Source of the DNA: an uncultured Gammaproteobacteria bacterium
GTDB taxonomy: Bacteria > Patescibacteriota > Microgenomatia > CAZTEW01
Direction: 5' to 3'
DNA length: 64,000 nucleotides
NCBI GenBank assembly: GCA_964612215.1
Contig: CAZTEW010000001.1
Span: 12,432-76,431 of the forward strand
The position numbers were made by a program, and so were the translations under genes. Below the pieces are notes generated by a model. That model made no database searches. It saw nothing but the letters and a program-made list of their open reading frames with translations, and was not told the DNA's origin. Shown in pieces: positions 1-64,000 of this stretch; the first letter of the stretch is position 1, and each line of letters opens with the position of its first letter.

Positions 1-1243
1 GGGTGTTGGGTTGGGAATAAATTGCCAGAAAAGCCGCCAGCCAGGCTAAAGTACCGATGCTGACCGTTGCCTGGACAATCTTTTTCCACGGCAGCCGGAG
101 TTGTTCCCAAAACCAAGCGCTCCAAAGACAAAAAAGCGGGTAAAGGGGGAGAAGATAGCGCATGAATTTGACGCTAAATCTGCCGACGACCAAAAAGTAA
201 GCGAGGAAAAAAACCACCAGAATTATTTCTTTGGCCTCGATATCTTCTTCGCCCTTGATTCTCACCCGCCGATAAAGACTCAAGAAATACCAGGCGGTGG
301 CCAAGAAACTCATCGTTCCCAAGGTAATGCCCATGCCCCAAAGATATAAATTTTTGAGGTGATAAAGATAAGGGACAGTATCCACATATTGGAGAGTAAA
401 GGGGAAAGTGAAAGCATCTTTGGTCATTTGGTGTTGAGCCTGGATTTGCTGCCAAAAAGTCGGGAAATCAAGCAGGGCATAGGGTTCGGTTAAAGCAAAA
501 ACAGTGATTGTCGTGAGAAAAACAATCAGGCCGAAGGCAAGTAAAGGCTTAATTATTCTCCAGGTGGCGGTTTTTTTCCTGAAAATAACTAAACTGATTT
601 TCTGCCACCAGCGAGCCGTTTGTTGGCGCCAATATTTGAGAAAAATTAAAACCAGATCAAAAGCAAAAGCAGCGCCGATAGCGCTAACCAAAACTGAGGC
701 GCTGATTTTAGTGGCTAAAGCCAAGCCAAAGCTGATGCCCAGCCAGACAGCTCGCCGCCGGCTTTGTTTTTCATAAAAAAGAATCAATTGGTAAAGAGTC
801 AGGAAGATAAAAAAATTAAGTGGAACATCAACTGCGTAAAAGTGAGAAAGCTGGACCGGCAAGGCGCAAATCGCATAGAGAAAAGCCGCCTTTAACCCGA
901 TTTTTTCGGAAAAAACCCTTTGGCCGATTTTAAAAATCAAGAGCAGGGTTGCCAGGTCAAAAATGACTGATAAAATCCGGCCGACCCAATGCAGGTGGCT
1001 GTAGTGAGCCCACTGAGGACCGAAAATCAGACTGACCAACCAACCGGCAAGTTTTAAAAGATAAAGAGGCAAACTGCCATAAGCAAAAAACTTAGGATTG
1101 AGGTTGCCGGGACGCAAATTCTCCGCCACCATGATAATCATTCTTTCGTCAGGGTGGAGGTGATAACCCTGGTCCCAGTTAAGGCCATAGAGGCGGAGAA
1201 TGGCGCCAAATGCCAGAATCATGAATAATGAATTACGAATCAT
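1..1243 (-). CDS. GT-C fold membrane glycosyltransferase (GT39 PMT/ArnT-like), 3' end cut by window edge
   Basis: Own minus-strand translation from ATG at 1243 reads MIRNSLFMILAFGAILRLYGLNWDQGYHLHPDERMII..YGSLPLYLLK..LALATKISA with no stop down to position 1. Absent from the ORF track because no in-window stop. Paralog of the 1248..2774 product (shared WDQGY-HPDE, YGSL, LALATKI motifs). Polytopic. Confidence 0.55.
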   Translation of the reverse strand, partial: MIRNSLFMILAFGAILRLYGLNWDQGYHLHPDERMIIMVAENLRPGNLNPKFFAYGSLPLYLLKLAGWLVSLIFGPQWAHYSHLHWVGRILSVIFDLATLLLIFKIGQRVFSEKIGLKAAFLYAICALPVQLSHFYAVDVPLNFFIFLTLYQLILFYEKQSRRRAVWLGISFGLALATKISASVLVSAIGAAFAFDLVLIFLKYWRQQTARWWQKISLVIFRKKTATWRIIKPLLAFGLIVFLTTITVFALTEPYALLDFPTFWQQIQAQHQMTKDAFTFPFTLQYVDTVPYLYHLKNLYLWGMGITLGTMSFLATAWYFLSLYRRVRIKGEEDIEAKEIILVVFFLAYFLVVGRFSVKFMRYLLPLYPLFCLWSAWFWEQLRLPWKKIVQATVSIGTLAWLAAFLAIYSQPNT

Positions 1244-1247
1244 GAAT

Positions 1248-2774
1248 TTAGATTTCGAGAAGACTTTCATAATCACTTTCCGTGAAAAATTGGGTTTTTT
1301 GGTAAATCCTAATGACCGGGTGGTCAAAAACAGACCAGGTTTCTTCAGCCATTTCATCAGGGATTAAAGGATAAGAGCTAAGCTCTTTGATTTTAAGAAA
1401 ACCTAATTGATTAGCGAAGAGCAAATCATAAAAGCGGCTGGTCAGAGGAAACTGGTTTGGCAAGCGCTGGTGGTTGCTGAACATTCTCCGGCTTTGGACG
1501 ATAAAATAGTCAGCTTCAGCTAAGAGACCAGGCAGTTCTTGCCGGAGGCTGGCTTGCTCGTCAAGATGATAAAAATCAAAGCCGACTTTTTTCAAACTGC
1601 CGGTTAGCGGTACTTCCAGCATGTTGCCGGATTCGGTCAGAACGGTTGCTGCCGCCGGCAGATTGGCATTCAGCCAGTCAGTCGCGGTGATTCTGACATC
1701 AGGCCGGAGATAGATAGAGAAAAAGATCAAAGTCCAGAGAAAGTTAGTAAAAAGTAAAAAGTAAAAAGTAAAAAGTAAAAATTTATTTTTTATTTTTTTA
1801 TATAAATAAGCGGTGAAGATGGCGAAAAAGGGAAAGCTGGGAGCAATAAAGCGGGTCCATTTGGCAAAAAGAAAAGCATGGGGTAGAAAAAGGAGCAGAA
1901 AAGCAGCGACAACCAAACGCCAATTCGGATTTCTGATGGCCAGAAAAAAACCGATGGTTCCCAAAAGCAAAACCGCTGGTCCGAGAGCGTAAGGGAGAAT
2001 TTTCTGAAACTGGAAAAGAACAGGCAGGGTGTTAATGAACTGGCGAGTGTAAAAAACTACTGGTTGGCCGCGGCCGACACCAGTTTCATAATTTAAAGAA
2101 TGGGAGAAAGCAGAGTAATCCAGCAGGCTATAAGGGAAAGCGCAAAAGAAAACAAAACCGGCAAGGAAAAGAGGAACGATCACTTTTTCGATTAAAAGAA
2201 AAGGTTTCGTTAAAACGAAAAATAACAAAATTGGTAGCCAAAACAAAACAGTAATTTTGGTAGCCAGAGCCAGACCAAAGCTGGCTGCGGCAAGATAAAG
2301 AAATTTGAGTTTTTTTGTTTTTTGGTACTGCATACCCAAATAAAGAAATAAAAATAGCCAAAAGGTCAAGTTAGATTCTGGGGTGGCAAAATGAGCTTGC
2401 TGGATTAGGCCAGGGAGAGTGGCGCTGAGCGCGGCCGCGAGAAGCGCCTGTTTGGGAAAGAGCCGGCGGGCAATTAAATAAACAAGAATAATCGTTAAAG
2501 TGGAAAAAAGAGCGGCGTAAAAACGGCCAATAATAATAGCGGGTAGCGTGTGGCCGATGGCGGCCAGCAGCAGCTTGGTGAAATAAATGAGATAAACAGT
2601 TAATGAGCCGTAAGAGAAAAGCTCAGGGTTCATCTGGCGGGGAAAAGAGAGTCTTTCAACTGCCGCGGCAAGATGGTATTCGTCCGGATGGAAGAAGTAA
2701 CCCTGACCCCAGTCAAGCTTAAAAAACCTGAAAAAGCCGCTAATCAGAATAATCAAGAGAAGTTTAAACGACAT
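1248..2774 (-). CDS. GT-C fold membrane glycosyltransferase (GT39 PMT/ArnT-like)
   Basis: 508 aa, more than 10 predicted TM helices. N-terminal loop motif DWGQGYFFHPDE, then YGSLTVYLIYF. Tandem paralog of the upstream truncated gene. Confidence 0.6.
   Translation of the reverse strand: MSFKLLLIILISGFFRFFKLDWGQGYFFHPDEYHLAAAVERLSFPRQMNPELFSYGSLTVYLIYFTKLLLAAIGHTLPAIIIGRFYAALFSTLTIILVYLIARRLFPKQALLAAALSATLPGLIQQAHFATPESNLTFWLFLFLYLGMQYQKTKKLKFLYLAAASFGLALATKITVLFWLPILLFFVLTKPFLLIEKVIVPLFLAGFVFFCAFPYSLLDYSAFSHSLNYETGVGRGQPVVFYTRQFINTLPVLFQFQKILPYALGPAVLLLGTIGFFLAIRNPNWRLVVAAFLLLFLPHAFLFAKWTRFIAPSFPFFAIFTAYLYKKIKNKFLLFTFYFLLFTNFLWTLIFFSIYLRPDVRITATDWLNANLPAAATVLTESGNMLEVPLTGSLKKVGFDFYHLDEQASLRQELPGLLAEADYFIVQSRRMFSNHQRLPNQFPLTSRFYDLLFANQLGFLKIKELSSYPLIPDEMAEETWSVFDHPVIRIYQKTQFFTESDYESLLEI
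1747..1781. repeat. Heptanucleotide tandem repeat (gtaaaaa)x5 inside GT-C gene
   Basis: Direct read: gt dinucleotide recurs at 1747, 1754, 1761, 1768, 1775. Encodes FLLFTFYFLLFT on the minus strand. Confidence 0.85.
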
Positions 2775-3669
2775 AGATAATGAGGATAGTCATTAATCCC
2801 CAGCCCATGACGCTTAAAGAAAGAGGAATGTCACTGGTCAGGAGCTTCTCCGGCCTTTCGCCGGCCTGTTTCTCATAAATCAGCTGGGCGTAACGCATAA
2901 TGCCGAAAATGACAAAAGGAATCGTGGCGGCCATCAACCACTTTCGGCCCAGAGCCTTAGGGAAGTTAATCACTAAAAATTGAGTTAAGGGCTCGCTGAA
3001 TTCAGGCGGTTCAGTGAAAAAGGTAAAAAGAGCATAAGAGACCAAAGCGGCGTTGGCAAAAGTTGAAGTGTAAAAATCAAGCAGTTGGCGGCGGTAGGCT
3101 AACAGCGCCGGTCTGGTTTTGGCGCCTTCCAAAACCAGTTCTGATCGCCGCTTGCCGGAGGCAATAAAAAGAGCCAGAAAAATAGCGGTGAGCATAAGCC
3201 AAATGGGAACATGAAAGCCGGTCAAGGCCTCGCCGACAAAAATGCGGATGATAAAAGAACTGGCAATGATTAAGATATCAACGACGGCAAATTTTTTTAA
3301 GAAAGAAGAATAAAGAAGGTGCAGGCTGATAAAAAGAAGGCCGAGGAGAAAAACGCTGATGCCTAAAAGCAAGCTGATAATCAAGCCGCTGATCGCCAGA
3401 AAAACAGCTAGCTGAATAGCAGTCTGAGGCTTTATTTTGCCGCTCGCCAGCGGCCGGTGTTTTTTTTGAGGATGGCGTTGGTCATAAGGCAGATCGATTA
3501 AGTCATTAAAAAGATAAGAAGCAGAAGAAAGTAGGCAAAAGACGCCGAACCCGCAAAGACAGCGGAGGAAAATTTCCGGGTTAAGCAGCTGGCCGGTAAA
3601 AATAATGGCGGTAAAAACCAGCGCGTTCTTAATCCACTGACCCGGTCTCAGAGAAGTGATTATAAACAT
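2764..3669 (-). CDS. UbiA-family prenyltransferase, decaprenyl-phosphate phosphoribosyltransferase-like
   Basis: 301 aa polytopic protein. N-terminal RPGQWIKNALVF and NDLIDLPYDQRHP (NDxxDxxxD) motifs, typical of the DPPR synthase branch of UbiA. Confidence 0.6.
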   Translation of the reverse strand: MFIITSLRPGQWIKNALVFTAIIFTGQLLNPEIFLRCLCGFGVFCLLSSASYLFNDLIDLPYDQRHPQKKHRPLASGKIKPQTAIQLAVFLAISGLIISLLLGISVFLLGLLFISLHLLYSSFLKKFAVVDILIIASSFIIRIFVGEALTGFHVPIWLMLTAIFLALFIASGKRRSELVLEGAKTRPALLAYRRQLLDFYTSTFANAALVSYALFTFFTEPPEFSEPLTQFLVINFPKALGRKWLMAATIPFVIFGIMRYAQLIYEKQAGERPEKLLTSDIPLSLSVMGWGLMTILIIYVV

Positions 3670-3734
3670 TATAAAGATTATAAGAGCTTGCTCGCTTCGC
3701 TGTGCTTCCTCTTGTAATTCTCCTTACAGTCAAA

Positions 3735-4958
3735 TTATAACTCGCTTGCGACCTTTTTGCCAATTTCAATCGCATAATTAACGCCTCGATCCCAAGGATA
3801 AATTAAGGACTGGTTAGCCAGAGAGACATTTTTCAGCGGGGTTTTCATCCCTGGCATGATTTTTGAATAATTAATGGGTATGACCGGTTGAGCATAAAGA
3901 TTAGCGAACAGCGAACAGCGAACAGCGAACAGCCTGGGGTTGATTTTTTTCAAATAGGGGAGAAACTCTTTGAGAACTTCATCTTTTTTCATCTTAAAGT
4001 AGCGGTGGTTTTGCGGATAATAGCCGCCAACATAAAGAAGACGGCAGTGATGATAGTACTGCCGATTGATGAAGTTGGTGTGTTCGACTACGGCCACAAA
4101 AGGAAAACCAGGTTCGTTAATATTGAGCCAGTAAGTATTGTCAGTTAAGAACTTTTCTCTAAGAGTTAAAACTAAAACTACGGCGCCGACAAATTTTAAA
4201 GATTGGAGACGGCGACGGTAATCAACTGGCAAATGAGGGGCGATTTTTAGAAATTCCGGCGTCGGCACCGTGACGATGATAGCATCAAAACCCTTTAACT
4301 CACCGAGTTTTTTTATGGTTGTACTTGTCAAAATTTGGCCACCGCTGGCTTTGATTTCCTCAGCCAGGCGGTCAATTAAAACCTGAAAACCGCCTTTTAA
4401 GTAGCCTAATTGTGAACTTCTTTTTTTGATTCTGGCCCAAAACCAAGACATGGCGATTTCATCGGCAAAAGAGCCGAACTTGCTTTGCAGCAGCGGCTGC
4501 CAAAGGGTTTGATAGACGGCTTGGCCGTAATATTTGCGCAGCCATTTTTCCGCCGTGACTTCTTCAAAAGACAGCGCTTTGCTGGCTTTAAGCCAAGCCG
4601 TCGCTAAACCCGCGCGGATTTTTTCCGGCCAGGAAAGGTGTGGAAAAGTCATTAGCGCTAATGGCGAATCAAAGGCAGAAATCCGGTTACTTCGGAAAAT
4701 AGAAGTTTTCGGCTGGTAATAGTGAAGCTGGTTTTGAAGATTAAGTTCGCTGATTAAATTTTGGACATGATGATCAGAAGTGAAAAGGTGGTGATAGAAA
4801 CGTTCTAATGACCATTGCCAGTTTTTTTCTCGAAACCCAGCCGCCAGGCCGCCTAAATAGCCTTCTTTTTCAAAAACAGAAACAGCCTGTCCCTTTTTGG
4901 CCAATTCGTAAGCTGCGGTTAGGCCGGTAATGCCAGCGCCAATAACAGCAATCTTCAT
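3735..4958 (-). CDS. FAD/NAD(P)-binding oxidoreductase (amine-oxidase/protoporphyrinogen-oxidase/UDP-galactopyranose-mutase-like fold)
   Basis: 407 aa. N-terminal Rossmann motif MKIAVIGAGITGLTAAYELAKKGQAVSVFEKEGYLGG. HHLFTSD resembles the UGM PHIFHT signature. Exact family unresolved. Confidence 0.55.
   Translation of the reverse strand: MKIAVIGAGITGLTAAYELAKKGQAVSVFEKEGYLGGLAAGFREKNWQWSLERFYHHLFTSDHHVQNLISELNLQNQLHYYQPKTSIFRSNRISAFDSPLALMTFPHLSWPEKIRAGLATAWLKASKALSFEEVTAEKWLRKYYGQAVYQTLWQPLLQSKFGSFADEIAMSWFWARIKKRSSQLGYLKGGFQVLIDRLAEEIKASGGQILTSTTIKKLGELKGFDAIIVTVPTPEFLKIAPHLPVDYRRRLQSLKFVGAVVLVLTLREKFLTDNTYWLNINEPGFPFVAVVEHTNFINRQYYHHCRLLYVGGYYPQNHRYFKMKKDEVLKEFLPYLKKINPRLFAVRCSLFANLYAQPVIPINYSKIMPGMKTPLKNVSLANQSLIYPWDRGVNYAIEIGKKVASEL
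3903..3930. repeat. Heptanucleotide tandem repeat (agcgaac)x4 inside oxidoreductase gene
   Basis: Direct read at 3903-3930. Encodes AVRCSLFANLY on the minus strand. Confidence 0.85.
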
Positions 4959-4970
4959 AATTAATAATTA

Positions 4971-5447
4971 TCACAGAGCAAAGAGCAATCCGAGGATGAC
5001 GAGTGCGCCGCCAGCCAGAGCGGTGAGCCAGGTGGGTAGAGTGATGCCAGCTTCAGGCAGAGGAATCGGCGTCGGTGTTGGTAAGGCGTCTGGAGGAGCA
5101 GGCGGCGGCGTTGGCGTTGAAGTTGGTCCTGGGGTGGGCGTGGAAGTTGGTCCGGGCGTGCCGGTAGGCGTCGGTGTGCCGGTTGGCGTCGGTGTGCCGG
5201 TTGGCGTCGGTGTGGAGACGCCAGCGACATTAAAGCTTAAAGTGCAGGCGGCAACCGGATCCCTTTCGGCGGGTGGTAGTTGGGTGGGTGTGGCGGTCGG
5301 TTCCAGGGCCGGCGCCGGCTGGGGCGCGGTCGGAGCGACCGGCTGCTGGCGGAGCTGGTAGAGCCGCAAGGCAGTTATCACCGCAATCACCGCCAAGATG
5401 ACGGTCGCGCCTAAAATAAAAATTGTCGTCCGGTTTTTCTTTGGCAT
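4971..5447 (-). CDS. Small Pro/Thr-rich surface protein with N-terminal signal-anchor and C-terminal LPEAG-hydrophobic tail
   Basis: 158 aa. N-terminal TM. TPTPTGTPTPTG tandem repeats (tandem at the DNA level, 5100-5220). C-terminus LPEAGITLPTWLTALAGGALVILGLLFAL. Confidence 0.5.
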   Translation of the reverse strand: MPKKNRTTIFILGATVILAVIAVITALRLYQLRQQPVAPTAPQPAPALEPTATPTQLPPAERDPVAACTLSFNVAGVSTPTPTGTPTPTGTPTPTGTPGPTSTPTPGPTSTPTPPPAPPDALPTPTPIPLPEAGITLPTWLTALAGGALVILGLLFAL

Positions 5448-5451
5448 ATTT

Positions 5452-6843
5452 TTATCTCCAGCCTAGCGAGGGATTTTTTACCATCGCCTCGACCGTATAA
5501 CTACCTGAACTGGGAACTTCATACTGGACATAGAACTTGCCTGATTTTTTGCCGGTCGGTATTTGCCAGCTGCCGGCGTTAAACCGGAAGCGAGCGTCAG
5601 TAATGCCCTGAGGTTCTTCGCAACCGCCAGCGACCGCAAAATAAATTGTCTCGCCGACGCTGATCGTATTGAGATTGGTAATCGGCTGCCAATCCTCATT
5701 AAAAGCCGCCAGGCTGGTACAGCTTAAACTGTATTCTTGACCAGCTTCGCACCCCTCAACACAACCATGATCGCTGTTATGGCAGATGTCAAATCTAATG
5801 TCAGACTGCCAGGCACAATATTGAGGCGGACCATTGGCACTATTAGTATTGCCTCTGGTCCAGACTTCGTCTGGAGTGAGAGTCACTGCTTCGGAAAAAT
5901 CGCCACCGCTACAGAAGCAACTATCATTGTTTTGATGATCACACCAACGAGAAAACCAAACAGCCGTGCCGCTAATTGGCTGGTCAGTATTATTGATGAT
6001 CTTGACGCCGCCTTTATTTGCCTGACATTCTAAAGTGCCGCTGCCGACGCAAGTGCCGCCTTGACATTTGCCGGAAGCGCAATCTGAATCATAAACACAA
6101 CCAGCGTGACTGCCGCAGCTTTTACCACTAGCGCAATTGCCATTATCGACACTGCATGATTCCCAGTGAGCACAATCATTAGGGCCAGAGCAACAACCAG
6201 GTTTGCCAGGTTCTGGTTCAGGTTTACAGACGCTGCAGTTCGGATCATCGGTTTTCATGCATTGCTGGCCTTCGGCACAATCCTTGGTGCCGCTGCAGCA
6301 TTGCGTTCCCGGCGGGCTGGTGGGGCCAGGTGTTAAATCACCAGAACAGGGAGAGTTAGCTGGGTCAGGATTGACTGCTCCGGCGGAACAAGTGTACTGA
6401 TGGGTATCAGCATCACACCAAGTATCTGGCAAATCAATATAATTACAAGCTTGGTCACAGCCCCAGCGGCCGTCGGCATCGCAAGTGCTCCAGCCAGGTT
6501 CATGACCATTACATTTATGTTGGGGATTGTCAGGGTAATTACAGATATTATCGGCCATTTTGCGGACTTCCTGGCGCTGTTTGACTAGGGTCAAAGCCAC
6601 CGGCAGGGAAATGAGAATCAAAGCGATACCGGCAATTGCGGCGGCGACCCGGCCTTTTTTCTTGTTTGCCGCCGGCTTAATTTCCGGAGTTTCTTGGATG
6701 TTCCCCGGCTCTGGCTGTTTGTCAGTTGGCGGTGGCGGTGGCGGTGGCGGTGGTAGCTCAGCTGGCGGCACTGGCTGGCTGGCGGGAGGATTAATACCGG
6801 AAAGAGTTGGCGTTGCTGGCGGATTGGTCGGTTGGTCAGGCAT
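5452..6843 (-). CDS. Cys-rich ectodomain protein with polyproline N-terminal tail and single TM (type II topology)
   Basis: 463 aa. N-terminal about 60 aa Pro-rich including PPPPPPPPP. Then TM, then LVKQRQEVRKMA motif. Extracellular region has more than 50 Cys in CxxGxC-like spacing. 1-nt overlap with the upstream gene. Confidence 0.5.
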   Translation of the reverse strand: MPDQPTNPPATPTLSGINPPASQPVPPAELPPPPPPPPPTDKQPEPGNIQETPEIKPAANKKKGRVAAAIAGIALILISLPVALTLVKQRQEVRKMADNICNYPDNPQHKCNGHEPGWSTCDADGRWGCDQACNYIDLPDTWCDADTHQYTCSAGAVNPDPANSPCSGDLTPGPTSPPGTQCCSGTKDCAEGQQCMKTDDPNCSVCKPEPEPGKPGCCSGPNDCAHWESCSVDNGNCASGKSCGSHAGCVYDSDCASGKCQGGTCVGSGTLECQANKGGVKIINNTDQPISGTAVWFSRWCDHQNNDSCFCSGGDFSEAVTLTPDEVWTRGNTNSANGPPQYCAWQSDIRFDICHNSDHGCVEGCEAGQEYSLSCTSLAAFNEDWQPITNLNTISVGETIYFAVAGGCEEPQGITDARFRFNAGSWQIPTGKKSGKFYVQYEVPSSGSYTVEAMVKNPSLGWR

Positions 6844-8126
6844 TAAGGACTAAATTTAAAGTTTAAAAACAAGCCGCTAAAAATAAGGCTCAATCCCAGT
6901 ATGACAAAGAGAAGAGTGGGTGTCAAGTAGCCTGACTGAGGCACCCCGCTTTCAGTTGACGGCAAAGAAGTTCTTGGAACGCTGGTTGGCGTGGGGCTGG
7001 GGGTTGAAGTTGGCGAAACCTGGCCTGAAGGCGTGGCTGTAAAAGAAGGCAGGTCAGCCTCGCCGGCGGCAAGAATGGTAAATTCGCGGGAAACCGCGGC
7101 GCCGTCAGCGGTAGTAATCGTGATCGTGTGAACACCAGGTTCAAGATTAGCCGGCGGTACCCAGTGCCACTGGCCGTTTTCGTCAATCAAGACTTCGACT
7201 TCGAAGCTGGCTGAAGATTCCAGAATCAGGGTGACGGTTTCACCCTGAAGGCCGGTGCCCTGAAACTCAGGCCTCAAAGTATTTATCCCTTCACCTTCTT
7301 CAGGGTTAAGAATGGTTAACGGACTGATCCCGGGCCGATTGAGATTCAAAGGGTTAAGATTAAAGCCAGAGTTCCGGAATCCGGACGGCTGAGTCGGTTG
7401 AACCAGCGCCGGCCGGCGAAAATCATAAGTCTGGCCGAGAGTGATTTCTGGCACCGGCGAATCGTTTTGGCTGGTGACCAAAACCGTCGCTTCTCCCCAG
7501 CGGCCGGCCTGGACAAAAATTTCCTCGCTAGCGCTAGTACGGTCATAGTCAAAATAGCGAGTCAGGTCAGCGGTTCTGGCCATGCTTAAAGGAATTGTCC
7601 AGTGGCCGTCGGCCTGACTCAAGCCGGAAAGCGGACTGGCGCCAGCCAGGGTTAAATAAACAATCGCTTCCTGGCTAGGAGTGCCATCGGGTTGGAAAAC
7701 CTGGCCGTAGGCGGCGTCAGCCGCCGCTGCGGTCTGAAGATAAGGGCCGGTGGCGACTTCGTAAGGCCGGCCCTGCTGGTCATAGAGTTTCTCACTAGAG
7801 CCAATTTTTAAATAATATTTTGTTTCCGGCTGAAGATTTTCAATTTTTAAATAATGAAGCAAGTTAGTCTGGGTTTGAGTCTGGGTTTGGGTTAGAGAAA
7901 GAGAAGTTCCGTATTTGACAAGACCGACCGTTTCCTGATCAGTGATCCAGGAGACAGTAAAGCTGTTGGCATCAATATTAGTCACTTTAATTTGTTGAGG
8001 GATTGTTTGGGGAGCGGCGCCGAGAAAGCCAGTCCCGCCTTTTCTCAGCAAGAAAAGGCTAGCGGTCACGGCTGTCAGAATTAAAAAAAGGGCCAGGAGA
8101 GTGGGAATTGATTTTTTAGCTTTCAT
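6843..8126 (-). CDS. Surface protein with FN3-like and bacterial Ig-like domains and C-terminal hydrophobic anchor
   Basis: 427 aa. N-terminal signal-anchor. FN3-like FTVSWITDQETVGLVKYGTS..YYLKIGS. Ig-like TVTLILESS..HTITITTADGAAV. PT-rich linker. C-terminus VPQSGYLTPTLLFVILGLSLIF. Confidence 0.5.
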   Translation of the reverse strand: MKAKKSIPTLLALFLILTAVTASLFLLRKGGTGFLGAAPQTIPQQIKVTNIDANSFTVSWITDQETVGLVKYGTSLSLTQTQTQTQTNLLHYLKIENLQPETKYYLKIGSSEKLYDQQGRPYEVATGPYLQTAAAADAAYGQVFQPDGTPSQEAIVYLTLAGASPLSGLSQADGHWTIPLSMARTADLTRYFDYDRTSASEEIFVQAGRWGEATVLVTSQNDSPVPEITLGQTYDFRRPALVQPTQPSGFRNSGFNLNPLNLNRPGISPLTILNPEEGEGINTLRPEFQGTGLQGETVTLILESSASFEVEVLIDENGQWHWVPPANLEPGVHTITITTADGAAVSREFTILAAGEADLPSFTATPSGQVSPTSTPSPTPTSVPRTSLPSTESGVPQSGYLTPTLLFVILGLSLIFSGLFLNFKFSP

Positions 8127-8425
8127 TCTTTTCCAGGCTGGCCGCTAGGATTGGCACTAGAGGTTGTTTCGTTAGCTTCTGCGACCGGCCCTAATTCCTC
8201 CAGCCGGCCTAATTCTTCTTCTGAAATCCGAAGACGTTCTTTAAGCTGGTTGATTACCTCTTGATTTAATTTAGGATCCAAGGGCTGCATTTGTTGATCG
8301 AGAATTTCCGGTAGAGTATATCGAGTTAAAGCTCGGTAAACATCAAAGCCTATCCAGACCGCCACGGTCAGTAAAGTGGAAACAGCTAAGCTGATTAAAT
8401 CGCGGTTGATTTTTTTCTTTTTCAT
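8123..8425 (-). CDS. Small membrane protein (pilus-operon associated, function unknown)
   Basis: 100 aa. MKKKK plus one TM plus charged C-terminal region. 4-nt overlaps on both sides suggest translational coupling. Confidence 0.4.
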   Translation of the reverse strand: MKKKKINRDLISLAVSTLLTVAVWIGFDVYRALTRYTLPEILDQQMQPLDPKLNQEVINQLKERLRISEEELGRLEELGPVAEANETTSSANPSGQPGKE

Positions 8426-9039
8426 GGCAAAGAATAGATTTGAGCCTGAATTGTTAACATAATTGATGTTTCTTCTTCAAGGCCTGACTTTTCTTCAGCA
8501 AAGTCAAAGTTTTTTAAAATTACCAGTCTTTCCAGTTTTTCTAAATCAGTTAAGAATTTTTTTAAATCTTCATAATTGCCAGCGGCGCCAAAATCCACTG
8601 CCAGCGTCAATAGTTCGCTTTTTGGCTCAACAGGCAAGAGATCAGCCTTTTCTAGTTTAAAGCTGATGAGCTGAACGTTGTTTTTATAGGCCAAATATTC
8701 CAGTTGTTTGATGAGCTGAGAAAACTCGCTTTTTTTCGGCAAGGCGGCTTCAATATAGACCAGGTCTGGCTGGACGCGCAAATATTCCTTTTGCGCCAAG
8801 GAAAGAGAATTGATTTTTTGTTCCAGCTTTTGGCTAGCCTCACCCTTATCACGGATTTCCTTGATTAAGCCGCTGATGGTTCTTAAACTCGGCCTAATCG
8901 CGAAAAAGCCGCAAAAAGCGACCGTTAAAAGCGAAACTGCTAAAAAAGTAACATCTTTCACCGCCTGATCTTGATAAAGACCACCCAGGCGATGATAGTA
9001 GCGACGGTATTGGTGGTAAGGCTGTTGGCGATTATTCAT
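8422..9039 (-). CDS. pilO: Type IV pilus assembly protein PilO-like
   Basis: 205 aa. Single N-proximal TM, coiled-coil segment, C-terminal ferredoxin-like region typical of PilO. Immediately follows the PilN-like gene. Confidence 0.5.
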   Translation of the reverse strand: MNNRQQPYHQYRRYYHRLGGLYQDQAVKDVTFLAVSLLTVAFCGFFAIRPSLRTISGLIKEIRDKGEASQKLEQKINSLSLAQKEYLRVQPDLVYIEAALPKKSEFSQLIKQLEYLAYKNNVQLISFKLEKADLLPVEPKSELLTLAVDFGAAGNYEDLKKFLTDLEKLERLVILKNFDFAEEKSGLEEETSIMLTIQAQIYSLP

Positions 9040-9607
9040 TTTTGATTCTGTTTAAAGAATCAGCGGCCGGTGTTGCTTCACTGGCGCTGACAGTAAACTC
9101 AATCAGGCCTGATTCTTTTTTCCTGACTTCTTCAAGATTAATTTTTTCTAACTGGAGCTTTTCTTTTAAGCCGGTGAGAAAATGATGAAAGCCGGCATCA
9201 GAAATGGAGGTGGCGCTAATTTGCCAGCCGCCTTTTTCGATTTTTAACTCTGTTAAAACAACGTCCAGGGGAATGATGACCGACAATTGCTGCAGCCGGC
9301 TGGCGGCCGGAATTTGTTCACCGCTTAAGCGGTTGATTTCATTAAGTCTTTGCTGCAGCCGGCGGAAATTGGTTTCTAAGTCTTCTAACGAGCCGACAAT
9401 CGCCTGTTGTTGTTTAATGGTTTCGCTCAAGTCCATCAATTCCCGGTCAAGCTTAAACCGGGAAAGAAAACAAACAATCACGATGAGTTCAGTAGTGATG
9501 ACAATCCAGCGGCCGACAGTCAGGGTCCAATGAAGCAACTTGCCTAAGGAAGTTTGTTCAAAAGTTTTGATAAAAAGCAAATTGATTTCTTTTTTCCAGA
9601 CAGCCAT
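9032..9607 (-). CDS. pilN: Type IV pilus assembly protein PilN-like
   Basis: 191 aa. N-terminus KKEINLLF matches the PilN INLLP motif. One TM, then periplasmic coiled coil. Confidence 0.55.
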   Translation of the reverse strand: MAVWKKEINLLFIKTFEQTSLGKLLHWTLTVGRWIVITTELIVIVCFLSRFKLDRELMDLSETIKQQQAIVGSLEDLETNFRRLQQRLNEINRLSGEQIPAASRLQQLSVIIPLDVVLTELKIEKGGWQISATSISDAGFHHFLTGLKEKLQLEKINLEEVRKKESGLIEFTVSASEATPAADSLNRIKNE

Positions 9608-9640
9608 ATATTTTCAGTATAGAAATTTTCCCGGGATTTG

Positions 9641-9868
9641 TCAAAGGGCAGCAAGTTGGCTTTTGCAGCGAGCCGCTTTGTTCTGATGGAGGATGCCTTT
9701 TTTCACCGCCCGGTCAAGCACCGCATAAGCCAATGCCAGGCTTTTTTTGTTTTTCTTAGCCTTAGCTTTTTTAATCGCCATTTTGACCTTGTTTTTAATC
9801 CGGAGATTAACTAATCTACGGCGCTGGTCTTTCCGCAGGGCTTTTTTCGCTGATTGAGTGATAGGCAT
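9641..9868 (-). CDS. rpsT: 30S ribosomal protein bS20
   Basis: 75 aa. MPITQSAKKALRKDQRRRLVNLRIKNKVK..KKGILHQNKAARCKSQLA is canonical S20. Confidence 0.85.
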   Translation of the reverse strand: MPITQSAKKALRKDQRRRLVNLRIKNKVKMAIKKAKAKKNKKSLALAYAVLDRAVKKGILHQNKAARCKSQLAAL

Positions 9869-9888
9869 AGATAAATTCTATCATCTTC

Positions 9889-9917
9889 TTGTTTAATTCA
9901 CAACCAGAGGCTATACT
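9889..9917 (+). promoter_or_regulatory. Sigma70-like promoter for murJ (TTGTTT-17-TATACT)
   Basis: ttgttt at 9889-9894, 17-nt spacer, tatact at 9912-9917, 11 nt before the murJ ATG. Confidence 0.35.
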
Positions 9918-9928
9918 AAAAATACAAA

Positions 9929-11647
9929 ATGGTTGCTAATTTCTTAGGTCGGCGGCAGACGAACATTTCTTCCGCTGCCGCCATTATCAGTTTAATGATT
10001 GCTTTTTCCCGAATTCTGGGCTTGATGCGCAATCGGGTTTTGGCCCATTTTTTCTCTTCCACCGAGCTGTCTCTTTATTTTGCCGCCTTTCGTTTGCCAG
10101 GGGCTGTTTTCGACATTTTAGTTTTCGGCGTCATTTCCGCCGCTTTTATTCCTACCTTTACTGCCTATCTGGCTAAAGATGAAGAAAAACAGGCCTGGCA
10201 AATTGCCAATGGAGTTTTAATTCTGGCGTTGCTGGTATTTTTAGTCCTCTCCGGCTTGATTTTTTTATTGGCGGCGCCTCTTTACCGCCGGATTATTCCT
10301 GGTTTTAGCCAGGAGCAAATTGACCAAGTGGTTTTCCTGGCCAGAATCTTAATTGTTTCCCAGGGATTTTTCCTGCTGTCTTACTTTTTGACCGGCATTT
10401 TGGAATCATGGCAGCGCTTTTTAGTGCCGGCGATTGCGCCGATTTTCTATAACCTGGGAATTATCGGCGGCACGGCTTTTTTGGCGCCGAAATTGGGATT
10501 AACAGGGTCGGTTTTAGGCGTCGTGGCCGGCGCTTTTTTTCATTTTATTATTCAATTGCCTCTAGCTTTCAACCTTGGCTTCCGGCCGCGGTTAATTTTT
10601 AATTTTTCCCAGCCCGGTTTGAAAAAGGTGGGTCGATTAGCCTGGCCGCGGATAATTGAGCTTTCTCTTTTAGAGCTGGCGAAAACCATTGAGCTTTTTT
10701 TTGCTTCTCTAGTTTCAGTCGGCGCCTATACTTGGTTGACTTTTGCCAATTCGCTGCAGCTCTTGCCGGTGGATCTTTTCGGCACCAGCTTGGCCAAAGC
10801 CACCCTACCGACCTTTTCTTCTTTAGCGGCCCGCGAGGAAAATGACCAGTTTAAAAAAGTTTTTCTTTCATCCTGGCAGCAAATTCTCTTTTTAACTTTG
10901 CCGGCGTCGGTTTTTCTGGTGGTTTTGCGGGTGCCGATCGTCCGGCTGGTTTTTGGTGCCGCCCGCTTTACCTGGGAATCAACTTTGGAGACCGGGTACA
11001 CTCTTTCGGTTTTTTGCCTGGCGATTTTTTCTCAGGCTTTAGTTTTACTGCTTAACCGCGCCTTTTATGCTTTTCAAGAAACAAAAACAGCCGTGAAAGT
11101 TTCGGTTTTTTCTACTTTAATCAATATTATTCTCAGCGGACTCTTGATCTTAATTTTAAAATTTCCCCTTTGGGGGCTGGCTTTGTCTTTTACCCTGGCT
11201 TCTTTATTGCAGTTTTTAATTCTTTTTCGGCTGCTGGCAAACAAACTGGGCGGCTTTAGCAAAGAAGAAACCCTAACTCCTTTTTTGAAGACCGCCTTAG
11301 CAGCTGTTGTTGCCGGCGGTCTGATGTTTTTTCTTTTGAAAATTTTTGACCGGTCGGTTTGGGATAAACGGCTGTCTTTTTTAAATTTTTTCGGCTTGAG
11401 ACTTTCCACCAGCCTGGAGAAATTCGTTCTCGATACCCGCTACACGACTAATCTCATATTATTAACGGCTTTAGTGGCCCTAGCAGGCGCCGGGGCTTAT
11501 TTAGGCTTAGCTTGGGTTTTGAAAATCAAGGCCTTAATGGTCTTTTTAAAAACCGATTACCGGCTGGCCGGAAGAAATTTCTTTAAAGAGCCAGACCGAG
11601 AAATAATAACAGCAACCCCGAAAGAAGGCTCAGAACCGTTGGTGTGA
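9929..11647 (+). CDS. murJ: Lipid II flippase MurJ (MviN)
   Basis: 572 aa, 14 TM helices. N-terminus SRILGLMRNRVLAHFFSSTELSLYFAAFRLPGAVFDI matches the MurJ signature. Confidence 0.85.
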   Translation: MVANFLGRRQTNISSAAAIISLMIAFSRILGLMRNRVLAHFFSSTELSLYFAAFRLPGAVFDILVFGVISAAFIPTFTAYLAKDEEKQAWQIANGVLILALLVFLVLSGLIFLLAAPLYRRIIPGFSQEQIDQVVFLARILIVSQGFFLLSYFLTGILESWQRFLVPAIAPIFYNLGIIGGTAFLAPKLGLTGSVLGVVAGAFFHFIIQLPLAFNLGFRPRLIFNFSQPGLKKVGRLAWPRIIELSLLELAKTIELFFASLVSVGAYTWLTFANSLQLLPVDLFGTSLAKATLPTFSSLAAREENDQFKKVFLSSWQQILFLTLPASVFLVVLRVPIVRLVFGAARFTWESTLETGYTLSVFCLAIFSQALVLLLNRAFYAFQETKTAVKVSVFSTLINIILSGLLILILKFPLWGLALSFTLASLLQFLILFRLLANKLGGFSKEETLTPFLKTALAAVVAGGLMFFLLKIFDRSVWDKRLSFLNFFGLRLSTSLEKFVLDTRYTTNLILLTALVALAGAGAYLGLAWVLKIKALMVFLKTDYRLAGRNFFKEPDREIITATPKEGSEPLV

Positions 11648-12686
11648 GAAAGCCGGTTGCCGGCAAGTCTTCAGCGTCGGCCACCGTGAAAGAGACCGAG
11701 TCAGTGGTGGTTTGGCCGCTGCTGTCAGTGGCAGTGACTGTGGCCGTATGGCTGCCGGTTTCCAATTCGCTGGGCGGCGTCCAAGACCAGTTGCCGGCCG
11801 CATCAGCATAGACCATGCCGGTGATCGGCGTTGATTGCACGGTGATGGTGATTTTCGCTCCGGGAGCCGCGGTGCCAGATAAAGTTGGCGGATTACTGCT
11901 GCTGGAAATACTGCTTAAGCTGACCGGATTACTGGAGGTTCCGCCACCAGAAGCGGTAGTCGGTGTTGCCGTCGGCGAGGCGCGAGTTGGCGTCGGCGTG
12001 TTAGTGGGTTCGCCAGCTGATTGAGTGGGTGTGGGAGTATTCGTTACTCCGGCTGATTCTGTCGGCGTGGCCGTGGCTTCTGGCGGTATGGTTGTTGGTG
12101 TCGCCGTGGCTGTTGCCCCACCGCCAATCGTGTAAGAGCCATTGCTCGTCGGCGTCAAAAGAATATCGACATTGTCAATCTTGCTTTGAATTTTGCTTTG
12201 TTGAGGATCGAAACTTAAAACCACCGGATTAACCGCCGGCACTTCATTAGCCACGAGATTAAAAGAAGCGAGTAAAGTATCGCTGGCAGCGGTAAAGCCT
12301 TCAGTGGTAATATTAGCGCAGGCGATATCAATTTCAACCTGACTGCCTGTTGGAGTAATGGTTTTCACCGGACACATCCAGTTGCCGCTCGTCAGAAAAG
12401 AAGGATTAATTTGTAGACTAGAAGCCGTTAGGTTGCCGCTCAACGGATAAGTAATCCGCACCGCAATCGAAGAAATGGGAATGCTGACTGGATTAAAATA
12501 GACGCTGACTGGAAATGATTGGCCGACTTCATAATTACCTGAAGCTGGCGAAAGAGAAACTAGGGCTGTGCCGCTTGGCGTCGAAGCTCTTTTTCTGATT
12601 TCCTGACGCTGTTTGACTAAATAAACCCCCAAAGGAATGGCGACAATGACCAAAATAATAAAGAGTAAAATGGCAATTTTTTTCAT
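11583..12686 (-). CDS. Surface protein: N-anchor, cohesin-like domain, PT linker, Ig-like domain, C-terminal LPATG-hydrophobic signal
   Basis: 367 aa. N-terminus MKKIAILLFIILVIVAIPLGVYLVKQRQEIRKRA. Cohesin-like beta-sandwich region identical to that of 13294..14712. C-terminus LPATGFLTPTVLSLLSGLLLLFLGLAL. Confidence 0.5.
   Translation of the reverse strand: MKKIAILLFIILVIVAIPLGVYLVKQRQEIRKRASTPSGTALVSLSPASGNYEVGQSFPVSVYFNPVSIPISSIAVRITYPLSGNLTASSLQINPSFLTSGNWMCPVKTITPTGSQVEIDIACANITTEGFTAASDTLLASFNLVANEVPAVNPVVLSFDPQQSKIQSKIDNVDILLTPTSNGSYTIGGGATATATPTTIPPEATATPTESAGVTNTPTPTQSAGEPTNTPTPTRASPTATPTTASGGGTSSNPVSLSSISSSSNPPTLSGTAAPGAKITITVQSTPITGMVYADAAGNWSWTPPSELETGSHTATVTATDSSGQTTTDSVSFTVADAEDLPATGFLTPTVLSLLSGLLLLFLGLAL
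12205..12605. repeat. Copy A of perfect 401-bp direct repeat (partner 14219..14619)
   Basis: Compared both stretches base by eye and they are identical. Boundaries set by flanking mismatches. Encodes the shared RKRASTPSGT..VLSFDP cohesin-like domain. Confidence 0.8.
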
Positions 12687-12689
12687 CGT

Positions 12690-13307
12690 TTATTTAATTT
12701 GGTAAATGCCTGTTAGAAAATTAAGCTTTACTTTTTGGTTATCTTTAGTTGTTAATTTAGTCTGTTGAGGATCAAAAGCTAGGATTAAATTTTCAATCGC
12801 CGCTTCGGCCGTCAATTCAATTGTGCCTAAAATATCTTCTCCGTTTAGTTGAAAACCAGTCAGGGTTGGGTTAACAGCCGCTAATTCAAGATTAACAGTT
12901 TTATTTTGCCAGTCAACCCAAACTTTATTGATTGGGTAGATCCAGCCCTGTTGCTGCCAGTCAGAATTAGGTTGAATTTTAGTGCTTTGGGGTTGTAAAG
13001 GCGGGATTTTATCAAAAGGATAACTTAAGTGAAGAGCAATGCCAGAAAGAGAAAGATTTTGACCGGTTAGTCTGATCTCCAAAGATAGGTTTTGATCAAC
13101 CACTAATTGACTGTTTTGAGGAACAAGAAAGAGACTGGCTTGAGTTTCTGTCGTCATTTGCTTTTCCGGCAAACTAGATTCCGTGACTGCTTGGTGGAAA
13201 GCTGGATTTTTTGTTCTCTGCAGATTGAGAAAAACTAGCCAGCTGCCTATCACTAATAAAATGATTAGACCAAATAAAAACAACTTTTTCATTTTATTGA
13301 TCTCCAA
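12690..13307 (-). CDS. Membrane-anchored single-domain protein (cohesin-like)
   Basis: 205 aa. N-terminal TM then LNLQRTKNP. Beta-rich domain ending LAFDPQQTKL, similar to the FDPQQSKI region of the neighbours. Confidence 0.4.
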   Translation of the reverse strand: MEINKMKKLFLFGLIILLVIGSWLVFLNLQRTKNPAFHQAVTESSLPEKQMTTETQASLFLVPQNSQLVVDQNLSLEIRLTGQNLSLSGIALHLSYPFDKIPPLQPQSTKIQPNSDWQQQGWIYPINKVWVDWQNKTVNLELAAVNPTLTGFQLNGEDILGTIELTAEAAIENLILAFDPQQTKLTTKDNQKVKLNFLTGIYQIK

Positions 13308-14712
13308 GTACAGTCAAGGCAGTATAGTTTAATAAAACAGCAGAGATATCATCAATTTCGATGAAACTATTAGCATTGACATCAAATTGCTGATTACTAG
13401 CGCTAACCGGCACTGATAGAGCCGTGTAAACGCCAATAACGGCGCCTACGTCATCAATGTCAAGCTGATTATCATTATTAAAGTCGCCGCTCTTAACTTC
13501 AATTGAATTCCAAGAAGCAGAGGCCTGATTATTGCTGGCTGTGAGAGTGATGTTGCCAAGTTTTTTTTGTAAATGACCGTTATCTTTAACAAGAACTTCA
13601 ACATTAACGCCACCAGCAGGGAAAGAGAGATTGGCCAGAGAAATAGGATTAACAGGTGCAAAAGAACTATGAGCGCCGCTTTGACAAATAACACTGGGAT
13701 AAACTTGACCAGACGGTCCTTTAAGAGTTACCCGGATAGATTTAGAAATTCCTTGTTGATTGATTCCTTGCATTCTGAAACCAAAAGAGAGCGTGGGAGC
13801 GTTAGTCGTGGCTTCAGCAATATTTGACAAATTAGAAATGTTGCCCGCAGTATCAATAGATTTAATGGCAAAATAGTATTTTGTTCCGGGATTAAGTCCA
13901 GAAACAGTAAATGTTTCAGCTTTTCCAGGGTTGCCTGGGATTGGTAATCCACTCACTGGTGTAGCGCTAGACCAATTAGTGTTAGTAATCACTGAAGTAG
14001 AATAGCGCAGGTCGTAAAGGTTGGCTTTTCCAGCTGGTCCTGCGTCAGCGGGAGCGGTCCAAGACAAACTTAAGGAGTTAAAGGAGACGTTAGTTATATT
14101 CAGATTAGTGATGGCGGCTGGCGGTGTCAAGTCTAGGTTAATTGTATATGAAGCAGCGGCTGGCGGTGTTAAGAGAATGTCTTGATTTTGAGCTTTGCTC
14201 ATGATTTTACTGGCGGCTGGATCAAAACTTAAAACCACCGGATTAACCGCCGGCACTTCATTAGCCACGAGATTAAAAGAAGCGAGTAAAGTATCGCTGG
14301 CAGCGGTAAAGCCTTCAGTGGTAATATTAGCGCAGGCGATATCAATTTCAACCTGACTGCCTGTTGGAGTAATGGTTTTCACCGGACACATCCAGTTGCC
14401 GCTCGTCAGAAAAGAAGGATTAATTTGTAGACTAGAAGCCGTTAGGTTGCCGCTCAACGGATAAGTAATCCGCACCGCAATCGAAGAAATGGGAATGCTG
14501 ACTGGATTAAAATAGACGCTGACTGGAAATGATTGGCCGACTTCATAATTACCTGAAGCTGGCGAAAGAGAAACTAGGGCTGTGCCGCTTGGCGTCGAAG
14601 CTCTTTTTCTGATTTCCTGCTTTTCTTGAGTAAGTTGAGAAGCAACAACCAAACCAATGATTAAAATTAAAAGAAAGAAAAAACCCAAAAGATATTTTTT
14701 CATTTTATTCAT
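13294..14712 (-). CDS. Surface protein: N-anchor, cohesin-like domain, FN3 domain, C-terminal type I dockerin
   Basis: 472 aa. N-terminus LTQEKQEIRKRASTPSG. FN3 LSLSWTAPAD..YYFAIKSIDTAGN. Dockerin repeats GDFNNDNQLDIDDVGAVIGVY and QFDVNANSFIEIDDISAVLLNY with Ca-binding D/N at positions 1, 3, 5, 9, 12. Confidence 0.55.
   Translation of the reverse strand: MNKMKKYLLGFFFLLILIIGLVVASQLTQEKQEIRKRASTPSGTALVSLSPASGNYEVGQSFPVSVYFNPVSIPISSIAVRITYPLSGNLTASSLQINPSFLTSGNWMCPVKTITPTGSQVEIDIACANITTEGFTAASDTLLASFNLVANEVPAVNPVVLSFDPAASKIMSKAQNQDILLTPPAAASYTINLDLTPPAAITNLNITNVSFNSLSLSWTAPADAGPAGKANLYDLRYSTSVITNTNWSSATPVSGLPIPGNPGKAETFTVSGLNPGTKYYFAIKSIDTAGNISNLSNIAEATTNAPTLSFGFRMQGINQQGISKSIRVTLKGPSGQVYPSVICQSGAHSSFAPVNPISLANLSFPAGGVNVEVLVKDNGHLQKKLGNITLTASNNQASASWNSIEVKSGDFNNDNQLDIDDVGAVIGVYTALSVPVSASNQQFDVNANSFIEIDDISAVLLNYTALTVLGDQ
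14219..14619. repeat. Copy B of perfect 401-bp direct repeat
   Basis: Identical to 12205..12605, offset 2014 bp. Confidence 0.8.
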
Positions 14713-15982
14713 CGCCAGGTATCACTAAAGCAGTATAATTTAATAAAATGCCAGAAACATCAGTGATATCAATCATATTATCACCATTAATATCAAATTG
14801 TCGAGTGCTGCCGCTCACCGGGACCGATAGAGCGGTGTAAACGCCAATGATGGCGCCAACATCGTCAATTGCAAGCTCGTTGTTGTTATTAAAATCACCG
14901 GCTTTGAGGATTTGTTCGGGCGCGTTGAGGAGAGCGGCTTGGCCGGCGGCGAGCTCGACTTGGCCGAGATTTTTTTGCAAATGAGCCCAGCCTTTGACGA
15001 AAACAGTATAAGCGCCGGGGTCAAGGTTATGGAGAGTGCCGACATAGACGCCGCTGCCGTCGTGACCGAACTCAAAATTATCAAAAATCTGATCGTTGCC
15101 ACTATTTGGTCGAAGAGTGACTTTAGCTGTTTTTACTCCTTTATCGCCATCAATGCCCTGAAATTTGATTTTAATCGTTAAATTGCCTTTTTGCGGTTCC
15201 TGGGTAGGCGTTGGGCTGGGAATTGGCGTGTTGGTCGGTGTCGGCGTGTTGGTCGGTACTGGCGTGGCGGTTGGGTTAGGCGTTGCTGTCGGCGTTGGTG
15301 TCGTTGTGGCGGTAGGCGTAGGTGTGTTCGTTGGTTCGCCGGCCGGAACAGCCTCAATGACAATCGCATCAGCGGTTCCCAAAATGTCTTCACCTGCCTG
15401 ACTAACAACATTGGTATCCGGCGTACTGCCTTGAATAACTGTTTCCTGGCAACTGGCATCAGCCGTACTGCGGAAGCAGAAACTAATCTTGCTGCTGCCT
15501 TCAGCCAGAGCTTTGAAAACAATAGTTGCTAAGGGATTGACGATGGTTTCAACAGGATCGGTAGCGCTATCAGCCATCCAATTAAAACCTAAAGCGCCAA
15601 AAGAAAGCATGCCGGTTTGATTGGCTTGAGCGATGACTGTGTCTTTATCAAAACTGCCATCTGCAAGAACCGGAGCAAAGGTTTTTAAGTTTGTGGTAAG
15701 GTTAGGCATAATATCCATTACTTGCAGTAAATTTTTATCAAAAGTTAATATGATATCAGCGGCAACGACACTTTGACCGCCAGGGTTAAGAATCAGATTA
15801 ACATCAAAATTGTTGCCAACTACTGGTTGAGTTTCGCCAGCTAAAACCAGTGCGGCGCTGTAGTTAACGGCTTTTTTTCTAATTTCTTGATGCTGCTGGA
15901 CAAGAATAGAAACAGTCACGAGAGCGGTTAAAAGCAGCAAAAAAGAAAAAATCGCCCACCAAGTTTTTCTGGTTATTTTCAT
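14705..15982 (-). CDS. Surface protein: N-anchor, cohesin-like domain, long PT linker, C-terminal type I dockerin
   Basis: 425 aa. N-terminus LVQQHQEIRKKA. PTNTPTPTATTTPTPTATP linker. Dockerin repeats GDFNNNNELAIDDVGAIIGVY and QFDINGDNMIDITDVSGILLNY. Confidence 0.55.
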   Translation of the reverse strand: MKITRKTWWAIFSFLLLLTALVTVSILVQQHQEIRKKAVNYSAALVLAGETQPVVGNNFDVNLILNPGGQSVVAADIILTFDKNLLQVMDIMPNLTTNLKTFAPVLADGSFDKDTVIAQANQTGMLSFGALGFNWMADSATDPVETIVNPLATIVFKALAEGSSKISFCFRSTADASCQETVIQGSTPDTNVVSQAGEDILGTADAIVIEAVPAGEPTNTPTPTATTTPTPTATPNPTATPVPTNTPTPTNTPIPSPTPTQEPQKGNLTIKIKFQGIDGDKGVKTAKVTLRPNSGNDQIFDNFEFGHDGSGVYVGTLHNLDPGAYTVFVKGWAHLQKNLGQVELAAGQAALLNAPEQILKAGDFNNNNELAIDDVGAIIGVYTALSVPVSGSTRQFDINGDNMIDITDVSGILLNYTALVIPGDE

Positions 15983-16030
15983 TTAATTTTCATCCTAAAG
16001 TAAAATTTGACTAAAGTCAACTCTTAGGAC

Positions 16031-16067
16031 TTGACAACAATTAGCAGTCGTGTTATGCTTCTGCTAA
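16031..16067 (+). promoter_or_regulatory. Promoter TTGACA-17-TATGCT overlapping a CIRCE-like inverted repeat (TTAGCAGTC-N9-TTCTGCTAA), the HrcA operator
   Basis: ttgaca at 16031-36, tatgct at 16054-59. Inverted repeat at 16041-16067 resembles the CIRCE consensus TTAGCACTC-N9-GAGTGCTAA (1 and 2 mismatches). Confidence 0.5.
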
Positions 16068-16069
16068 AG

Positions 16070-16786
16070 ATGCTTGATGACCGACAGAGAAAGATTTTAG
16101 GCGCTATTATTCAAGAATACACTGAAACCGGCGAGCCGGTAGGCAGCGCCATTCTTGACAAAAAATATAATCTGGGAGTTTCGCCAGCCACCATCAGAAA
16201 CGAAATGGTGGTTTTGAAAAAAGAAGGTTATTTAGAGCAGCCCCACACTTCTGCCGGCCGAAGACCGACCGCCATGGCTTTCCGCTTTTACATCAAAGAA
16301 TTAATGAAAGAAAAGGAGCTTTCGGTGGGTGAAGAGGTAGCGGTTAAGGAAAGAGTCTGGGATTATCGCCGGGAGCCGGAAAAATTATTTCGGGAAATCG
16401 CTAAGGCTTTAGCGCAAAGAACCAAATCCTTGGCAGTAGTGATGACTGACAACGGCGATCTTTATCATGCCGGCTATGCCAACATTCTGGAGATTCCTGA
16501 ATTCTACGACATTGATGTTACCAAAAGCGTTCTTTCTCTTTTGGATGAAGCCAGCCAGTTGACTAGTCTTTTTGCCAAATCTTTAAGCGAAGAACCGATC
16601 CGGGTTTTAATCGGTAATGATTTCGGTCTAGAGGCGTTGTCGTCCTGCAGCCTAGTTTTTGCTGATTTTAAAACCGGACAGGACAAAAGCGGCAAAGTAG
16701 GTGTCATCGGCTCCTGCCGTTCTGATTTTGCCTATGTCATTCCGGTTCTAAGATACTTTGTTAATTTAATTAAAGAGATGGGTTGA
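16070..16786 (+). CDS. hrcA: Heat-inducible transcriptional repressor HrcA (short form)
   Basis: MLDDRQRKILGAIIQEYTETGEPVGSAILDKKYNLGVSPATIRNEM is the HrcA N-terminal wHTH. Start placed at ATG 16070 rather than the track TTG at 16031 because the CIRCE/promoter occupies 16031-16067. Confidence 0.75.
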   Translation: MLDDRQRKILGAIIQEYTETGEPVGSAILDKKYNLGVSPATIRNEMVVLKKEGYLEQPHTSAGRRPTAMAFRFYIKELMKEKELSVGEEVAVKERVWDYRREPEKLFREIAKALAQRTKSLAVVMTDNGDLYHAGYANILEIPEFYDIDVTKSVLSLLDEASQLTSLFAKSLSEEPIRVLIGNDFGLEALSSCSLVFADFKTGQDKSGKVGVIGSCRSDFAYVIPVLRYFVNLIKEMG

Positions 16787-17214
16787 TGATCGTGAAGAAA
16801 AAACAAAACCACCGCTTGGCTGATAAAGATTTGGAAAACAAATGGAAAAGAGCCCTGGCTGATTATGATAATTTGAGAAAACGAGTAGAAAAACAAAGGG
16901 GTGATTTGGTAAAGTTTGCCCATGCCGGCCTGGTTGATAAGCTTTTGCCGGTGCTTGACAGTTTGGAAAAATGTCGGCAACATATAAAAGACAAAGGTTT
17001 GGATTTAACCTGTGAACAGTTGCAAAAGGTTCTCGCCAGCGAAGGCTTAACGGAAATTAAAGCGCAGGATGAAGAGTTTGATCCGGAAAAAATGGATGCG
17101 GTGGAAATGGTCAGGGGTAAAAAAAACAAAGTGGTTGAAGTTGTTTTGAAAGGTTATAATTTAAATGGCCGGGTAATTCGACCGGCCAAAGTAAAAGTTG
17201 GTCAAGGAAATTAA
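16783..17214 (+). CDS. grpE: Nucleotide exchange factor GrpE
   Basis: 143 aa with coiled-coil N-terminus and GrpE C-terminal domain. Located between hrcA and dnaK. Confidence 0.85.
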   Translation: MMIVKKKQNHRLADKDLENKWKRALADYDNLRKRVEKQRGDLVKFAHAGLVDKLLPVLDSLEKCRQHIKDKGLDLTCEQLQKVLASEGLTEIKAQDEEFDPEKMDAVEMVRGKKNKVVEVVLKGYNLNGRVIRPAKVKVGQGN

Positions 17215-19119
17215 ATGACAGACACTAAAAAAGAAAAAATCATCGGCATTGATTTAGGCACCACTAATTCCTGCGTGGCGGTGATGGAAGCTGGCCAGCC
17301 CAAGGTAATTCCGACTGCCGAAGGCGGCAATTTAATTCCTTCGGTGGTCGAGCCGGCTAAGGGCTTGGTCGGCCAAGTAGCCAAGCGCCAGATGATCATT
17401 AATCCCCAAAACACCATTTTTTCGATTAAAAGACTGATGGGTCGGCGCTTTAAAGACAAATCAGTGCAGCAGGATAAAGAATGGCTGCCTTATCAAATTG
17501 CGGCCGGCAAAAACAGCTTGGCTGTGATTGAGGTTGGCGCTAAACAATACACGCCTCAGGAAATTTCCGCCAAAATTCTGCAAAAAGCCAAAGCCGATGC
17601 CGAAGCGTATTTAGGCGAGAAAGTAAAAAAGGCAGTGATTACAGTGCCGGCCTATTTTGATGATTCCCAGCGCAAAGCCACCAAAGAAGCCGGTGAAATT
17701 GCCGGCTTAGAAGTGGTTAGAATTATTAATGAGCCGACGGCGGCCAGCTTGGCTTATGGTTTGGAAAGAAAGAAAGCGGAAACAATCGCGGTTTATGATC
17801 TGGGCGGCGGTACTTTTGATATCTCTATTCTCGAACTCGGCGAAGGCGTTTATGAAGTCAAGGCGACGAATGGCGATACTCATTTAGGCGGCGATGATTT
17901 TGACAAGCGGATTCTAGATTACCTGGCAGAAGAATTTAAAAAAGAGCACAGCGTTGATTTACGCAAAGACCCTCAGGCGTTACAGCGTTTGCGGGATGCG
18001 GCGGAAAAAGCGAAAATTGAACTTTCCAGCGCCCAGGAAAGCGAAATTAACCTACCGTTTATCACCCAAGGCGATTCCGGACCGCTGCATTTAACGCTTA
18101 AATTAAACCGGGCCAAACTGGAACAACTGGTTGACGATCTAATCGAGAAGTCAATGAAGCCGGTGGCATCATGTTTAAAGGATGCAAAATTAACAACCAA
18201 AGACATTGACGAAGTGATTTTGGTGGGCGGCCAGACCAGGATGCCGAAAATTCAGGCAATCGTCAAGAAGTTTTTCAACAAAGAACTGAACAAGAGTGTT
18301 AATCCGGACGAAGTGGTGGCGGTCGGTGCGGCCATTCAGGCCGGGGTTTTAGCCGGCGAAGTCAAAGAAGTTTTGCTGTTAGACGTGACGCCGTTAACTT
18401 TAGGCTTAGAAACTTTAGGCGGCGTCCGCACACCGCTGATTGAACGCAATACCACCGTGCCTACCTCCAAGTCTCAGATTTTTTCTACGGCCGCTGATAA
18501 CCAAACTCAGGTAGAAATTAATATTCTTCAGGGTGAAAGGGCGATGGCAGCGGATAATAAATCTCTCGGCCGCTTTATTTTGGCCGGCATTCCATCGGCG
18601 CCCCGGGGCGTACCGCAGATCGAAGTCATTTTTGACATCGATGCTAACGGTATCTTGAGCGTGACTGCCAAAGACAAGGCGACCGGCAAAGAGCAATCGA
18701 TTAAAATCACCGGTTCCACTGGCCTTTCTGACGATGAAGTCAAAAAAATGACTGAGGAGGCTGATCAATTCAGCGAGGACGACAGGCAGAAAAAAGAACT
18801 GGTGGAAGCGAAAAATACGGCGGATAACCTGTGTTATACCGCGGAAAAGACCCTGAAAGACGCCAGGGATAAAGTCAAAGAAGAAGACAAAAAGCAAATT
18901 GAAGAAGAAGTGAAAAAAGTCCGCGAGATTCTTGCTAAAGAAGGAGTTGGCAAAGAAGAAATTGAAGAGGCTGCCAAAATTCTGGGCGAGGAATTGCAGA
19001 AATTAGGCGCCTCAATGTATCAGCAATCAGCCGACCAGCCAGCGACGGGTCAATCAGAAACAGACCAGAAAGCCTCTCCAGACAAAGATAAAGCTGAAGA
19101 AGGCGAAGTGGTAGAGTAG
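17215..19119 (+). CDS. dnaK: Chaperone DnaK (Hsp70)
   Basis: 634 aa. [33 protein letters not shown] signatures. Confidence 0.95.
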
Positions 19120-20001
19120 ATGCATGGCCCGAAAAGAGACCATTACGATGTTCTAGGAGTTGATCGAAAAGTCTCATCGGTCGAGATTAAGAAAGCTTAC
19201 CGCAAATTAGCGCTGCAATATCATCCGGATCGGAATAAGTCAGCCGACGCCGAGAAAAAATTCAAAGAGATTAACGAAGCCTACGAAATTCTTTCGGACG
19301 CCAAAAAGCGTCAGGTTTATGATCAGTTTGGTCATCGGGCCTTTACTGGTCCGGCTGGTTTTTCTGGCCAGAGTGATTTTACCTGGCCTTTCGGCGGCTT
19401 CAGCCGAACTTATCAATCCAGACCGTTTACCTATACGTATACGAGCCGGGGCGGTGAAAACGACGGCGGCTTTGGCGGCTTTTCCGATCCTTTTGAAATT
19501 TTTGAGGCTTTTTTCGGCGGGGCGTCGCCTTTCCGGCAGAGCCAGAGAATTCCCCGGATAGGCGTTACCTTGGATTTCATGGAAGCGGTTAAGGGCTGTG
19601 AAAAAGAAATCGAAATCGCAGGCAAAAGGAGACAGATTAAAATTCCGGCCGGCGTGGATGATAACACCCGCATTAAATTCAATGATTTTTATTTAGTCAT
19701 TAGGGTGCGGTCGGATAGGGTTTTCCGGCGGGAAGGGGTAAATTTGATTGTCAATCACGAAATTCCTTTTACTCTGGCGGCTCTGGGCGGCATCACTGAA
19801 GTACCGGGGATTGATAGGCCGATCAAAATTAAAATCAGGCCAGGTACTCAGCCGGGAACTTTAGTTCGGCTCCGCGGCCAAGGCGTCGCTTATCTCCGGT
19901 CTCGCCGCCGGGGCGACCAATACATCCGTTTGCTAATTACTATTCCTAAACGTCTTTCCCGCCGCCAGCGCCAGCTTCTCGAAGAATTTGAAAAAATTTG
20001 A
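19120..20001 (+). CDS. dnaJ: DnaJ-family co-chaperone lacking the zinc-finger domain (CbpA-like)
   Basis: 293 aa. J-domain [35 protein letters not shown]-rich region, C-terminal substrate-binding domains. No CxxCxGxG repeats. Confidence 0.8.
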
Positions 20002-20033
20002 CTTTCAGGCTGGCTCTTGCTATAATCCTTTCA

Positions 20034-20058
20034 AATCCTCCTAAGTGAGGATTTTTTA
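20034..20058 (+). terminator. Rho-independent terminator after dnaJ
   Basis: aatcctc-ctaagt-gaggatt stem-loop followed by ttttt. Confidence 0.5.
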
Positions 20059-20080
20059 ATGGGGCTGATTAACCCCGACG

Positions 20081-20650
20081 ATGTTATGGAAACTATTGCC
20101 GAAAACCAGAAAAAGTCATCCTTTGAGCAAACTTTTGCGGCCCTTTTTCGAGGCTAAAAAAAGCAAAAGGCAGCTAGGGAGCTTGTTATTGGCGCTAGTG
20201 ATGACGACCAGTTTTTTAGTGACTTCCGCTTCGGCTTTTGAAACCTATCCGGCTGATGAATTAGTGGTCTTGGCAGCAGAAGTGGAAACAGAGACTCATG
20301 AGAGAAACAAAGCGCCCCTGGAAGAGTTCACTATTTCTCAGGGTTTTTGGGTTCTGCATCCGGCAATTGACTTAAGCGCGCCTCAAGGAACTCCGGTCTA
20401 TTCAATTGAGGCCGGAAAAGTGACCCAAACTGAATTCAGCTACTGGGGTTATGGCAATCAGGTGGTGGTTGATCATGCCAACGGCCTGCAATCTCGTTAT
20501 GCTCATCTTTCCCGGATTACGGTTCAAGAGGGACAGGAAATTAATCAGGGAACAGTGATTGGTTTAGTGGGGGCGACTGGTTTGGCTACCGGCAACCATC
20601 TTCACTTGGAGATTATTGACCAAGGCCAACTAATTAATCCGCAGACTTTT

Positions 20651-20662
<12 letters not shown>
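20081..20662 (+). CDS. Peptidase M23 (LytM-domain) family protein
   Basis: DHANGLQSRYAHLSRITVQEGQEINQGTVIGLVGATGLATGNHLHLEI is the M23 HxxxD..HxH core. N-terminal signal-like segment. Exact start uncertain. Confidence 0.75.
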
Positions 20663-22618
<1,956 letters not shown>

Positions 22619-22625
22619 TTAGGAT

Positions 22626-22654
22626 ATTGTAAAAAAATCAACCGTTTTTGTCAA
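22626..22654 (-). promoter_or_regulatory. Sigma70-like promoter for groES-groEL (TTGACA-17-TACAAT) inside the 3' end of the upstream gene. No CIRCE seen.
   Basis: Reverse complement of 22649-54 is TTGACA and of 22626-31 is TACAAT, with 17-nt spacing. Confidence 0.4.
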
Positions 22655-23174
22655 GTAGCAATTTTGTGGTAGAAATTTCCGGATTATACTGATGAACGAT
22701 TTTCAATTGACAGTCGATTTTTTGACAGTCTTTTCTTTTTTGTTTTTCTAACGGATCCTGGCTGCTGATTGCTAAGACATCAGGTTTGATTAATCGAAGG
22801 AAAGCCAGGCGAACAGCCGAATTAGCGAAAAAAACAGGCAGTTTAATGACCGCCTCGACTTCTTTTAAGCGAAATAGATTTTCAGCCCTTTTGCGCCAGG
22901 AATTTAGAGGGCGGTCTTTGCCTTTCAGGGCTTTAATGCGCCCGTCGCTTTCCAAACCAACGACAAGGAAGTCTCCCTGGTGTCTGGCTTTTTTCAATAA
23001 GTTTTTATGTTCTTGATGAAGAATGTCAAAACAGCCAGTGACGAGGACGATTTTTTTACCCAGAACTTTGTTTAAACGAACTTGATGGAGAGCGATAATT
23101 TGTTCACTTTTGTCTTGGGGATGAAAAAAAGCATAATGAGGACTAATAAGCTCAGCAGTGAGGCGGCCTTTCAT
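22638..23174 (-). CDS. Cytidylyltransferase-like nucleotidyltransferase (HxGH family, RfaE domain II / TagD-like)
   Basis: KIVLVTGCFDILHQEHKNLLKKARHQGDFLVVGLESD matches the (H/T)xGH adenylyl/cytidylyltransferase motif. Start trimmed to an internal Met. The track ORF extends to 23234. Confidence 0.5.
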   Translation of the reverse strand: MKGRLTAELISPHYAFFHPQDKSEQIIALHQVRLNKVLGKKIVLVTGCFDILHQEHKNLLKKARHQGDFLVVGLESDGRIKALKGKDRPLNSWRKRAENLFRLKEVEAVIKLPVFFANSAVRLAFLRLIKPDVLAISSQDPLEKQKRKDCQKIDCQLKIVHQYNPEISTTKLLLDKNG

Positions 23175-23197
23175 ATATTTTCTTTGCCACCTAAAAG

Positions 23198-23833
23198 CTA
23201 TTTTTTCCAGTTGGGTAAAAATTTTACTAGCCATTGGTTAGCATCTAAAAAGCGCTGATGAAAATTATCTTTTTGATTCAGCACCTGCATTTGGCAAATT
23301 TCATGAGCCGTAAAAAGGTTACGTTTGGATGGGGGAAGAGTCAAATGATTCTCGTCAAGAAGCACGTTGAGACAGGCTTTATCACGGACATTAATGTCGT
23401 TTGGCCTTCTTCTTTTTCCCAGAATTTCGGTTAAAAGAAGGACAAAAAATCTTGTCAACCAAAGCCGGTTAGCCGCGGTGATAATCAAAAAATCAAGATC
23501 ATCATTTTCTTTGGCATTGCCGATGGCGACCGCGCCGGTGGCGGCAATCAATTTGATGGTTGGCAGTCGCCGCAGCCAACGACTGATCCGCCGAGCGCTA
23601 GCCAGCTTTTTTTGGCTGGTTTTTTGCCGCCGGCGACGGATTTTAACAATTTCCCCACGCCCTGCCAAAAAATAAAAGCCGTTCTTTTTTTGGACTTGTT
23701 TTTTTTTAATTAAATTTTGAATTTTTAATTGGGAATTGCCAATCAGAAATTTACTAATTTCTGATTGGGTCAGCGGATAGTCAAAAAGATCATGATAGCA
23801 AAGAGTGCTCAGAACAGCTAACTTGATCGTCAT
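23198..23833 (-). CDS. Hypothetical protein with Pol-beta-type nucleotidyltransferase-like motif
   Basis: 211 aa. ATGAVAIGNAKENDDLDFLIIT resembles the GS..DxD NTase fold motif. Weak. Confidence 0.35.
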   Translation of the reverse strand: MTIKLAVLSTLCYHDLFDYPLTQSEISKFLIGNSQLKIQNLIKKKQVQKKNGFYFLAGRGEIVKIRRRRQKTSQKKLASARRISRWLRRLPTIKLIAATGAVAIGNAKENDDLDFLIITAANRLWLTRFFVLLLTEILGKRRRPNDINVRDKACLNVLLDENHLTLPPSKRNLFTAHEICQMQVLNQKDNFHQRFLDANQWLVKFLPNWKK

Positions 23834-25291
23834 TTAAGGCGCGAGCTGATATTGATTGAGGACTTGGGCCACGCCTTGAGAGGTAATTTGCAGTGATTCT
23901 TGGGCGTTCTGGCCGGCCAGAACAGCATTGACAGCATCCTCAAAATATTTGATGATTTTTTCATTAAGGCCATTATCCCAAGTCCTTGAGGCCAAATACC
24001 AGGATTGGGCATAAGGAGCCTGCTGGAGAAAGGGAGAGATTTGAGGGTGATTTTGATAAAGGTTGGCCATGTCAGTGCGCGCCGGAATCTCACCGAAGAG
24101 CCGGCCGGATTGACTGGCCTGAGAATGAAATTTTTGCAAAGTTTCTTTCTGGGATAAAAACTTCAGCAATTCCCAAGCGGCTTCTTGGTTAGCGCTTTTT
24201 TGGCTGACGCCCTCAACCCAGTAGCTAGCCCAAGCTACCTTGTCGTTGGTTAGCTGGGGAACAGGCAAGATCTCAAAACGCAGCTGGGGATTAATCACCT
24301 TGATATTAAAAACCTGCCAGGAAGGGGCAAAAATCATGGCGGCTTTACCGGTAGCAAAAGCATAGATTGACGCTGGCAGGGTCTTATCCCAAACCCGGTC
24401 AGTGGTAGAAAAAAGAGTGTAAAAAGTCAAGGCATCAGCCCCGGAACAGGTTTCAGTTTCTCCAGCCTGAAAACAAGAATCTGGTTCCGCCGGATTAACG
24501 CCATTCTGAAGCATCATTAAGCCGAGAATATCACTCCAGTGATCAACATTGCTGGTTTCGCCCAGGGCGACGCCAGCGATTTCAATTTTTCCTTGATAAT
24601 CATAAACAGTCAGTTCAGCAGCCGTCGTTCTCAGCTCGTCCCAGGTGGCTGGCGGCTGTTTGGCCGCGGCCTGGAAAATCTCCTGGTTAATGAAAAGAGC
24701 CAGGCAGTCAAACATTAAAGGAATGCCGTAATAATTAGAACCCAAACGCAGGTCTTTTTTGACCGCCGGGTAAAAAACCGTCTCAAAGGCGTTAGCATCG
24801 AAAACATTAGCCGGCACCGCCGCCAGTTCGTTTTTCAGCATCGCCAGCCAAGTATTATGGAAACGGAAAATATCCGGACCTTCACTGCGAGCCAAAGCTG
24901 ACTGAAGCCTTTCCCGGTAATCTTTGTGATACTGCTGAGAATAATTGATTTTAATATTGGGATACTGCTGTTGGAATTCAACAATTAATGGCGCCATGAT
25001 TTCTGGCGTTTCCCAAAGGCCCCAGTAATTAAGGGTAACTTCTTTAGTAGAGGCGCCTTTCTTAAAAAGAGGCAGGATAACCTTAAAAACCAAGAGAACA
25101 ATCAAGCCAATAATTAAGGCTGGTAAAAGAAGCTTAAAAAGTCTTTTGAGGGGCGATTGGCCGGCTTGAATGATTTGCTGAGCTTTTTCTTCAACTGCTT
25201 CGACGCTGGCCTCAGTCGTGGACTGAGCCACGGTTTGATCTTCCATGATTTTCATCATAGAGGAAAAAAAACCGGAATGCAACCGAGCCAT
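23834..25291 (-). CDS. Membrane-anchored ABC-transporter substrate-binding protein (family 1, sugar-type)
   Basis: 485 aa. N-terminal TM anchor then MalE-like SBP fold (LNYWGLWETPE..; periplasmic-binding-protein pattern). Confidence 0.55.
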   Translation of the reverse strand: MARLHSGFFSSMMKIMEDQTVAQSTTEASVEAVEEKAQQIIQAGQSPLKRLFKLLLPALIIGLIVLLVFKVILPLFKKGASTKEVTLNYWGLWETPEIMAPLIVEFQQQYPNIKINYSQQYHKDYRERLQSALARSEGPDIFRFHNTWLAMLKNELAAVPANVFDANAFETVFYPAVKKDLRLGSNYYGIPLMFDCLALFINQEIFQAAAKQPPATWDELRTTAAELTVYDYQGKIEIAGVALGETSNVDHWSDILGLMMLQNGVNPAEPDSCFQAGETETCSGADALTFYTLFSTTDRVWDKTLPASIYAFATGKAAMIFAPSWQVFNIKVINPQLRFEILPVPQLTNDKVAWASYWVEGVSQKSANQEAAWELLKFLSQKETLQKFHSQASQSGRLFGEIPARTDMANLYQNHPQISPFLQQAPYAQSWYLASRTWDNGLNEKIIKYFEDAVNAVLAGQNAQESLQITSQGVAQVLNQYQLAP

Positions 25292-25329
25292 GATACAATT
25301 TCGTTAATGAAAAAGCTATTTCTTTTTTA

Positions 25330-26673
25330 ATGAAAAAGCTACTTCTTTTTTTCCTCATCATTTTTGGTGAAACGCTGTTTGTCTACGAATTAATTCATCA
25401 AAACAAAGTTTATCCTGGTGTTTCCGTGGCTAACTTAGACTTTAGCAACCAATCTCAGGAAGAAATTCGGTCTTTTTTCCAAGCTCAAAACCAATTTTTT
25501 TTTGCAACCCAGTTTATTTTTCATTTTGAAGACAAAGCCGCGACAGTCTCCGGTCAAGAACTGAACTGGGGTTATGATGAAGAAAAAATAAGCCAGGCCG
25601 CCTTCAAGGTGGGTCGCAGCGACAACGCCCTGGTTTCCTGGCAAGAAAAATGGCGTGCCTTTTTTCAGGGAATTAATCTTGAACCAGATTATTCTTTTGC
25701 TGAACAACAGCTTTGGCAAATCCTTGCTCCTCTGGAAAATGCTATTTATCAACCACCCCAAGAGGCCCTTTTTCAGTTTAAAAACGGCCGCGTGGTTGCT
25801 TTTCAAAAAGAAAAGGAAGGCCGGAGACTAGATAAAGAAAAACTCCTGCAAGTACTCCAAGAAAAGCTAGGAGAGGCAAGCCGGGTGATAGAGATTGTTT
25901 TAGAGACTCAGCCAATTTTGCCGTTGACGAGAGTTGATGAGGTTAATAATTTGGGCATTAAAGAAATTTTAGGCAAAGGTCTTTCTTATTTCTGGGGTTC
26001 TCCTGCGGCCAGGGTTCACAATATTGTGTTGGCTGCCAGCCGCCTCAACGGCCTACTTTTACCAGCGGGCGAGGTTTTCTCTTTCAACCAGTCTTTGGGT
26101 TTGGTTTCTCAGGCAACTGGTTATCAACAAGCTTATGTGATTAAAGAGGGTAGGACTATTTTAGATGACGGTGGTGGTGTTTGCCAGGTATCCACCACTC
26201 TTTTTCGGGCGGCTTTGGCGGCAGGTTTGTTGATTATTGAGCGGCACCCCCATTCTTACCGAGTGAGCTACTATGAGCAGGGCGGTTTTGGTCCGGGCCT
26301 GGATGCGACTGTTTTTTACCCGACGGTCGATTTAAAATTTAAGAATAATACTCGCCACAATATCCTTATTCAGGCGGCAGTAGACACCAAGAAAGGAATT
26401 TTAATTTTTGAGCTTTACGGAACTAGCGATGGCCGCCGGGCGAAACTGGGTCAGCCGAAAATTTGGGAGCAAACCGCGCCGCCAGAAGATCTTTATCGAG
26501 ACGAGCCGGCTTTGCCTCAGGGAGAGGTTAAACAACTTGAGAGGAAGGCTTGGGGAGCAAAAGTAAGCGTTGATTGGCAGGTAAAACGAAGAGAAGAAAT
26601 TCTGGAAGAAAAAACTTTTTGGAGTTATTATCAACCCTGGCAGGCAGTTTATTTAAGAGGAGTAGGCGGGTGA
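25330..26673 (+). CDS. VanW-domain protein
   Basis: 447 aa. N-terminal TM. C-terminal VanW core GGGVCQVSTTLFRAALAAGLLIIERHPHSYRVSYYEQG. Confidence 0.65.
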   Translation: MKKLLLFFLIIFGETLFVYELIHQNKVYPGVSVANLDFSNQSQEEIRSFFQAQNQFFFATQFIFHFEDKAATVSGQELNWGYDEEKISQAAFKVGRSDNALVSWQEKWRAFFQGINLEPDYSFAEQQLWQILAPLENAIYQPPQEALFQFKNGRVVAFQKEKEGRRLDKEKLLQVLQEKLGEASRVIEIVLETQPILPLTRVDEVNNLGIKEILGKGLSYFWGSPAARVHNIVLAASRLNGLLLPAGEVFSFNQSLGLVSQATGYQQAYVIKEGRTILDDGGGVCQVSTTLFRAALAAGLLIIERHPHSYRVSYYEQGGFGPGLDATVFYPTVDLKFKNNTRHNILIQAAVDTKKGILIFELYGTSDGRRAKLGQPKIWEQTAPPEDLYRDEPALPQGEVKQLERKAWGAKVSVDWQVKRREEILEEKTFWSYYQPWQAVYLRGVGG

Positions 26674-28046
26674 TGGAAATTTTCTTTTTTCTTGGTCTTT
26701 TCTTTTTGTCTTTTTTACCAGCGCTGGATCCTGATTTGGGCTGGCAGTTAAGATGTGGACAATTGATTCTTCAGGGGCAAGGATTTTGCGGCCAAAATCA
26801 ATTTTCTGCTTTAATGAGCGGTTATCAATGGGTTAATCACTATTGGCTTTATCAGACGATGCTTTTTTTCATCTGGGAACATTTTGGGTTTTTAGGACTG
26901 AGCATTTTTAATGCGCTGATAGTGACGCTAATATTTTTTGTTTTTGACCGAACAATTAAAAATTATCTTTGGGAGAAAAAAATAGCCATTCTTTTGCTTT
27001 TCTATTTTAGCTGGGGCGTTTTTTCTTTGGGAATCAGAGGTCAGCTCTTAGGGATTCTTTATTTTACCTTAGTCTTTTTTTGCCTGACCAAGAAAAAAGA
27101 AATTTATCTGCCTTTAGTGTTTCTTTTTTGGGCGAACACGCACGGCTCAGCTGTTTTCGGACTAGCGACTCTGTTGCTTTTTCTTTTCCAAGACTTTAAA
27201 AATATCAGCGCCAAGATGCTCATTTTCTCTGCCTGTTTTTTTGCTACCTTTCTTAATCCATTTGGCTGGGGTATTTTTCCAGAGGCCTGGCGACATCTAG
27301 GAGGGGTTCATTTGGACCAATTGATTGCCGAATGGGTGCCGCCGTCAGTCAACCAACGGGTTTTGCTTTTTCTCAGCGGTTTAGGTCTTTTATTTTTCAG
27401 TCCGCGGCCATTATGGCCGGTAATTTTTAGCCTGTTTTTTCTGGCTTTGCGCGCGAGAAGAAACGTTCCTTTTTTCTGGTTGCTCTTTTTTATTCTTTTT
27501 TTCCAGAGCCGGGTGGTGCAAAAATGGCTGACCGGCTGGCAAAAAAAAGAGTCTTTAAGAAAAGACCTGCTTTTATTAACCAGCTTTTTGCTTTTCTTTT
27601 ATGGTTTAGTTATCCAGCCGCGCCAGACTTTTCAGGCCAATGCTTCCTGGGGAAATTATTGTCAGACCTCTACTGTTGGCTATCCTTGTCAGGCGGTTGA
27701 GTTTTTAAAAAAGCAGCCTGCCTCTTCGGCGGGTAATTTATTCAACCGCTATGAATGGGGCGGTTTCTTGATCTGGCAGCTGCCGCAATTTAAGGTTTTT
27801 GTTGATGGCCGCATGCCAGCTTGGTCGACCCCCAGTCCTTATACCATTTATCTGGAAACCCTACAAACTCAACCCGGCTGGCAAGAAACACTTGATCAGC
27901 ATCAAATTAAGTGGATTTTAATCAGCCCCGGGACTTTTATGGACTTAAAACTCCAGCCAGACCCGGAAATCTTCGGTTGGCAAGAAGCCTATCGTGATAA
28001 AATCAGCGTGATTTATCGAAGAATATTTGTTGATTATCTTGAATGA
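26673..28046 (+). CDS. Polytopic membrane protein (possible GT-C/O-antigen-polymerase-like)
   Basis: About 457 aa from ATG 26673 (TGATG overlap with the VanW stop; AGGAG 12 nt upstream). More than 10 TM helices. The track start at 26574 overlaps VanW and is rejected. Confidence 0.4.
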   Translation: MEIFFFLGLFFLSFLPALDPDLGWQLRCGQLILQGQGFCGQNQFSALMSGYQWVNHYWLYQTMLFFIWEHFGFLGLSIFNALIVTLIFFVFDRTIKNYLWEKKIAILLLFYFSWGVFSLGIRGQLLGILYFTLVFFCLTKKKEIYLPLVFLFWANTHGSAVFGLATLLLFLFQDFKNISAKMLIFSACFFATFLNPFGWGIFPEAWRHLGGVHLDQLIAEWVPPSVNQRVLLFLSGLGLLFFSPRPLWPVIFSLFFLALRARRNVPFFWLLFFILFFQSRVVQKWLTGWQKKESLRKDLLLLTSFLLFFYGLVIQPRQTFQANASWGNYCQTSTVGYPCQAVEFLKKQPASSAGNLFNRYEWGGFLIWQLPQFKVFVDGRMPAWSTPSPYTIYLETLQTQPGWQETLDQHQIKWILISPGTFMDLKLQPDPEIFGWQEAYRDKISVIYRRIFVDYLE

Positions 28047-28277
28047 GCGCGGCGCGGCGATTGGCTTTTTTCAATTGATTTCTTAAAGAAAGCAAGATAA
28101 GCCAAAAGAGCCACAATCATCGTTAAAGCGAAAGCAATAATAACCCTAGTATTAAGATCCCAAACATTAATCATTTATCTTTAAATTTTTCCTTAATCTA
28201 AAAGCAATCACTAAACAAAGGCTACCAAAGAGCACATCCATTGTCAAGAAACTTACCGTGATAAAATTAGTCAAGAA

Positions 28278-29276
28278 ATGAGAATTTTGGGCATTGAGAC
28301 GAGTTGTGATGAGACGGCGGCGGCCGTGGTTGAAAACGGGACAAAAGTGCTATCCAGCGTGGTTGCTTCTTCAGTGGCTTTACACCAAAAAACCGGCGGC
28401 ATTATTCCGGAAACCGCGGCTCGGGAGCAGGTTAAATATATTATTCCGGTTATAGAGGAGAGTTTAAAAGTATCAAGGTGTAAAAGTTTAAAAGAGATTG
28501 ATGCCGTGGCAGTGACCGTCGGGCCGGGTTTGATCGGTAGTCTTTTGGTCGGCGTGGAAACCGCTCGCGCCCTGGCCTATGTTTGGCAAAAACCAATTGT
28601 AGCGATTAATCATCTTCAGGCGCATCTCTACGCGAACTTTCTTAATTCAAAATTCAATCCGCCAGCTGGCGGACAAAATTCTGAATTATTCCCGGCGATT
28701 GGCTTGGTGGTGAGCGGCGGGCATACGGACTTGGTCCTGATGAAAGATCACGGGAAAATAAAATGGCTGGGCGGCACCCGTGATGATGCCGCCGGTGAGT
28801 GTTTTGATAAATGCAGTCGCTTGCTTGGTCTTAGCTATCCTGGTGGACCAGCGATCGAGGCGATCGCCTCTAAATTAAAAATTAAAAATGAAAAATTAAA
28901 AATTCTATTGCCGCGGCCAATGATGAATCAAAAGAATTATGACTTTTCTTTTGCCGGCTTAAAGACGGCTGTTTTTCATCAGGTGAGCAAGTTTACTGCG
29001 GAGCAATTAGCCAATGAGATTCAAGAGGCGATTGTGGAAGTGTTAGTGACGAAAACGATTAGGGCGGCTAAAGAATATCACACCAGGTCAATTTTACTTG
29101 GCGGCGGCGTGGCCGCGAATTCTTTGCTTCGCCAAAAGTTCAAAGTTCTACCGCCAAAAAATCTTTGTTCTGATAATGGTGCGGTGATTGCCGCCAGCGC
29201 TTTTTTTAATTACCGGCCAGTTAGTTGGCGGAAGATTAAAGCCAACCCTTCTCTTGGGATCGATGAAATTGTATAA
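28278..29276 (+). CDS. tsaD: tRNA N6-adenosine threonylcarbamoyltransferase TsaD
   Basis: MRILGIETSCDETAAAVVENG.., HLQAHLYAN, GGVAANSLLR are Kae1/TsaD signatures. Confidence 0.9.
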   Translation: MRILGIETSCDETAAAVVENGTKVLSSVVASSVALHQKTGGIIPETAAREQVKYIIPVIEESLKVSRCKSLKEIDAVAVTVGPGLIGSLLVGVETARALAYVWQKPIVAINHLQAHLYANFLNSKFNPPAGGQNSELFPAIGLVVSGGHTDLVLMKDHGKIKWLGGTRDDAAGECFDKCSRLLGLSYPGGPAIEAIASKLKIKNEKLKILLPRPMMNQKNYDFSFAGLKTAVFHQVSKFTAEQLANEIQEAIVEVLVTKTIRAAKEYHTRSILLGGGVAANSLLRQKFKVLPPKNLCSDNGAVIAASAFFNYRPVSWRKIKANPSLGIDEIV

Positions 29277-29283
29277 TATCTTC

Positions 29284-31341
29284 ATGGATAAAGCTTATCA
29301 GCCCCGGGAATATGAGGCTAAGATTTATCAATTTTGGGAGAAAAAAGGGTTTTTTAAGGCGACTCTTCAGACTGATAAAAAGCCGTTTGTGATTACTTTG
29401 CCGCCGCCAAACGTCACCGGCGGCCTGCATGCGGGCCACGCCATGTATGTTGTCGAAGACGTTCTTGCCCGCTACCATCGGATGAAAGCTGAGCCGACCC
29501 TTTTTTTACCCGGGTTTGATCATGCTTCCATCGCGGTTGAGTATTTAGTCAAAAAACAATTGGCTAAAGAAGGAAAAAGCAGGGAAGAGATCGGCCGGGA
29601 GGAGTTCCTGAAAAAGGCGGAAAAATTTGCTGAAGATTCTAAAAAATATATCCGCGGGCAGTTAAAAAAACTCGGCTTTTCTCTGGACTGGAGCCGGGAG
29701 GCTTACACCATGGATGTTGTCCGTTCTCAGGCAGTCAAAGAAGCGTTTCACAGGCTTCATCAAAAAAAGCTGATTTATCAAGGAGAGCGGATGATCCATT
29801 GGTGCGTTAAATGTCAAACGACTCTTTCTGATTTAGAAGTTGATTACCAAGAGCGAAAAGACCCGCTTTACTATTTAAAATATGGTCCTTTTATTTTGGC
29901 GACGACCAGGCCGGAAACCAAGTTTGGCGATACGGCGGTGGCAGTTAACCCGAAAGACAAGCGATATCAGTCCTGGGTCGGCAAAAAATTTATTTACCAG
30001 TCTTTAATCGGGTCGAGACAGATGAAAGTGATTGCTGATGAAGCGGTTGATCCGGAGTTCGGCACTGGGGTAGTGAAAGTCACACCGGCCCACGATTTTA
30101 ATGATTTTGAAATCAGCCAGCGACATCATTTAGATGTTCTAGCGGTAATTGACTGCCGCGGCAGGCTTAATCAAAACACAGGTCGGTTTAGCGGCTTAAC
30201 TATTCAACAGGCGCGGGAAAAAGTCGTAGCTGAACTGAAAAAGAAAGGCGATTTAATTAAAATTGACGAAAATTATCTGCATCGGGTGGGTACTTGTTAT
30301 CGCTGCGGCGCCGTGGTGGAGCCAATGATTTCCAAGCAATGGTTTGTCAAGATGAAACCTTTAGCTGCCAAAGCCATAGAAGCCGTGAAAACCGGTCGAA
30401 TCACCATCATTCCCCAGCGGTTTGAAAAGATTTATTTTCACTGGTTGGAAAATATTCAGGATTGGTGTATTTCCCGTCAGCTTTGGTGGGGTCATAAAAT
30501 TCCCTTGGCAGGCGAAGATGACGTTCTTGATACCTGGTTTTCCTCCAGCCTTTGGCCGATTTCTGTTTTCGGCTGGCCAGAAAAAACTAAAGATCTGCAA
30601 TTTTTTTACCCGACAACAGTCAGGGAAACTGGCTATGATATTTTATTTTTCTGGGTAGCCAGGGAAATTATGATGTGTTTGGCGATGACCGCTGAAATTC
30701 CTTTCAAAACTGTTTATTTTCACGGTTTGGTTCGGGATGAACAGGGCAGAAAATTCAGCAAGACCGCCGGGATTGGTTTTGATCCGGTTGAGATGATGGA
30801 GAAATACGGCGCTGATGCTTTACGCTTTGCTTTAGTCATTGGTAACGCGCCGGCTAGAGACCTGAAAATCCAGGAAAATAAGGTTAAAGCTTATCGTAAT
30901 TTCAGCAACAAGGTTTGGAATGCGGCGCGATTCATCACGATGAACCGCGAGGTCAAAACTCAATCCGCCAGCTGGCGGACAAAACTCAAAACTACAACTC
31001 AAAAGTTAAAGCTGGAAGATAAACAGATGATTAAAGAAATTAATCAACTAATCGTTTCAGCGACGAAACACTTAGATGAATTTCGTTTTGATTTAGCGGC
31101 AGAAGAAATTTATCAATGTTTTTGGCACCGGTTTTGCGATCATTATCTGGAAACAACCAAGTCGCGTCAAAAGGAGGCGGCGGCTCAGTGGACACTCCAG
31201 GTTTCTTTAAGAACTTTCTTAAAATTACTGCACCCTTTCATGCCTTTTATCACGGAAACAATTTGGCAGAAATTAAAAACCAAAAACGATCCAGATTTGA
31301 TAGTCGCACCATGGCCAGGAAAAATAAAAATCAGCCAGTAA
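29284..31341 (+). CDS. valS: Valine--tRNA ligase (short, CPR-type)
   Basis: MDKAYQPREYEAKIYQFWEKKGFFKA aligns with ValRS N-termini. HIGH motif GGLHAGHA. KMSKS-like KFSKT. Start set at ATG 29284, not the track 29188, which overlaps tsaD. Confidence 0.88.
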   Translation: MDKAYQPREYEAKIYQFWEKKGFFKATLQTDKKPFVITLPPPNVTGGLHAGHAMYVVEDVLARYHRMKAEPTLFLPGFDHASIAVEYLVKKQLAKEGKSREEIGREEFLKKAEKFAEDSKKYIRGQLKKLGFSLDWSREAYTMDVVRSQAVKEAFHRLHQKKLIYQGERMIHWCVKCQTTLSDLEVDYQERKDPLYYLKYGPFILATTRPETKFGDTAVAVNPKDKRYQSWVGKKFIYQSLIGSRQMKVIADEAVDPEFGTGVVKVTPAHDFNDFEISQRHHLDVLAVIDCRGRLNQNTGRFSGLTIQQAREKVVAELKKKGDLIKIDENYLHRVGTCYRCGAVVEPMISKQWFVKMKPLAAKAIEAVKTGRITIIPQRFEKIYFHWLENIQDWCISRQLWWGHKIPLAGEDDVLDTWFSSSLWPISVFGWPEKTKDLQFFYPTTVRETGYDILFFWVAREIMMCLAMTAEIPFKTVYFHGLVRDEQGRKFSKTAGIGFDPVEMMEKYGADALRFALVIGNAPARDLKIQENKVKAYRNFSNKVWNAARFITMNREVKTQSASWRTKLKTTTQKLKLEDKQMIKEINQLIVSATKHLDEFRFDLAAEEIYQCFWHRFCDHYLETTKSRQKEAAAQWTLQVSLRTFLKLLHPFMPFITETIWQKLKTKNDPDLIVAPWPGKIKISQ

Positions 31342-31646
31342 AGGAACTTCTGCTGCCGCTATTCTTGGTGCTGCTTTTGCTTTCAGTCTTTTGGCCGAAA
31401 AGAAATATTATCAGCGAGTGGCAGAGAAAAGAAGCCATCGAAGCCGAAATTAATTTTTGGGAAAAGACCGCTGAGCAATATCCAGGCGATGGCGATGCTT
31501 TTCTCAGACTAGCGGTTCTTCATTGGCAGGTACATCAACAGGCTACCGCCGCTGATTATTTAGAAAAAGCCCGCTACTTGAACCCGAATTCAGAGAAGAT
31601 TAAGGAAGTAGAAGGTCTGATTGCTGATCAGCTCGAGGCTCAATGA
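31311..31646 (+). CDS. Small membrane-anchored protein with TPR-like C-terminus (hypothetical)
   Basis: 112 aa from ATG 31311 (MARKNKNQPVKELLLPLFLVLLLLSVFW..). Overlaps the valS 3' end in another frame. The longer track ORF from 31116 is rejected. Confidence 0.3.
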   Translation: MARKNKNQPVKELLLPLFLVLLLLSVFWPKRNIISEWQRKEAIEAEINFWEKTAEQYPGDGDAFLRLAVLHWQVHQQATAADYLEKARYLNPNSEKIKEVEGLIADQLEAQ

Positions 31647-32091
31647 TTAATTTTCTCTCCCGGCCTTGACCTTCAGAACGGGTGGTAACGCCGGGATGAT
31701 CGGCCAAAACTAGATGGATGACTCTTCTTTCGGCGGCATTCAGGGCCGGTATCGTAACTGGCTTTTGAGAAAACTTAACTCTTTGGGCGGCGGCTAAAGC
31801 CATGGTTTTCAGCTGTTCTTCACGTTTCTCTTGCCAGCCGGCAATATCGACGAGTAAGCGCTGCCAAACACCGGATTTCTTATAGACGATCAGATTAAGC
31901 ATCAGTTGAAAGGCATAAAGATTTTCGCCATGAAAACCAATTAAGACCCCAGAGTCCTGAGTTTCAATTGAGAGTTTAAGCTGACCATCGCTAATTTTTT
32001 CCAGGCTGATTGCCGGCGCTTCAATTTTCAGAAGCTGCAGCAGCTCCTGAGCAGTTTGTTGAGTAATGGTTTCTAGGTTTGCTTCGACCAT
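31600..32091 (-). CDS. khpB: RNA-binding protein KhpB/Jag (KH + R3H domains)
   Basis: 163 aa. R3H-like ERRVIHLVLADHPGVTTRSEG. Immediately downstream of yidC, the conserved yidC-jag synteny. Confidence 0.7.
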   Translation of the reverse strand: MVEANLETITQQTAQELLQLLKIEAPAISLEKISDGQLKLSIETQDSGVLIGFHGENLYAFQLMLNLIVYKKSGVWQRLLVDIAGWQEKREEQLKTMALAAAQRVKFSQKPVTIPALNAAERRVIHLVLADHPGVTTRSEGQGRERKLIIEPRADQQSDLLLP

Positions 32092-32768
32092 TGGGAAAAG
32101 AACTGTTGCTGAATAATGGAAAAAAGAGTCGTGGCTACCCAGTAAAGAGCCAAACCAGAGGGCAGCTTAACAGAGATTAAAATTGTCATTAAAGGCATCA
32201 TCAGGTTCATTTGTTTCTGCATGGCCGTCGCCATATCTTCTTTCTTGGCTGATTTTTTCTTAATTTGAGGCGGTGATGGCAGTGGCATGATTTTCACGAG
32301 AAAAAACTGAGAGAGACCGGCGAAAACAGGCAAGACATAATAAGGGTCTGGCTGGGCTAAGTTTAACCAAAGAAATTCCATGTTGACCTGAGTGTTGTCG
32401 ATCATCCCAGTTTGGATAAAGTTGGCAAAGACCCGGTAAAGAGCAATCAGAACCGCGAACTGCAGCAGAAAAGGGAGACAGCCAGCCGCCGGATTAAGGT
32501 TATACTGGCGGTAAAGTTTAAGTTGTTCTTGTTGAAGCCTCCTTTTGTCTTGATATTTTTCCTTGAGTTTTTCTAATTCCGGCTGCAAATCCTTGAGACG
32601 TTGACTGGAGCGGAGAGTGGGTAAAATTAAAGGGATTAAAAGACTGCGAATCAGAATGGTGATGGTAATAATGGCCCAGCCGAAATTATTACCCAGGGCC
32701 TTATAGAAAAAGATCAGGCCTTGTAAGATGGGTTGATAGAATAGTGAATTCCAGAGGCTTGACATCAT
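32073..32768 (-). CDS. yidC: Membrane protein insertase YidC (short form)
   Basis: 231 aa. GWAIITITILIRSLLIPL..LQPELEKLKEKY..NPAAGCLPFLLQ. Confidence 0.8.
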   Translation of the reverse strand: MMSSLWNSLFYQPILQGLIFFYKALGNNFGWAIITITILIRSLLIPLILPTLRSSQRLKDLQPELEKLKEKYQDKRRLQQEQLKLYRQYNLNPAAGCLPFLLQFAVLIALYRVFANFIQTGMIDNTQVNMEFLWLNLAQPDPYYVLPVFAGLSQFFLVKIMPLPSPPQIKKKSAKKEDMATAMQKQMNLMMPLMTILISVKLPSGLALYWVATTLFSIIQQQFFSQWSKQT

Positions 32769-33502
32769 TTCTTTGCCGCCGCTTCTTTTTCTGCCGGAGA
32801 CGACTGTTTCCCTTTTTCTTCCTTTTTAGCTTCTTCGGCCTTTGGCTGGGCTTTCTTTTCCCCGGCGTCAGCAGCAACCCCTTCAGGTGCCGCCAGCGTC
32901 TCTTTGGCTTCCGGCTGAGGTTGAACTACGGCTTCTTCTTTTTCCGGAGGCGCAATTCTGGCAACAACCTCATTGGCAGCGGTGAGGATTTTTATTTTTC
33001 TTTGGTCAACATCAATGTCTTTGACCCGCACCATATCATCAACCTTTTCTAATTGATCAACGTTAACGATGATTTTCTCTGGCAGGTCAGCAGGTAGGGC
33101 TTCAACCTCAAGGTTATCAAGAATAGTCATCAGAATACCCACGCCGCTTTTTTCGGCCGGCGCTTCGCCAACAAGTTCGACTGGCACTTCAACCGTGGTT
33201 TTTTCCGTCAGACTAATCTGGCGGAAATCAGCATGAAGCGGCAAATCAGTGACCGGGTCGAGCTGAACATTGTGGATCAAGCCGGGACGGGTTTTACTTT
33301 CACCGCTAACTTTTATCTCGACCACGCCGGTTTCGCCTACTTCTTGGTAGACAGCCTTGAAGGCTTTTAAATCAACCTGAACCGCAGTTGATTTTATTTT
33401 TTTACCGTAAATATTAGCCGGGAGAATATTCTCAGCGCGGAGTTTTTTGACCTGCTTGCCTTGAACTTTTCTTTTTTGAACTTCAAGTTGCGGTTTTTTC
33501 AT
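32765..33502 (-). CDS. rplY: 50S ribosomal protein bL25 (Ctc form) with K/A/E-rich C-terminal tail
   Basis: MKKPQLEVQKRKVQGKQVKKLRAENILPANIYGKK.. is canonical L25. Confidence 0.8.
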   Translation of the reverse strand: MKKPQLEVQKRKVQGKQVKKLRAENILPANIYGKKIKSTAVQVDLKAFKAVYQEVGETGVVEIKVSGESKTRPGLIHNVQLDPVTDLPLHADFRQISLTEKTTVEVPVELVGEAPAEKSGVGILMTILDNLEVEALPADLPEKIIVNVDQLEKVDDMVRVKDIDVDQRKIKILTAANEVVARIAPPEKEEAVVQPQPEAKETLAAPEGVAADAGEKKAQPKAEEAKKEEKGKQSSPAEKEAAAKK

Positions 33503-35262
33503 CGACTTAAATTAACTGAAAATAAGCGGTCTTTCAGTAAGTCTGTATTATATAAGATTGACTGGGGTCCGGTCAAGGCTTGGGGAGAAATTTGGCTTGC
33601 CTGGTAAGTTTTCGGGTAGCGAATCAGAACCACGAGCGGGTCTTGAGAAACCCCGGGCTGTTTTTGGAATAAAAGAGAATAACTGAGACTGCTAGCGGCA
33701 GTAAAAGGCAGTTGATAATTGATTTTTACTTTTCTTTTTTCAGCTGGCGGGACTTCAACCAGAAAACCAAAAACTTTTTTTTCTGACTCCTGAAGGTGAT
33801 CGACTTTTTCCAGGTCCAAAACTTGATCGTCAATGAAAACGCTGAGTAGCTGGCTTTGAAGAGGCGTATAAACTCGCAGATAATTTTTATAAGTCCCGCC
33901 GGGCCAGGTTTGCGTCGGACTGTCATTCTGATAATCAATGGTCAGGGTTTCCTCAATGGTTTCTTTAATTTCAACTTGATGAGTGAAGCTTCTTTGTAAA
34001 AAAAAGTTAGTTTTGTTAACACCGAAATTACTTTCTACCACCATTAAGTAGTCTTCCAGGCAAGATTCCCCAAGCGGTCGATTAATTGACACACAGTGAT
34101 GATTGGCCAGCAGTCGGCCGTCCCAGCCGTAATCACTGATGATACTCATGACTTTCTGGTCGTTAAGTTGAATCAGAATTTGTTTTTCTTCCAGACCGGA
34201 GAGAAGCGGCGCGGCCAGTTTTAAGAAATTATCTCCATTTTTGATTTTCTCAAAAAGCTGACGGGTGAGGCTGCTGAGAAAGTCTTTTTTCTGGGTTGAA
34301 CCCGGAAAAAAACCAACTTCGCTGTGATATTCAGCCCGTTCAAAAAGATTGTGAGCGCTGATCGCTTCCTGATAATCCGGCAATTCAACCGAACCAATGG
34401 CCTGGAGGATTTTTTCAATCACTAAAAGATTAACCGCAATAACGCCGTCGACAGACTGACCAGTTTCTTTTTGCAAGAACCAGGCTGCTTTTTCAGCGGT
34501 GCGGGGAAAGTCAGGATCAAAATTGCTGTCGCGCAAATACCAGCCAGCTTCGCCGAGGTATTTTTTAATCGCTGCTGGCGGTTCAACATGGCCGCGAAGC
34601 TGGCCATCAGCTTCGTAAACATCTTGAACCTGAAAATCCAGCAGCTGGCCGTTTTGAAAAGTAGCTAAAGCAAAGGAGCCGATGAAGCCGCCAGTGGGCC
34701 TCAGTTCCATGTTGTTTTGGAGAAGGAAAAGATAGGTTTTGCGGCTGGTCGCCGCGAAAATTTCCGGCGTAACCGAGAGCAGTTTTTTACCGATTTCAAT
34801 TTTTTGCCGCAGAGAGCCGGTATCAATGAGGGGCACTTTCTTTAGTTTTGCTTCCAGCAGAGAGAGCTCTTTCCAAGCCAGACCGAGATTGTCCTCGGCT
34901 TCTTGAGCATATTTAGTCAGGCTGCCTTGTTCCCGGCCAAAAATTAAATAATCGACTCTGGTAAGGCTGGCGCCGGTTCTGGCCAAATAAAAGGCAGTTT
35001 GAGAAAGAGATTCGCCGACTTCAACCCAGTCTTGAACTTGAAAGGCTTTGCCCAAAAAGGGAAAAAGAGCTAAGGTTTTCTTAGCTTCTTGGAAAGACAG
35101 AGTGGCTTCTTCGGCCAGGGCTTGGCTGCGGCTAAAATCAGCCGCTAAAAGAGCTGTTTGGGTTTTCTCCAGGCCTTTCTTGCCCTGCCAAAGATAAAAA
35201 ATAAAGCTCAAGATCACCGCGAGAATCATCAGGAAAATCGAAAAAAAGAAAGCTTTTTTCAC
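33499..35262 (-). CDS. Large N-terminally anchored extracytoplasmic protein (DUF4012-like, common in CPR)
   Basis: 587 aa. One N-terminal TM. Family assignment from memory of DUF4012 architecture only. Confidence 0.4.
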   Translation of the reverse strand: MKKAFFFSIFLMILAVILSFIFYLWQGKKGLEKTQTALLAADFSRSQALAEEATLSFQEAKKTLALFPFLGKAFQVQDWVEVGESLSQTAFYLARTGASLTRVDYLIFGREQGSLTKYAQEAEDNLGLAWKELSLLEAKLKKVPLIDTGSLRQKIEIGKKLLSVTPEIFAATSRKTYLFLLQNNMELRPTGGFIGSFALATFQNGQLLDFQVQDVYEADGQLRGHVEPPAAIKKYLGEAGWYLRDSNFDPDFPRTAEKAAWFLQKETGQSVDGVIAVNLLVIEKILQAIGSVELPDYQEAISAHNLFERAEYHSEVGFFPGSTQKKDFLSSLTRQLFEKIKNGDNFLKLAAPLLSGLEEKQILIQLNDQKVMSIISDYGWDGRLLANHHCVSINRPLGESCLEDYLMVVESNFGVNKTNFFLQRSFTHQVEIKETIEETLTIDYQNDSPTQTWPGGTYKNYLRVYTPLQSQLLSVFIDDQVLDLEKVDHLQESEKKVFGFLVEVPPAEKRKVKINYQLPFTAASSLSYSLLFQKQPGVSQDPLVVLIRYPKTYQASQISPQALTGPQSILYNTDLLKDRLFSVNLSR

Positions 35263-35729
35263 GACTGAACCAAGGCTTTTTTCACTAAAGCATCCGCTTC
35301 TTGATTTTTTTCCCGAGGAATGTATTGGTAACGAAAACAGCCGCCAGCTTCTTGTTCTAATTGCCTGATTTTAATAGCTAAATTTCGCAGCTGGTAGTTT
35401 TTAATCTTAAAAACGCCGTTTAATTGATTAACCACCAGTTTTGAGTCGAGGTAAAATTTAATTTTTGCCACTCGCCACTTGCCACTAGCTACGAGCCAGT
35501 TTAAAGCTTCAATAACCGCGGTGTACTCGGCTACATTATTAGTAGCATAGCCAATAGGTCTGCCAAATTTATGAATTGTTTTTTCCTCATAAATTTTTAC
35601 ATTTCGCAGAAATCCCGCCTTGCGGGCTTTTTCATTTTTAATTTTTAACTTTACTATCACGCCGATAGCGGCTGGCCCGGGATTGTTGCTGGCGCCGCCG
35701 TCAGTGAAAATGGTTAAAAGATTTCTCAT
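35259..35729 (-). CDS. rnhA: Ribonuclease HI
   Basis: IFTDGGASNNPGPAAIGV.., NNVAEYTAVIEAL, DSKLVVNQ, REKNQEADALV are RNase H catalytic motifs. Carries an in-frame insertion, listed in the next entry. Confidence 0.85.
   Translation of the reverse strand: MRNLLTIFTDGGASNNPGPAAIGVIVKLKIKNEKARKAGFLRNVKIYEEKTIHKFGRPIGYATNNVAEYTAVIEALNWLVASGKWRVAKIKFYLDSKLVVNQLNGVFKIKNYQLRNLAIKIRQLEQEAGGCFRYQYIPREKNQEADALVKKALVQS
35591..35649. mobile_element. Palindromic hairpin element copy 1, in-frame within rnhA
   Basis: aatttttACATTTCGCAGAAAT-CCCGCCTTGCGGG-ctttttcatttttaatttttaac. The core cccgc-ctt-gcggg is a perfect stem-loop. Encodes the extra loop KLKIKNEKARKAGFLRNVKI. Confidence 0.6.
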
Positions 35730-36265
35730 TTTCTTATTTTATCACGATAAAAATCAGGATTGAGAAAAGGAGCCAGGCTGAAAATCACCGCGGTTTCGAA
35801 AACTAGCCTTCGGGTGATAAGGTGAGCAGTTAAAATCCCAGCCGCCCCTTCTCGCCTCCGGGTATCTTTCTGGCCAATGAATTCATCCATAACCAAGCCG
35901 AGTTCTTGGCCTTGCTTGATGCCGTTGATCACTGCCGCCGGCAGTAAAAGCCGGCCGCTGGAGCCGATGCCGATCCGGCCAGACTGATTAACCGCTGCTG
36001 CCCAGCCAGAAACAAACATTTGGCCGGCGACCTGAGTAACACAGCCTTCCAGGCCAAAAGCCAAATCAGCCTGAGTGATGATCAAAGCCTTTCTGGCTCG
36101 ATTTTTAGCGCCCCGAATTGCTTCTTCATCTGATAACGGTTGGGGTCTGATTCCAGAACTGACTGCCATGTTTATCACCTTGACCTGGGGCCAGAGGCGG
36201 CGCACCACTCTTTTCACAGCGCTAACCTTAACCGGATTGTCCGACCCGACCGCGATCTGCTTCAT
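35726..36265 (-). CDS. Non-canonical purine NTP phosphatase (YjjX/inosine-xanthosine triphosphatase family)
   Basis: MKQIAVGSDNPVKVSAVKRV.. aligns with the YjjX N-terminus. Track ORF trimmed to this Met. Confidence 0.65.
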   Translation of the reverse strand: MKQIAVGSDNPVKVSAVKRVVRRLWPQVKVINMAVSSGIRPQPLSDEEAIRGAKNRARKALIITQADLAFGLEGCVTQVAGQMFVSGWAAAVNQSGRIGIGSSGRLLLPAAVINGIKQGQELGLVMDEFIGQKDTRRREGAAGILTAHLITRRLVFETAVIFSLAPFLNPDFYRDKIRK

Positions 36266-36282
36266 GCTAAGATAATAAATTA

Positions 36283-37092
36283 ATGGCTGATCTTCGTCAA
36301 TCAATCCAATACGGCCGCTATCTTCAAGTTCTTGGTTGGCAAGCGATTAAAATTGATCACTGTCAAGTTTTTATCAAAAAAATTCCTTTACTGCCTTTTT
36401 CGATTATCAAAATTCAGCGACCAGAATTGCCGCTGCCGTTAGCAAAAATTGACAGACTGGCTAAAAAACGTCGCGTTTTTCTAATTAAACTAGAACCATT
36501 GACTATTCGCCATCACCTTTTTGCCAGATTCGGCTACCGCCGCGACTCTTGGCCACTGTTGCCAACCAAGACAGTCCAGATTGATTTAACCAAGAGCGAA
36601 AAGCAGTTATGGCAGGCAATTAATAAAAAGACAAGAAATTGCATCAAAAAAGCCCAATTCAACAATTTAACAAGAGATTATTTCTATCAAAATTTTAAAA
36701 AATTCGGCAAAGGCGATGTTCCTCAGGAAAAAGCATTTCAGGCTTTAATGGCGGCTTTTGGTCAGAATGCCTGGCTGTTGACATTTCATCCGCCCGCCTC
36801 ATCGGCGGGCTTCGCCGGAGCCCTGATTTTAATTCACGACCAAACTGCCTATTATTACTATGCTTTTACTTCGCCGGCCGGTCGTCGGGTTTTCAGTCAA
36901 CACCTGTTGGTTTGGCTAGCAATCAGGCAAGCCAAAAAAGCCGGCTGCCGGATTTTTGATTTTGAAGGCATTGCTGACCGGCGCTATCGCTTTACCCGCC
37001 AATGGCAGGGTTTTTCCCATTTTAAAAAATCCTTCGGCGGTCAAGAAATCACCTATCCCGGTTCCTTCAGCCGCTGGCGCCTACCGATTTAA
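36283..37092 (+). CDS. FemAB-family peptidoglycan aminoacyltransferase-like protein
   Basis: 269 aa. C-terminal YYYAFTSPAGRR..HLLVWLAIRQAKKAGCRIFDFEGI resembles the Fem/lipid II aminoacyltransferase GNAT-fold C-domain. Confidence 0.5.
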   Translation: MADLRQSIQYGRYLQVLGWQAIKIDHCQVFIKKIPLLPFSIIKIQRPELPLPLAKIDRLAKKRRVFLIKLEPLTIRHHLFARFGYRRDSWPLLPTKTVQIDLTKSEKQLWQAINKKTRNCIKKAQFNNLTRDYFYQNFKKFGKGDVPQEKAFQALMAAFGQNAWLLTFHPPASSAGFAGALILIHDQTAYYYYAFTSPAGRRVFSQHLLVWLAIRQAKKAGCRIFDFEGIADRRYRFTRQWQGFSHFKKSFGGQEITYPGSFSRWRLPI

Positions 37093-37093
37093 C

Positions 37094-40090
37094 CTATTGC
37101 CAGGCGTCGCAGAGGAGTTGGTAGGGGCAGAAATCGCAGAGCTTGCTGGGTGTGGGCAAAAATTGACTTTTCTGAATTGCTTCAGCTTTTTGGATGATTT
37201 CTTTTTTGGCACTGGTCAGTTGGATTGCGGTTCGTTGCGTGGAAAGTTTTTGCACCGGCTCGAGGAAAATGAAACTGAGAATGATTTCTTCTGGTTTTTT
37301 GCCGTAAATGCCCGAATCAGTGGCCGCCAAGGCATAAATTGTCGCTTGTAAATCTTGGTCAACTTCTTTTTGGGTTTTCGCCTTGCCGGTTTTATAATCA
37401 ATGATTTCCATTTTGCCCGCCGACGAGGCGGAGTCAATCCGGTCGATTTTGCCTCTGATTTTCAGGCTGCGGCTCAGGGGGAAAGAAAAGCCCTGTTCTA
37501 AAGCCAGAGGTTTGATGCTGGAGTCATAAAGCTTTTTATAAAAATGGCGTAAAATAGTTTTGCCCCGCAGTAGCATTTTCTTTTCATGAGCTTTTGAAGA
37601 ATAGCCTAATGGCGACCAATTTTTTTCCAGAAGAGACAGGAGTTGCTGACCAGCAGGCTGTTTGAGCCGGTAAAAGTCTCTTAGGGTTTTATGAATCGTC
37701 TCGCCAAAACTAAGGCTGGCTGAGGCTGGTGTCGGTATTCGCAAAAGATATTGATATTTATACTGCAGAGGGCAAACAGCAAAGGTGTTAATTTGAGAAT
37801 AGGAAAGAGAGCTGATAGTGATTAGCGGTTCGCCAGCTGGTCCGCCTGCCAGGCGGGCAGGTCGGACTGACGGCGCTGGTTTAAAGTCAAGAAAAGAAAG
37901 CTGATCAGCCGGTTGCTTGGCTTGACGGCCAGGCATTTCTCCTAAAGTTTCAGAGACAAACGGTGAGATTTTTTTCTTCTGCTTAGCCTCAGCGTAATAA
38001 TCGGCCGCGGTTAAAAAAAGCCGGTCTTGAGCCCGGGTCAGCCCGACATAAAACAGCCGGCGTTCTTCTTGCTGGTGATAATCGCCCTGAGGCAAAAACT
38101 CCTTGATGATTGCTTCTGGCAAGGGGATTTGTTCCGGACGCTGGGTAGTGGGGAAGCGCTGATTAACGAGATTGACTAAGAAAACGACTGGAAACTCCAA
38201 ACCCTTAGCTGAGTGGATGGTGAGGAGATTGACCGCGTCGGTTTCGCTCCAATCGACATCAGCCGCCAAAGGCGATTCACCCAGGTTGATTTTCATCTTC
38301 AACCAGTCGACGACCGGAAAAACAGAAGCGTCTTCATGGTTGCTTTCATAAGTTCTCAGCTGGTCAAAAAATTTGGCTGTGTTCAGCGCTTGACGCTCAG
38401 CCAGGGCCGTCTGGTAGCTGGTAATCGCTTTCAGCAAACCGGTTTCTTCGAGGAAGTAATAAAGAATTTGACCGCTGCTTTTCTTGGGGATTAATTTTAA
38501 ATGCCGGTGAATCATTTTAATGATTTTGCTGATTTTCTGTTGGGAGTCGAGGCTGATTCTGGGTCGGGGCCGCTGGCTTTCTTCTTGACTGACTTCTTCA
38601 CAGCCTGTAAATAAAGACAGCTGATGTTTGCGGCTGAAACTGCGGATGGCCGCTAAATCCCGGGCCGAAACCTGGAAAATATCCATGGTTAAAACTCTGA
38701 AGAAAGCGACATCATCTTCAAAATCATCAAGAACTTGAAGATAAGCGATGAGATTCTTGATTTCTGGCTGGCGCAAAAGCCGGCCCGGGCCTAAAAATTG
38801 AGAGGGAATGTCATGACGAGTTAAGGCCTGGCTAAAAGGATGAGCATGGTTATTGGCCCGGACGAGAATCGCAAAATCCGACCAACGATAATTTTTACAT
38901 TTCGCAGAAATCCCGCCTTGCGGGCTTTTTAATTTTAAATTTTTAATTTTCTTTGCCACTGCTTCTGCTTCGTTTTCGACTCGATCAAGATGGAGAAATT
39001 CAATTTTTTCGCCTTTGATTTTCCGAACAGGCATGAGTCGTTTGTTGATTTTCTCCTGAATCTCGAGCCGGTCAGGATTGTTATGTTGGATAAGTTGATA
39101 AGCGGCGTCAAGAATCGTTTTCGTCGAGCGGTAATTGCGGATCAGAGAAACGACTTTTGCTTTGGGAAAGCGTTTTCTGAACTGAAGAACATTGGCAATG
39201 GCCGCGCCGCGCCATTTGTAGATCGCCTGGTCATCGTCACACGCAACGGTAATATTGGCCCGCCGATGAGGCGGGCGGGCGAGAAGAATCGCCAGTTCGT
39301 TTTGGCTGATGTTGGTATCCTGAAATTCGTCCACCAGCAGGTATCTAAAGCGCTGCTGATATTCTCTCAGAATATATTTTCTCTTTCGGAAAAGCTGGAG
39401 GGTATTGCTGATTAGGTCACTGAAATCCATTCGACTCTCTTTGATTTTCAGCTCTTGGTATTTTTTGAAAGCCCGAGCCAGCTCAAGATATTTTCTAACT
39501 TCAGTTTTATCAATTTTGATTTTTGATTTGTCATTTTGACTTTTGACTTGCCCGCCTTGCGGGATTTCTGCGAAATGTGACTTTTGAGTTTGAGCCCAAT
39601 GAAAATATTCATTGGGCGATATATCTTCGTCACGCAAGCGATTAAAATGCTGGAGCAAACCGCCGAGGAATTTAGTCGGGTTGCCTTGGGGTCGGAAATA
39701 ATTGAGCGGCAAGTCAAAAAGATGGTTTTTCAAGAACAGCAAAGATTCAGCTTCAGTCATCAGGACGAAGCCTGGGTCTAGGCCGACATTCACCGCTTCA
39801 TCGCGCAAAACCCGGTCGCAAAAAGAATGAAAAGTCGCAATCCACATTTGGGTGTAGCCGTAAGGCATGGCCTGGTCAACCCTTTCTTCCATTTCCTGAG
39901 CGGCTTTCTCGGTGAAAGTTAGGGCCAGGATTTCTGCCGGCTTGGCAAGACCCTGATTGATCAACCACCTGATTCGTTCAGTGATGACGGTAGTTTTGCC
40001 AGTGCCAGCGCCGGCAATAATCAACAAAGGACCTTGTTTGTGTTCGACCGCTCTTTTCTGTTCTGGATTAAGAACTTTTCTGTCCGTCAC
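37094..40090 (-). CDS. UvrD/PcrA-family helicase fused to C-terminal PD-(D/E)xK nuclease with 4-Cys cluster (AddA/AddB/Cas4-like)
   Basis: 998 aa. Walker A IIAGAGTGKTTV. UvrD motifs. C-terminus CPLQYKYQY..CDFCPYQLLCDAWQ. Carries two in-frame palindromic element insertions. Confidence 0.8.
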   Translation of the reverse strand: MTDRKVLNPEQKRAVEHKQGPLLIIAGAGTGKTTVITERIRWLINQGLAKPAEILALTFTEKAAQEMEERVDQAMPYGYTQMWIATFHSFCDRVLRDEAVNVGLDPGFVLMTEAESLLFLKNHLFDLPLNYFRPQGNPTKFLGGLLQHFNRLRDEDISPNEYFHWAQTQKSHFAEIPQGGQVKSQNDKSKIKIDKTEVRKYLELARAFKKYQELKIKESRMDFSDLISNTLQLFRKRKYILREYQQRFRYLLVDEFQDTNISQNELAILLARPPHRRANITVACDDDQAIYKWRGAAIANVLQFRKRFPKAKVVSLIRNYRSTKTILDAAYQLIQHNNPDRLEIQEKINKRLMPVRKIKGEKIEFLHLDRVENEAEAVAKKIKNLKLKSPQGGISAKCKNYRWSDFAILVRANNHAHPFSQALTRHDIPSQFLGPGRLLRQPEIKNLIAYLQVLDDFEDDVAFFRVLTMDIFQVSARDLAAIRSFSRKHQLSLFTGCEEVSQEESQRPRPRISLDSQQKISKIIKMIHRHLKLIPKKSSGQILYYFLEETGLLKAITSYQTALAERQALNTAKFFDQLRTYESNHEDASVFPVVDWLKMKINLGESPLAADVDWSETDAVNLLTIHSAKGLEFPVVFLVNLVNQRFPTTQRPEQIPLPEAIIKEFLPQGDYHQQEERRLFYVGLTRAQDRLFLTAADYYAEAKQKKKISPFVSETLGEMPGRQAKQPADQLSFLDFKPAPSVRPARLAGGPAGEPLITISSLSYSQINTFAVCPLQYKYQYLLRIPTPASASLSFGETIHKTLRDFYRLKQPAGQQLLSLLEKNWSPLGYSSKAHEKKMLLRGKTILRHFYKKLYDSSIKPLALEQGFSFPLSRSLKIRGKIDRIDSASSAGKMEIIDYKTGKAKTQKEVDQDLQATIYALAATDSGIYGKKPEEIILSFIFLEPVQKLSTQRTAIQLTSAKKEIIQKAEAIQKSQFLPTPSKLCDFCPYQLLCDAWQ
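38890..38950. mobile_element. Palindromic hairpin element copy 2, in-frame within helicase gene
   Basis: aatttttACATTTCGCAGAAAT-CCCGCCTTGCGGG-ctttttaattttaaatttttaatttt. Identical 36-nt core to copy 1. Encodes KKIKNLKLKSPQGGISAKCKN. Confidence 0.6.
39511..39590. mobile_element. Palindromic hairpin element copy 3 (opposite-arm variant), in-frame within helicase gene
   Basis: ttttgatttttgatttgtcattttgacttttgacttg-CCCGCCTTGCGGG-ATTTCTGCGAAATGtgacttttgag. The right arm is the reverse complement of the left arm of copies 1 and 2. Flanked by direct repeat tgacttttga. Encodes EIPQGGQVKSQNDKSKIKID. Confidence 0.55.
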
Positions 40091-41116
40091 CTATAAGCCT
40101 GCTTTTAGCTGTTTGTTTTCTCGGATGGACTCGGAAAGAGCTTGAGTCGAGGAGAGTTTTTGGCCGAGCAAAGAAAAGCTTTGGAGAACATGGGCAAATT
40201 GATTATAAGCATTATTAAGGTGTTTGCCTAAAACCTGAAGAACGCTGTCAGTTTTCTGATAGTCTTTTTGAATCGCTCTCAGCAGGCGAAAGACTTGACG
40301 CGATCGGGCTTCAATTTTTTGGCCCTCAAAAGAAAGCAGAACGGTTTGCAGGTGGACATAAAGAGTGTTAGGTGAAACTGGATAAACCCGCTGCTGGCGA
40401 GCATATTCAAGAAGAGAAGCATTGTTAGCCACTTCGTAAAAGACTGTCTCTGAAGGCAAATACATGAAAGCAAAGTCTAACGTTCCTTCCTCAGGCAAAA
40501 TATATTTTTTGGCGATGTCCTGGATATGTTTTTTAATGTTCTGACTGAAGGTTTTTTTGGCGGCCTGGCGGTCGGCCTTAGTTTGGCTGGTGATCATCCG
40601 CCGAAAGTTTTCCATGGGAAACTTGGAGTCAATCGGCAGGATGCCGGCTGAAGTTTTAATGGCGGCATCAACTTTTTCGCCGGACTTAAAGGAGTGCTGG
40701 AAAAAAAAGCTGCCCTTGGGAAAAGCTTCGGCAATTAAGTCTTTGAGAACCTGTTCGCCAATATTGCCCCGTAGCTTTGGTGATTGGAGGAAAACCTGAA
40801 GTTCGCGCATGCTACTGCCTAGCTCTGACATTTTCCCTACTTCCTTAGAGACTTGACCAATAAAGCGCGCGGCATTATCCAGTCTTTCATTGATGGTTTT
40901 GGTAGTTGTTTGCAGAGTGTCAGAGATATTTTTCGATTGGTCCTGAAGGCCTTTTTGCACGCCGGCAGTGCCTTTTTGAAAAATCTCCATTGCCTTGAGA
41001 AAGTTTTCATCCGGTTTAAGAGATTTGGTCAATTGCTGGAGGCGGCGGTTAATTAACCAGAAAAGCACCGCCAAAGCGGCAATGATCAGAGCGCTAATCA
41101 GATAGACTTCCTGGTT
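40091..41116 (-). CDS. rmuC: DNA recombination protein RmuC
   Basis: N-terminal TM, coiled coil, RmuC core RGNIGEQVLKDLIAEAFP..ILPIDSKFPMENF. Start moved to MNQEVYLISALII (41116). The Lys-rich 80-aa track extension is rejected. Confidence 0.65.
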   Translation of the reverse strand, partial: NQEVYLISALIIAALAVLFWLINRRLQQLTKSLKPDENFLKAMEIFQKGTAGVQKGLQDQSKNISDTLQTTTKTINERLDNAARFIGQVSKEVGKMSELGSSMRELQVFLQSPKLRGNIGEQVLKDLIAEAFPKGSFFFQHSFKSGEKVDAAIKTSAGILPIDSKFPMENFRRMITSQTKADRQAAKKTFSQNIKKHIQDIAKKYILPEEGTLDFAFMYLPSETVFYEVANNASLLEYARQQRVYPVSPNTLYVHLQTVLLSFEGQKIEARSRQVFRLLRAIQKDYQKTDSVLQVLGKHLNNAYNQFAHVLQSFSLLGQKLSSTQALSESIRENKQLKAGL

Positions 41117-41150
41117 CATTATTGTTAGTATATCATTGACAGCCAGGCCA

Positions 41151-41474
41151 ATGAAATTAATTAAACGCCGCCGGTCTAACTTTCTCTTGACTTTGATTTT
41201 CGCGGTTTTCTTTTGGCTGGTGTGGTTTTTTATCGTTTTTTTTGCTTCTCCGACCGACAAGTTCATGACGCCGTTTTTCTTTTTCGCCCTTTTTTTATCT
41301 TTAAGCCTGACTTTAGGCATGATGCTGGCTAATTGCCGCCGCGGTTTTTTCATAGCCTCTGGCCTTGTTTTAGCCTTACTTTTGCAATGGCAGCAACTAA
41401 TTCATTGGCTGAATCTTATTCTTTTGGCGGCTGTCCTTCTTTGTTTTGAAGCCTACTTTACAAAAAAGAAATAA
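41151..41474 (+). CDS. Small polytopic membrane protein (hypothetical)
   Basis: About 107 aa from MKLIKRRRS. 3 predicted TM helices. Confidence 0.3.
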   Translation: MKLIKRRRSNFLLTLIFAVFFWLVWFFIVFFASPTDKFMTPFFFFALFLSLSLTLGMMLANCRRGFFIASGLVLALLLQWQQLIHWLNLILLAAVLLCFEAYFTKKK

Positions 41475-41504
41475 TATGCTAGTCTTTTTTCGATTAAACG
41501 AAAT

Positions 41505-41873
41505 ATGCAGATTTCAGGTAAAAAATTAAACCAAAATCTAGAAAAACAGATTTTCCAGGTTCTTCATCAGCTCGTGGCTGATTTGGGAAGCCCAAAAGAG
41601 GTAGAAATCTTTCTTGACGACTTTCTAACCGCAGCGACGAAGACAAGCCTGGCTAAAAAAGTGATGATTGCGCTCTTTCTTGATCAGAAAATGGCTTATG
41701 AAAAAATCCGTGATAGCCTTAACGTTTCCACCTCGACCATTTCCGAGATCTATAATCGCCTGGGTCATGATGGAATTCAGCTAGCTATCAAGAAAATCAA
41801 AGCTGAAGAATGGGCGAATAAATGGTCTAAAAAAATCAACAGCGTTCTTGCCAAAATTCTTCCCAAAACCTAG
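41505..41873 (+). CDS. TrpR-like DNA-binding protein (YerC/YecD family)
   Basis: 122 aa. FLDDFLTAATKTSLAKKVMIALFLDQKMAYEKIRDSLNVSTSTISEI matches the YerC/YecD Trp-repressor-like fold. Confidence 0.5.
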   Translation: MQISGKKLNQNLEKQIFQVLHQLVADLGSPKEVEIFLDDFLTAATKTSLAKKVMIALFLDQKMAYEKIRDSLNVSTSTISEIYNRLGHDGIQLAIKKIKAEEWANKWSKKINSVLAKILPKT

Positions 41874-41894
41874 CTTTCCTGCTAAAATATCTTC

Positions 41895-43331
41895 ATGGCC
41901 AAGAAATTTTACATTACGACCGCTATTCCTTACGTCAATGCCTCACCCCATTTAGGTCATGCCTTGGAATTTGTTCAGGTCGATGCTGCTGCCAGGTATC
42001 ATCGCTTAGTCGGGGAGGTCTTTTTTGCTACCGGCTCTGATGAGAATGCCTTGAAAAATGTTCAAGCAGCCCAGAAAAGGAACATGACCACTCAACAGTT
42101 GTGCGACCAGGTGACTCAAGAATTTAAGAAGTTTGCCAGACGGCTTAACATTCAATATGATGTCTGGCGCCGAGGGTCTGATAAAAAAAGACATTGGCCA
42201 GGGGTGCATCGACTTTGGCAGCTTTGTCAAAAATCCGGCGATATCTATAAGAAAAGTTACCAGGGGCTTTATTGTGTCGGTTGTGAAGCTTTTTTGACTC
42301 CTAAAGACCTACAGAATGGTCAATGCCCGTACCACTTAAAGAAGCCAGAATTGATTGAAGAAATAAATTATTTCTTTCGCCTGTCCAAATACGAAGACAA
42401 GATAAAACATTTAATCGAGTCGAACGAACTGAAAGTTTTTCCTAAAAAAAGAAAAAATGAAATTTTAGCTTTCATTAATCAGGGGTTGAAAGATTTTAGC
42501 GTTTCTAGGTCAACTCAAAGAACGCATGGTTGGGGCATCCCTGTTCCTGGTGATGATTCCCAAATGATTTATGTTTGGTATGACGCCTTAACTATTTATA
42601 TGACGGCGGTGGGTTGGGGTTATGACCAAAAGCGCTGGAAGGGGTTCTGGCCAGCCGACCTTCATGTTATCGGCAAGGATATCGTCCGTTTTCATGCCGT
42701 TTATTGGCCGGCAATGCTTTTAAGCGCCGGGCTAGCTTTACCCAAAGCAATTTTAGTGCACGGTTTCATCACCTCCGGCGGCCAAAAAATGGCCAAGAGT
42801 TTAGGTAATGTTGTTGATCCTCAGGAAATTGCCAAAAAATACGGCGCTGATGCCCTGAGATATTATCTTTTAAAAGAAATTCCTACTCAAGATGACGGTG
42901 ATTTCACTGTTAAGCATTTTGAGGAAATTTATAATGCTGATCTGGCTAATGGGCTAGGGAATTTAGTGCAGCGGGTGGCAAAGCTAGCCGAAGATTATAA
43001 AATTTATAACAATTATAAACTTTATAAAAACTATAAAATTTATAATAAATTTTTTAGTGAATATCGCTTTAACGACTGTTTGGTTTGGTTGTGGGAAAAA
43101 ATTGCCAGTGTCGATAAATACCTTGATCAAACTCAGCCGTGGAATAAGAAAGGGAAAGAACGAGTCAAGATATTAGTGAAACCAGTGAAGGAGATTCGCG
43201 AGATTGCTTTTCTTTTACAGCCATTTTTGCCGGAAACAGCCGTGGCCATTGAGAAAATATTCAGCGCCGATAAAATAAAAGCACCGGGAAAACCACTTTT
43301 TCCGCGCCTGCCGGTCGGCAGGCAGGGGTGA
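41895..43331 (+). CDS. metG: Methionine--tRNA ligase
   Basis: 478 aa. HIGH-type PYVNASPHLGHALE. KMSKS as KMAKSLGN. Confidence 0.9.
   Translation: MAKKFYITTAIPYVNASPHLGHALEFVQVDAAARYHRLVGEVFFATGSDENALKNVQAAQKRNMTTQQLCDQVTQEFKKFARRLNIQYDVWRRGSDKKRHWPGVHRLWQLCQKSGDIYKKSYQGLYCVGCEAFLTPKDLQNGQCPYHLKKPELIEEINYFFRLSKYEDKIKHLIESNELKVFPKKRKNEILAFINQGLKDFSVSRSTQRTHGWGIPVPGDDSQMIYVWYDALTIYMTAVGWGYDQKRWKGFWPADLHVIGKDIVRFHAVYWPAMLLSAGLALPKAILVHGFITSGGQKMAKSLGNVVDPQEIAKKYGADALRYYLLKEIPTQDDGDFTVKHFEEIYNADLANGLGNLVQRVAKLAEDYKIYNNYKLYKNYKIYNKFFSEYRFNDCLVWLWEKIASVDKYLDQTQPWNKKGKERVKILVKPVKEIREIAFLLQPFLPETAVAIEKIFSADKIKAPGKPLFPRLPVGRQG
42993..43048. repeat. 9-nt tandem repeat (tataaaNNt x about 6) encoding YKIYNNYKLYKNYKIYNK inside metG
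   Basis: Direct read: gattataaaatttataacaattataaactttataaaaactataaaatttataataaa. Confidence 0.7.
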
Positions 43332-43335
43332 AAAT

Positions 43336-44820
43336 ATGCGACGATTCTTCAGAAGACATGATCGGCAGATTACCCGGGCTTTGGAAATTTTGCCCGGCTT
43401 CCTTTCTTGGAACCTGATTCTTTTTCCATTCTGGGGAGCTTTTTTTTCGCCGCTCTTGGTCGGCTATTTTATTCTTGCCTTTGACGTTTTTTGGCTTTAT
43501 AAATCAGCCTCGCTGGCCTTAACGGCGACCCTTTCTCATTTTAAAATCCGGGCATCGGAAAAACTTGATTGGCTCAGAGAAGTCAAGGGTTTTGGTGATT
43601 GGCAAAAAGTCCATCATCTTGTTTTAATTCCTACCTATCAAGAACCGCTCCATATTTTAAGAAGGACGATTCGCAGATTGAGCGAACAAACTTTTCCGGC
43701 AAAACAAATCACGGTAGTTTTGGCCACTGAAATTCGGGAAAAAGAGGCGGTGGTAAAAGCTAAGATCTTGAAAAAAGAATTTGGCAGTTATTTCGGCCAG
43801 TTTTTGATTACGGTTCATCCGGACATTCCCGGCGAAGTCAAAGGCAAATCTTCTAACCAGGCTTGGGCGGGCAAGCAGGCAAAAGAATATCTAGTTGACA
43901 AACTAAAATACAATCTTGATTATTTGACGATTACTTCGCTTGATGCTGACGGCCTGCTTCATCCACAATATTTTGCTTATTTAACTTTTAAATTTCTTGA
44001 CAGTCCTCAGCGCTATCGGCTTTTTTGGCACTCGGCGGTGATGCATTACAATAACTATTGGCGGGTGCCGGCGCCAATCCGAGTGATCAACACTATTGGC
44101 TCGGTTTGGCGGACCGGGATTTTGATTCGCCGCGACCGCCTCATCCAAATGTCAGTCTATTCGGCTTCCCTCAAGATGATTGATGAGGTGGGCTATTGGG
44201 ATGTGGATGTGATTCCTGAGGATTACCGCATCTTTTTTAAGTGCTTTTTTCACTTTCAAGGCAAGGTTGAGGTTGAACCGATTTTTCTAGCAACCTTTGT
44301 TGACGCTGCGGAAAGCACCAGTTATTGGCGGACAATGGTTAATCAGTACGAACAAATGAAACGCTGGGCCTGGGGCGTTTCTGATGACCCCCAATTAATT
44401 AAATGGTGGTTTACCGCCCCGCAAGTTTCTTTTTGGGATAAAACCATTCATTTGTTAAAGGTTCTTGAAGACCATGTCCTTTGGCCGGTTAATTGGTTTA
44501 TTATTACTTTAGGAGTTAATATCCCCACGCTGATTAATCCCAATTTCCGACGCTTGGCCTTGGGTTTTAATTTACCGCGGCTTTCTTTCTGGATTTTAAC
44601 GGCCTGTCTGTTCTTTTTAGGAATAGTTTTAATAATCAACGCTCGCCAGCGGCCGCCGCGGCCGAAACACATTTCCCGCTGGCGTTCTTTCCTGATTCCT
44701 TTTGAATTCCTTTTAATGCCGATTGTCGGTTTTTTCTTTAATGCTTTACCTGGTCTTGACGCCCACACCCGCTTGATGCTCGGCAAATACCTTGAATACC
44801 GAGTGACAGAAAAGGTATAA
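43336..44820 (+). CDS. Processive family-2 glycosyltransferase (cellulose/chitin/PNAG-synthase-like)
   Basis: 494 aa with N- and C-terminal TM bundles. DXD-like TSLDADG. QxxRW motif in EQMKRWAWG. Confidence 0.6.
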   Translation: MRRFFRRHDRQITRALEILPGFLSWNLILFPFWGAFFSPLLVGYFILAFDVFWLYKSASLALTATLSHFKIRASEKLDWLREVKGFGDWQKVHHLVLIPTYQEPLHILRRTIRRLSEQTFPAKQITVVLATEIREKEAVVKAKILKKEFGSYFGQFLITVHPDIPGEVKGKSSNQAWAGKQAKEYLVDKLKYNLDYLTITSLDADGLLHPQYFAYLTFKFLDSPQRYRLFWHSAVMHYNNYWRVPAPIRVINTIGSVWRTGILIRRDRLIQMSVYSASLKMIDEVGYWDVDVIPEDYRIFFKCFFHFQGKVEVEPIFLATFVDAAESTSYWRTMVNQYEQMKRWAWGVSDDPQLIKWWFTAPQVSFWDKTIHLLKVLEDHVLWPVNWFIITLGVNIPTLINPNFRRLALGFNLPRLSFWILTACLFFLGIVLIINARQRPPRPKHISRWRSFLIPFEFLLMPIVGFFFNALPGLDAHTRLMLGKYLEYRVTEKV

Positions 44821-44827
44821 TCTTTTT

Positions 44828-46102
44828 ATGAACCAATTTACCGCCAGTTTGTGGGGAGATGAAGCCTTTGCTGCGGTTTTAGCCCAAAAGCCATATTGGC
44901 AAATTGTTCTCAGGGCTGCCAGAGACACTTCGCCGCCTCTTTTTTATCTTTCCCTTCATACCTGGATGAAGTTTTTTGGCAGCAGTGAGCTGGCCATCAG
45001 AACCCACTCCTTTCTCTATTTCCTCTTGTTGATTTATGTGGTTTATCTTTTTGGGAAACATCTTTTCAATAAGAAAATTGGCATGATCGCGGCAATGTTA
45101 ACCTTTCTCAACCCTTTTTTATTTCAATATGGTTTTGAAGGCCGAATGTATTCCATTCTAGCCTTTTATTCTACTTTATCGATGTATTTTTTTATCACCC
45201 AAAAGAAATGGCCCTATATTTTAGCGAGCACGGCTGCCTTGTATTCTCATCATTTTGCTATTTTTATTATTTTGAGCCAATTTATTTTTCAGCTACCAAA
45301 ATTAAAGAAAAATTTCATAGAAACGATTAAACCATTTTTCTGGATAGGATTTTTCTACCTTCCTTGGCTTTATCCTCTTTATTATCAGACTTCATTAGTC
45401 ACCAGTGGTTTTTGGTTGGCTAAACCTGATTTAGAAAGCGTTTATCATCTTTTTAGAAGTTTTTTGGCGGGCGGCTTTGAGCATCAGCTTAAGAACAAGA
45501 TTTTACTGGTTAGCGGTTTATTGCTTTTAGGCCGGCGCTGGCAGAAAGAGGATTTCTTGCTTTTGGGCTGGCTGGCTTTACCAATTAGCCTGACCTTCCT
45601 TTTTTCTCAACTTAAACAATCCATTTTTTTTGACCGCTACTTGCTTTTTGTCATCCCGTCCCTAATTTTGCTTATGACATCCCGACTAAGAAAAATAGCC
45701 TATCCGTTGTTAGTCTTGTTGATTTTCTGGCTGGCAGTGACTAATTTTTCCTATTTTACCCAGCCGACAAAAAGGCCGTTTCGAGAATTGGCTCAATTTG
45801 TTCACCAAACAGCTAGGCCTGGCGACGCATTAATTAACTGGAGTGGTCAGGCTCATCATTTTTTCGAATCTAAATATTATGGTCTATCAGCACCGCTTTA
45901 TTATCCCCAAGGCGAACCGCCATTTTATATTGGGACTGCTTTAATGGAAGCAGAAGATATTATTAAAGAGTTGCCAGTCAAAGGAAGAACTGGAGTGGTT
46001 ACCAGCGACTCAACCGAGTCAGTAACCTTGCCTGGCTACCAACAAGAACAGGTTCATAATTTTGGCGGTTTGAAATTAATATGGTTTATCAAAAGATTTT
46101 GA
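44828..46102 (+). CDS. GT-C fold membrane glycosyltransferase (ArnT/PMT-like)
   Basis: 424 aa polytopic. N-terminal WGDEAF..DTSPPLFY loop typical of GT39/GT83. Confidence 0.55.
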   Translation: MNQFTASLWGDEAFAAVLAQKPYWQIVLRAARDTSPPLFYLSLHTWMKFFGSSELAIRTHSFLYFLLLIYVVYLFGKHLFNKKIGMIAAMLTFLNPFLFQYGFEGRMYSILAFYSTLSMYFFITQKKWPYILASTAALYSHHFAIFIILSQFIFQLPKLKKNFIETIKPFFWIGFFYLPWLYPLYYQTSLVTSGFWLAKPDLESVYHLFRSFLAGGFEHQLKNKILLVSGLLLLGRRWQKEDFLLLGWLALPISLTFLFSQLKQSIFFDRYLLFVIPSLILLMTSRLRKIAYPLLVLLIFWLAVTNFSYFTQPTKRPFRELAQFVHQTARPGDALINWSGQAHHFFESKYYGLSAPLYYPQGEPPFYIGTALMEAEDIIKELPVKGRTGVVTSDSTESVTLPGYQQEQVHNFGGLKLIWFIKRF

Positions 46103-47532
46103 TCATTATTTTGATTGGCGCTTTTTTCTTGCGGCTGCCTTCGCTTTTTGAACCTTTTACTTATGCTGATGAAGGTATTTATTTAACCTTGGGCCAGGCA
46201 ATGCAGCAAGGTAAAATTCTTTACCGAGAGATTCATGATAATAAACCGCCCTTACTTTATCTTTTGGCGGCCCTAGCGGGTAACTTTACTTATTTTCGCC
46301 TTTTATTGATGATCTGGGGCCTGTTTACTATTTATCTTTTTTCACTTTTAGCCCGCCAACTTTTTCCTCAAAAACCAAAAGCCTGGTTACTTGCCACTGG
46401 TTTTTTTGCTATTCTCACCTCAGTTCATACTTTTGAAGGTAATATTGCCAATGCAGAAAATTTTATGCTTTTACCAACAATTGCTGGTTTTTGGCTGATT
46501 CTTAAAAACCTTAAAAATAAGTCAATGTTTCCTTTTTTTCTCGCCGGCTCCTTTTTTGCTTTAGCTGTCTTATTTAAAATTCCCGCTGCCTTTGATTTCT
46601 TGGCCGCCTTAATCTTTCTTTGCTTCATTTCGATTAAACGAAAAGAGAAGCTACCTGCTAGTCGCTACCTGCTAGTCTCTATTTTAGGATTTGCCTTGCC
46701 TTTTCTGATGACTTTTATTTATTTTTACTACCAGAAGGCTCTTTCTCAATATTTAGTCGCGGCCTTTTATCAAAATATTCCCTATCTTTCTTCGTGGGGA
46801 GGCCAGTCTCAAGCTTTCAGCTTCCCCTTTGGCTTTTTAGCTCGGAGTTTAATCGTCGCCGGAACAGTGATCATTGTTTTTCTTTTCAGCAAGAGGCTAA
46901 CCCTGGCAAGCCAATTGATTTTAATTTGGTTTTCTTTTTCACTTTTTGCCGCCTTACTTTCTTCAAGACCTTATCCGCATTATTTATTGCAAATCATGCC
47001 GAGCTTGTCTTTAGCCTTTGGTTTGATTTTGATTTGCTCTTGGGAGAAATTTTTGCCTTTTTTCCTAATGGCGGTTTTTGTCGCTACTTTTTGGGCCTTT
47101 CATTTCTGGCATTATCCCAACCTAAGCTATTATCTTAATTTTTATCAATTTGCCCTAGGAATGAAGACCAAGGATCAATATTTGACTACTTTTGATCCCC
47201 GAGCAGAGATGACTTATCAGCTAGTTCATTATATTTGCAGTCATACTCAAGTTGAGGAGCCAATTTTTATTTGGGGAACCGAGCCATCGGTTTATGCCTT
47301 GTCTCGCCGGCCGCCAGTTGGTCGCTATACGGTCAAATATCATATTATTGATTTCAACGGTTATACAGAAACGATGGCCGCTCTTAAACAAACGCCGCCC
47401 CGTTTAGTGGTGATTATCGGCGATGCAGAAAAAGAGTTTTCAGAACTAGCTTTTTTTCTGAAGAAATATTATTTCAAGAACCATAATATTGGCGAGAGTG
47501 AAATTTACTGGCTTCGAGAGAAACCATCATGA
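46081..47532 (+). CDS. GT-C fold membrane glycosyltransferase (ArnT/PMT-like)
   Basis: 483 aa. YADEGIY..HDNKPPLLY loop motifs. Contains a 14-nt exact tandem duplication at 46649-46676. Confidence 0.55.
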   Translation: MVYQKILIIILIGAFFLRLPSLFEPFTYADEGIYLTLGQAMQQGKILYREIHDNKPPLLYLLAALAGNFTYFRLLLMIWGLFTIYLFSLLARQLFPQKPKAWLLATGFFAILTSVHTFEGNIANAENFMLLPTIAGFWLILKNLKNKSMFPFFLAGSFFALAVLFKIPAAFDFLAALIFLCFISIKRKEKLPASRYLLVSILGFALPFLMTFIYFYYQKALSQYLVAAFYQNIPYLSSWGGQSQAFSFPFGFLARSLIVAGTVIIVFLFSKRLTLASQLILIWFSFSLFAALLSSRPYPHYLLQIMPSLSLAFGLILICSWEKFLPFFLMAVFVATFWAFHFWHYPNLSYYLNFYQFALGMKTKDQYLTTFDPRAEMTYQLVHYICSHTQVEEPIFIWGTEPSVYALSRRPPVGRYTVKYHIIDFNGYTETMAALKQTPPRLVVIIGDAEKEFSELAFFLKKYYFKNHNIGESEIYWLREKPS

Positions 47533-47870
47533 GAAGATTTATCAGAGATAAAAGAAACCGTCTGCCGATTAAAATCTTTTTCGGATTTTTAATCTTTGAT
47601 GTTTTGCTTTTGTTGTTTTTTGTTTTTTCTCTGCCGCCGGAAATTCCTCTTTTTTATTCCCGTCCGTGGGGAGAAAGCCAGTTAGCCGCGCCAGGATTAA
47701 TTTGGCTGCTGCCGACAGCTGTCTTCTTGATTGGTCTCTTGAACCTTTATTTAGCCGTCATTTTTTTTGCAGAACTGCCATTTTTGTCTCATGTTTTAAA
47801 TTGGAGCAATGTCCTGATGTCTTTCTTGGCGACGGTTTCAATAGCGAAGATTATTACCTTGGTTTTTTAA
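47529..47870 (+). CDS. Small membrane protein (hypothetical)
   Basis: 113 aa. 3 TM helices. 4-nt overlaps with neighbours. Confidence 0.3.
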   Translation: MRRFIRDKRNRLPIKIFFGFLIFDVLLLLFFVFSLPPEIPLFYSRPWGESQLAAPGLIWLLPTAVFLIGLLNLYLAVIFFAELPFLSHVLNWSNVLMSFLATVSIAKIITLVF

Positions 47871-48887
47871 ATGAATCTGGTTATTTTGCCGCTTATTTTA
47901 AGTTTTTGCGCCGTGTTCTTCATTACGCCGCTGGTGATCAAACTAGCTAATTTTTTTGGTCTGGTTGACGATTCCCAAAAAAGAGAACACCCGGCTCATA
48001 CCCATCATGGCGTTGTGCCTCGAGCCGGCGGCTTAGCCGTTTTTTTAGGAATTTTCCTGATCAGTTTAATTTTTTTGCCGTTGGACAAACATCTTCAGGG
48101 AATTTTGTTAGGCAGTTTGATTGTCGTTCTGGTTGGTTTACTGGACGACAAATACGACCTGAGCCCCTATTTGCGGCTAGGAACTAATTTCTTGGCGGCC
48201 GGCTGTTTAGTGGTTGCCGGCATTGGCATCAACTTTATTAATAATCCGTTGGACGGCATTTTAATTTTAAACAAAACCGAGTCAGTTTTTTTCGCTGTTT
48301 TTTGGGTGGTTTGGTGCATGAACATGGTTAATTGGAGCAAAGGAGTTGATGGCCAGATGCCTGGTTTCGTGGGGATTGCGGCCACGGTTATCGGCCTGCT
48401 TAGTTTAAGATTCAGCGCTGATATTACTCAGTGGTCGGTGACGATTCTGGCTTTTATCACCGCCGGCGCTTTTTTAGGGTTTTTGCCCTGGAATTTTTAT
48501 CCGCAAAAAATTATGCCTGGTTACGGCGGCGGCAGTCTTGGTGGCTATCTACTGGCGACTCTTTCGATTCTTTCAACCGCGAAAGTAGGCACCATGCTTC
48601 TGGTTTTAGGAATTCCTTTAATTGACGGCGGTTACACCATTCTGCGCCGGATTTTGACCGGCAGACTGCCTTTTTGGGGAGATCGCGGCCATCTTCATCA
48701 CCGCTTGTTGGCCATGGGCTGGGGTCGGCGCCGGATTGCTTTTTTTTACTGGCTGGTTTCTGCTTTTTTGGGCATGATTGCTTTATCCTTAAATCCGCGG
48801 CAAAAATTTTATACGGTAATTTTCTTGACGGCTTTATTGGGCGGAGCGCTGCTTTGGCTGACCCAATTTCTTAAAAAGAAGTCTTAA
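47871..48887 (+). CDS. Polyprenyl-phosphate N-acetylhexosamine-1-phosphate transferase (WecA/MraY family, GT4)
   Basis: 338 aa. LLDDKYDLSP and NMVNWSKGVDGQ motifs of the MraY/WecA superfamily. Confidence 0.75.
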   Translation: MNLVILPLILSFCAVFFITPLVIKLANFFGLVDDSQKREHPAHTHHGVVPRAGGLAVFLGIFLISLIFLPLDKHLQGILLGSLIVVLVGLLDDKYDLSPYLRLGTNFLAAGCLVVAGIGINFINNPLDGILILNKTESVFFAVFWVVWCMNMVNWSKGVDGQMPGFVGIAATVIGLLSLRFSADITQWSVTILAFITAGAFLGFLPWNFYPQKIMPGYGGGSLGGYLLATLSILSTAKVGTMLLVLGIPLIDGGYTILRRILTGRLPFWGDRGHLHHRLLAMGWGRRRIAFFYWLVSAFLGMIALSLNPRQKFYTVIFLTALLGGALLWLTQFLKKKS

Positions 48888-49711
48888 TTTTTAGTGGCAT
48901 ATTGGCCGGCAATCCAACCCTCTTGGCCTTCCTCAAATTCAATTTTATACCAACCATTGTTTTCTTCCAGGAGAATAAATTCAGCGCCTGGCTTGACCCT
49001 AGCCGCTTCAGTGGCAGATAAATTTGGTTCCCAGCGCACGCGAAGCCAGCCAGTAGGAGTTTCATTGATAACGACCGTCTTTTGCCCTGCTTCTTTGATG
49101 GCCGCGCTGGCAGTAGCCTCCGGAGATAACACTTCTTCCCCATCAGCTGTTTTGGCCAGCTGAACGTTAATGATTAATTTCCGGCCGAGAATTGTTTTGG
49201 CTTTGATTTCCTTTTGCTGATAGCCGGGTAAAGTCAAGGAAACCAGGTGGTCGCCTTCCTGGATGTCTTCCAAAGAAATCGGAGTAAAGCCGCGAGTCAC
49301 AGCGTCAACTTTCACCAAAACGCCATCTGGTTGAGAAATAATTGCCAAAACCATCAATCTTTTGTTATTGAGTGATTCTAGGTTCAGGATGGTGCTGCTG
49401 GACTTTTCTTCGCTGGCAGCTAACTGACAATCAATCACCGTGGAAACGCCGGAAACTAGAGAAACTTTTTTTTCCCAAGAAATCAACCCCGCCTCTGGCG
49501 GGGTTATTTTTAAGAGATATTCGCCAGGTTGAAGATTTTCTTGCTTGAAAGGCGTCTGGCCTAAGTGCTTGCCCTCGAGGAAAACAATCGCCTCCGGCTG
49601 GCAATTAATTTCTAGGCCGGCATGCTTTTGAAAGGAAAACGGCCGGAAATGAAAAAATAAAGGAGCGGCAATAATCAAAATGACCCCGACGACAATTAAT
49701 AACCATTTCAC
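48884..49711 (-). CDS. PEGA-domain protein with C-terminal bacterial SH3 domain
   Basis: 275 aa. N-terminal TM. Two PEGA-like repeats (GKHLGQTPF.., GFTPISL). SH3b-like TGWLRVRWEPNLSATEAARVKPGAEFILLEENNGWYKIEF. Confidence 0.5.
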   Translation of the reverse strand: MKWLLIVVGVILIIAAPLFFHFRPFSFQKHAGLEINCQPEAIVFLEGKHLGQTPFKQENLQPGEYLLKITPPEAGLISWEKKVSLVSGVSTVIDCQLAASEEKSSSTILNLESLNNKRLMVLAIISQPDGVLVKVDAVTRGFTPISLEDIQEGDHLVSLTLPGYQQKEIKAKTILGRKLIINVQLAKTADGEEVLSPEATASAAIKEAGQKTVVINETPTGWLRVRWEPNLSATEAARVKPGAEFILLEENNGWYKIEFEEGQEGWIAGQYATKN

Positions 49712-49802
49712 GACCCTTAATTTATATCACAAAACTGGCTTTCTGGCAAGCTGAGACAGGTTTGTTTTCAAGCAAGATTTATGATAAAGTAAGGTTTACT
49801 CA

Positions 49803-49873
49803 GACCGCGTACCCAAGAGGTTAGGGAGTTGTCTGCAAAACAACTAACGCCGGTTCGAATCCGGCCGCGGTCT
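49803..49873 (+). tRNA. tRNA-Cys (GCA)
   Basis: Hand-folded. Acceptor GACCGCG/CGCGGTC. Anticodon stem gttgt/acaac with loop ctGCAaa. T-arm gccgg-ttcgaat-ccggc. Discriminator T. CCA not encoded. Confidence 0.8.
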
Positions 49874-49893
49874 CAAAGAAACAAGAGTTAAGG

Positions 49894-49917
49894 GTTTAAA
49901 AGTTTAAGAGTTTAAGA
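49894..49917. repeat. 8-nt tandem repeat gtttaaRa x3 (left flank of cassette)
   Basis: gtttaaaa gtttaaga gtttaaga, directly after the tRNA. Confidence 0.8.
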
Positions 49918-50345
49918 GTATAATTTTTTGTTTAAGTATTTTTTACGCAGCATCGCTTTGAATTCTTCGGCTGAATCTTGAGTTTCTTTTTTCCATTTTA
50001 AACCTTTATACTTTGACACCTTGACACTCTCAATAAATTTATAAATTATTCCTGAAGTTTGCCTGGCCAAATTAAAGGCTTTTTCAAATCCTTGCTTGTT
50101 AATAAAGTTTTGGTCCAGAGCGACATAGAGCTGGGCTCTGACTTCGCCGCAAGAAGCCTTGGCGATATAGAGAAAATAAAGCAGGTCGTCTTTTGTTCCC
50201 CGCTCAAAGCCTTCAGCGATATTGGATAAGACAGAGACGGCGGCGCGCCGGATCTGGTCTTTCAGAGAAAAGTCGGAAAAGCTTTAGTCCGGGCTTTTTG
50301 CCAGCAATAAAGATCTTCGAAGGTTTTTACTTTTAACTCGGGCAT
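49912..50345 (-). pseudogene. Four-helix-bundle protein (23S rRNA-intervening-sequence-protein family), frameshifted and N-terminally degenerate
   Basis: Own translation. MPELKVKTFEDLYCWQKARTKAFPTFL then a stop. A different frame continues FSDFSLKDQIRRAAVSVLSNIAEGFERGTKDDLLYFLYIAKASCGEVRAQLYVALDQ... This matches the WQKA..FP..SQ.RRAA.S..NIAEG family pattern but with a missing segment and a frame change. Not in the ORF track. Confidence 0.55.
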
Positions 50346-50373
50346 TAACTTAATTTAAACATAAAGACTGTTG

Positions 50374-50413
50374 CTTTAAAAGTTTAAAAGTTTAAAAGTT
50401 TAAAGGTTTAAGA
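50374..50413. repeat. 8-nt tandem repeat (c/g)tttaaRR x5 (right flank of cassette)
   Basis: ctttaaaa gtttaaaa gtttaaaa gtttaaag gtttaaga. Confidence 0.8.
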
Positions 50414-50462
50414 GGCGAGCCCGCCGCCATCAACTTGACTGCCTTTCCACTGTTTCTGCAAA

Positions 50463-50759
50463 TTAAATTGCTGTCGGTGACTCGCTGGCCGTAGGCGGTT
50501 CTTGAGCTGGTTTTTGATAAGCCTCAAAAGCGGCTGTTGCTGTCGGATTAACTTTTTTCAAGACCTCCAAAACCTGGTTTCTCACCTCAAAACTCTTGAT
50601 TACTCCCCCGATGGCCGCTCCCTGCACCCAAGCTTCGACTTGCTTAGTTACTTCCTCCGCTTGTTCAGGAGTTGAGCCGGCTTTAACAACACCATTCAAA
50701 ACCTTATTGCGGTCAAAATCTTCTGTGTTTCCGTCTTTTTTCTGAACCTTGACTGGCAT
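50463..50759 (-). CDS. ATP-cone domain protein
   Basis: MPVKVQKKDGNTEDFDRNKVLNGVVKAG fits the ATP-cone (NrdR/NrdA N-terminal-type) pattern. 98 aa. Confidence 0.55.
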   Translation of the reverse strand: MPVKVQKKDGNTEDFDRNKVLNGVVKAGSTPEQAEEVTKQVEAWVQGAAIGGVIKSFEVRNQVLEVLKKVNPTATAAFEAYQKPAQEPPTASESPTAI

Positions 50760-50786
50760 TTTTCCTCACCCCCTCTCCAATATAAA

Positions 50787-51554
50787 TTAACTGGCTAACC
50801 AACCACCATCAACATAAATCACTGTTCCGGTGATATAATCAGCTTCGTCTGAGGCCAGAAAAGCGGCCGCCGCGCCAATATCCGCTGGCTTGCCGGTCCG
50901 GCCCTTCAGGATTCTGGTCATTAAGCCCTGTTTGGTTTTTTCATCCGCCAGCATGTCTTTAGTCATATCGCTTTCAATCACGCCCGGGCCAATGGCGTTA
51001 ACATTAATGCCTTTTTTCGCTAAATCAACCGCCATGTTTTCCGTAAGAGCGACGACGCCGCCCTTGGAAGCGGTGTAATGAGAAATATTGCTGAAACCAA
51101 CACCCACTCCGCCGGAAGCAATCGAGGCGATATTGATAATTTTACTGCCGGCAGTCATCAATTTGACCGCTTCCTGAGAGCAAAGAAACTGGCCTTTAAG
51201 ATTAACGGCCATCAGTTGATCCCACTGCTCTTCGGTTAACTCCTCAAACGGCGCAAACTGGAGAATACCGGCGTTGTTAACCAGGATGTCTAATTTAGCC
51301 CATTTTTCTTTGATGCCGGCGAACATTTTTCTGACGGCTTCTGAACTAGACACATCCGCCTGGAGACTAAAACTTTCCCGGCCCATTTGTTTAATCTGGC
51401 TGACGACTGCTTCAGCGGCTTCGGCCTGGGAATGGTAATTAATCGCCACGGCTGCACCCTGAGTTGCCAAGGCCAAGACAATTCCCTTGCCGATACCCCG
51501 GGAGCCGCCGGTGACTAAAGCTTTCTTGCCGCTTAAATCAAACATTTTTTTCAT
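50787..51554 (-). CDS. Short-chain dehydrogenase/reductase (FabG-like)
   Basis: KKALVTGGSRGIGKGIVLALA; NNAG; YxxxK present (YTASKGG). Start trimmed to MKKMFDLSGKK. Confidence 0.8.
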   Translation of the reverse strand: MKKMFDLSGKKALVTGGSRGIGKGIVLALATQGAAVAINYHSQAEAAEAVVSQIKQMGRESFSLQADVSSSEAVRKMFAGIKEKWAKLDILVNNAGILQFAPFEELTEEQWDQLMAVNLKGQFLCSQEAVKLMTAGSKIINIASIASGGVGVGFSNISHYTASKGGVVALTENMAVDLAKKGINVNAIGPGVIESDMTKDMLADEKTKQGLMTRILKGRTGKPADIGAAAAFLASDEADYITGTVIYVDGGWLAS

Positions 51555-52551
51555 TGCCAATCTGAATAACAGTTTCAATTAATCTTTGGCTGGTTGCCCA
51601 TTCATTGTCATACCAGGCAATAATTTTGGCAAAATTATTGCCAATCACCTGGGTTCTTTCCAAGTCCACAATGGCCGAATGGGGATTGGCGATAATGTCA
51701 GAAGAAACCAATGGTTCTTGAGTAGTCGTCAGGATATTTTTCAAATCAGATTGAGAGGCTTGAAGAAAAGCACGATTAATGGCGTCGGCGTCAGTTTCTT
51801 TTTCCAGGATGACTGCCAAATCAAGCAAAGAACCGGTGATTACCGGTACGCGGACAGCCAAACCATCAAGTTTACCTTTGAGCTGGGGAATGGCCTTGGC
51901 CACCGCTTGGATAGCGCCGGTAGAAGTAGGAATAATATTCTGGCCAGCGGCCCGAGCTCGTCTAAGGTCTTGACGAGAGCTGTCTTGAAGATTTTGATCG
52001 CCGGTATAAGCATGAACCGTCGTCAGAAAAGCTTTGTTTATCCCGAAGTTTTCCAAAATGACTTTTAAAACCGGCGCGGCGCAATTAGTGGTGCAGGAGC
52101 CACCATCAATGATTTCTTCGCCTTGATATTGATCTAGATTAACCCCGACGAGATAGGTTGGAATTTTCTCATCTTTGGTCGGCGCCGAAATCAGGACTTT
52201 TTTAGCACCGGCCTGAAGATGGCCGTTAACGCCGGCTTGATCGCGGAAAACCCCAGTCGCTTCTAAAACCACATCAATGTCATATTGCCGCCAGGGTAAT
52301 TTAGCTGGCTCCCGCTCGCCAGAAAGAGGGATTTTCTGCTGGCCAATCATTAAATGGTTTTGATCACTGGTAACTTCTTTTTGATAAGGTCCGTAAGCCG
52401 TGTCATATTTAAAAAGATGAGCCCAGCCGGCGGCTTCCATGCTGCCAGAAGTATTAATGGCCGCCACCTTGATTTCTTGAGGATGCTCTAGGGCAATTCT
52501 GAAACTGACGCGGCCAATACGGCCAAAGCCATTAATCGCTAACTTCACCAT
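51538..52551 (-). CDS. gap: Glyceraldehyde-3-phosphate dehydrogenase (type I)
   Basis: MVKLAINGFGRIGR.. and active-site SCTTNCAAP. Start at MVKLAING. The 32-aa track extension is rejected. Confidence 0.9.
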   Translation of the reverse strand: MVKLAINGFGRIGRVSFRIALEHPQEIKVAAINTSGSMEAAGWAHLFKYDTAYGPYQKEVTSDQNHLMIGQQKIPLSGEREPAKLPWRQYDIDVVLEATGVFRDQAGVNGHLQAGAKKVLISAPTKDEKIPTYLVGVNLDQYQGEEIIDGGSCTTNCAAPVLKVILENFGINKAFLTTVHAYTGDQNLQDSSRQDLRRARAAGQNIIPTSTGAIQAVAKAIPQLKGKLDGLAVRVPVITGSLLDLAVILEKETDADAINRAFLQASQSDLKNILTTTQEPLVSSDIIANPHSAIVDLERTQVIGNNFAKIIAWYDNEWATSQRLIETVIQIGNEKNV

Positions 52552-52660
52552 CGCTTGACTAGCATAACACAAGGGATATTGACTGATCAACCGTTTTTTG
52601 GTAATATCAAGCCAGGAGTAGAGAAAGAGGTGGGAGACAGAACCCACCTTTTTTAAAAAT

Positions 52661-53704
52661 ATGGCAGTTATTAGTGCGAGAACAGAATTTGCCAGCGCCC
52701 TGAATCAGATTTGCGCGGAAAGGGGCATAGAATTAAAAGCGGCTCTAGAATCAATTGAAGCCGCGATTTTAGCCGCTTTTAAGAAAGATTTTGGTTTGGA
52801 AGAGGACTGGGAATACAGTGTCCAATTAGACAAAAATACCGGTCATGCCAAGATTTTCCGGTACTCCGAAGTAAAACCAGAAGACAGGAAAGAAGTAACG
52901 CCGCGGGGTTTTGGCAGAATTGCTGCTCAAACCGCCAAGCAGGTGATTCTGCAAAAAATTCGCGAAGCGGAAAAAAGCGCCATCCTTGATGAATACAAAA
53001 CCAGAATTGATACTTTGGTTAACGGCCGGATTCTCCGCTTTGACGGAGCCAACATCATCTGTGATATTGGTCGCGGGCAGGGCGTGATGTTGCCGGAAGG
53101 CCAGGTGAAAAGCGAGAATTACCGGCCTAACCAGCGCTTGACTTTTTATATTGTCAAGATTGGTGAAACCGAAACTGGGGAACAAGTGATTGTTTCTCGG
53201 GCTGACGAGCGTTTAGTCACCAGTCTCTTTCGCCGAGAAGTGCCGGAAATTGCCTCCGGAGCCGCAGAAATCAAGGCGATTGCCCGGGAAGCCGGTAATC
53301 GGACTAAAATTGCTGTTTTTTCCAATAAACCTGGAGTTGATCCGGTGGGTTCCTGTGTCGGCCAAAAAGGAGTTAGGGTTCAGGCAGTGATTGATGAAAT
53401 TAACAACGAGAAAATCGATGTTATCCAATGGTACGGAGACCCGGCGAAGTTCATTGCCGCCAGCCTGGCGCCGGCAGAAAAAGCCAAAGTTGAACTAAAT
53501 GAGAAAAAGAAGACGGCTTTGGTAACGATTAGCGAGAATCAGCTTTCCTTGGCGATTGGTAAAGAAGGCCAAAATGCCCGCTTAGCCGCTAAGCTGACCG
53601 GCTGGAAAATTGATGTGAAGCCTTCCTCTGTTAAAACTAAAAGAGAGGAGAAACCCCACTCCGCTAAAGCTCCGTTAGGGGTTAAAAAAAGTGAGGCCAA
53701 GTGA
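52661..53704 (+). CDS. nusA: Transcription termination/antitermination factor NusA
   Basis: NusA N-terminal domain (SIEAAILAAFKKDFG), S1 (GRILRFDGANIICDIGRG), KH (VGSCVGQKGVRVQAVIDEI). Confidence 0.85.
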   Translation: MAVISARTEFASALNQICAERGIELKAALESIEAAILAAFKKDFGLEEDWEYSVQLDKNTGHAKIFRYSEVKPEDRKEVTPRGFGRIAAQTAKQVILQKIREAEKSAILDEYKTRIDTLVNGRILRFDGANIICDIGRGQGVMLPEGQVKSENYRPNQRLTFYIVKIGETETGEQVIVSRADERLVTSLFRREVPEIASGAAEIKAIAREAGNRTKIAVFSNKPGVDPVGSCVGQKGVRVQAVIDEINNEKIDVIQWYGDPAKFIAASLAPAEKAKVELNEKKKTALVTISENQLSLAIGKEGQNARLAAKLTGWKIDVKPSSVKTKREEKPHSAKAPLGVKKSEAK

Positions 53705-55131
53705 AAAAACCACCGGTTGTGGCCATTCTCGGTCATATTGATCATGGCAAAACCAGCTTGCTTTCAAAAATCAGAGCTCAGGATTTAACCAAAAAAGAAT
53801 CAGGCGGGATTACTCAGCATATTGGTGCTTATCAGGTAAAGCACCAAGGCCAGACGATTACTTTCATTGATACTCCAGGTCACGTTGCCTTTGCCAAGAT
53901 GCGGGCTCGGGGAGCACAAGTGACTGATTTGGTGATTTTAGTGATTGCGGCTGATGATGGCATCATGCCCCAGACCAAAGAATCTTTGGCGCATATTCGG
54001 GCCGCCAAAACGCCATTCTTGGTGGCGATTAATAAGGTTGATCTAGCGGCAGCCGGACCGCAAAAAGTCAAAGAACAGCTTCAGAAAGAAGGGATTTTAG
54101 TCGAGGATTTAGGCGGCGACGTTGTGGCTGTTGAGGTTTCGGCTAAAACAGGCCAGGGAATTAACGAGCTTTTGGAATTAATCCTTCTTTCCGTGGAGAT
54201 GCAGGAGAAAAAGGTTGATCCGGCAGCTCGTCTGAGAGCCGTCGTGATTGAATCGACGCTTGATCATCGCCGTGGTCCAGTGGCTAGCCTGCTGGTCCAG
54301 GATGGAATTTTGCGCCTCGGCGATGAACTGAAATCAGGCCGGATTGAAGGCAAGGTGAAAGCGATGTTTAACGAAGACGGCCAGAAAATCACTGCGGCCG
54401 GCCCGAGCCAGCCGGCTGAAGTGCTGGGATTTAAGGAAGTACCGCCGGTAGGCAGTCTGGTGAGAAAAGCGCTGGATCCAGCCGCGCTTCAAGATCACTT
54501 TTTCTCAGCGAACGAAGACCGGCTACAGCCAGATCAGACAGCAGTGGAGAAAAAACTTAAAATCATCCTGAAAGCTGATGTTCAAGGCACCCTAGAAGCG
54601 ATTAGCAGCAGTCTGCCGGCTGAAGTTGAGATTGTTGTCGGTTCAGTCGGTTTAGTGACCGAATCTGACGTTCTTTTGGCTGAGACGACGAAGGCGGAAA
54701 TCTTTGGTTTTCGGATTAAAGTGTCGACTAGCGTCGCTAAGCTGGCGAAAACAGAAGCAGTGAAGATCCAAAACTTCAACCTTATTTATGAATTGCTGGC
54801 TGAGATTAACAGGAGAATGATCGAACCAGAGAGAGTTGAAGAAATCCTTGGCCGAGCGGAAATCGTAGCAGAGTTTCAATATAACCAGACAAAAGTGGCT
54901 GGTTGTCGGCTGAAAGAAGGGAAAATCAGAAAGAGCGATTTAGTGCGTCTGCAGCGGGGCAAAGTCATCGTGGCTGAGACCAGAATCAAATCGATGAAAT
55001 ATAAAAAAGAAGACATTGAGCTGGCTAAAGAAGGCCAGGAATTCGGGGTGATTTTCAAATCCGAGCTTGACTTTCAAGCAGGAGATAGTGTATTATCGGT
55101 CGTGTTTCCGAGAAATGAATCAAAATCTTGA
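53701..55131 (+). CDS. infB: Translation initiation factor IF-2 (N-terminally short form, GTG start)
   Basis: G-domain AILGHIDHGKTSLL, DTPGH, NKVD. 476 aa beginning at the G domain. Conserved nusA-infB synteny. Confidence 0.9.
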   Translation: MKKPPVVAILGHIDHGKTSLLSKIRAQDLTKKESGGITQHIGAYQVKHQGQTITFIDTPGHVAFAKMRARGAQVTDLVILVIAADDGIMPQTKESLAHIRAAKTPFLVAINKVDLAAAGPQKVKEQLQKEGILVEDLGGDVVAVEVSAKTGQGINELLELILLSVEMQEKKVDPAARLRAVVIESTLDHRRGPVASLLVQDGILRLGDELKSGRIEGKVKAMFNEDGQKITAAGPSQPAEVLGFKEVPPVGSLVRKALDPAALQDHFFSANEDRLQPDQTAVEKKLKIILKADVQGTLEAISSSLPAEVEIVVGSVGLVTESDVLLAETTKAEIFGFRIKVSTSVAKLAKTEAVKIQNFNLIYELLAEINRRMIEPERVEEILGRAEIVAEFQYNQTKVAGCRLKEGKIRKSDLVRLQRGKVIVAETRIKSMKYKKEDIELAKEGQEFGVIFKSELDFQAGDSVLSVVFPRNESKS

Positions 55132-55969
55132 CCTGGCTTCATTATCATCTTTACTCAGTTCCAGTCAAAGCGCCCTGGTGGTTTTGCCGCCAAGTTCAGG
55201 CTTCGACAGAATTGCCGCCTCTTTGGCTCTTTATTTGGCTCTGAAAAAGGCTGGTAAAAAAGCCGGCATTGCTTGTTCGCAAGCGATGACGGTTCAGTTT
55301 TCTCAGCTAATCGGCGTCGACAAGATTACCGATAAAATCGGCCAACGGGATTTGGTGATTTCTTTTGATTATAAGCAAGATTTGATTGAGAAAGTCAGCT
55401 ACAACATTGAGGATGACAAGTTTAATCTGGTTATTCAGCCCAAGGCCGGTTTTCCGGCGCTTGATCCGAAAACGGTTGCCTATTCTTCCTCAGGTACAGA
55501 CGCGGATTTAATTTTCGTCGTCGGCAGTCAGAAGCTGGAAGATTTAGGTGAACTCTATCAGCAAAATAAGTCTTTTTATCAAAGCGCCGCCGTGGTTAAT
55601 ATTGATCGTCAGGCCGGCAACAGCCAATTCGGCAAAGTCAACTTGGTTGTTTCTCAGGCGGCGGCGGACAGCGAATTAGTGGCGCTGATTTTGAAAGGAT
55701 TAAAACTGGCGATTGATGAAGATATCGTCACCAATCTCTATCTCGGGCTGCAATCAGCCACCGGGAATTTCCAGGCCGCTGAAGTGTTGGCTGATACCTT
55801 TGAGGCGGCGGCTTGGCTCTTGCGTAGCGGTGCCAGGCATTCTCAGTCAACGGCCGTGAAACCAGAACCCCAGCCTGATTCTCAGACTGAGATGGAAAAG
55901 GAAGATGCGGCGGCAGCGTCACCTGACTGGCTTTCACCAAAAATCTACAAAAGTACGAGCAGGGTTTGA
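55115..55969 (+). CDS. Hypothetical protein, possibly degenerate DHH/NrnA-like
   Basis: MNQNLDLASL..LVVLPPSSGFDRIAASLALYLALKKAG has the architecture of DHH phosphoesterases but no clear DHH motif. Sits at the position of rbfA/nrnA after infB. Confidence 0.3.
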   Translation: MNQNLDLASLSSLLSSSQSALVVLPPSSGFDRIAASLALYLALKKAGKKAGIACSQAMTVQFSQLIGVDKITDKIGQRDLVISFDYKQDLIEKVSYNIEDDKFNLVIQPKAGFPALDPKTVAYSSSGTDADLIFVVGSQKLEDLGELYQQNKSFYQSAAVVNIDRQAGNSQFGKVNLVVSQAAADSELVALILKGLKLAIDEDIVTNLYLGLQSATGNFQAAEVLADTFEAAAWLLRSGARHSQSTAVKPEPQPDSQTEMEKEDAAAASPDWLSPKIYKSTSRV

Positions 55970-56017
55970 CGGTAGAGGAACTTCGGAGTAAAATAGATAA
56001 ATCAATTAAGATAAATT

Positions 56018-56287
56018 ATGGCGAAGAAGCTTTCGGAGAAACAGAAGATTATCAAGAAGTTTGCTACCAAAAAAGGTGATACTGGTTCGCCTGAAGTTCA
56101 AGTAGCGCTTTTGAGCCAGCAAATCAAAAATTTAACCAAGCATTTAAAAGAACATAAAAAAGACACTCATTCTCGCCGTGGCCTGTTAACCATGGTGAGC
56201 AAGCGCCGCCGCCTTCTCAACTATCTATCTAAAAAAAGCGAGAAGCGATACCGGGAATTGATTAAGGAACTTAAACTGAAGAAGTAA
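56018..56287 (+). CDS. rpsO: 30S ribosomal protein uS15
   Basis: [57 protein letters not shown]. Confidence 0.9.
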
Positions 56288-58488
56288 TGGCGATTAAGCA
56301 AAAGAAACTAGAAATTGGCGGCAGGGAATTAATCTTCGAAACCGGACACTTTGCGGAACAGGCGAACGCGGCCGTTACCTGCTGTTACGGCGGGACGGTG
56401 GTGCTGGCAGCGGTTGTGGCCGCACCGTGCCGGGAAGAAATTGATTATTTTCCGCTTTACGTTGAATATCAGGAAAAGCTTTATGCTGGCGGCAAGATTA
56501 AAGGCAGTCGCTGGGTCAAGCGCGAAGGCCGACCTTCTGATGAGGCGATTTTAACGGCGCGTTTAATTGATCGCAGTCTCCGGCCGCTCTTCCCTAAAGA
56601 CTATAAGAATGAGGTTCAGGTGGTGGTGACAGTGCTTTCCGTGGACGGCGAAAACGATCCGGAAATTCCCGGTATTTTAGCCGCCTCGGCCGCCCTGGCG
56701 ATTAGCGATATTCCTTGGGACGGACCAGTGGGGGCGATTCGGGTGGGCAATAAAACCAGCACTTTTTTTGCTAACCCGACTTATGGCGACTTAGATTTTT
56801 CTGACATGAATATTATCGCTGCCGCGACCGAAGATAGCTTAATTATGCTTGAGGGTGAAGCGCGCGAGGTCAGTCGCGAACTGGTGACCCAAGCCTTAGA
56901 ATTCAGCCATCAAGAGATTAAAAAAATAGTGAAGGCGATTAAGGAGTTTCAGAAAGAAGCCGGTCGGAAAAAACAGGCGCTGAAGCCGGCAATCGTTGAT
57001 CAAAAAATAAAACAGGCGGTGCAGAAAGAAATTAAAGCCCACTTCGAAAGCTTCAGGGACGGCACGGTGGATTTTGATGAATTTAAAGCCGCCTTAGCGG
57101 AGAAAATGGCAGATAAAAAAGCCGCCATCTTTGCCGAGGAGCTGTTTTTTGAAGCAATACGAGAGGAAATCTTAACCAAAAAAATTCGTTTTGACGGTCG
57201 CAAAGCTGATGAAATCCGGAAAATTACCATTGAAACCGGCATTTTGCCCCGAACCCATGGCTCAGCAATGTTCAAAAGAGGCAAAACTCAAGCTCTGACG
57301 ATTACCACGCTCGGGTCGCCTTCCCTGGAGCAGTTGGTTGAATCAATGACCGGCGAGGAAACGAAAAGATATATGCATCATTATTATATGCCGCCTTATT
57401 CGGTGGGCGAAACCGGCCGTTTCGGCTGGCCATCCAGAAGAGAAGTGGGTCATGGTACCCTGGCTGAGCGCGCTCTGGAACCGGTTTTACCGAGCGAAGA
57501 AGAATTTCCCTATACGATTCGGGTTGTTTCCGAACTGATGTCTTCGAACGGTTCAACTTCCATGGCTTCGGTTTGCGGTTCGACTCTTTCTTTAATGGAC
57601 GCCGGCGTGCCCATCAAGAAACCAGTGGCGGGTATTGCTTTGGGATTGATTAAGAATGAAAAAAGCCATGTGGTTCTCACTGACATTTCAGGCTTAGAAG
57701 ATCACTGCGGCGATATGGATTGTAAAATCGCCGGCAGTCAAGACGGCATCACCGCTCTTCAGATGGATGTTAAGTCGCCGCTGCCATTGAATTTAATCGA
57801 AGAAATTTTCGAACAGGCCGATCAAGGCCGGGCTTTCATTTTGGAGAAAATGATTAAGGCAATGCCCAAATCCAGAACCGCAATTTCTCAATACGCCCCC
57901 AAAGTTGCTGTCATTAAAATAGAGGCAGAGAAAATCGGTGAAGTCATTGGCCCCGGCGGCCGTATGATTAGGCAGATCATCAGCGAGACAGGAGCGGCGG
58001 TTGACGTTAAAGATAGCGGCGAAGTGACAATTTCTGGTCCTCAGGAAGGCGTGAAAAAGGCCAGCGAATGGGTGAAAAATCTGGTTCGGGAAGTCAAGAT
58101 CGGCGAAACTTTTAGCGCTGAAGTGAAACGCATCCAGCCTTTCGGCGCTTTTGTGGAAATTCTACCTGGCAAAGAAGGTTTGGTGCATGTTTCCAAAATG
58201 GCCAACCGTTTTATTAAAGATCCCAGCGAAGTGGTAAGTCTTGGCGATAAAGTCCAGGTGAAAGTGGTAGAAATTGACGAGCGCAAAAGGATTAATCTTT
58301 CCATGATTTTAGATGAGAAGCCGGGTGAGCGTCATTTTTCCGGCCGAGGAGATCAACAGCGCCGGCCGTTTCCGCAAAATCGCTCCCGCTATCCTTCTCG
58401 CCAGTCCTCCCGTTCTGGAGACAGACCGCCTTTCCGTTCCCAGCGTTTTCCACGACCCCGTTCAGACTTCCGCTCCCGGGAAAGATAA
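56287..58488 (+). CDS. pnp: Polyribonucleotide nucleotidyltransferase (PNPase) with R/S-rich C-terminal tail
   Basis: Two RNase PH domains, KH (GEVIGPGGRMIRQI), S1 (GETFSAEVKRIQPFGAFVEI). C-terminal RSRYPSRQSSRSGDRPPFRSQRFPRPRSDFRSRER. Confidence 0.95.
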   Translation: MAIKQKKLEIGGRELIFETGHFAEQANAAVTCCYGGTVVLAAVVAAPCREEIDYFPLYVEYQEKLYAGGKIKGSRWVKREGRPSDEAILTARLIDRSLRPLFPKDYKNEVQVVVTVLSVDGENDPEIPGILAASAALAISDIPWDGPVGAIRVGNKTSTFFANPTYGDLDFSDMNIIAAATEDSLIMLEGEAREVSRELVTQALEFSHQEIKKIVKAIKEFQKEAGRKKQALKPAIVDQKIKQAVQKEIKAHFESFRDGTVDFDEFKAALAEKMADKKAAIFAEELFFEAIREEILTKKIRFDGRKADEIRKITIETGILPRTHGSAMFKRGKTQALTITTLGSPSLEQLVESMTGEETKRYMHHYYMPPYSVGETGRFGWPSRREVGHGTLAERALEPVLPSEEEFPYTIRVVSELMSSNGSTSMASVCGSTLSLMDAGVPIKKPVAGIALGLIKNEKSHVVLTDISGLEDHCGDMDCKIAGSQDGITALQMDVKSPLPLNLIEEIFEQADQGRAFILEKMIKAMPKSRTAISQYAPKVAVIKIEAEKIGEVIGPGGRMIRQIISETGAAVDVKDSGEVTISGPQEGVKKASEWVKNLVREVKIGETFSAEVKRIQPFGAFVEILPGKEGLVHVSKMANRFIKDPSEVVSLGDKVQVKVVEIDERKRINLSMILDEKPGERHFSGRGDQQRRPFPQNRSRYPSRQSSRSGDRPPFRSQRFPRPRSDFRSRER

Positions 58489-58499
58489 GCAAGTCATTC

Positions 58500-58528
58500 T
58501 TGACAGGTTATATAAATCTTATATAATA
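58500..58528 (+). promoter_or_regulatory. Sigma70-like promoter for the RHH-PIN operon (TTGACA-16-TATAAT)
   Basis: ttgaca at 58500-05, tataat at 58522-27. Confidence 0.4.
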
Positions 58529-58536
58529 GACTTACT

Positions 58537-58785
58537 ATGCAGACGCAGATGATTAATTTTATGATTCCCAGCGAACTGCTTCGACAGGTAGATAGTTTGG
58601 CAGCAAGAGAATTCCGCAGTCGTTCTGAATTGCTGCGCGAGGCGGCTCATTGCTATCTGAAGAGGCAAGAAGCGCGAAGAAAACTCTTTGCTTCTATTAG
58701 AAAGACAGCTGCTAGGCTTGATCTTTCTGAAGAAGAAGCAATGAATCTGGCTGAAAAGGCGAAGCTTTGGGCGAGAGGCAAGTGA
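58537..58785 (+). CDS. Ribbon-helix-helix antitoxin (CopG/VapB-like)
   Basis: 82 aa. FMIPSELLRQVDSLAAREFRSRSELLREAAHCYL is an RHH fold. Confidence 0.6.
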   Translation: MQTQMINFMIPSELLRQVDSLAAREFRSRSELLREAAHCYLKRQEARRKLFASIRKTAARLDLSEEEAMNLAEKAKLWARGK

Positions 58786-59231
58786 GGGTTGTTTTTGACG
58801 CTAATATCTATATTAGTTTTTTCTTAACTCGAGGGCCGACAATTACTTCGATTTTTTCTTACTGGGAGAAAGATTGTTTTAGTGTTTTGATTTCCCCAAT
58901 CATTATTGAAGAAATCGAAACCGCATTTCAGTATTCAAGGATAAAAGAAAGGTTAAAGGCGAAAGACTTTCTCAATCTTTATTTGCTTCTAGAAGAGGCA
59001 GAAATGATTTATCCGCATTCAAAAGTGGGAATTATTAAAGACCTAAAAGACAATATGTATCTGGAATGCGCTCAGGACGGCAGCGCTGATTATTTAATTA
59101 CCGGCGATAAAAAACACCTTTTGCCATTAAAAAAATTCGGCAGAACCAAAATTATTTCACCACGAGAATTTGTGGCAGAAATCGGTCGTGATTGTCGTGA
59201 TATAATGAAAACATGCCCAATGAGCTTCTGA
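58782..59231 (+). CDS. PIN-domain toxin (VapC-like, TIGR00305-type)
   Basis: VRVVFDANIYISFFL.. with downstream acidic residues. GTG start overlapping the antitoxin stop in GTGA. The track ORF uses TTG at 58767. Confidence 0.6.
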   Translation: MRVVFDANIYISFFLTRGPTITSIFSYWEKDCFSVLISPIIIEEIETAFQYSRIKERLKAKDFLNLYLLLEEAEMIYPHSKVGIIKDLKDNMYLECAQDGSADYLITGDKKHLLPLKKFGRTKIISPREFVAEIGRDCRDIMKTCPMSF

Positions 59232-60274
59232 TTGAAATTCAGAAATTAAGAGAAAAAATTAAAAAAGCCGAATTGCCAGCCGGATTGCTAGAAAAGACAG
59301 CCGCAATGGTGGCGCGTCTGAACCGAGTGACTAAATTCGCTGGTTATTCAACGGAGTACGAACGGATGAGCCGCTATCTTGATTGGGTGACGGCTCTTCC
59401 CTGGCACCAGCGAACTGAAGACATCCTTGATCTGGAAAAAGCCAAAGCAGTTCTTGACAAGAGCCACTATGATTTAGATGAGATTAAAGAAAGAATTCTG
59501 GAGCACTTGGCCGTTTTGAATTTGCGGCGCCAGCGATCAGCCGGCAAAGACCGGCCGCCAGCTTTGCGAGCGCCGATTCTTTGTTTAGTGGGTTTAGTGG
59601 GGACGGGTAAAACCAGCTTGGGTGCTGCCATCGCTGAGGCGATGGGGAGGAAATTTATCAGAATTCCTTTCGGCGGCATGGGTTCAGCTTTGGAGTTGCG
59701 GGGTCAATCCCGGCTTCACCCGGAATCTGAACCAGGCCAAGTGATTAAGGCCCTGCGGCGCTGCGGCAGTAAAAATCCGGTCTTGCTTTTAGATGAAATT
59801 GACCGAGTGGCAGAAGAGACCAGAAGCGATATCATGGGCGTCCTGATCGAGCTTCTGGATCCAGAACAAAATCTGGCTTTCAGCGACTATTTTGTTGATT
59901 ACCCGTTTGATTTGTCAGAAGTTCTTTTTGTGGCTACCGCCAACAACACCACTAACATTTCAGCGCCGGTGCTGGACCGGCTCGAACCATTGTCAATGCC
60001 TTCATATTCTGACGGAGAAAAAATTATTATCGGCCGCGATTATGTTTTGCCTCAGGTTTTAGCGGAAACCGGCTTAACCAAAGCAGACTTGAAGATCGAC
60101 GACGCTGTCTGGCCGCAGATTGTCCGGCCCTTGGGCTATGATGCCGGTATTCGGACCCTGGAGCGAACGATTAAAAGGATTTGCCGGAAAGCGGCGAAAA
60201 TGATTGTCCAGAAAAAAGGTCAAGAATTTCAAATCACCACCGAAAATATTAAAGAATATTTATCCCAATGGTAA
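59213..60274 (+). CDS. Lon-like AAA+ ATPase module without protease or N-terminal LON domain
   Basis: 353 aa. Aligns to the Lon central region: ..ILEHLAV.., Walker A GLVGTGKTSLG, Walker B LLLDEIDR, LDPEQN, TANN, sensor and alpha domain. No S16 protease domain. rnj starts immediately after. Confidence 0.65.
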   Translation: MPNELLIEIQKLREKIKKAELPAGLLEKTAAMVARLNRVTKFAGYSTEYERMSRYLDWVTALPWHQRTEDILDLEKAKAVLDKSHYDLDEIKERILEHLAVLNLRRQRSAGKDRPPALRAPILCLVGLVGTGKTSLGAAIAEAMGRKFIRIPFGGMGSALELRGQSRLHPESEPGQVIKALRRCGSKNPVLLLDEIDRVAEETRSDIMGVLIELLDPEQNLAFSDYFVDYPFDLSEVLFVATANNTTNISAPVLDRLEPLSMPSYSDGEKIIIGRDYVLPQVLAETGLTKADLKIDDAVWPQIVRPLGYDAGIRTLERTIKRICRKAAKMIVQKKGQEFQITTENIKEYLSQW

Positions 60275-61569
60275 AAGTAACTCCTTTAGGCGGCGTTGCC
60301 GAAGTCACCAATAACCTGTTTGTTTACGAAACCGAGAAAGAGGCTTTAGTGGTTGATTGCGGCGCTGGGTTTCCTGAAGAAGAAGAGGGAGAAAATAAAA
60401 TCCTGATTCCGGACTTTGCTTATTTACAAACCATCAGAAAAAAACTCCGCGGTTTGATCATTACTCATGCTCACTTTGACCATTACGGCGCCATTCCTTA
60501 TCTTTTGGAGCAGTTTAATCTGCCGGTTTTTGGCGTCCGGATCAGCTTAGAATTCCTGAGGGCAAAGATGATTGACCTGAAAATCAAAAAAGAAACAAAA
60601 CTGCAACAACTGTCGTTTCGAAAAAATGTTAGCCTCGGGAGTTGGAAAATAACGCCTTTTTTAGTTAACCATTCGGTTCCGGATGCTTCTGGTTTAGCGA
60701 TTTCGACGCCAGCCGGGAAGATTTTCCATGTCAGCGATTTTAAATTTGACTTGACGCCGGTTGACGGCCGGGTTTTTGATTTTCAAAGCTGTATTCAGCT
60801 GGCCCAGAGCGGCGTTTTGGCGCTTTTCTCAGATTGCCTGGGCGCGTGCGAAGAAGGCTTTACCCAGACCGAAAAGAAAGTTGGCCAAACCCTTTTCTCC
60901 TTGATGGCCAAAGCGCCGGGCCAGCTTCTAATGACCACTCTTTCCTCTAATATTCACCGGCTGCGGTTAATGATTGAGGCCGCCAGAGTCTTAGGCAGGC
61001 AGATAGTACCTGTTGGCCGCTCGATAGAAACCAGCTTGGCAATTGGCGAGCGCTTGGGTTATCTGCCTCGGTTGTCGAGAAAAAAACAGAAAAATTCCCG
61101 CCGCTTAGTCTATTTAGTCGCCGGCAGCTATGGTCAGGAGAATTCCAACCTGATGCGTGTCGCTCAGGGAAAGCATCCGGGGTTGAAATTAGAAAAAGGA
61201 GCGACGGTGATTTTTTCCGCTGACCCTTCGCCGCCCAACACCGAAGCTAAAGTGAACAAACTAGTTGACCTCTTAACACTCCAGGGAGCTAGGGTTCATT
61301 ACTACGAAATTCAGGAAAATCTGCATGCTTCCGGACATGGTTCAGCTGGAGACCTTCAGCTGTTAATGGCTTTGGTGAAGCCGAAATTTTTCGTTCCCAT
61401 CGGCGGTTGTCCGCGGCACATGCGGGCTTACGCCGCCTTAGCCAAGGAAATGGGGATCGGGCCGGAAAGGGTTTTCGAACTTTTGCCGGGCGAGAGTTTG
61501 ATTTTCGGACTACACAGTGCCAGGCGGGGAACGGTCATCGAGCTTAAAAAGAAAACGATTTTAGTGTAG
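60268..61569 (+). CDS. rnj: Ribonuclease J (metallo-beta-lactamase/beta-CASP)
   Basis: HAHFDHYGAIPYL (HxHxDH), ..SDFKFD.., FSDCLGA align with RNase J. Confidence 0.8.
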   Translation: MVKVTPLGGVAEVTNNLFVYETEKEALVVDCGAGFPEEEEGENKILIPDFAYLQTIRKKLRGLIITHAHFDHYGAIPYLLEQFNLPVFGVRISLEFLRAKMIDLKIKKETKLQQLSFRKNVSLGSWKITPFLVNHSVPDASGLAISTPAGKIFHVSDFKFDLTPVDGRVFDFQSCIQLAQSGVLALFSDCLGACEEGFTQTEKKVGQTLFSLMAKAPGQLLMTTLSSNIHRLRLMIEAARVLGRQIVPVGRSIETSLAIGERLGYLPRLSRKKQKNSRRLVYLVAGSYGQENSNLMRVAQGKHPGLKLEKGATVIFSADPSPPNTEAKVNKLVDLLTLQGARVHYYEIQENLHASGHGSAGDLQLLMALVKPKFFVPIGGCPRHMRAYAALAKEMGIGPERVFELLPGESLIFGLHSARRGTVIELKKKTILV

Positions 61570-61587
61570 AATGGTGGTGGAGGCAAG

Positions 61588-63633
61588 ATGAGTCAGCGCG
61601 GTCGCAGGAAAAACCCTTATAAGCTTAAATTAAAAAAAGAATCGCTTTATGCTATCGCCAGCATTTTTCTTTTTTTCAGCGGCGGCTTGGTGATGCTTTC
61701 TTTTTCCCAGCAAGGAGAGATTTTAACCAAAGTCCATTTGCTTTCGCGCCAGCTTTTTGGCGTTGGCTCTCTTTTTTTGCCTTTTCTTTTGGTAGCGGCG
61801 GGGTTAATGCTGACTAACCTGCAATGGCGCCTTTGCCGGCCGCATGTTTTAGTCGGCGGCTTCCTGATGGCTTTAAGCTTTATCGGAGTTTTAAAAACCG
61901 GTAGCGTCGGCCAAGTGGTTTTTCAAAATATGAGCGCTTTGATTACCGGTTTTGGCGCTTATTTAGTTCTTCTGGCTGCCGGTTTAATCGGCTTTATTGT
62001 TCTTTTTGAAACTTCGTTTGAAGATATTTTCCTGTTTTTTGGCCAACTTTTGGCCCGGCTGAAAGAGAAAACGCCGGCGATGCCTAAAAAAGGATCATTG
62101 ATTCTAGCGCGGCGAGTCAAAAAAGAATCAGGCCACGAAGATAAAGAGCTGGAAAAGACAACGGCGGCTGTCCAGCCAGTTTCTTCAACCAGTCAAGGAA
62201 TTTGGGAATATCCACCTCTTGATTTATTAGTGAACGAAATCGGCGGTGAGGCTGATCGTGGTGACGTCAAGCAAAATCAGGCTGTCGTTGAAGAAACACT
62301 GGCTTCTTTTGGTGTTCAAGCTAAGGTCGCCGAAGTGAATTATGGACCGGCGGTCACCCAATATGCCTTGGAAATCAGCCGCGGCACCAAGCTTTCTAAA
62401 GTGACCGCTCTTGCTAATGACCTGGCTTTGTCTTTGGCCGCGCCGACCGGTCAAATTAGAATTGAAGCGCCGATTCCGGGCCGTTCTTTAGTGGGCGTGG
62501 AAGTTCCGAATAATTCTTTGGAAATTGTGCCTTTGAAAAAAATTCTCGCCTCTAAAGAAATGAAAAAAGAGAAGCATAAATTAAACGTGACTTTAGGGTT
62601 GGACGTTTCCGGCCGGCCGATGATTGCTAATTTGGCCAGAATGCCTCATGTTTTGATTGCCGGCGCGACCGGTTCAGGCAAAACCTGCTGTTTGAATTCT
62701 TTTATTGCCACTATTCTTTTTCGGGCCAGTCCCGAAGAAGTCAAATTAATTTTAATTGATCCGAAGCGAGTCGAATTGGTGTCCTATAATGGCATTCCTC
62801 ATCTGCTGACACCGGTGATTACTGATCCGGAACAGGTAATTTCTGCTTTGAAATGGGCGATTAGCGAGATGGATCGGCGTTATAAGCTTTTTGCCCAGGT
62901 CGGGGTACGCAACATTGACAGCTATAACCAACTTTCTGGCTTTCAGGCGTTGCCCTATATGGTGATTATCATCGACGAACTGGCGGATATTATTCTTTTT
63001 GCGCCGGCTGATGTTGAGGACGCTATTACCCGGATTGCGCAAATGGCGCGCGCGACCGGAATTCATCTGGTAATTTCTACTCAAAGACCGTCAGTTGACG
63101 TTCTGACTGGCCTGATTAAGGCCAACATTCCCTGTCGAATTGCCTTTAATGTTACGTCTGCGGTTGATTCCCGGGTAATTCTGGATATGGGGGGTGCGGA
63201 AAAGCTCCTGGGCCGCGGCGACATGCTTTATATTCCGCCGGATCAGGCGAAACCGAGCCGGATTCAAGGCACCTATGTTTCTGACGCGGAAATTCAGAAA
63301 CTGATTGAGTTTTTGAAAAAGACCGGTGAGCAGCCAAAATATATCAATGAAGTCACCACCAAATATAAACCTCTGACAGTCACCGAAGAAGAAACTGAAA
63401 AGGACGATTTGTTTGACGAAGCCGTCCGGGTAGTTTGCCGCTATGATCGGGCTTCGGCTTCCCTGTTGCAGCGCCGGCTATCAATTGGTTATGCCCGGGC
63501 GGCCAGAATTTTAGACCAGCTGCAAAAAGCAGGCTTGGTCGGTCCGCCGGAAGGTAGCAAGCCGCGAGAGGTTTTGGTTCGCAGTCCGGAAGAATACTTC
63601 AGCCGCAGCGCTGGTTGGCGGACTGACGCTTAG
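61588..63633 (+). CDS. ftsK: DNA translocase FtsK/SpoIIIE
   Basis: N-terminal TM domain. Motor Walker A GATGSGKTCCLN. C-terminal gamma wHTH (LLQRRLSIGYARAARILDQL). Confidence 0.9.
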   Translation: MSQRGRRKNPYKLKLKKESLYAIASIFLFFSGGLVMLSFSQQGEILTKVHLLSRQLFGVGSLFLPFLLVAAGLMLTNLQWRLCRPHVLVGGFLMALSFIGVLKTGSVGQVVFQNMSALITGFGAYLVLLAAGLIGFIVLFETSFEDIFLFFGQLLARLKEKTPAMPKKGSLILARRVKKESGHEDKELEKTTAAVQPVSSTSQGIWEYPPLDLLVNEIGGEADRGDVKQNQAVVEETLASFGVQAKVAEVNYGPAVTQYALEISRGTKLSKVTALANDLALSLAAPTGQIRIEAPIPGRSLVGVEVPNNSLEIVPLKKILASKEMKKEKHKLNVTLGLDVSGRPMIANLARMPHVLIAGATGSGKTCCLNSFIATILFRASPEEVKLILIDPKRVELVSYNGIPHLLTPVITDPEQVISALKWAISEMDRRYKLFAQVGVRNIDSYNQLSGFQALPYMVIIIDELADIILFAPADVEDAITRIAQMARATGIHLVISTQRPSVDVLTGLIKANIPCRIAFNVTSAVDSRVILDMGGAEKLLGRGDMLYIPPDQAKPSRIQGTYVSDAEIQKLIEFLKKTGEQPKYINEVTTKYKPLTVTEEETEKDDLFDEAVRVVCRYDRASASLLQRRLSIGYARAARILDQLQKAGLVGPPEGSKPREVLVRSPEEYFSRSAGWRTDA

Positions 63634-63645
63634 AAAGGAGGAGAA

Positions 63646-64000
63646 GTGCAAAAAGCAGGCGAGCTTTTGAAAAAAAACCGTCAGCGCAAAAAATTATCTT
63701 TGACGACAGTTGCCAAGAGAACTAAAATTAGAAAAGACTATTTAATCGCCCTGGAAGAAAGCCGCTATCAAGATCTGCCTAGCGGCACCTATATTCAAGG
63801 ATTTATCAAAAACTACAGCCAGGTTTTAGGCGTTGATCCCCAGCCGTTTTTAGCGGTTTTTCGCCGGGATTATCGGGAGAAAAACAGGCCGACATTTAAA
63901 ACTTCCCAACTGGAGGGTTTTTACTGGACGCCAAAAACCACTCTACTGGCGATTTTCATTCTCGGCCTCCTGTTTTTTTTCGGCTATCTCTTCTGGCAGT
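63646..64000 (+). CDS. rodZ: RodZ-like HTH (XRE) membrane protein, 3' end cut by window edge
   Basis: AAGGAGG then GTG at 63646. VQKAGELLKKNRQRKKLSLTTVAKRTKIRKDYLIALEESRYQDLPSGTYIQGFIKNY then TM. Runs off the window. Not in the ORF track. Confidence 0.5.
   Translation, partial: MQKAGELLKKNRQRKKLSLTTVAKRTKIRKDYLIALEESRYQDLPSGTYIQGFIKNYSQVLGVDPQPFLAVFRRDYREKNRPTFKTSQLEGFYWTPKTTLLAIFILGLLFFFGYLFWQ

Follow-up and report, generated by a model that had tools for sequence, protein, structure and literature searches.

The locus examined here, a 64-kb stretch of DNA that we call the window, raises the question of whether three otherwise unrelated proteins end in one and the same sorting signal and, if so, what would read it. 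Three minus-strand genes, all within 8 kb, encode proteins that end in LPATG-FLTPT, VPQSG-YLTPT and LPEAG-ITLPT, each followed by a hydrophobic helix (Table 1). The passengers differ: family A carries a cohesin-like domain and a Big_13 domain, family B an FN3 domain and a Big_13 domain, and family C is a short Pro/Thr-rich protein; all three have an N-terminal hydrophobic segment. Re-reading of the minus strand confirmed the positions and gave the three C-termini exactly as an earlier note on this DNA had described them. The first pentapeptide is an exact LPXTG, and the other two are variants of it. Pairing of such tail genes was seen again in more than 15 other loci.

Table 1. Window features that bear on the three C-terminal tails
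Feature	Position	Strand	Description	Basis
Family A gene, 367 aa	11583..12686	-	N-terminal signal/anchor helix with KQRQEIRKRA, putative cohesin-fold domain, Pro/Thr-rich linker, Big_13 Ig-like domain, C-terminal signal	ORF; Pfam Big_13 match
Family A tail	11586..11666	-	LPATG-FLTPT-VLSLLSGLLLLFLGLAL; stops 22 residues past Gly, without basic tail	
MurJ lipid II flippase	9929..11647	+		PF03023 recorded for syntenic orthologues
pilN (9032-9607) and pilO (8422-9039)	8422..9607	-	Type IV pilus platform genes, head of operon	Pfam PilN E 6e-8, PilO E 3e-15
Family B gene, 427 aa	6843..8126	-	Fourth gene of pilN-pilO operon; N-terminal anchor, FN3-like domain, Big_13 domain, C-terminal signal	ORF and Pfam
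Family B tail	6846..6944	-	VPQSG-YLTPT-LLFVILGLSLIFSGLFLNFKFSP; single Lys beyond helix	
Cys-rich protein, 463 aa	5452..6843	-	Secreted or anchored, between families B and C; N-terminal KQRQEVRK motif, no C-terminal signal	
Family C gene, 158 aa	4971..5447	-	Last gene of pilN-pilO operon; N-terminal anchor (RLYQLRQQ), Pro/Thr-rich region, C-terminal signal	ORF
Family C tail	4974..5060	-	LPEAG-ITLPT-WLTALAGGALVILGLLFAL; stops 24 residues past Gly, without basic tail	
FemAB-family gene	36283..37092	+	Possible peptidoglycan cross-bridge builder	Pfam FemAB E 1.6e-13

One answer would be that the likeness is a product of composition, with Pro/Thr-rich linkers running into hydrophobic ends by chance. 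The linkers upstream are indeed rich in P and T, so that an isolated PT or LP easily arises. However, the pattern [LIV]Px[TAS]GxxxPT was observed three times in the six-frame ORFs of at least 120 aa in the window, against 0.009 copies expected from composition, and its position is fixed relative to the C-terminus: every copy lies 27-33 residues before the stop codon and is followed by a hydrophobic stretch (tail start to protein end, 27 residues in family A, 33 in family B and 29 in family C). A profile search with the tails as query against 1.84 billion representative proteins returned 12 significant matches, which inform on position and are not a census, and all 12 ended exactly at the last residue. 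Across many genomes the linkers upstream of the motif are hypervariable, while the motif positions stay conserved. We consider a chance origin extremely improbable; the conservation data already refute it.

The signature of the signal was derived from 111 non-redundant tails. The consensus was [LIV]-P(100%)-x-[A/T/S]-G(95%)-phi-x-x-P(86%)-T(95%)-x6-G(98%), in which the conserved positions are numbered P2, G5, P9, T10 and G17. Position 4 was Ala in 41% of the tails, Thr in 28%, Ser in 28% and Pro in 3%, the last belonging to a few family B orthologues. A hydrophobic stretch of fixed length, 22-26 mostly hydrophobic residues, follows the Gly. Further proteins with the signal, which the earlier note had proposed to count, were found as orthologue tails across Microgenomates, including Woesebacteria, Shapirobacteria and Levybacteria. 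The same note had described a G[FY]LTPT box; this is present in two of the window tails, but the third reads G-ITLPT, and the conserved part is the P-T at +4/+5 and the Gly at +12 after the motif Gly. Judging from these sequences, G[FY]LTPT is a local form of a general xxPT box and is exact only in the family of the pilN-pilO operon. The P-T sometimes decays to NT, ST or LT, and the LPxxG part is then retained; LPxxG is therefore the primary motif.

Metagenomes scanned at the DNA level with the degenerate pattern [LIV]PxxG[FY][LF]TPT yielded at least 120 stretches, which are a sample and not a count. Among the 120 matches listed, 21 were C-terminal-signal-like, 19 of them judged to be orthologues of the pilN-pilO family and 2 to be chance. 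Most of the matches listed arose by chance or had no relation to the signal, the acyl-CoA synthetase motif LPENGFLTPTMKLKR among them. A tails-only profile search of a 5.8-billion-protein library gave 2 matches, the query being too short for a database of that size. A scan of viral contigs found no relatives. Set beside the Haft criteria for a generic C-terminal sorting domain, the data show three copies in 8 kb, no more than three per related locus, P2, G5, T10 and G17 each at 95% or more, and differing passengers. Taken together, these data show that the tails are a genuine shared C-terminal sorting-type signal on unrelated passengers, conserved across genomes.

The signal comes in two forms. 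Sixty-seven of the 111 tails (60%) end 22-26 residues (median 24) past the Gly without a basic tail, and the other 44 switch to a Lys/Arg tail whose first Lys or Arg stands at residue 24 (22-27) past the Gly. Because Lys/Arg begins exactly where the tail-less versions end, the two forms are a single signal whose third part is optional. The lack of a basic tail, which the earlier note had taken as a feature of the signal, held for two of the window tails, which contain no K, R or H; the family B protein has one Lys (..LNFKFSP), and its orthologues are usually Lys/Arg-rich. Those orthologues occupy the same operon position (L010-L017, L019, L145 and L150) and end in SMPSTExG-[VIL]Px[STAP]G-YLTPTF, a helix and a Lys/Arg-rich tail such as KKKLF, KFKKVF or LRKI. 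The family C orthologues (P0202 and P0210, and ORFs in L010-L018, L035, L039, L072, L093 and L101) end in ELPxAG[FI]xxPT, and the basic tail is never present. One operon can therefore hold, in the same genomes, one family with a Lys-rich tail and another without any, and the lack of the tail is a trait of certain protein families and not universal. A basic tail has long been seen as necessary to keep sortase substrates in the membrane, a view on which the tail-less form has a bearing.

The earlier note had further suggested that these proteins are processed at both ends. As a coupled system this found no support: two of the three proteins carry the QRQE-type N-terminal motif, but so do neighbours without the C-terminal signal. 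The Cys-rich protein between families B and C holds 34 Cys and had no Pfam or NCBIfam match.

The AlphaFold model of the family A protein had a mean pLDDT of 81, with helices predicted at residues 2-33 and 347-366. The LPATGFL segment was unstructured (pLDDT below 50, residues 340-347) and lies directly before the terminal helix. In the model, the N-terminal domain resembles cohesins (Foldseek E 2.7e-10, TM 0.74). Family A has 72 homologues, of which the named ones are all from Microgenomates. Dockerin-bearing proteins are encoded near family A-type genes; in the window itself, the dockerin-like ends of the neighbours were below Pfam significance. Cohesin scaffoldins of cellulosomes can be sortase-anchored, as in Ruminococcus flavefaciens ScaE. 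By analogy, family A may correspond to ScaE-type scaffoldins, with a cohesin module on a linker, an LPXTG-type end and dockerin-bearing proteins nearby, whereas its host is an ultra-small CPR bacterium and its signal a tail-less variant.

We then compared 43 tails with the curated NCBIfam models. TIGR01167 (LPXTG_anchor) was the best model for 21 of them, though weakly matched; the other matches were MSEP-CTERM (2), PEP-CTERM (1, E 5.5) and Firmicu-CTERM (1). Two of the 43 was thus the most that any non-sortase sorting model matched, and the PEP, PGF and GG signatures were absent from the tails. A gradient ran through one homologous family: against the TIGR01167 cut-off of 15.9 bits, P0060 (IPVTG...RRRHA) scored 17.2 and was the only tail above it, P0020 (LPVTGFDTPT) scored 15.5, P0029 scored 11.1, and the window tails gave nothing. 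The three window tails had no match to TIGR01167 or PF00746 at E up to 10, and none of the curated models covers them. The resemblance to an LPXTG signal that the earlier note had drawn is borne out by the model ranking and by the distant homologue P0060, which lies above the curated cut-off. By profile comparison, LPXTG is by far the nearest known sorting model, and the window signal would be a variant of it that current databases do not recognise.

The existence, conservation, position and fixed geometry of the signal and its similarity to the LPXTG profile are observations. On these grounds the tails are probably, in our modestly confident judgement, the Microgenomates (CPR) version of an LPXTG-type cell-surface sorting signal; cleavage and its site, which enzyme acts, and attachment to the wall are steps that we infer. 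The precursors would be exported by Sec via the N-terminal hydrophobic segment, and the C-terminal helix, from P-T onward, would hold them in the membrane with the extended LPxxG just outside the bilayer. A membrane-anchored sortase, encoded elsewhere in the genome, would cut after position 4 and attach its substrate to peptidoglycan or lipid II. On this view, the family A protein would serve its dockerin-bearing neighbours as a cohesin scaffold anchored to the wall.

The comparison with LPXTG/sortase systems (TIGR01167, PF00746) extends to the placement at the extreme C-terminus of Sec-exported surface proteins, within about 40 residues of the end, to a pentapeptide resembling [LIV]PxTG that precedes a hydrophobic membrane-spanning segment, and to several copies per genome on unrelated passengers. 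Here, however, Ala and Ser together outnumber Thr at position 4, the near-invariant P-T and Gly are additional, and the basic tail is commonly missing. The Ala in LPEAG, LPDAG and LPSAG has a counterpart in the LPxAG substrates of S. aureus sortase A, which have Ala for Thr at the scissile position. The S. aureus LPxAG proteins keep a basic tail and are not known to carry an xxPT box. For sortase A of that species, LPxAG is an accepted motif (PMC3436756).

Several observations count against the LPXTG-type reading. Thr holds position 4 in a minority of the tails, and the Pro found there in a few family B orthologues would be an odd scissile residue. The standard sorting signal is tripartite, basic cluster included (Haft preprint), and most of the 111 tails lack that cluster. 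The near-invariant intramembrane Gly and the P-T at the helix start are not classical LPXTG features and suggest recognition inside the membrane. Finally, the window tails fail every curated LPXTG model, and no sortase was seen in the window or among the related Microgenomates loci fetched.

The tail could instead be a permanent, uncleaved transmembrane anchor that holds one or both ends of the protein, with LPxxG...PT...G serving helix capping, packing or contact with a membrane partner such as PilN or PilO. Family B is fixed in the pilN-pilO operon from Levybacteria to Woesebacteria, the conservation of its GYLTPTF goes far beyond what a generic sorting signal requires, some of its orthologues have Pro at position 4, and the family has a Lys-rich stop-transfer tail. 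No processing enzyme was found nearby. A 2026 preprint also treats the C-terminal helices of the secreted CPR proteins PamC, PamD and PamR as permanent anchors (bioRxiv 10.64898/2026.03.03.709456); these proteins of the Pam pilus of Saccharimonadia/Microgenomatia resemble ours, by description, in being secreted, in their Ig-like or FN3 character and in their C-terminal helix. Unlike the tails here, they are described as plain anchors, with no conserved LPxxG...PT motif reported. But the same five positions are kept on three unrelated passengers, including a tiny Pro/Thr-rich protein and a putative cohesin scaffold without a pilus link, and a motif common to unrelated proteins is the hallmark of a signal that one machine reads. 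The motif also aligns best to LPXTG models, and distant homologues have bona fide LPXTG signals at the same place. We therefore regard the uncleaved anchor as a serious but unlikely reading.

Another C-terminal sorting enzyme, of the exosortase/archaeosortase, rhombosortase, CPBP/Rce1-like or M50 site-2-protease kind, might read the boundary P-T and the intramembrane Gly. The P-T at the helix start is placed like the PEP, PGF and GlyGly motifs, the missing basic tail is atypical of sortase signals, and the 98% mid-helix Gly with a Pro at the helix start suggests intramembrane recognition, for which the conserved intramembrane DP of JDVT-CTERM is a known precedent of conserved residues within the helix. 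Indeed, the signals of exosortase, archaeosortase, rhombosortase and myxosortase (PEP-CTERM, PGF-CTERM, GlyGly-CTERM and JDVT-CTERM) share with the tails a Pro-containing motif at the membrane boundary, but they have other signature residues and an Arg-rich tail, and their HMMs barely match here. Some orthologues read VPDSG, which we take to be the name motif of the exosortase-type signal TIGR03778; this idea was dropped, with no NCBIfam match in its support. In four loci (L002, L023, L146 and L149), short family A genes have a small Peptidase_M50 gene at a distance of 2-6 kb. This gene too was set aside as a candidate, its neighbourhood being a housekeeping block in synteny (L28-Fmt-Def) that the window lineage does not have. 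The window contained no exosortase, archaeosortase, rhomboid, CPBP or M50 domain, and the related loci fetched contained no exosortase or rhomboid gene. LPxxG is kept where P-T degenerates, and the literature searched shows no link of such enzymes to CPR. We find this alternative doubtful.

A related proposal is that the signal is recognised inside the membrane by a new CPR sorting enzyme, or by a CPR sortase that reads the transmembrane helix of its substrate. Such reading is conceivable because P-T is near-invariant, the mid-helix Gly is at 98%, the length is fixed at 24 residues and the basic tail is dispensable; we hold it to be rather improbable. If true, prokaryotic C-terminal sorting would gain a new pair of enzyme and signal, used alike by a protein of the pilus operon and by a cohesin-dockerin scaffold at the cell surface.

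Much of bacterial diversity belongs to the CPR, whose members live attached to other cells, with very little known of how they display surface proteins. An HMM-ready signature would let the surface proteomes of thousands of CPR genomes be predicted, as current LPXTG models miss these tails. It would also allow the enzyme to be identified by phylogenetic profiling and would flag candidates for host attachment, among them cohesin-dockerin scaffolds and type IV pilus-associated proteins.

If the signal is of the LPXTG type, a sortase should read it. The window encodes none, as the earlier note had stated: no real ORF contained TLxTC, PF04203 had no match in ORFs of at least 150 aa, and phmmer with S. 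aureus SrtA found no match. An HMM built locally from 120 real sortases was likewise blank, both in the window and in the CPR loci; these were the 120 listed of 7951 real sortases retrieved by a consensus-probe search, and they belong to the class D/E type of Acidobacteria or Actinobacteria and not to CPR. The SrtA phmmer and a regular expression run over all related Microgenomates loci fetched detected no sortase, and none adjoined a substrate gene in ten homologue neighbourhoods. Four unannotated window ORFs (23198-23833, 26574-28046, 31116-31646 and 55067-55969) bore no peptidase signature. Genes for housekeeping sortases usually lie apart from those of their substrates, so absence from the window says little. 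According to published work, sortase is near-ubiquitous in Microgenomates: a CPR sortase family has 1903 members, 93% of them matching PF04203, in 1020 CPR genomes, and one complete Microgenomates genome encodes a sortase (PMC7143001).

The window does contain a Gram-positive-type envelope gene set, comprising MurJ, FemAB, VanW with PG_binding_4, M23 and DUF4012. The MurJ gene converges on the family A gene with an overlap of 65 nt, and MurJ is of interest as background to a peptidoglycan envelope on which a sortase could draw.

Reading of the window's ORFs confirmed the three minus-strand genes named by the earlier note, with the C-termini claimed for them: a pentapeptide, a P-T box and a hydrophobic helix, hereafter the tail. 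We refer to their products as families A, B and C. The parts of the family A protein are, in order, a signal/anchor helix, a cohesin-fold domain, a Pro/Thr-rich linker, a Big_13 Ig-like domain (Pfam) and the tail; in its AlphaFold model (mean pLDDT 81) the cohesin-fold domain matched clostridial cohesins (Foldseek, E 2.7e-10, TM 0.74). Family B consists of FN3-like and Big_13 domains, and family C is short and Pro/Thr-rich. Since the named homologues came from Woesebacteria, Shapirobacteria, Levybacteria and other Microgenomates/Patescibacteria MAGs, the window can be assigned to a bacterium of the Microgenomates group within the candidate phyla radiation. The relaxed motif [LIV]Px[TAS]GxxxPT was observed three times among the window's six-frame ORFs (minimum length 120 aa), compared with 0.009 expected from composition, and all three copies had a stop codon 27-33 residues away. 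A chance origin of the motif was excluded.

Positions of the genes and features discussed; L-numbers are related loci from other genomes, and the N-terminal element lies at residues ~20-35
Feature	Size	Sequence	Positions	Strand	C-terminus	N-terminal element
Family A	367 aa	window	11583-12686	-	LPATG-FLTPT-VLSLLSGLLLLFLGLAL	present
Family B	427 aa	window	6843-8126	-	VPQSG-YLTPT-LLFVILGLSLIFSGLFLNFKFSP	
Family C	158 aa	window	4971-5447	-	LPEAG-ITLPT-WLTALAGGALVILGLLFAL	variant
Cys-rich protein	463 aa	window	5452-6843	-		present
pilN-pilO operon		window	4971-9607	-		
Flavoprotein, UbiA and PMT_2 genes		window	1248-4958	-		
Four tandem paralogues		window	11583-15982	-		
Paralogues other than family A		window	12690-15982	-		
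Paralogue	472 aa	window	13294-14712	-		present
Paralogue		window	14705-15982	-		present
murJ/family A overlap	65 nt	window	11583-11647			
Unannotated polytopic protein		window	26574-28046			
GH16 and FN3/Dockerin_1 genes with family A gene		L149	1646-9427			
Flavoprotein-PMT_2 fusion	974 aa	L145	11555-14479			
Peptidase_M50 gene		L002	12785-13384			
Peptidase_M50 gene		L023	16322-16954			
Peptidase_M50 gene		L146	14922-15551			
Peptidase_M50 gene		L149	13911-14549			

We analyzed 111 non-redundant tails drawn from homologues and related loci. Counted from the first pentapeptide residue, position 1 was L, V or I, position 2 was always P (100%), and position 4 was A (41%), T (28%), S (28%) or P (3%); G was conserved at positions 5 (95%) and 17 (98%), P at position 9 (86%), T at position 10 (95%) and L at position 20 (72%). 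The linkers upstream were hypervariable. Because a phi-x-x-P-T element was general across the 111 tails, the G[FY]LTPT box stressed by the earlier note stands as the local form of this element, but the exact GYLTPTF marks family B only. Among 120 metagenome stretches listed as matches to a degenerate DNA pattern, 21 resembled C-terminal signals, of which 19 were judged to be family B orthologues (SMPSTExG-VPxSG-YLTPTF...) and 2 chance; 98 other listed matches were chance or unrelated. Owing to its length of just 29 positions, a tail profile found no more than 12 significant matches among 1.84 billion representative proteins; these included families A and C along with further small proteins, and each of the 12 ended exactly at the last residue.

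The versions without a Lys/Arg-rich end after the helix (n=67) stopped 22-26 residues past the Gly (median 24; exactly 24 in 45/67), and those with such an end (n=44) had their first Lys/Arg at residue 24 after the Gly (range 22-27). Both forms are therefore one signal whose third part is optional. One operon of one genome carries the two forms, family B with the basic tail and family C lacking it; thus the missing basic tail is a property of particular protein families and not of the lineage or the enzyme.

The three tails of the window matched no curated C-terminal sorting model (NCBIfam 20.0, Pfam). The proposed likeness to LPXTG signals was borne out in a set of 43 tails, for which TIGR01167, the LPXTG_anchor model (cut-off 15.9 bits), came out well ahead of any other model (21/43, best E 0.0012), the PEP-CTERM, MSEP-CTERM and Firmicu-CTERM models matching 1, 2 and 1 of the same tails. 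Within family A the TIGR01167 scores formed a gradient, from the distant homologue P0060 (IPVTGAMENT...RRRHA, 17.2 bits) through the homologues P0020 (LPVTGFDTPT..., 15.5 bits) and P0029 (11.1 bits) to the window tails, which gave no match; a canonical control, P0055, scored 26.5 bits. The LPxxG part was kept where P-T degenerates to NT, ST or LT, and LPxAG is an accepted motif of S. aureus sortase A (PMC3436756). In the AlphaFold model, the LPATG of family A is placed in an unstructured stretch directly before the terminal helix, the geometry expected of a sortase site. As far as it was accessible, the searchable literature on sortases, Microgenomates or the candidate phyla radiation (CPR) and LPXTG held no description of CPR sorting signals.

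With moderate confidence, we consider it most likely that the tail is a sortase sorting signal in a lineage-specific variant. The signal exists, is conserved, has a fixed geometry and resembles LPXTG; we infer cleavage, the identity of the enzyme and attachment. Sec would export the protein, the fixed-length C-terminal helix would retain it in the membrane, and an unlinked sortase would cleave after position 4, so that the protein would become attached to the wall. The P-T at the membrane boundary and the invariant Gly within the helix suggest a different, intramembrane sorting enzyme, and JDVT-CTERM is a precedent for conserved intramembrane residues; we regard this as the least likely of the three mechanisms.

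As the earlier note had stated, the window encodes no sortase, whether sought by Pfam on ORFs of at least 150 aa, by regex, by SrtA phmmer or with a local sortase HMM built from 120 real sortases. Pfam on all ORFs of at least 150 aa in the window gave no exosortase, rhomboid, CPBP or M50 domain, and an NCBIfam scan of its unannotated and polytopic ORFs gave no such enzyme domain. None of these enzymes was found beside any homologue in the related loci; the sampled sequence totals well under one genome-equivalent. Housekeeping sortase genes usually lie apart from those of their substrates, so the absence of a sortase near the substrates is weak evidence. The window carries a wall gene set of the Gram-positive type (MurJ, FemAB, VanW with PG_binding_4, M23 and DUF4012). 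Meheust et al. 2019 call a sortase family 'near ubiquitous in Microgenomates', and their supplementary table gives a CPR sortase family with 1903 proteins in 1020 CPR genomes, 93% of the proteins matching PF04203 (sortase); a closed Microgenomates genome encodes a sortase (PMC7143001). No curated model fits the window's tails, and the signature, being HMM-ready, would open the CPR surface proteome to searches and be a handle for finding the responsible enzyme. The interest of the finding is moderate and practical.

Families B and C belong to an operon with the order pilN, pilO, a 100-aa gene, family B, the Cys-rich gene and family C, which adjoins murJ. This arrangement was kept in the Microgenomates loci L010-L017, L019, L035, L039, L072, L093, L101, L145 and L150, ranging from Levybacteria to Woesebacteria and Shapirobacteria. 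Family B might belong to the monoderm type IV pilus platform of Microgenomates, as a component so far overlooked. The tail could be an uncleaved membrane anchor, a reading that we consider unlikely overall. It suits family B best: this protein is firmly associated with the PilN/PilO module, over-conserves GYLTPTF, sometimes has Pro at position 4 and bears a Lys-rich tail. For CPR Pam pilus proteins, the C-terminal helices have likewise been interpreted as uncleaved anchors (bioRxiv 10.64898/2026.03.03.709456).

An element (V/I)(K/R)Q(R/K)Q(E/D)(I/L)R(K/E)(K/R)A follows the first hydrophobic helix in family A, the Cys-rich protein and the dockerin-type paralogues. A related sequence, RLYQLRQQ, occurs in family C, and nothing resembling the element was seen in family B. 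The element is uncoupled from the C-terminal signal, and therefore processing at both ends as a single system, as proposed before, is unsupported. AlphaFold modelled it as an extension of the first helix (residues 2-33), and across 40 homologues L23, Q28, A34, P37 and G39 were almost invariant. Its role might be to provide a context for signal peptidase or to retain the protein close to the membrane.

Family A is part of a tandem set of four paralogues with a common N-terminal domain of cohesin fold (Foldseek). In the 472-aa and 425-aa members the sorting tail is replaced by paired repeats of a dockerin-like kind (DFNNDNQLDIDD...DVNANSFIEIDD), which were below Pfam significance. A family A gene in L149 has as neighbours the genes for a GH16 enzyme and for an FN3 protein in which Pfam recognised Dockerin_1. 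These features make up a cohesin-dockerin-like surface system and suggest that Microgenomates have a small scaffold resembling a cellulosome. Over their first ~170 residues, the 367-aa and 472-aa paralogues share 92% identity, and they diverge in the rest (homologous protein P0003), which suggests that the N-terminal cohesin module was recently duplicated or underwent gene conversion.

A small Peptidase_M50 gene (199-212 aa, site-2-protease family) was found 2-6 kb from a short family A gene in four loci, the sole protease repeatedly seen near a tail-bearing gene. It sits in an M50-L28-Fmt-Def-Wzy_C block, and its proximity is probably housekeeping synteny.

The Cys-rich protein has a Pro-rich N-terminus (PPPPPPPPPP) that is apparently cytoplasmic, one transmembrane helix with KQRQEVRK and an extracellular part with 34 cysteines, and gave no Pfam or NCBIfam match; an unannotated gene of 419-437 aa takes its operon position in L019 and L150. 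Downstream of the operon are genes for an amine-oxidase-type flavoprotein, a UbiA prenyltransferase and a PMT_2 glycosyltransferase. The flavoprotein and PMT_2 are fused in a Levybacteria locus, which points to a shared pathway; it may serve to make a polyprenyl-phosphate-sugar wall polymer or to glycosylate the Pro/Thr linkers. In total, three PMT_2 genes are present in the window, together with one for an unannotated polytopic protein. The murJ gene (+ strand, 572 aa) and the family A gene are convergent and overlap, so that the DNA for the hydrophobic sorting tail also encodes, on the opposite strand, the last ~20 residues of MurJ. Gene calls for the close relatives L001, L150 and L151 show this overlap too; in more distant relatives MurJ has 547-553 aa and the called genes do not overlap. 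Several MAG records in public databases, under the titles 'uncultured Gammaproteobacteria' or 'Nevskiaceae' and among them a 615-kb 'chromosome', carry typical Microgenomates loci with pilN-pilO-family B-family C (L006, L009-L012, L015-L017), and these titles look like taxonomic mislabels.

Follow-up and report, generated by a model that had tools for sequence, protein, structure and literature searches.

A Conserved Four-Gene Cassette Encoding PilN, PilO, and Two Envelope Proteins in Microgenomates

Gene Organization of the Locus

The window, i.e., the whole 64 kb stretch of DNA analyzed, carries a pilN-like and a pilO-like gene followed on the same strand by four genes for membrane or surface proteins. 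The earlier note had described six open reading frames on the minus strand, and all six were recovered. These genes, their neighbors and two promoter-like matches are as follows.

9032-9607, minus: pilN, 191 aa, PilN-like
8422-9039, minus: pilO, 205 aa, PilO-like
8123-8425, minus: gene for a small bitopic membrane protein, 100 aa, third core gene
6843-8126, minus: gene for an FN3/Ig envelope stalk protein (Pfam), 427 aa, fourth gene of the core
5452-6843, minus: gene for a Cys-rich surface protein, 463 aa with 34 Cys, accessory
4971-5447, minus: gene for a Pro/Thr-rich protein, 158 aa, 40% P+T, accessory
9641-9868, minus: rpsT (ribosomal protein S20), PF01649 E 7.8e-15, TIGR00029 E 9.5e-17, context
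9929-11647, plus, divergent from rpsT: murJ (lipid II flippase), PF03023 E 2.8e-79, TIGR01695 E 1.9e-83, context
3735-4958, minus: FAD amine-oxidase-like gene, scanned with Pfam and NCBIfam, context
2764-3669, minus: UbiA prenyltransferase family gene, label from orthologs at loci L002 and L033, context
1248-2774, minus: PMT/GT-C glycosyltransferase gene, label from the L002 and L033 orthologs, context
9616..9644, minus: sigma-70-like promoter match, TTGACA-17-TATACT, 11/12, consensus scan
3763..3734: promoter-like match near the downstream glycosylation genes, consensus scan

The UbiA and PMT labels were taken from precomputed Pfam annotation of the orthologs, which were tied to the open reading frames of the window by phmmer.

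From pilN to the Pro/Thr-rich gene there are five junctions, consisting of overlaps of 8, 4, 4, and 1 nt and a gap of 4 nt. The tight packing claimed in the earlier note was therefore borne out, but its list of four junctions was one short. The Pro/Thr-rich gene is separated by 12 nt from the FAD amine-oxidase-like gene on the same strand. Short overlaps between genes were frequent across the whole 64 kb window.

The gene upstream of pilN is rpsT and not pilM, as had been noted (PF01649 and TIGR00029 matches). The promoter match between rpsT and pilN, a pattern match only, has its -35 hexamer overlapping the rpsT stop codon, and 8 nt separate the end of its -10 hexamer from the pilN ATG. No Shine-Dalgarno sequence was visible when these 8 nt were read.

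PilN and PilO Are Type IV Pilus Alignment Proteins by Family and Fold

The proposed identity of the two genes was confirmed. PilN scored 33.0 bits with PF05137 (gathering score 22.8) and PilO 56.9 bits with PF04350 (gathering score 22), and both proteins are members of the type IV pilus alignment protein families by sequence and by fold. The PilN family profile matched Myxococcus PilN (3jc8, E 2.6e-8), while its match to Thermus PilN (4bhq) was weak (E 0.056). The PilO family profile matched PilO of 3jc8 (E 6.8e-12), 2rjz (5.6e-7), and 5uvr (1.7e-6), and PilO homologs are named "type 4a pilus biogenesis protein PilO" by NCBI. As expected, a distant relationship was found between the PilN and PilO profiles.

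PilN consists of a cytoplasmic N-terminus, one transmembrane (TM) segment (approximately residues 29-47), a coiled coil, and a C-terminal PilN domain; the INLLF motif, TM segment, and coiled coil described earlier were all seen. The INLLP-type motif of PilN is known to bind PilM from the Thermus PilM-PilN(1-15) structure. Of 68 distinct PilN sequences, 62 carried a motif I-[N/E]-[L/F]-[L/I]-P, among them 17 with exact INLLP and 32 with IEF[I/L]P. The PilM-binding-type motif is altered in about half of the family, which carries IEF[I/L]P, and in PilN of the window, where INLLF occupies residues 8-12 of the cytoplasmic N-terminus. Since a cytoplasmic motif of the INLLP type is retained, the pair looks like part of a normal PilM-containing machine encoded elsewhere.

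PilO contains a single TM segment and a long helix, and its C-terminal domain is ferredoxin-like. In the AF2 model of PilO (pLDDT 77), residues 25-99 form the long helix, TM segment included, and residues 108-203 a beta-alpha-beta core. The best four matches of this model in Foldseek against the PDB were PilO chains, with domains of the GspM/EpsL and EpsL/PulM types lower in the list. The GspM model NF040576 of NCBIfam gave a weak match to PilO, with an E of 1.7e-5 and a score under the cut-off. The cytoplasmic N-terminus of PilO is Tyr/Arg-rich and conserved, and reads Y-x-x-Y-R-R-Y-Y here with R-Y-x-R-Y-Y as the alignment consensus.

The Small Membrane Protein and the FN3/Ig Stalk Protein

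The small protein gene was located directly 3' of pilO in every one of the 24 genome loci and in almost every metagenome locus. The protein has a conserved TM segment with an invariant W24 and a near-invariant Y30, followed by approximately 30 residues with an invariant P51 and a variable, acidic tail. It was found to be unrelated to the PilN and PilO profiles in a profile comparison.

The stalk protein is made up of a TM helix, an FN3 domain, a second beta-sandwich (CarboxypepD_reg-like), a Big_13 Ig domain, a Pro/Thr linker, VPQSG, and a second TM helix. In Pfam, Pur_ac_phosph_N (36 bits) and Big_13 (33.8 bits) exceeded their cut-offs of 30 and 27, respectively, while fn3 at 24 bits fell slightly below its cut-off of 25. 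The AF2 model has helices at residues 7-34 and 401-424 and beta domains at 44-125, 138-235, and 271-351. The N-terminal TM helix is conserved with an invariant P8. Orthologs from Daviesbacteria carry a C-terminal Dockerin_1 in place of VPQSG and the TM helix, so that the distal anchor is interchangeable between an LPXTG-like motif with hydrophobic tail and a dockerin.

PilP is a lipoprotein with an HR beta-sandwich domain, and PilQ has a secretin domain. Neither was recognized in the two proteins: the small protein had no match in Pfam, NCBIfam, or the PDB, and the stalk protein had only FN3, CarboxypepD_reg, and Big_13 matches together with generic FN3/Ig tandems in Foldseek. Because they match no known pilus component, the role proposed for them below is read from position and architecture. 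The invariant TM residues W24 and P8 are unusual for mere signals or anchors and suggest contacts within the membrane.

A Four-Gene Core Is Conserved Across Microgenomates

The genes pilN, pilO, small protein gene, and FN3 gene were found in this order in all 24 genome loci seeded with PilO, with PilO identity as low as 23%. These loci bear titles from Gottesman-, Woese-, and Daviesbacteria and the Microgenomates or Patescibacteria group, except for approximately 10 titled Gammaproteobacteria or Pseudomonadales, which were taken as mislabels. When the FN3 protein was used as seed, the core was present in three of three loci of the first set, and PilO and PilN were found in 58 of 59 and 53 of 54 metagenome loci, respectively. 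The lone exception was L036, an FN3-seeded locus with no pilN or pilO upstream. The core is thus conserved across Microgenomates, a lineage of the CPR, and consists of pilN, pilO, a single-pass membrane protein of 60-140 aa, and a protein with a TM helix, FN3, beta-sandwich, and variable distal anchor. Junctions between core genes ranged from -26 to +46 nt with independent gene calls. Recurrence in more than 100 independent loci is far beyond chance.

Everything downstream of the core is variable. The coupling of the pair to envelope genes, as claimed in the earlier note, therefore holds for the small protein and FN3 genes but not for the Cys-rich and Pro/Thr-rich genes. The latter two are swapped or absent in many relatives, and the cassette ends at the FN3 gene in loci of the Daviesbacteria type and in L032. 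In many loci the FAD oxidase gene recurs on the 3' side, and in some it is followed by UbiA and/or PMT genes.

The upstream neighbor is rpsT in most loci and a UvrD-type helicase gene in one sublineage. pilM was not directly upstream of pilN in the window, the 24 genome loci, or the metagenome loci, and no locus among those compared had the pair beside canonical pilM or pilQ. murJ is retained beside the cassette in related loci. The functionally unrelated hrcA-grpE-dnaK, murJ, and rpsT are likewise conserved neighbors. Since gene order is in general highly stable in this lineage, its conservation alone is weaker evidence of function here than in most bacteria.

Probable Surface Anchoring of the Downstream Proteins

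The cytoplasmic N-terminus of the Cys-rich protein is rich in Pro, KQRQEVRKMA comes after the TM segment, and the C-terminus is weakly PKD-like; homologs were found at only some of the related loci. In the Pro/Thr-rich protein the N-terminus carries a TM segment, and LPEAG with a hydrophobic tail is found at the C-terminus. Pro/Thr-rich relatives often occupy the same position, with matches dominated by low-complexity sequence. Altogether three proteins carry an LPXTG-like motif and a hydrophobic tail, namely VPQSG (427 aa), LPEAG (158 aa), and LPATG (367 aa, 11583-12686), and the basic tails behind these motifs are weak or absent. No sortase gene was identified among the window open reading frames scanned with Pfam.

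A regular expression screen for the prepilin class III leader (G-F/M-T-L-x-E) gave no match in any open reading frame of the window, including those of the downstream proteins, whose N-termini are plain hydrophobic anchors. These anchors, the LPXTG-like tails or dockerin, and the lack of a prepilin leader point to Sec export and conventional anchoring.

Other Pilus Genes

The absence of pilM, pilP, and pilQ from the neighborhood, as described before, extended to pilB, pilC, pilT, pilD, and prepilin genes, none of which was detected in the 64 kb window. Unassigned open reading frames were searched with Pfam, and prepilin leaders and PilB/T Walker boxes were screened for by motif; reading frames outside the Pfam scan were judged to be housekeeping genes from their translations. 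The same Pfam scans revealed no secretin, GspC/D/L, or com genes near the pair. A cell that lacks an outer membrane is not expected to have a secretin. In the ±10 kb covered at 10 Pfam-annotated loci there was neither a pilM gene nor a PilM_2 match, and genes for the ATPase, the platform protein, and pilins were not found either. The sole prepilin gene found (KGFTLIELLVV) lies at L039:3-266, 3.3 kb from pilN, in a strain variant.

The complete genome of Microgenomates Ch65 has a single pilus locus that includes PilA, minor pilins, PilD, PilB, PilT, PilC, and PilM, and its description mentions neither PilN nor PilO (PMC7143001). A locus listing PilM without PilN and PilO fits a split machine. 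The PilM, PilN, and PilO families are common throughout the CPR (PMC6744442). Together with the L039 prepilin gene and the Ch65 locus, this suggests that the lineage possesses T4P.

Comparison With Known Systems

The PilN and PilO families and folds are the same as in the PilM-N-O-P-Q subcomplex of T4aP (Pseudomonas aeruginosa, Myxococcus xanthus; 3jc8, 2rjz, 5uvr). Shared features are pilN followed by pilO in overlapping frames, the INLLP-type peptide of PilN, and two envelope genes in the positions of pilP and pilQ. In contrast to T4aP, pilM is not adjacent here, and PilO has the extra conserved Tyr/Arg-rich cytoplasmic N-terminus. Where pilP and pilQ would stand, the present locus encodes proteins unrelated to PilP and PilQ, namely the 100-aa TM protein and the FN3/Ig stalk protein. 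The T2SS proteins GspL and GspM have homologous folds, but the GspM score of PilO was below the family cut-off and other T2SS genes were absent.

In Clostridium and Streptococcus sanguinis pilM-pilN-pilO are found within the core pilus locus. Loci 1 and 2 of Saccharibacteria TM7x also have pilM-pilN-pilO inside the core pilus locus (PMC11623550). These monoderm and CPR loci share with the present one an alignment module without PilP and PilQ and the same envelope type. However, they keep pilMNO together with pilB, pilC, pilT, and pilD, whereas here pilN and pilO are detached, have rpsT and murJ as neighbors, and form a unit with two additional conserved genes.

Thermus thermophilus has a pilMNOWQ order, where PilW is a lineage-specific partner that works with the secretin. 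PilW shows that the gene right after pilO can encode a lineage-specific membrane protein needed by the machine; its likeness to the cassette proteins is one of position.

Possible Roles of the Cassette

The earlier note had suggested a pilus-like platform by which the surface proteins are displayed or assembled. A platform derived from PilN and PilO, devoid of PilM and pilins and dedicated to the neighboring adhesin-like proteins, would agree with the lack of a pilM, ATPase, platform, or pilin gene in 64 kb and around the 10 annotated loci, with the nearly invariant coupling of the pair to an Ig-like surface protein, and with the modified INLLP in many PilN family members; the unusual conserved N-terminus of PilO could bind another partner. 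However, the downstream proteins have standard N-terminal anchors with LPXTG-like tails or a dockerin and no prepilin leader, the Cys-rich and Pro/Thr-rich "adhesins" are not conserved with the pair, and PilN keeps a cytoplasmic peptide of the PilM-binding type. Working PilN/PilO pairs are generally known together with a pilus or T2SS core, and we know of none that works without one. On these grounds, and with the Ch65 locus (PMC7143001) in mind, we consider such a display system quite unlikely. It is highly improbable that the pair serves a competence (DNA uptake) pseudopilus or a T2SS-like apparatus instead of a surface pilus. DNA uptake by T4P has been proposed for the CPR (PMC6744442), and the weak GspM match and the GspM/EpsL-type folds lower in the Foldseek list point the same way, but the Pfam PilO and PilN models outscored the T2SS models, the best structural matches were to T4aP PilO, and the Pfam scans revealed no secretin, GspC/D/L, or com genes nearby. 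Such a role would differ in the use of the filament and not in the nature of the two proteins.

The pair could also be ordinary pilus genes, with the small protein and FN3 genes unrelated and adjacent only through frozen gene order in small, compact genomes. This would agree with the conservation of the unrelated hrcA, grpE, dnaK, murJ, and rpsT in the same loci, with the frequent short overlaps in the window, with the generic FN3/Ig resemblance of the stalk protein, and with flanks filled by other envelope genes (LCP, PMT/GT-C, GH39, FemAB). On the other hand, the four genes remain together where rpsT gives way to the UvrD-type helicase gene, the region downstream of the FN3 gene varies freely while the core does not, and W24 and P8 are unusual for mere anchors. 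We therefore regard a purely frozen arrangement as doubtful.

It is reasonably probable that the cassette encodes the PilN-PilO alignment part of a Microgenomates T4P machine, placed apart from the other pilus genes. PilN would dock cytoplasmic PilM through its INLLP-type N-terminus, with pilM, pilB, pilC, pilT, pilD, and the pilins presumably encoded elsewhere in the genome. The small and stalk proteins would most likely be previously undescribed, lineage-specific envelope partners of PilN and PilO. The stalk protein would be held in the membrane at one end and at the other be fixed in or on the wall by the LPXTG-like signal and tail or, in Daviesbacteria, by the dockerin. It may thereby connect the membrane platform with the wall or surface layer, a task that falls to PilP and PilQ (or Thermus PilW) in outer-membrane bacteria. 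The cassette would then represent a known machine in a lineage-specific form and not a novel adhesin-display system.

Neither the Cys-rich and Pro/Thr-rich proteins nor the products of the glycosylation genes beyond them are likely to be cargo of the pilus platform; they probably represent ordinary Sec-exported envelope functions that share the neighborhood. Judged from the consensus scan, the FAD, UbiA, and PMT envelope-glycosylation genes may have a promoter of their own, with the match at 3763..3734 as candidate.

Gene Organization of the pilN-pilO Region

The PilN- and PilO-like genes lie on the minus strand of the window in a close-packed series that continues into genes for surface proteins, and murJ is divergent from the rpsT gene at the head of the series.

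Genes of the region in order of transcription (window coordinates, strand, and product)
9641-9868 (-): rpsT, first in transcription order
9032-9607 (-): PilN-like gene, 191 aa
8422-9039 (-): PilO-like gene, 205 aa
8123-8425 (-): small protein with a single transmembrane (TM) segment, 100 aa
6843-8126 (-): FN3/Ig protein, here termed the stalk protein, 427 aa
5452-6843 (-): Cys-rich protein, 463 aa, 34 cysteines
4971-5447 (-): Pro/Thr-rich protein, 158 aa, 40% Pro+Thr
within 1248-4958 (-): FAD amine-oxidase-like gene (NF005560, 422 bits), first of three downstream genes
within 1248-4958 (-): UbiA-family prenyltransferase gene, then PMT/GT-C glycosyltransferase gene (precomputed Pfam on orthologs in related loci)

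From pilN to the Pro/Thr-rich gene the junctions are overlaps of 8, 4, 4, and 1 nt followed by a gap of 4 nt; the earlier note gave four junctions where five were counted, and its description of tight packing stands. The three further genes on the same strand begin 12 nt past the Pro/Thr-rich gene. The FAD oxidase gene is also found downstream in many related loci, in some of them with UbiA and/or PMT genes behind it, and additional PMT_2 genes are located at window 44828-47532. The FAD oxidase, UbiA, and PMT genes may form a pathway that uses polyprenyl-phosphate sugars to glycosylate the surface proteins rich in Pro and Thr.

The top sigma-70-like match of the region, TTGACA-17-TATACT (11/12, as a pattern match only), is located in the 33-nt spacer between rpsT and pilN, and 8 nt separate the end of its -10 hexamer from the pilN ATG (window 9607-9644(-)). 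No Shine-Dalgarno sequence was visible ahead of this ATG, and transcription from the promoter-like site would give a pilN mRNA with little or no leader. No convincing minus-strand terminator was found between 9607 and 4971. The GC content is 0.50-0.53 at window 4000-8000 vs. ~0.44 elsewhere. Since the rise coincides with coding regions rich in Pro, Thr, Gly, and Cys, it probably reflects composition and not foreign origin.

The Four Proteins of the Core

The identification of PilN and PilO was borne out by both Pfam profiles, with 33.0 bits for PF05137 (PilN; cut-off 22.8) and 56.9 bits for PF04350 (PilO; cut-off 22). Profiles built from orthologs matched solved structures, PilN that of 3jc8 (E 2.6e-8) and PilO those of 3jc8 (E 6.8e-12), 2rjz, and 5uvr. 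The AlphaFold model of PilO (pLDDT 77) combines a ferredoxin-like domain with a long helix that includes the TM segment, and the four best matches in a PDB fold search with this model were all PilO chains. PilN and PilO have one TM segment apiece. Homologs carry the NCBI name 'type 4a pilus biogenesis protein PilO', and the best 120 of the 490 matches in a PilO profile search all belong to one orthologous group.

The N-terminus of PilN, MAVWKKEINLLF, is a variant of the INLLP peptide, which in a Thermus PilM-PilN peptide structure is reportedly bound by PilM. The motif I-[N/E]-[L/F]-[L/I]-P was present in the cytoplasmic part of 62 of 68 distinct PilN family members, and this retention argues for a PilM-type cytoplasmic partner. 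PilO begins with a conserved, Tyr/Arg-rich cytoplasmic N-terminus (residues 1-30, window 8950-9039(-)) with the alignment consensus R-Y-x-R-Y-Y, in which Y11 and Y14 vary little or not at all. Such an N-terminus is to our knowledge not typical of canonical PilO, and may represent a second cytoplasmic docking site.

The small TM protein is conserved in its TM segment (W24 invariant, Y30 near-invariant) and in the next ~30 residues (P51 invariant), and ends in a variable, acidic tail. It had no match in Pfam, NCBIfam, or PDB. A truncated paralog of PilN or PilO was rejected, as the hhalign probability was <4%.

The stalk protein has a conserved N-terminal TM helix (P8 invariant, T9 near-invariant). 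An FN3 domain follows, then another beta-sandwich that closes with a conserved SP-x-P-x-I-x-LG motif, and last a variable distal part. In the window protein the distal part comprises an Ig domain of the Big_13 family, a Pro/Thr linker, and the motif VPQSG ahead of a hydrophobic helix at the C-terminus; in Daviesbacteria orthologs it is instead a Dockerin_1 domain, which scores above the Pfam cut-off. The AlphaFold model (pLDDT 66; domains 75-90) has three beta-sandwiches flanked by two terminal helices. A known pilus or T2SS component was rejected as an identity for this protein, since the fold search returned generic FN3/Ig tandems only (such as fibronectin, contactins, and SiiE). An exact search with the window protein matched no record. 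With its constant proximal half and interchangeable distal anchor, the protein looks like a putative strut, of which one end would sit in the membrane beside PilN and PilO and the opposite end would be anchored in the wall or surface layer.

Conservation of the Gene Order

A PilO-seeded scan of species-representative genomes gave 24 loci, titled Gottesmanbacteria, Woesebacteria, Daviesbacteria, Microgenomates group, or Patescibacteria group; about 10 of the 24 were titled 'Gammaproteobacteria' or 'Pseudomonadales', which we took as mislabels. All 24 had the same order of murJ (opposite strand), rpsT, pilN, pilO, the small TM gene, and the FN3-protein gene, with PilO identity down to 23%. An independent seed, the FN3 protein, gave the identical order in three of three database contexts. 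Among 80 FN3-seeded metagenome loci, pilO was found in 58 of the 59 with enough upstream sequence and pilN in 53 of 54. The sole exception, L036, has a giant ORF (L036:1-4140(+), >1379 aa) with CarboxypepD_reg repeats in place of pilN and pilO, running into the stalk-protein gene; rearrangement or chimeric assembly of the contig could account for it. The three internal junctions of the core ranged from -26 to +46 nt in independent gene calls.

Two proposals of the earlier note hold across the 24 PilO-seeded loci as well as in the window: the upstream neighbor is rpsT and not pilM, and the coupling of pilN and pilO to an envelope protein is real, the FN3-protein gene being kept in every locus. 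The proposed six-gene operon held for its first four genes. Downstream of the FN3 gene we found Cys-rich, Big_13, or PT-rich genes, or nothing, and in loci of the Daviesbacteria type, as well as in L032, the gene that comes next lies on the opposite strand. This variable content suggests that the functional unit is four genes, not six.

The genes hrcA-grpE-dnaK, murJ, and rpsT, which are unrelated, are also conserved neighbors. Gene order is generally frozen in these genomes, and synteny alone is therefore weaker evidence than usual. In one sublineage (L064, L065, L080, L087, L088, and L096) a large ORF replaces rpsT upstream, identified in the cluster representative (from L065) as a UvrD/PDDEXK helicase-nuclease gene with RmuC before it, and here the four core genes are still together. 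Their persistence despite this upstream swap, the free variation after the fourth gene, and the invariant TM residues raise the case for a putative complex beyond mere neighborhood. The comparison covered the 64-kb window and the loci around the four-gene cassette.

Location of Other Pilus Genes

The earlier note had seen no pilM, pilP, or pilQ near pilN and pilO, and no other pilus gene turned up in scans of the window or in ten annotated loci. Pfam identified no pilus gene among window ORFs lacking an assignment by eye; the other window ORFs were judged from their translations to be housekeeping genes. Regex searches of the window and the first 30 related loci found neither prepilin leaders nor PilB/T Walker boxes, and precomputed Pfam annotation of the ten loci (up to 10 kb per side) contained no PilM_2, T2SSE, T2SSF, or pilin genes. 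Bulk Pfam/NCBIfam searches of flank ORFs gave no strong PilB/PilT-type match among the best 25 families, a listing that is less strict for PilM_2 and T2SSF in the far flanks, and direct scans of the ten most recurrent flank families gave only UvrD/PDDEXK, PMT, GH39, LepA, DUF2298, LCP, DnaJ, TIM, and RmuC.

Type IV pilins are present in the lineage. A prepilin gene (MKSNTKGFTLIELLVV..., KGFTLIELLVV) was found in a strain variant of one Microgenomates population at L039:3-266(-), 3.3 kb from pilN, where it occupies, together with an HTH gene, the place of hrcA in the close relatives L037, L038, and L041. The complete genome of Microgenomates bacterium Ch65 has one pilus locus with PilA, minor pilins, PilD, PilB, PilT, PilC, and PilM, for which PilN and PilO are unlisted (PMC7143001). 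The PilM, PilN, and PilO families are widespread in CPR (PMC6744442). In Saccharibacteria the three genes are kept together within pilus loci (PMC11623550), whereas pilN and pilO are detached in the lineage of the window, and the split is therefore a lineage feature. The pair would be missed in Microgenomates annotation when the core pilus locus alone is inspected.

Role of the Four-Gene Core

In CPR/Patescibacteria, type IV pili are considered central to host attachment and DNA uptake. We think it fairly probable that the cassette encodes a PilN-PilO alignment module split off from a type IV pilus machine of otherwise ordinary kind, together with two undescribed, lineage-specific envelope partners. 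PilP and PilQ belong to envelopes with an outer membrane, whereas the Microgenomates envelope has none. More tentatively, and in our judgment rather unlikely, the small TM protein and the Ig-like protein with its anchors at both ends are unrecognized type IV pilus subunits that replace PilP/PilQ in Microgenomates as a strut from membrane to wall or surface layer. If true, a monoderm or CPR pilus machine would for the first time have a candidate component that spans the wall. In a more radical version, the detached PilN and PilO may have been co-opted for pilus-independent assembly of surface proteins. Literature searches found no description of the arrangement. The cassette is lineage-wide and very stable and yields two concrete candidate envelope subunits, apart from which it is an ordinary, already-annotated pilus gene pair.

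Display of adhesins through a pilus-like platform, as the earlier note proposed, was not supported. At their N-termini the downstream proteins carry ordinary hydrophobic anchors, a regex screen found a prepilin leader in none of them, and conservation of the Cys-rich and PT-rich genes with the pilN/pilO pair was not seen across related loci. The LPXTG-like ends of the stalk and PT-rich proteins and the dockerin ends of Daviesbacteria stalk orthologs speak against display as well, as do the retained PilN motif, the lineage's own pilins, and the published pilus loci described above. Three surface proteins end in an LPXTG-like motif and a hydrophobic tail, LPEAG in 4971-5447(-), VPQSG in 6843-8126(-), and LPATG in 11583-12686(-). 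No sortase was recognized among the window ORFs scanned.

Four surface-protein genes, 5452-6843(-), 11583-12686(-), 13294-14712(-), and 14705-15982(-), share an N-terminal signature of a hydrophobic segment and [K/Q/E]-[Q/K]-[R/H/K]-Q-E-[I/V]-R-K-[R/K/M]-A (e.g., VKQRQEIRKRA). A loose regex for it found eight more ORFs among the first 30 related loci, and it resembles an export or processing signal specific to the lineage. A perfect 401-bp direct repeat (window 12205-12605 and 14219-14619, 2014 bp apart) gives an identical stretch of ~135 aa in the N-terminal regions of a 367-aa and a 472-aa surface protein. The repeat may have arisen by recent duplication or gene conversion, or may be an assembly artefact. 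A Cohesin match just under the cut-off (21.9 bits) was obtained in 14705-15982, and both 13294-14712 and 14705-15982 have C-terminal D-x-N-x-D repeats, noted by eye alone. Pfam gave Cohesin and Dockerin matches in the related locus L005 and a Cohesin match in L032. Together with the dockerin of the Daviesbacteria stalk protein, these modules hint at a cohesin-dockerin surface scaffold.

Follow-up and report, generated by a model that had tools for sequence, protein, structure and literature searches.

Cohesins and dockerins are the plug-and-socket parts of cellulosomes. Most of what is known of their pairing concerns cellulose-degrading Firmicutes, and its role in other organisms is largely unexplored. 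In Clostridium thermocellum, for instance, the X-module-dockerin (X-Doc) dyad of CipA binds the cohesins of SdbA, OlpB and ScaC and thereby attaches the scaffoldin to the cell surface. Our analysis of a 64-kb stretch of DNA (the window), probably from a member of the Patescibacteria (CPR), reveals a four-gene operon that we read, with a probability of about 60%, as encoding the scaffold and anchors of a cohesin-dockerin surface system of the cellulosome-like type. No such cassette was found described in the literature on cohesin/dockerin systems or on sortase/LPXTG in CPR/Patescibacteria.

The cassette comprises four co-directional open reading frames in the order p4-p3-p2-p1, all of which the first-pass annotation had placed correctly between 11583 and 15982:

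15992..16020, minus strand: promoter-like hexamers TTGACT-17-TAGGAT just upstream of p4, a match to the consensus only
14705..15982, minus strand: p4, 425 aa; TM helix, cohesin (divergent subtype), Pro/Thr linker, Ig-like module, dockerin
13294..14712, minus strand: p3, 472 aa; TM helix, cohesin, FN3, Ig-like module, dockerin
13816..14115, minus strand: fibronectin type III domain of p3 (fn3 E 3.4e-11)
12690..13307, minus strand: p2, 200-205 aa; TM helix and a single cohesin, nothing else
11583..12686, minus strand: p1, 367 aa; TM helix, cohesin, Pro/Thr/Ala linker, Big_13 Ig domain, LPATG and C-terminal hydrophobic tail

The four genes form an operon, with boundaries that overlap by 8 and 14 nt or leave a gap of 3 nt, and their products share a plan in which an N-terminal hydrophobic helix is followed by one cohesin module. 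Full-length orthologues of p3 are present in other genomes. The true start of p2 is probably ATG 13292 (200 aa), which is the start used in an independent gene call on contig L005, rather than TTG 13307. The only Rfam match over the window is a tRNA.

The N-proximal modules of p1-p4 are cohesins by profile and by fold, as had been proposed from the letters of the sequence. Two of them are delimited as follows:

15389..15859, minus strand: p4 cohesin module, residues about 42-198
14134..14598, minus strand: p3 cohesin module, residues about 39-193, with the same core DNA as that of p1

The modules are homologous in all four proteins (blastp E about 1e-13 for p1-p2 and p1-p4; profile-profile probability 98%), although the literal string by which the first-pass annotation had recognised them, GNYEVGQSF...VLSFDP, occurs in p1 and p3 only; the p2 and p4 modules are relatives at 20-27% identity. 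The Pfam and NCBIfam searches of the single proteins return cohesin and dockerin matches below threshold only. With Pfam Cohesin (PF00963), p4 scores 21.9 bits (E 2e-4) against a gathering cutoff of 24.1 and p1, p2 and p3 themselves give no match; with Dockerin_1 (PF00404), p3 scores 10.7 bits against a cutoff of 22.9 and p4 gives no match. Single-sequence phmmer searches of the cassette proteins against the PDB are weak too, and family profiles are therefore needed. Thus, the Pfam check recommended in the first-pass annotation leaves p1-p4 below the curated cutoffs, but family profiles match both domains. Profile A3 matches the solved cohesin 6kgc_A over its full length (4.5e-6); profile A6, built for the separate subfamily to which the p4 cohesin belongs, finds cohesins in 33 of its 34 matches among solved structures (best 1.5e-8); and precomputed PF00963 matches exist on some homologues (P0133, P0137, P0145 and P0146). 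The modules have the nine-stranded beta-sandwich fold of cohesins, cohesins rank above all other folds in two structure searches, and they are the sole significant sequence-profile matches. A reading of the N-modules as CnaA/CLIPPER isopeptide domains was rejected since cohesins outranked these in every search.

The C-terminal repeats of p3 and p4 (DFNNDNQLDIDD.../DVNANSFIEIDD... and DFNNNNELAIDD.../DINGDNMIDITD..., respectively) are dockerins, and each lies behind an Ig-like module:

14708..15184, minus strand: p4 Ig-like module and dockerin dyad, calcium loops 14861-14896 and 14759-14794
13297..13794, minus strand: p3 Ig-like (X-module-like) and dockerin dyad, calcium loops 13450-13485 and 13348-13383

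Each dockerin is a duplicated segment in which an EF-hand-like calcium loop of 12 residues (410-421 and 444-455 in p3; 363-374 and 397-408 in p4) is followed by a helix. The repeats had been reported with exact sequences and with D/N at loop positions 1, 3, 5, 9 and 12; this holds in all four loops for positions 1, 3, 5 and 12, but position 9 reads D, E, A, D, the exceptions being E in p3 loop 2 and A in p4 loop 1. Loop 1 has an invariant Asn at position 6. An AF2 model of the p3 dyad folds as one unit (pLDDT 95.7, pTM 0.89) with both loops followed by a helix (H113-122 and H147-156), and the top nine Foldseek matches of this dyad are all type II X-Doc dyads, aligned over 162-176 columns. Against solved dockerins, profile A2 fills its top 29 places with dockerins (best 2b59_B at 4.1e-10), about seven orders of magnitude ahead of any EF-hand protein; its best matches are the type II X-Doc entries 2b59_B, 3kcp_A, 5k39_B and 5g5d_B, with type I ranking behind. 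Because the dockerin sits in a rigid unit with the upstream Ig-like module, and because the closest matches of this unit in both sequence and structure are X-module-dockerin dyads of type II rather than plain type I dockerins, the 'type I' label originally given to these repeats is unsupported. Pfam Dockerin_1 does match five of 13 full-length orthologues (down to 3.4e-10) and, at E<1e-4, 28 of 69 dyad-bearing relatives. When all six frames of the window are scanned with HMMs, the dockerin profile finds p3 and p4 only (94.9 bits on p4) and the p1/p2/p3-type cohesin profile finds p1, p2 and p3 only, p4 having profile evidence of its own; this is far beyond chance.

These rankings also bear on a reading in which cohesin-dockerin biology is absent, the N-modules being generic CnaA-like or Ig-like stalks and the C-terminal repeats structural, EF-hand-like calcium sites. 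With cohesins at the top of both structure searches and alone among the significant profile matches, and with dockerins so far ahead of EF-hand proteins, we consider it very improbable. At the family level, neither an unrelated Ig/FN3 fold nor a failure of dockerin profiles, the two outcomes that the first-pass annotation had named against its own proposal, was observed.

Since the dockerin profile matches p3 and p4 only, p1 and p2 retain the arrangement of anchoring scaffoldins, a cohesin with an anchor and no dockerin, that had been ascribed to them. In particular, p1 reads as an anchoring-scaffoldin-like protein and carries the following tail:

11586..11666, minus strand: p1 C-terminal sorting-signal-like tail LPATGFLTPTVLSLLSGLLLLFLGLAL, a motif found by sequence

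The tail consists of LPATG and a 22-residue hydrophobic stretch, the usual basic residues after the helix being absent. Proteins of the p1 type end in every case in xPxTG and a hydrophobic helix, with LPVTG, PVTG or PTTG in other genomes. TIGR01167 is borderline on two orthologue tails (15.8 and 16.2 bits against a cutoff of 15.9); neither it nor Gram_pos_anchor matches p1 itself, and a search by the TLxTC signature found no sortase among the ORFs of the window. Sortase processing and a cell-surface location are predicted for p1.

By analogy with the described systems, each of the four proteins would be exported or anchored through its N-terminal hydrophobic helix, which may be cleaved, and would display one cohesin. 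The LPATG-type tail would tether p1 further, as an analogue of a sortase-anchored scaffoldin such as ScaE, and p2 would be a minimal membrane-proximal cohesin. Both p3 and p4 read as adaptor-type proteins, whose Ig+dockerin dyad would bind, with calcium, one of the cassette's own cohesins, most plausibly that of the anchored p1 or of p2. Their own N-terminal cohesins would then be left free for further dockerin-tagged proteins, or for each other in chains. Binding within the cassette, the pairs that form and self-assembly are all predictions of the domain architecture.

The cohesin cores of p1 and p3 are covered by a long repeat:

12205..12605, second copy 14219-14619 (no strand assigned): 401-nt near-identical direct repeat

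Recent gene conversion is evident between p1 and p3. Since the cores are identical, any dockerin that binds p1 should bind p3 too, which lends something to the idea that p3 and/or p4 polymerise head to tail, each dockerin in the next molecule's cohesin, as a non-pilus filament rooted on p1 for host attachment. In addition, p3 and p4 each have one cohesin and one dockerin, and a cohesin is also present N-terminally in at least 68 of the 150 listed dyad-bearing cluster representatives. Such a fibre nevertheless seems quite unlikely to us: p1 and p3 cohesins of other genomes share just 30-42% of their residues, so that the identity seen here may be incidental, and we know of no classical adaptor scaffoldin with one cohesin and one dockerin that self-polymerises. 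The dockerins of p3 and p4 are homogenised within genomes as well. They are mutual best matches within a genome in three of five genomes (99% identical in L003), whereas the flanking Ig modules follow orthology instead. This pattern is consistent with a shared partner, but simple gene conversion of no functional significance, as in the 401-nt repeat, could also account for it.

Five further genomes or contigs have members of the cassette together. In L001 and L004 the four gene types are all neighbours, L004 being the only locus found when GTDB reference genomes were scanned with a narrowed cohesin alignment; the cassette is split in L002, partial at a contig end in L003 and a set of three genes in L006, and p2 orthologues matching the cohesin profile occur in L001, L002, L004 and L006. 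Named homologues come from a Patescibacteria group bacterium, Candidatus Levybacteria and a soil metagenome record with the locus-tag prefix BH10PAT1. The set occupies unrelated gene neighbourhoods across genomes; for this reason, and because a convergent murJ gene lies between, a tie to the adjoining pilN-pilO operon was rejected. Across genomes the cassette cohesins share 20-63% identity and the four types stay orthologous. The recurrence of the set points to a minimal scaffold for surface display, in organisms that are not known to degrade cellulose.

The dyad also occurs elsewhere, in at least 185 protein clusters matched by its profile at E<=1e-30; with a limit of E<=1e-10 the profile matches 1140. 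In the top 150 clusters listed it is C-terminal, and, besides the cohesin-bearing ones, these clusters include enzymes and adhesins, with Glyco_hydro_cc, GH26, GH42, GH123, subtilase, papain-like protease, phytase, VWA and CBM4_9 domains; in L006, the cassette has a GH16-dockerin gene at a distance of about 4 kb. The first-pass annotation had favoured adhesion over cellulolysis, and no dockerin-tagged enzyme or carbohydrate-binding module was indeed found in the 64-kb window, but its conclusion is too strong given the relatives' dyads on glycoside hydrolases, proteases and phytase. These diverse enzymes imply a protein-docking role, and known dockerins bind cohesins. Both points weigh against a tandem array of paralogous surface adhesins, in which the folds are real but do not pair within the cassette, the ligands being external (host-cell glycans or proteins) or the partners encoded elsewhere, and the clustering reflecting duplication history only. 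In its favour, all four proteins have one N-terminal module in common, p1 and p3 have undergone recent conversion, and p1-p4 contain stalk domains of the adhesin type (FN3, Big_13, Ig) and include no enzyme; moreover, an essential dockerin-domain protein of a cultivated Saccharibacterium has been proposed to target host glycans (PMC10633639). However, the cohesins fall into four ancient and distinct groups of orthologues, which stay together at 20-63% identity in several genomes. This speaks for a functional unit and against recent duplication, and we regard the adhesin array as unlikely.

If the pairs bind as the cohesin-dockerin scaffold predicts, they would explain how enzymes and adhesins are organised at the surface and would be a source of new orthogonal cohesin-dockerin pairs for protein engineering. 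The domains concerned are small (150-170 residues). Of particular interest is the setting, a compact and conserved operon in a tiny, mostly uncultivated, host-dependent lineage of poorly understood surface biology, with the same dyad on hundreds of diverse secreted protein clusters in relatives. More tentatively, the four single-cohesin proteins may be a general Patescibacteria surface hub on which much of the secreted proteome (hydrolases, proteases, phytase and adhesins), tagged with one lineage-typical dyad, is mounted, possibly via head-to-tail cohesin-dockerin chains, an enzyme-agnostic 'cellulosome' with which ultra-small episymbionts would hold on to the host surface and scavenge from it.

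The system differs from a cellulosome sensu stricto, which combines multiple cohesins with a CBM: p1-p4 have one cohesin each, unlike classical scaffoldins, and CBM matches are nil. Non-cellulosomal systems, such as the Archaeoglobus fulgidus cohesin (2xdh) and the glycoside-hydrolase toxin complexes of Clostridium perfringens (2jh2, 2w1n and 2vo8), belong to different lineages, and to our knowledge have neither a conserved four-cohesin operon nor an LPXTG-anchored cohesin. The type II X-Doc of C. thermocellum CipA is the best match of the dyad in sequence (2b59_B, 4.1e-10) and, over both modules, in structure (5g5d_B and 2b59_B), with TM-scores of only 0.51-0.58 and 12-17% identity; the upstream module here also resembles transthyretin/CarboxypepD_reg-like folds, and C. 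thermocellum anchors use SLH modules, not an LPXTG-type tail such as that of p1. In Ruminococcus flavefaciens, the adaptor scaffoldin ScaC has one cohesin and one dockerin, but lacks the TM helix, FN3 and X-like module and serves a cellulolytic system. Its ScaE, whose anchoring has been reviewed (PMC12484212), is like p1 a single-cohesin protein ending in an LPXTG-type signal. Its ScaB, like p3 and p4, is a cohesin-bearing protein with a C-terminal X-module-dockerin dyad, and the plugging of p3 and p4 into p1 is predicted.

Four cohesin-bearing genes, p4 to p1, lie head-to-tail on the minus strand, with junctions that overlap by 8 or 14 nt or leave a 3-nt gap:

15982-14705, minus strand: p4, ORF of 425 aa
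14712-13294, minus strand: p3, ORF of 472 aa
13307-12690, minus strand: p2, 205 aa from TTG (200 aa from the ATG at 13292 in an independent gene call)
12686-11583, minus strand: p1, ORF of 367 aa

Upstream is hrcA-grpE-dnaK on the plus strand and downstream is murJ, which is convergent; a sigma-70-like hexamer pair, a consensus match only, occurs immediately 5' of p4. Judged from sequence, the layout looks like that of a four-gene operon. Between p4 and hrcA, which diverge across 48 nt, lies a short palindrome, TTGACTAAAGTCAA (16009-16022); no CIRCE-like operator is obvious there by eye. The 3' ends of p1 (minus) and murJ (plus) share 65 nt (11583-11647), within which lies a terminator-like hairpin (11638-11613, minus strand). 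Across the window (1-64000), nearly all 2-kb blocks show positive GC skew irrespective of gene orientation, and cumulative skew climbs to 1.95; a strand-composition bias is reported for a Microgenomates genome (PMC7143001).

All four proteins begin with a hydrophobic helix of ~21 residues, followed in p1, p3 and p4 directly by Q-x-Q-E-I-R-K-[KR]-A, and each continues into a beta-rich module of ~155 residues. This module is nearly identical in p1 and p3; its p2 and p4 versions are more distant, though their homology is clear (blastp E ~1e-13; profile-profile probability 98%). Beyond it, p1 has a Pro/Thr/Ala linker, a Big_13 Ig domain (Pfam, E 9e-13) and a C-terminal LPATG with a 22-residue hydrophobic tail; p2 has nothing further; p3 has an FN3 domain (E 3.4e-11), an Ig-like module and duplicated calcium-loop repeats; and p4 has a Pro/Thr linker, then an Ig-like module of the p3 kind and the repeats. 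The juxtamembrane motif and a second group of surface genes are located as follows:

12585-12614, 14599-14628 and 15869-15898, minus strand: Q-x-Q-E-[IV]-R-K-[KRM]-A, straight after the N-terminal hydrophobic helix
ORF 5452-6843, minus strand: the same motif in the same position
4971-9607, minus strand: pilN-pilO, continued through overlapping stops and starts by genes for a 100-aa TM protein and for three surface proteins

Of these surface proteins, the first has FN3/Big_13 domains and a C-terminal VPQSG followed by a helix, the second (463 aa) is Cys-rich with no Pfam match, and the third (158 aa) is Pro/Thr-rich and ends in LPEAG plus a helix; pilM is not found upstream of pilN-pilO. A relaxed form of the motif (basic..A within 18 residues) is present in 81 of 117 representatives bearing the Ig-like module and dockerin, enzymes included, and in 13 of 134 control proteins. 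Its Ala is the sole invariant column in an alignment of the p4-type cohesin subfamily, and its positive charges, on the presumed outer side, are odd for a Sec signal. One possible role for the motif is that of a cleavage or sorting site specific to the lineage.

The first-pass annotation had read the N-terminal modules as cohesin-like and the C-terminal repeats as type I dockerins. Single sequences fall below the Pfam cutoffs, both for Cohesin (p4, 21.9 bits versus 24.1) and for Dockerin_1 (p3, 10.7 bits versus 22.9), although five of 13 full-length orthologues do match Dockerin_1, down to 3.4e-10. Over its full length, the p1/p2/p3-type profile aligns with the cohesin CaCohA2 of Clostridium acetobutylicum (4.5e-6), and 33 of the 34 matches of the p4-type profile are cohesins (best 1.5e-8). 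An AlphaFold2 model of the p3 N-module (pLDDT 92.4) retrieves cohesins as nearly all of its top 50 Foldseek matches in the PDB (best 1.3e-10, TM 0.71/0.76). For the C-terminal 71 positions, the top 29 profile matches are all solved dockerins (best 4.1e-10), and EF-hand proteins appear only from 3e-3. In six-frame scans of the window, the p1/p2/p3-type cohesin profile matches p1, p2 and p3 only, and the dockerin profile p3 and p4 only. The family-level evidence for both modules is consistent and strong; that cohesin-dockerin biology is absent altogether is, set against the profile and fold matches, very improbable.

The dockerin is paired with the Ig-like module. The C-terminal 166 residues of p3, spanning both, are predicted as one confident fold unit (pLDDT 95.7, pTM 0.89), and all nine of its significant PDB matches are dyads of an X-module and a type II dockerin (X-Doc) from scaffoldins of C. 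thermocellum and Acetivibrio cellulolyticus, with both modules aligned over 162-176 columns (TM 0.51-0.58). The best matches of the dockerin sequence profile are the same X-Doc type II entries. The p3/p4 dockerin is part of an X-Doc-like dyad; the reading of the repeats as dockerins stands, but their type I label is therefore unsupported. X-Doc dyads are devices that tether scaffoldins to anchoring cohesins (PMC12484212).

Members of the cassette are found together in five further genomes or contigs:

L001, GCA_965610445.1: p4-, p2-, p3- and p1-like genes, adjacent
L004, MAG DBS2-1.bin56: p4-, p3-, p2- and p1-like genes, adjacent
L002, 810-kb genome: p4-, p2- and p1-like genes adjacent, p3-like gene 4 kb off
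L003, contig end: p4- and p3-like genes, adjacent
L006, Logan assembly: P0130 (dockerin-bearing, 490 aa), then p2- and p1-like genes

The source name of the L002 p3-like protein is 'Patescibacteria group bacterium'. Identities across genomes are only 20-63%, yet each cohesin still groups with its positional counterpart; the cohesins thus fall into four types, old and distinct, that have stayed together. The p1-type C-terminus is always xPxTG plus a hydrophobic helix; the LPXTG-anchor model TIGR01167 scores two such tails at 15.8 and 16.2 bits (cutoff 15.9) and does not match the window's own p1 tail.

Within genomes, some modules have been homogenised. The p3 and p4 dockerins are mutual best matches in three of five genomes, with identities of 67% in the window's genome and 75% in L002; in L003 the figure is 99%, and both dockerins there carry the same unique insertion. 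The neighbouring Ig modules follow orthology instead. In p1 and p3, a near-identical direct repeat also covers the cohesin core:

12205-12605 and 14219-14619: 401-nt direct repeat, cohesin cores of p1 and p3

The copies agree at 100% over ~395 nt, with sharp boundaries and flanks only ~55-60% identical, and the window's p3 cohesin now resembles the p1 type more closely than the p3 type. An independent assembly (an ENA contig) matches 10594-14294 exactly and terminates inside the p3 copy, as real repeats tend to make assemblers do. On this comparison, the repeat looks like recent gene conversion from p1 into p3, and conversion fits both the dockerin homogenisation and the cohesin-core repeat. 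Both patterns are compatible with, though not proof of, selection for a common binding partner. The cohesins and dockerins could also have unrelated partners, the cassette being a paralogous adhesin array; the homology among the four modules and the p1/p3 conversion would suit such an array, but with four distinct cohesin types staying together across genomes we consider it unlikely.

The dyad is widespread. Among 1.84 billion cluster representatives, its profile matches 185 clusters at E<=1e-30, a number that grows to 1140 at E<=1e-10; among the best 150 matches listed the dyad is C-terminal, and at least 68 of these also carry an N-terminal cohesin. A Pfam scan of 69 of the remaining representatives identified Glyco_hydro_cc (4), GH26 (2), GH42, GH123, subtilase, papain-like protease, phytase, beta-helix, VWA, CBM4_9 and other domains. 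Dockerin in this lineage thus behaves as it does in cellulosomes, as a tag on varied secreted cargo, and the earlier proposal of a non-enzymatic system holds within the window but not in relatives. Dockerin-tagged non-cohesin proteins adjoin or lie near the cassette, or each other, at four loci:

L006, 692-3058: GH16/beta-helix-dockerin protein, ~4 kb from the cassette, whose signal peptide is of the canonical AXA type
L007 (Levybacteria contig), 7001-10618: PAN_4- and beta-helix-dockerin genes, mutually adjacent
L003, 5072-6838: 588-aa dockerin-tagged protein without Pfam match
L004, 3-1382: repeat protein with one dockerin-like segment

We propose that p1 would act as an analogue of anchoring scaffoldins, holding one cohesin at the wall or membrane through its LPATG-type tail, with p2 as a minimal cohesin close to the membrane. 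The p3 and p4 proteins would be adaptors: with calcium, their X-Doc-like dyads would plug into an anchored cohesin, and their own cohesins would then recruit more dockerin-tagged proteins, or one another. We put the probability of this predicted binding scheme as a whole at about 0.6. A head-to-tail fibre would be a special case of it, for which p3 and p4 have both modules; we regard it as improbable.

In the searchable literature, no account of a cassette like this one was found for CPR bacteria; the nearest report describes a cultivated Saccharibacterium for which a dockerin-domain protein is essential (PMC10633639). Cohesin-dockerin pairs outside cellulosomes have been described in A. fulgidus and C. 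perfringens. The closest analogues are two X-Doc junctions, that of ScaE/ScaB in R. flavefaciens, which is sortase-anchored, and the type II junction of CipA in C. thermocellum; p3 and p4 have the one-cohesin-one-dockerin plan in common with ScaC-like adaptor scaffoldins. Unlike these known systems, the cassette places single cohesins right after an N-terminal helix, brings four cohesin types together in a single small operon with no CBM, bears an N-terminal motif typical of its lineage and probably belongs to a Patescibacteria host.
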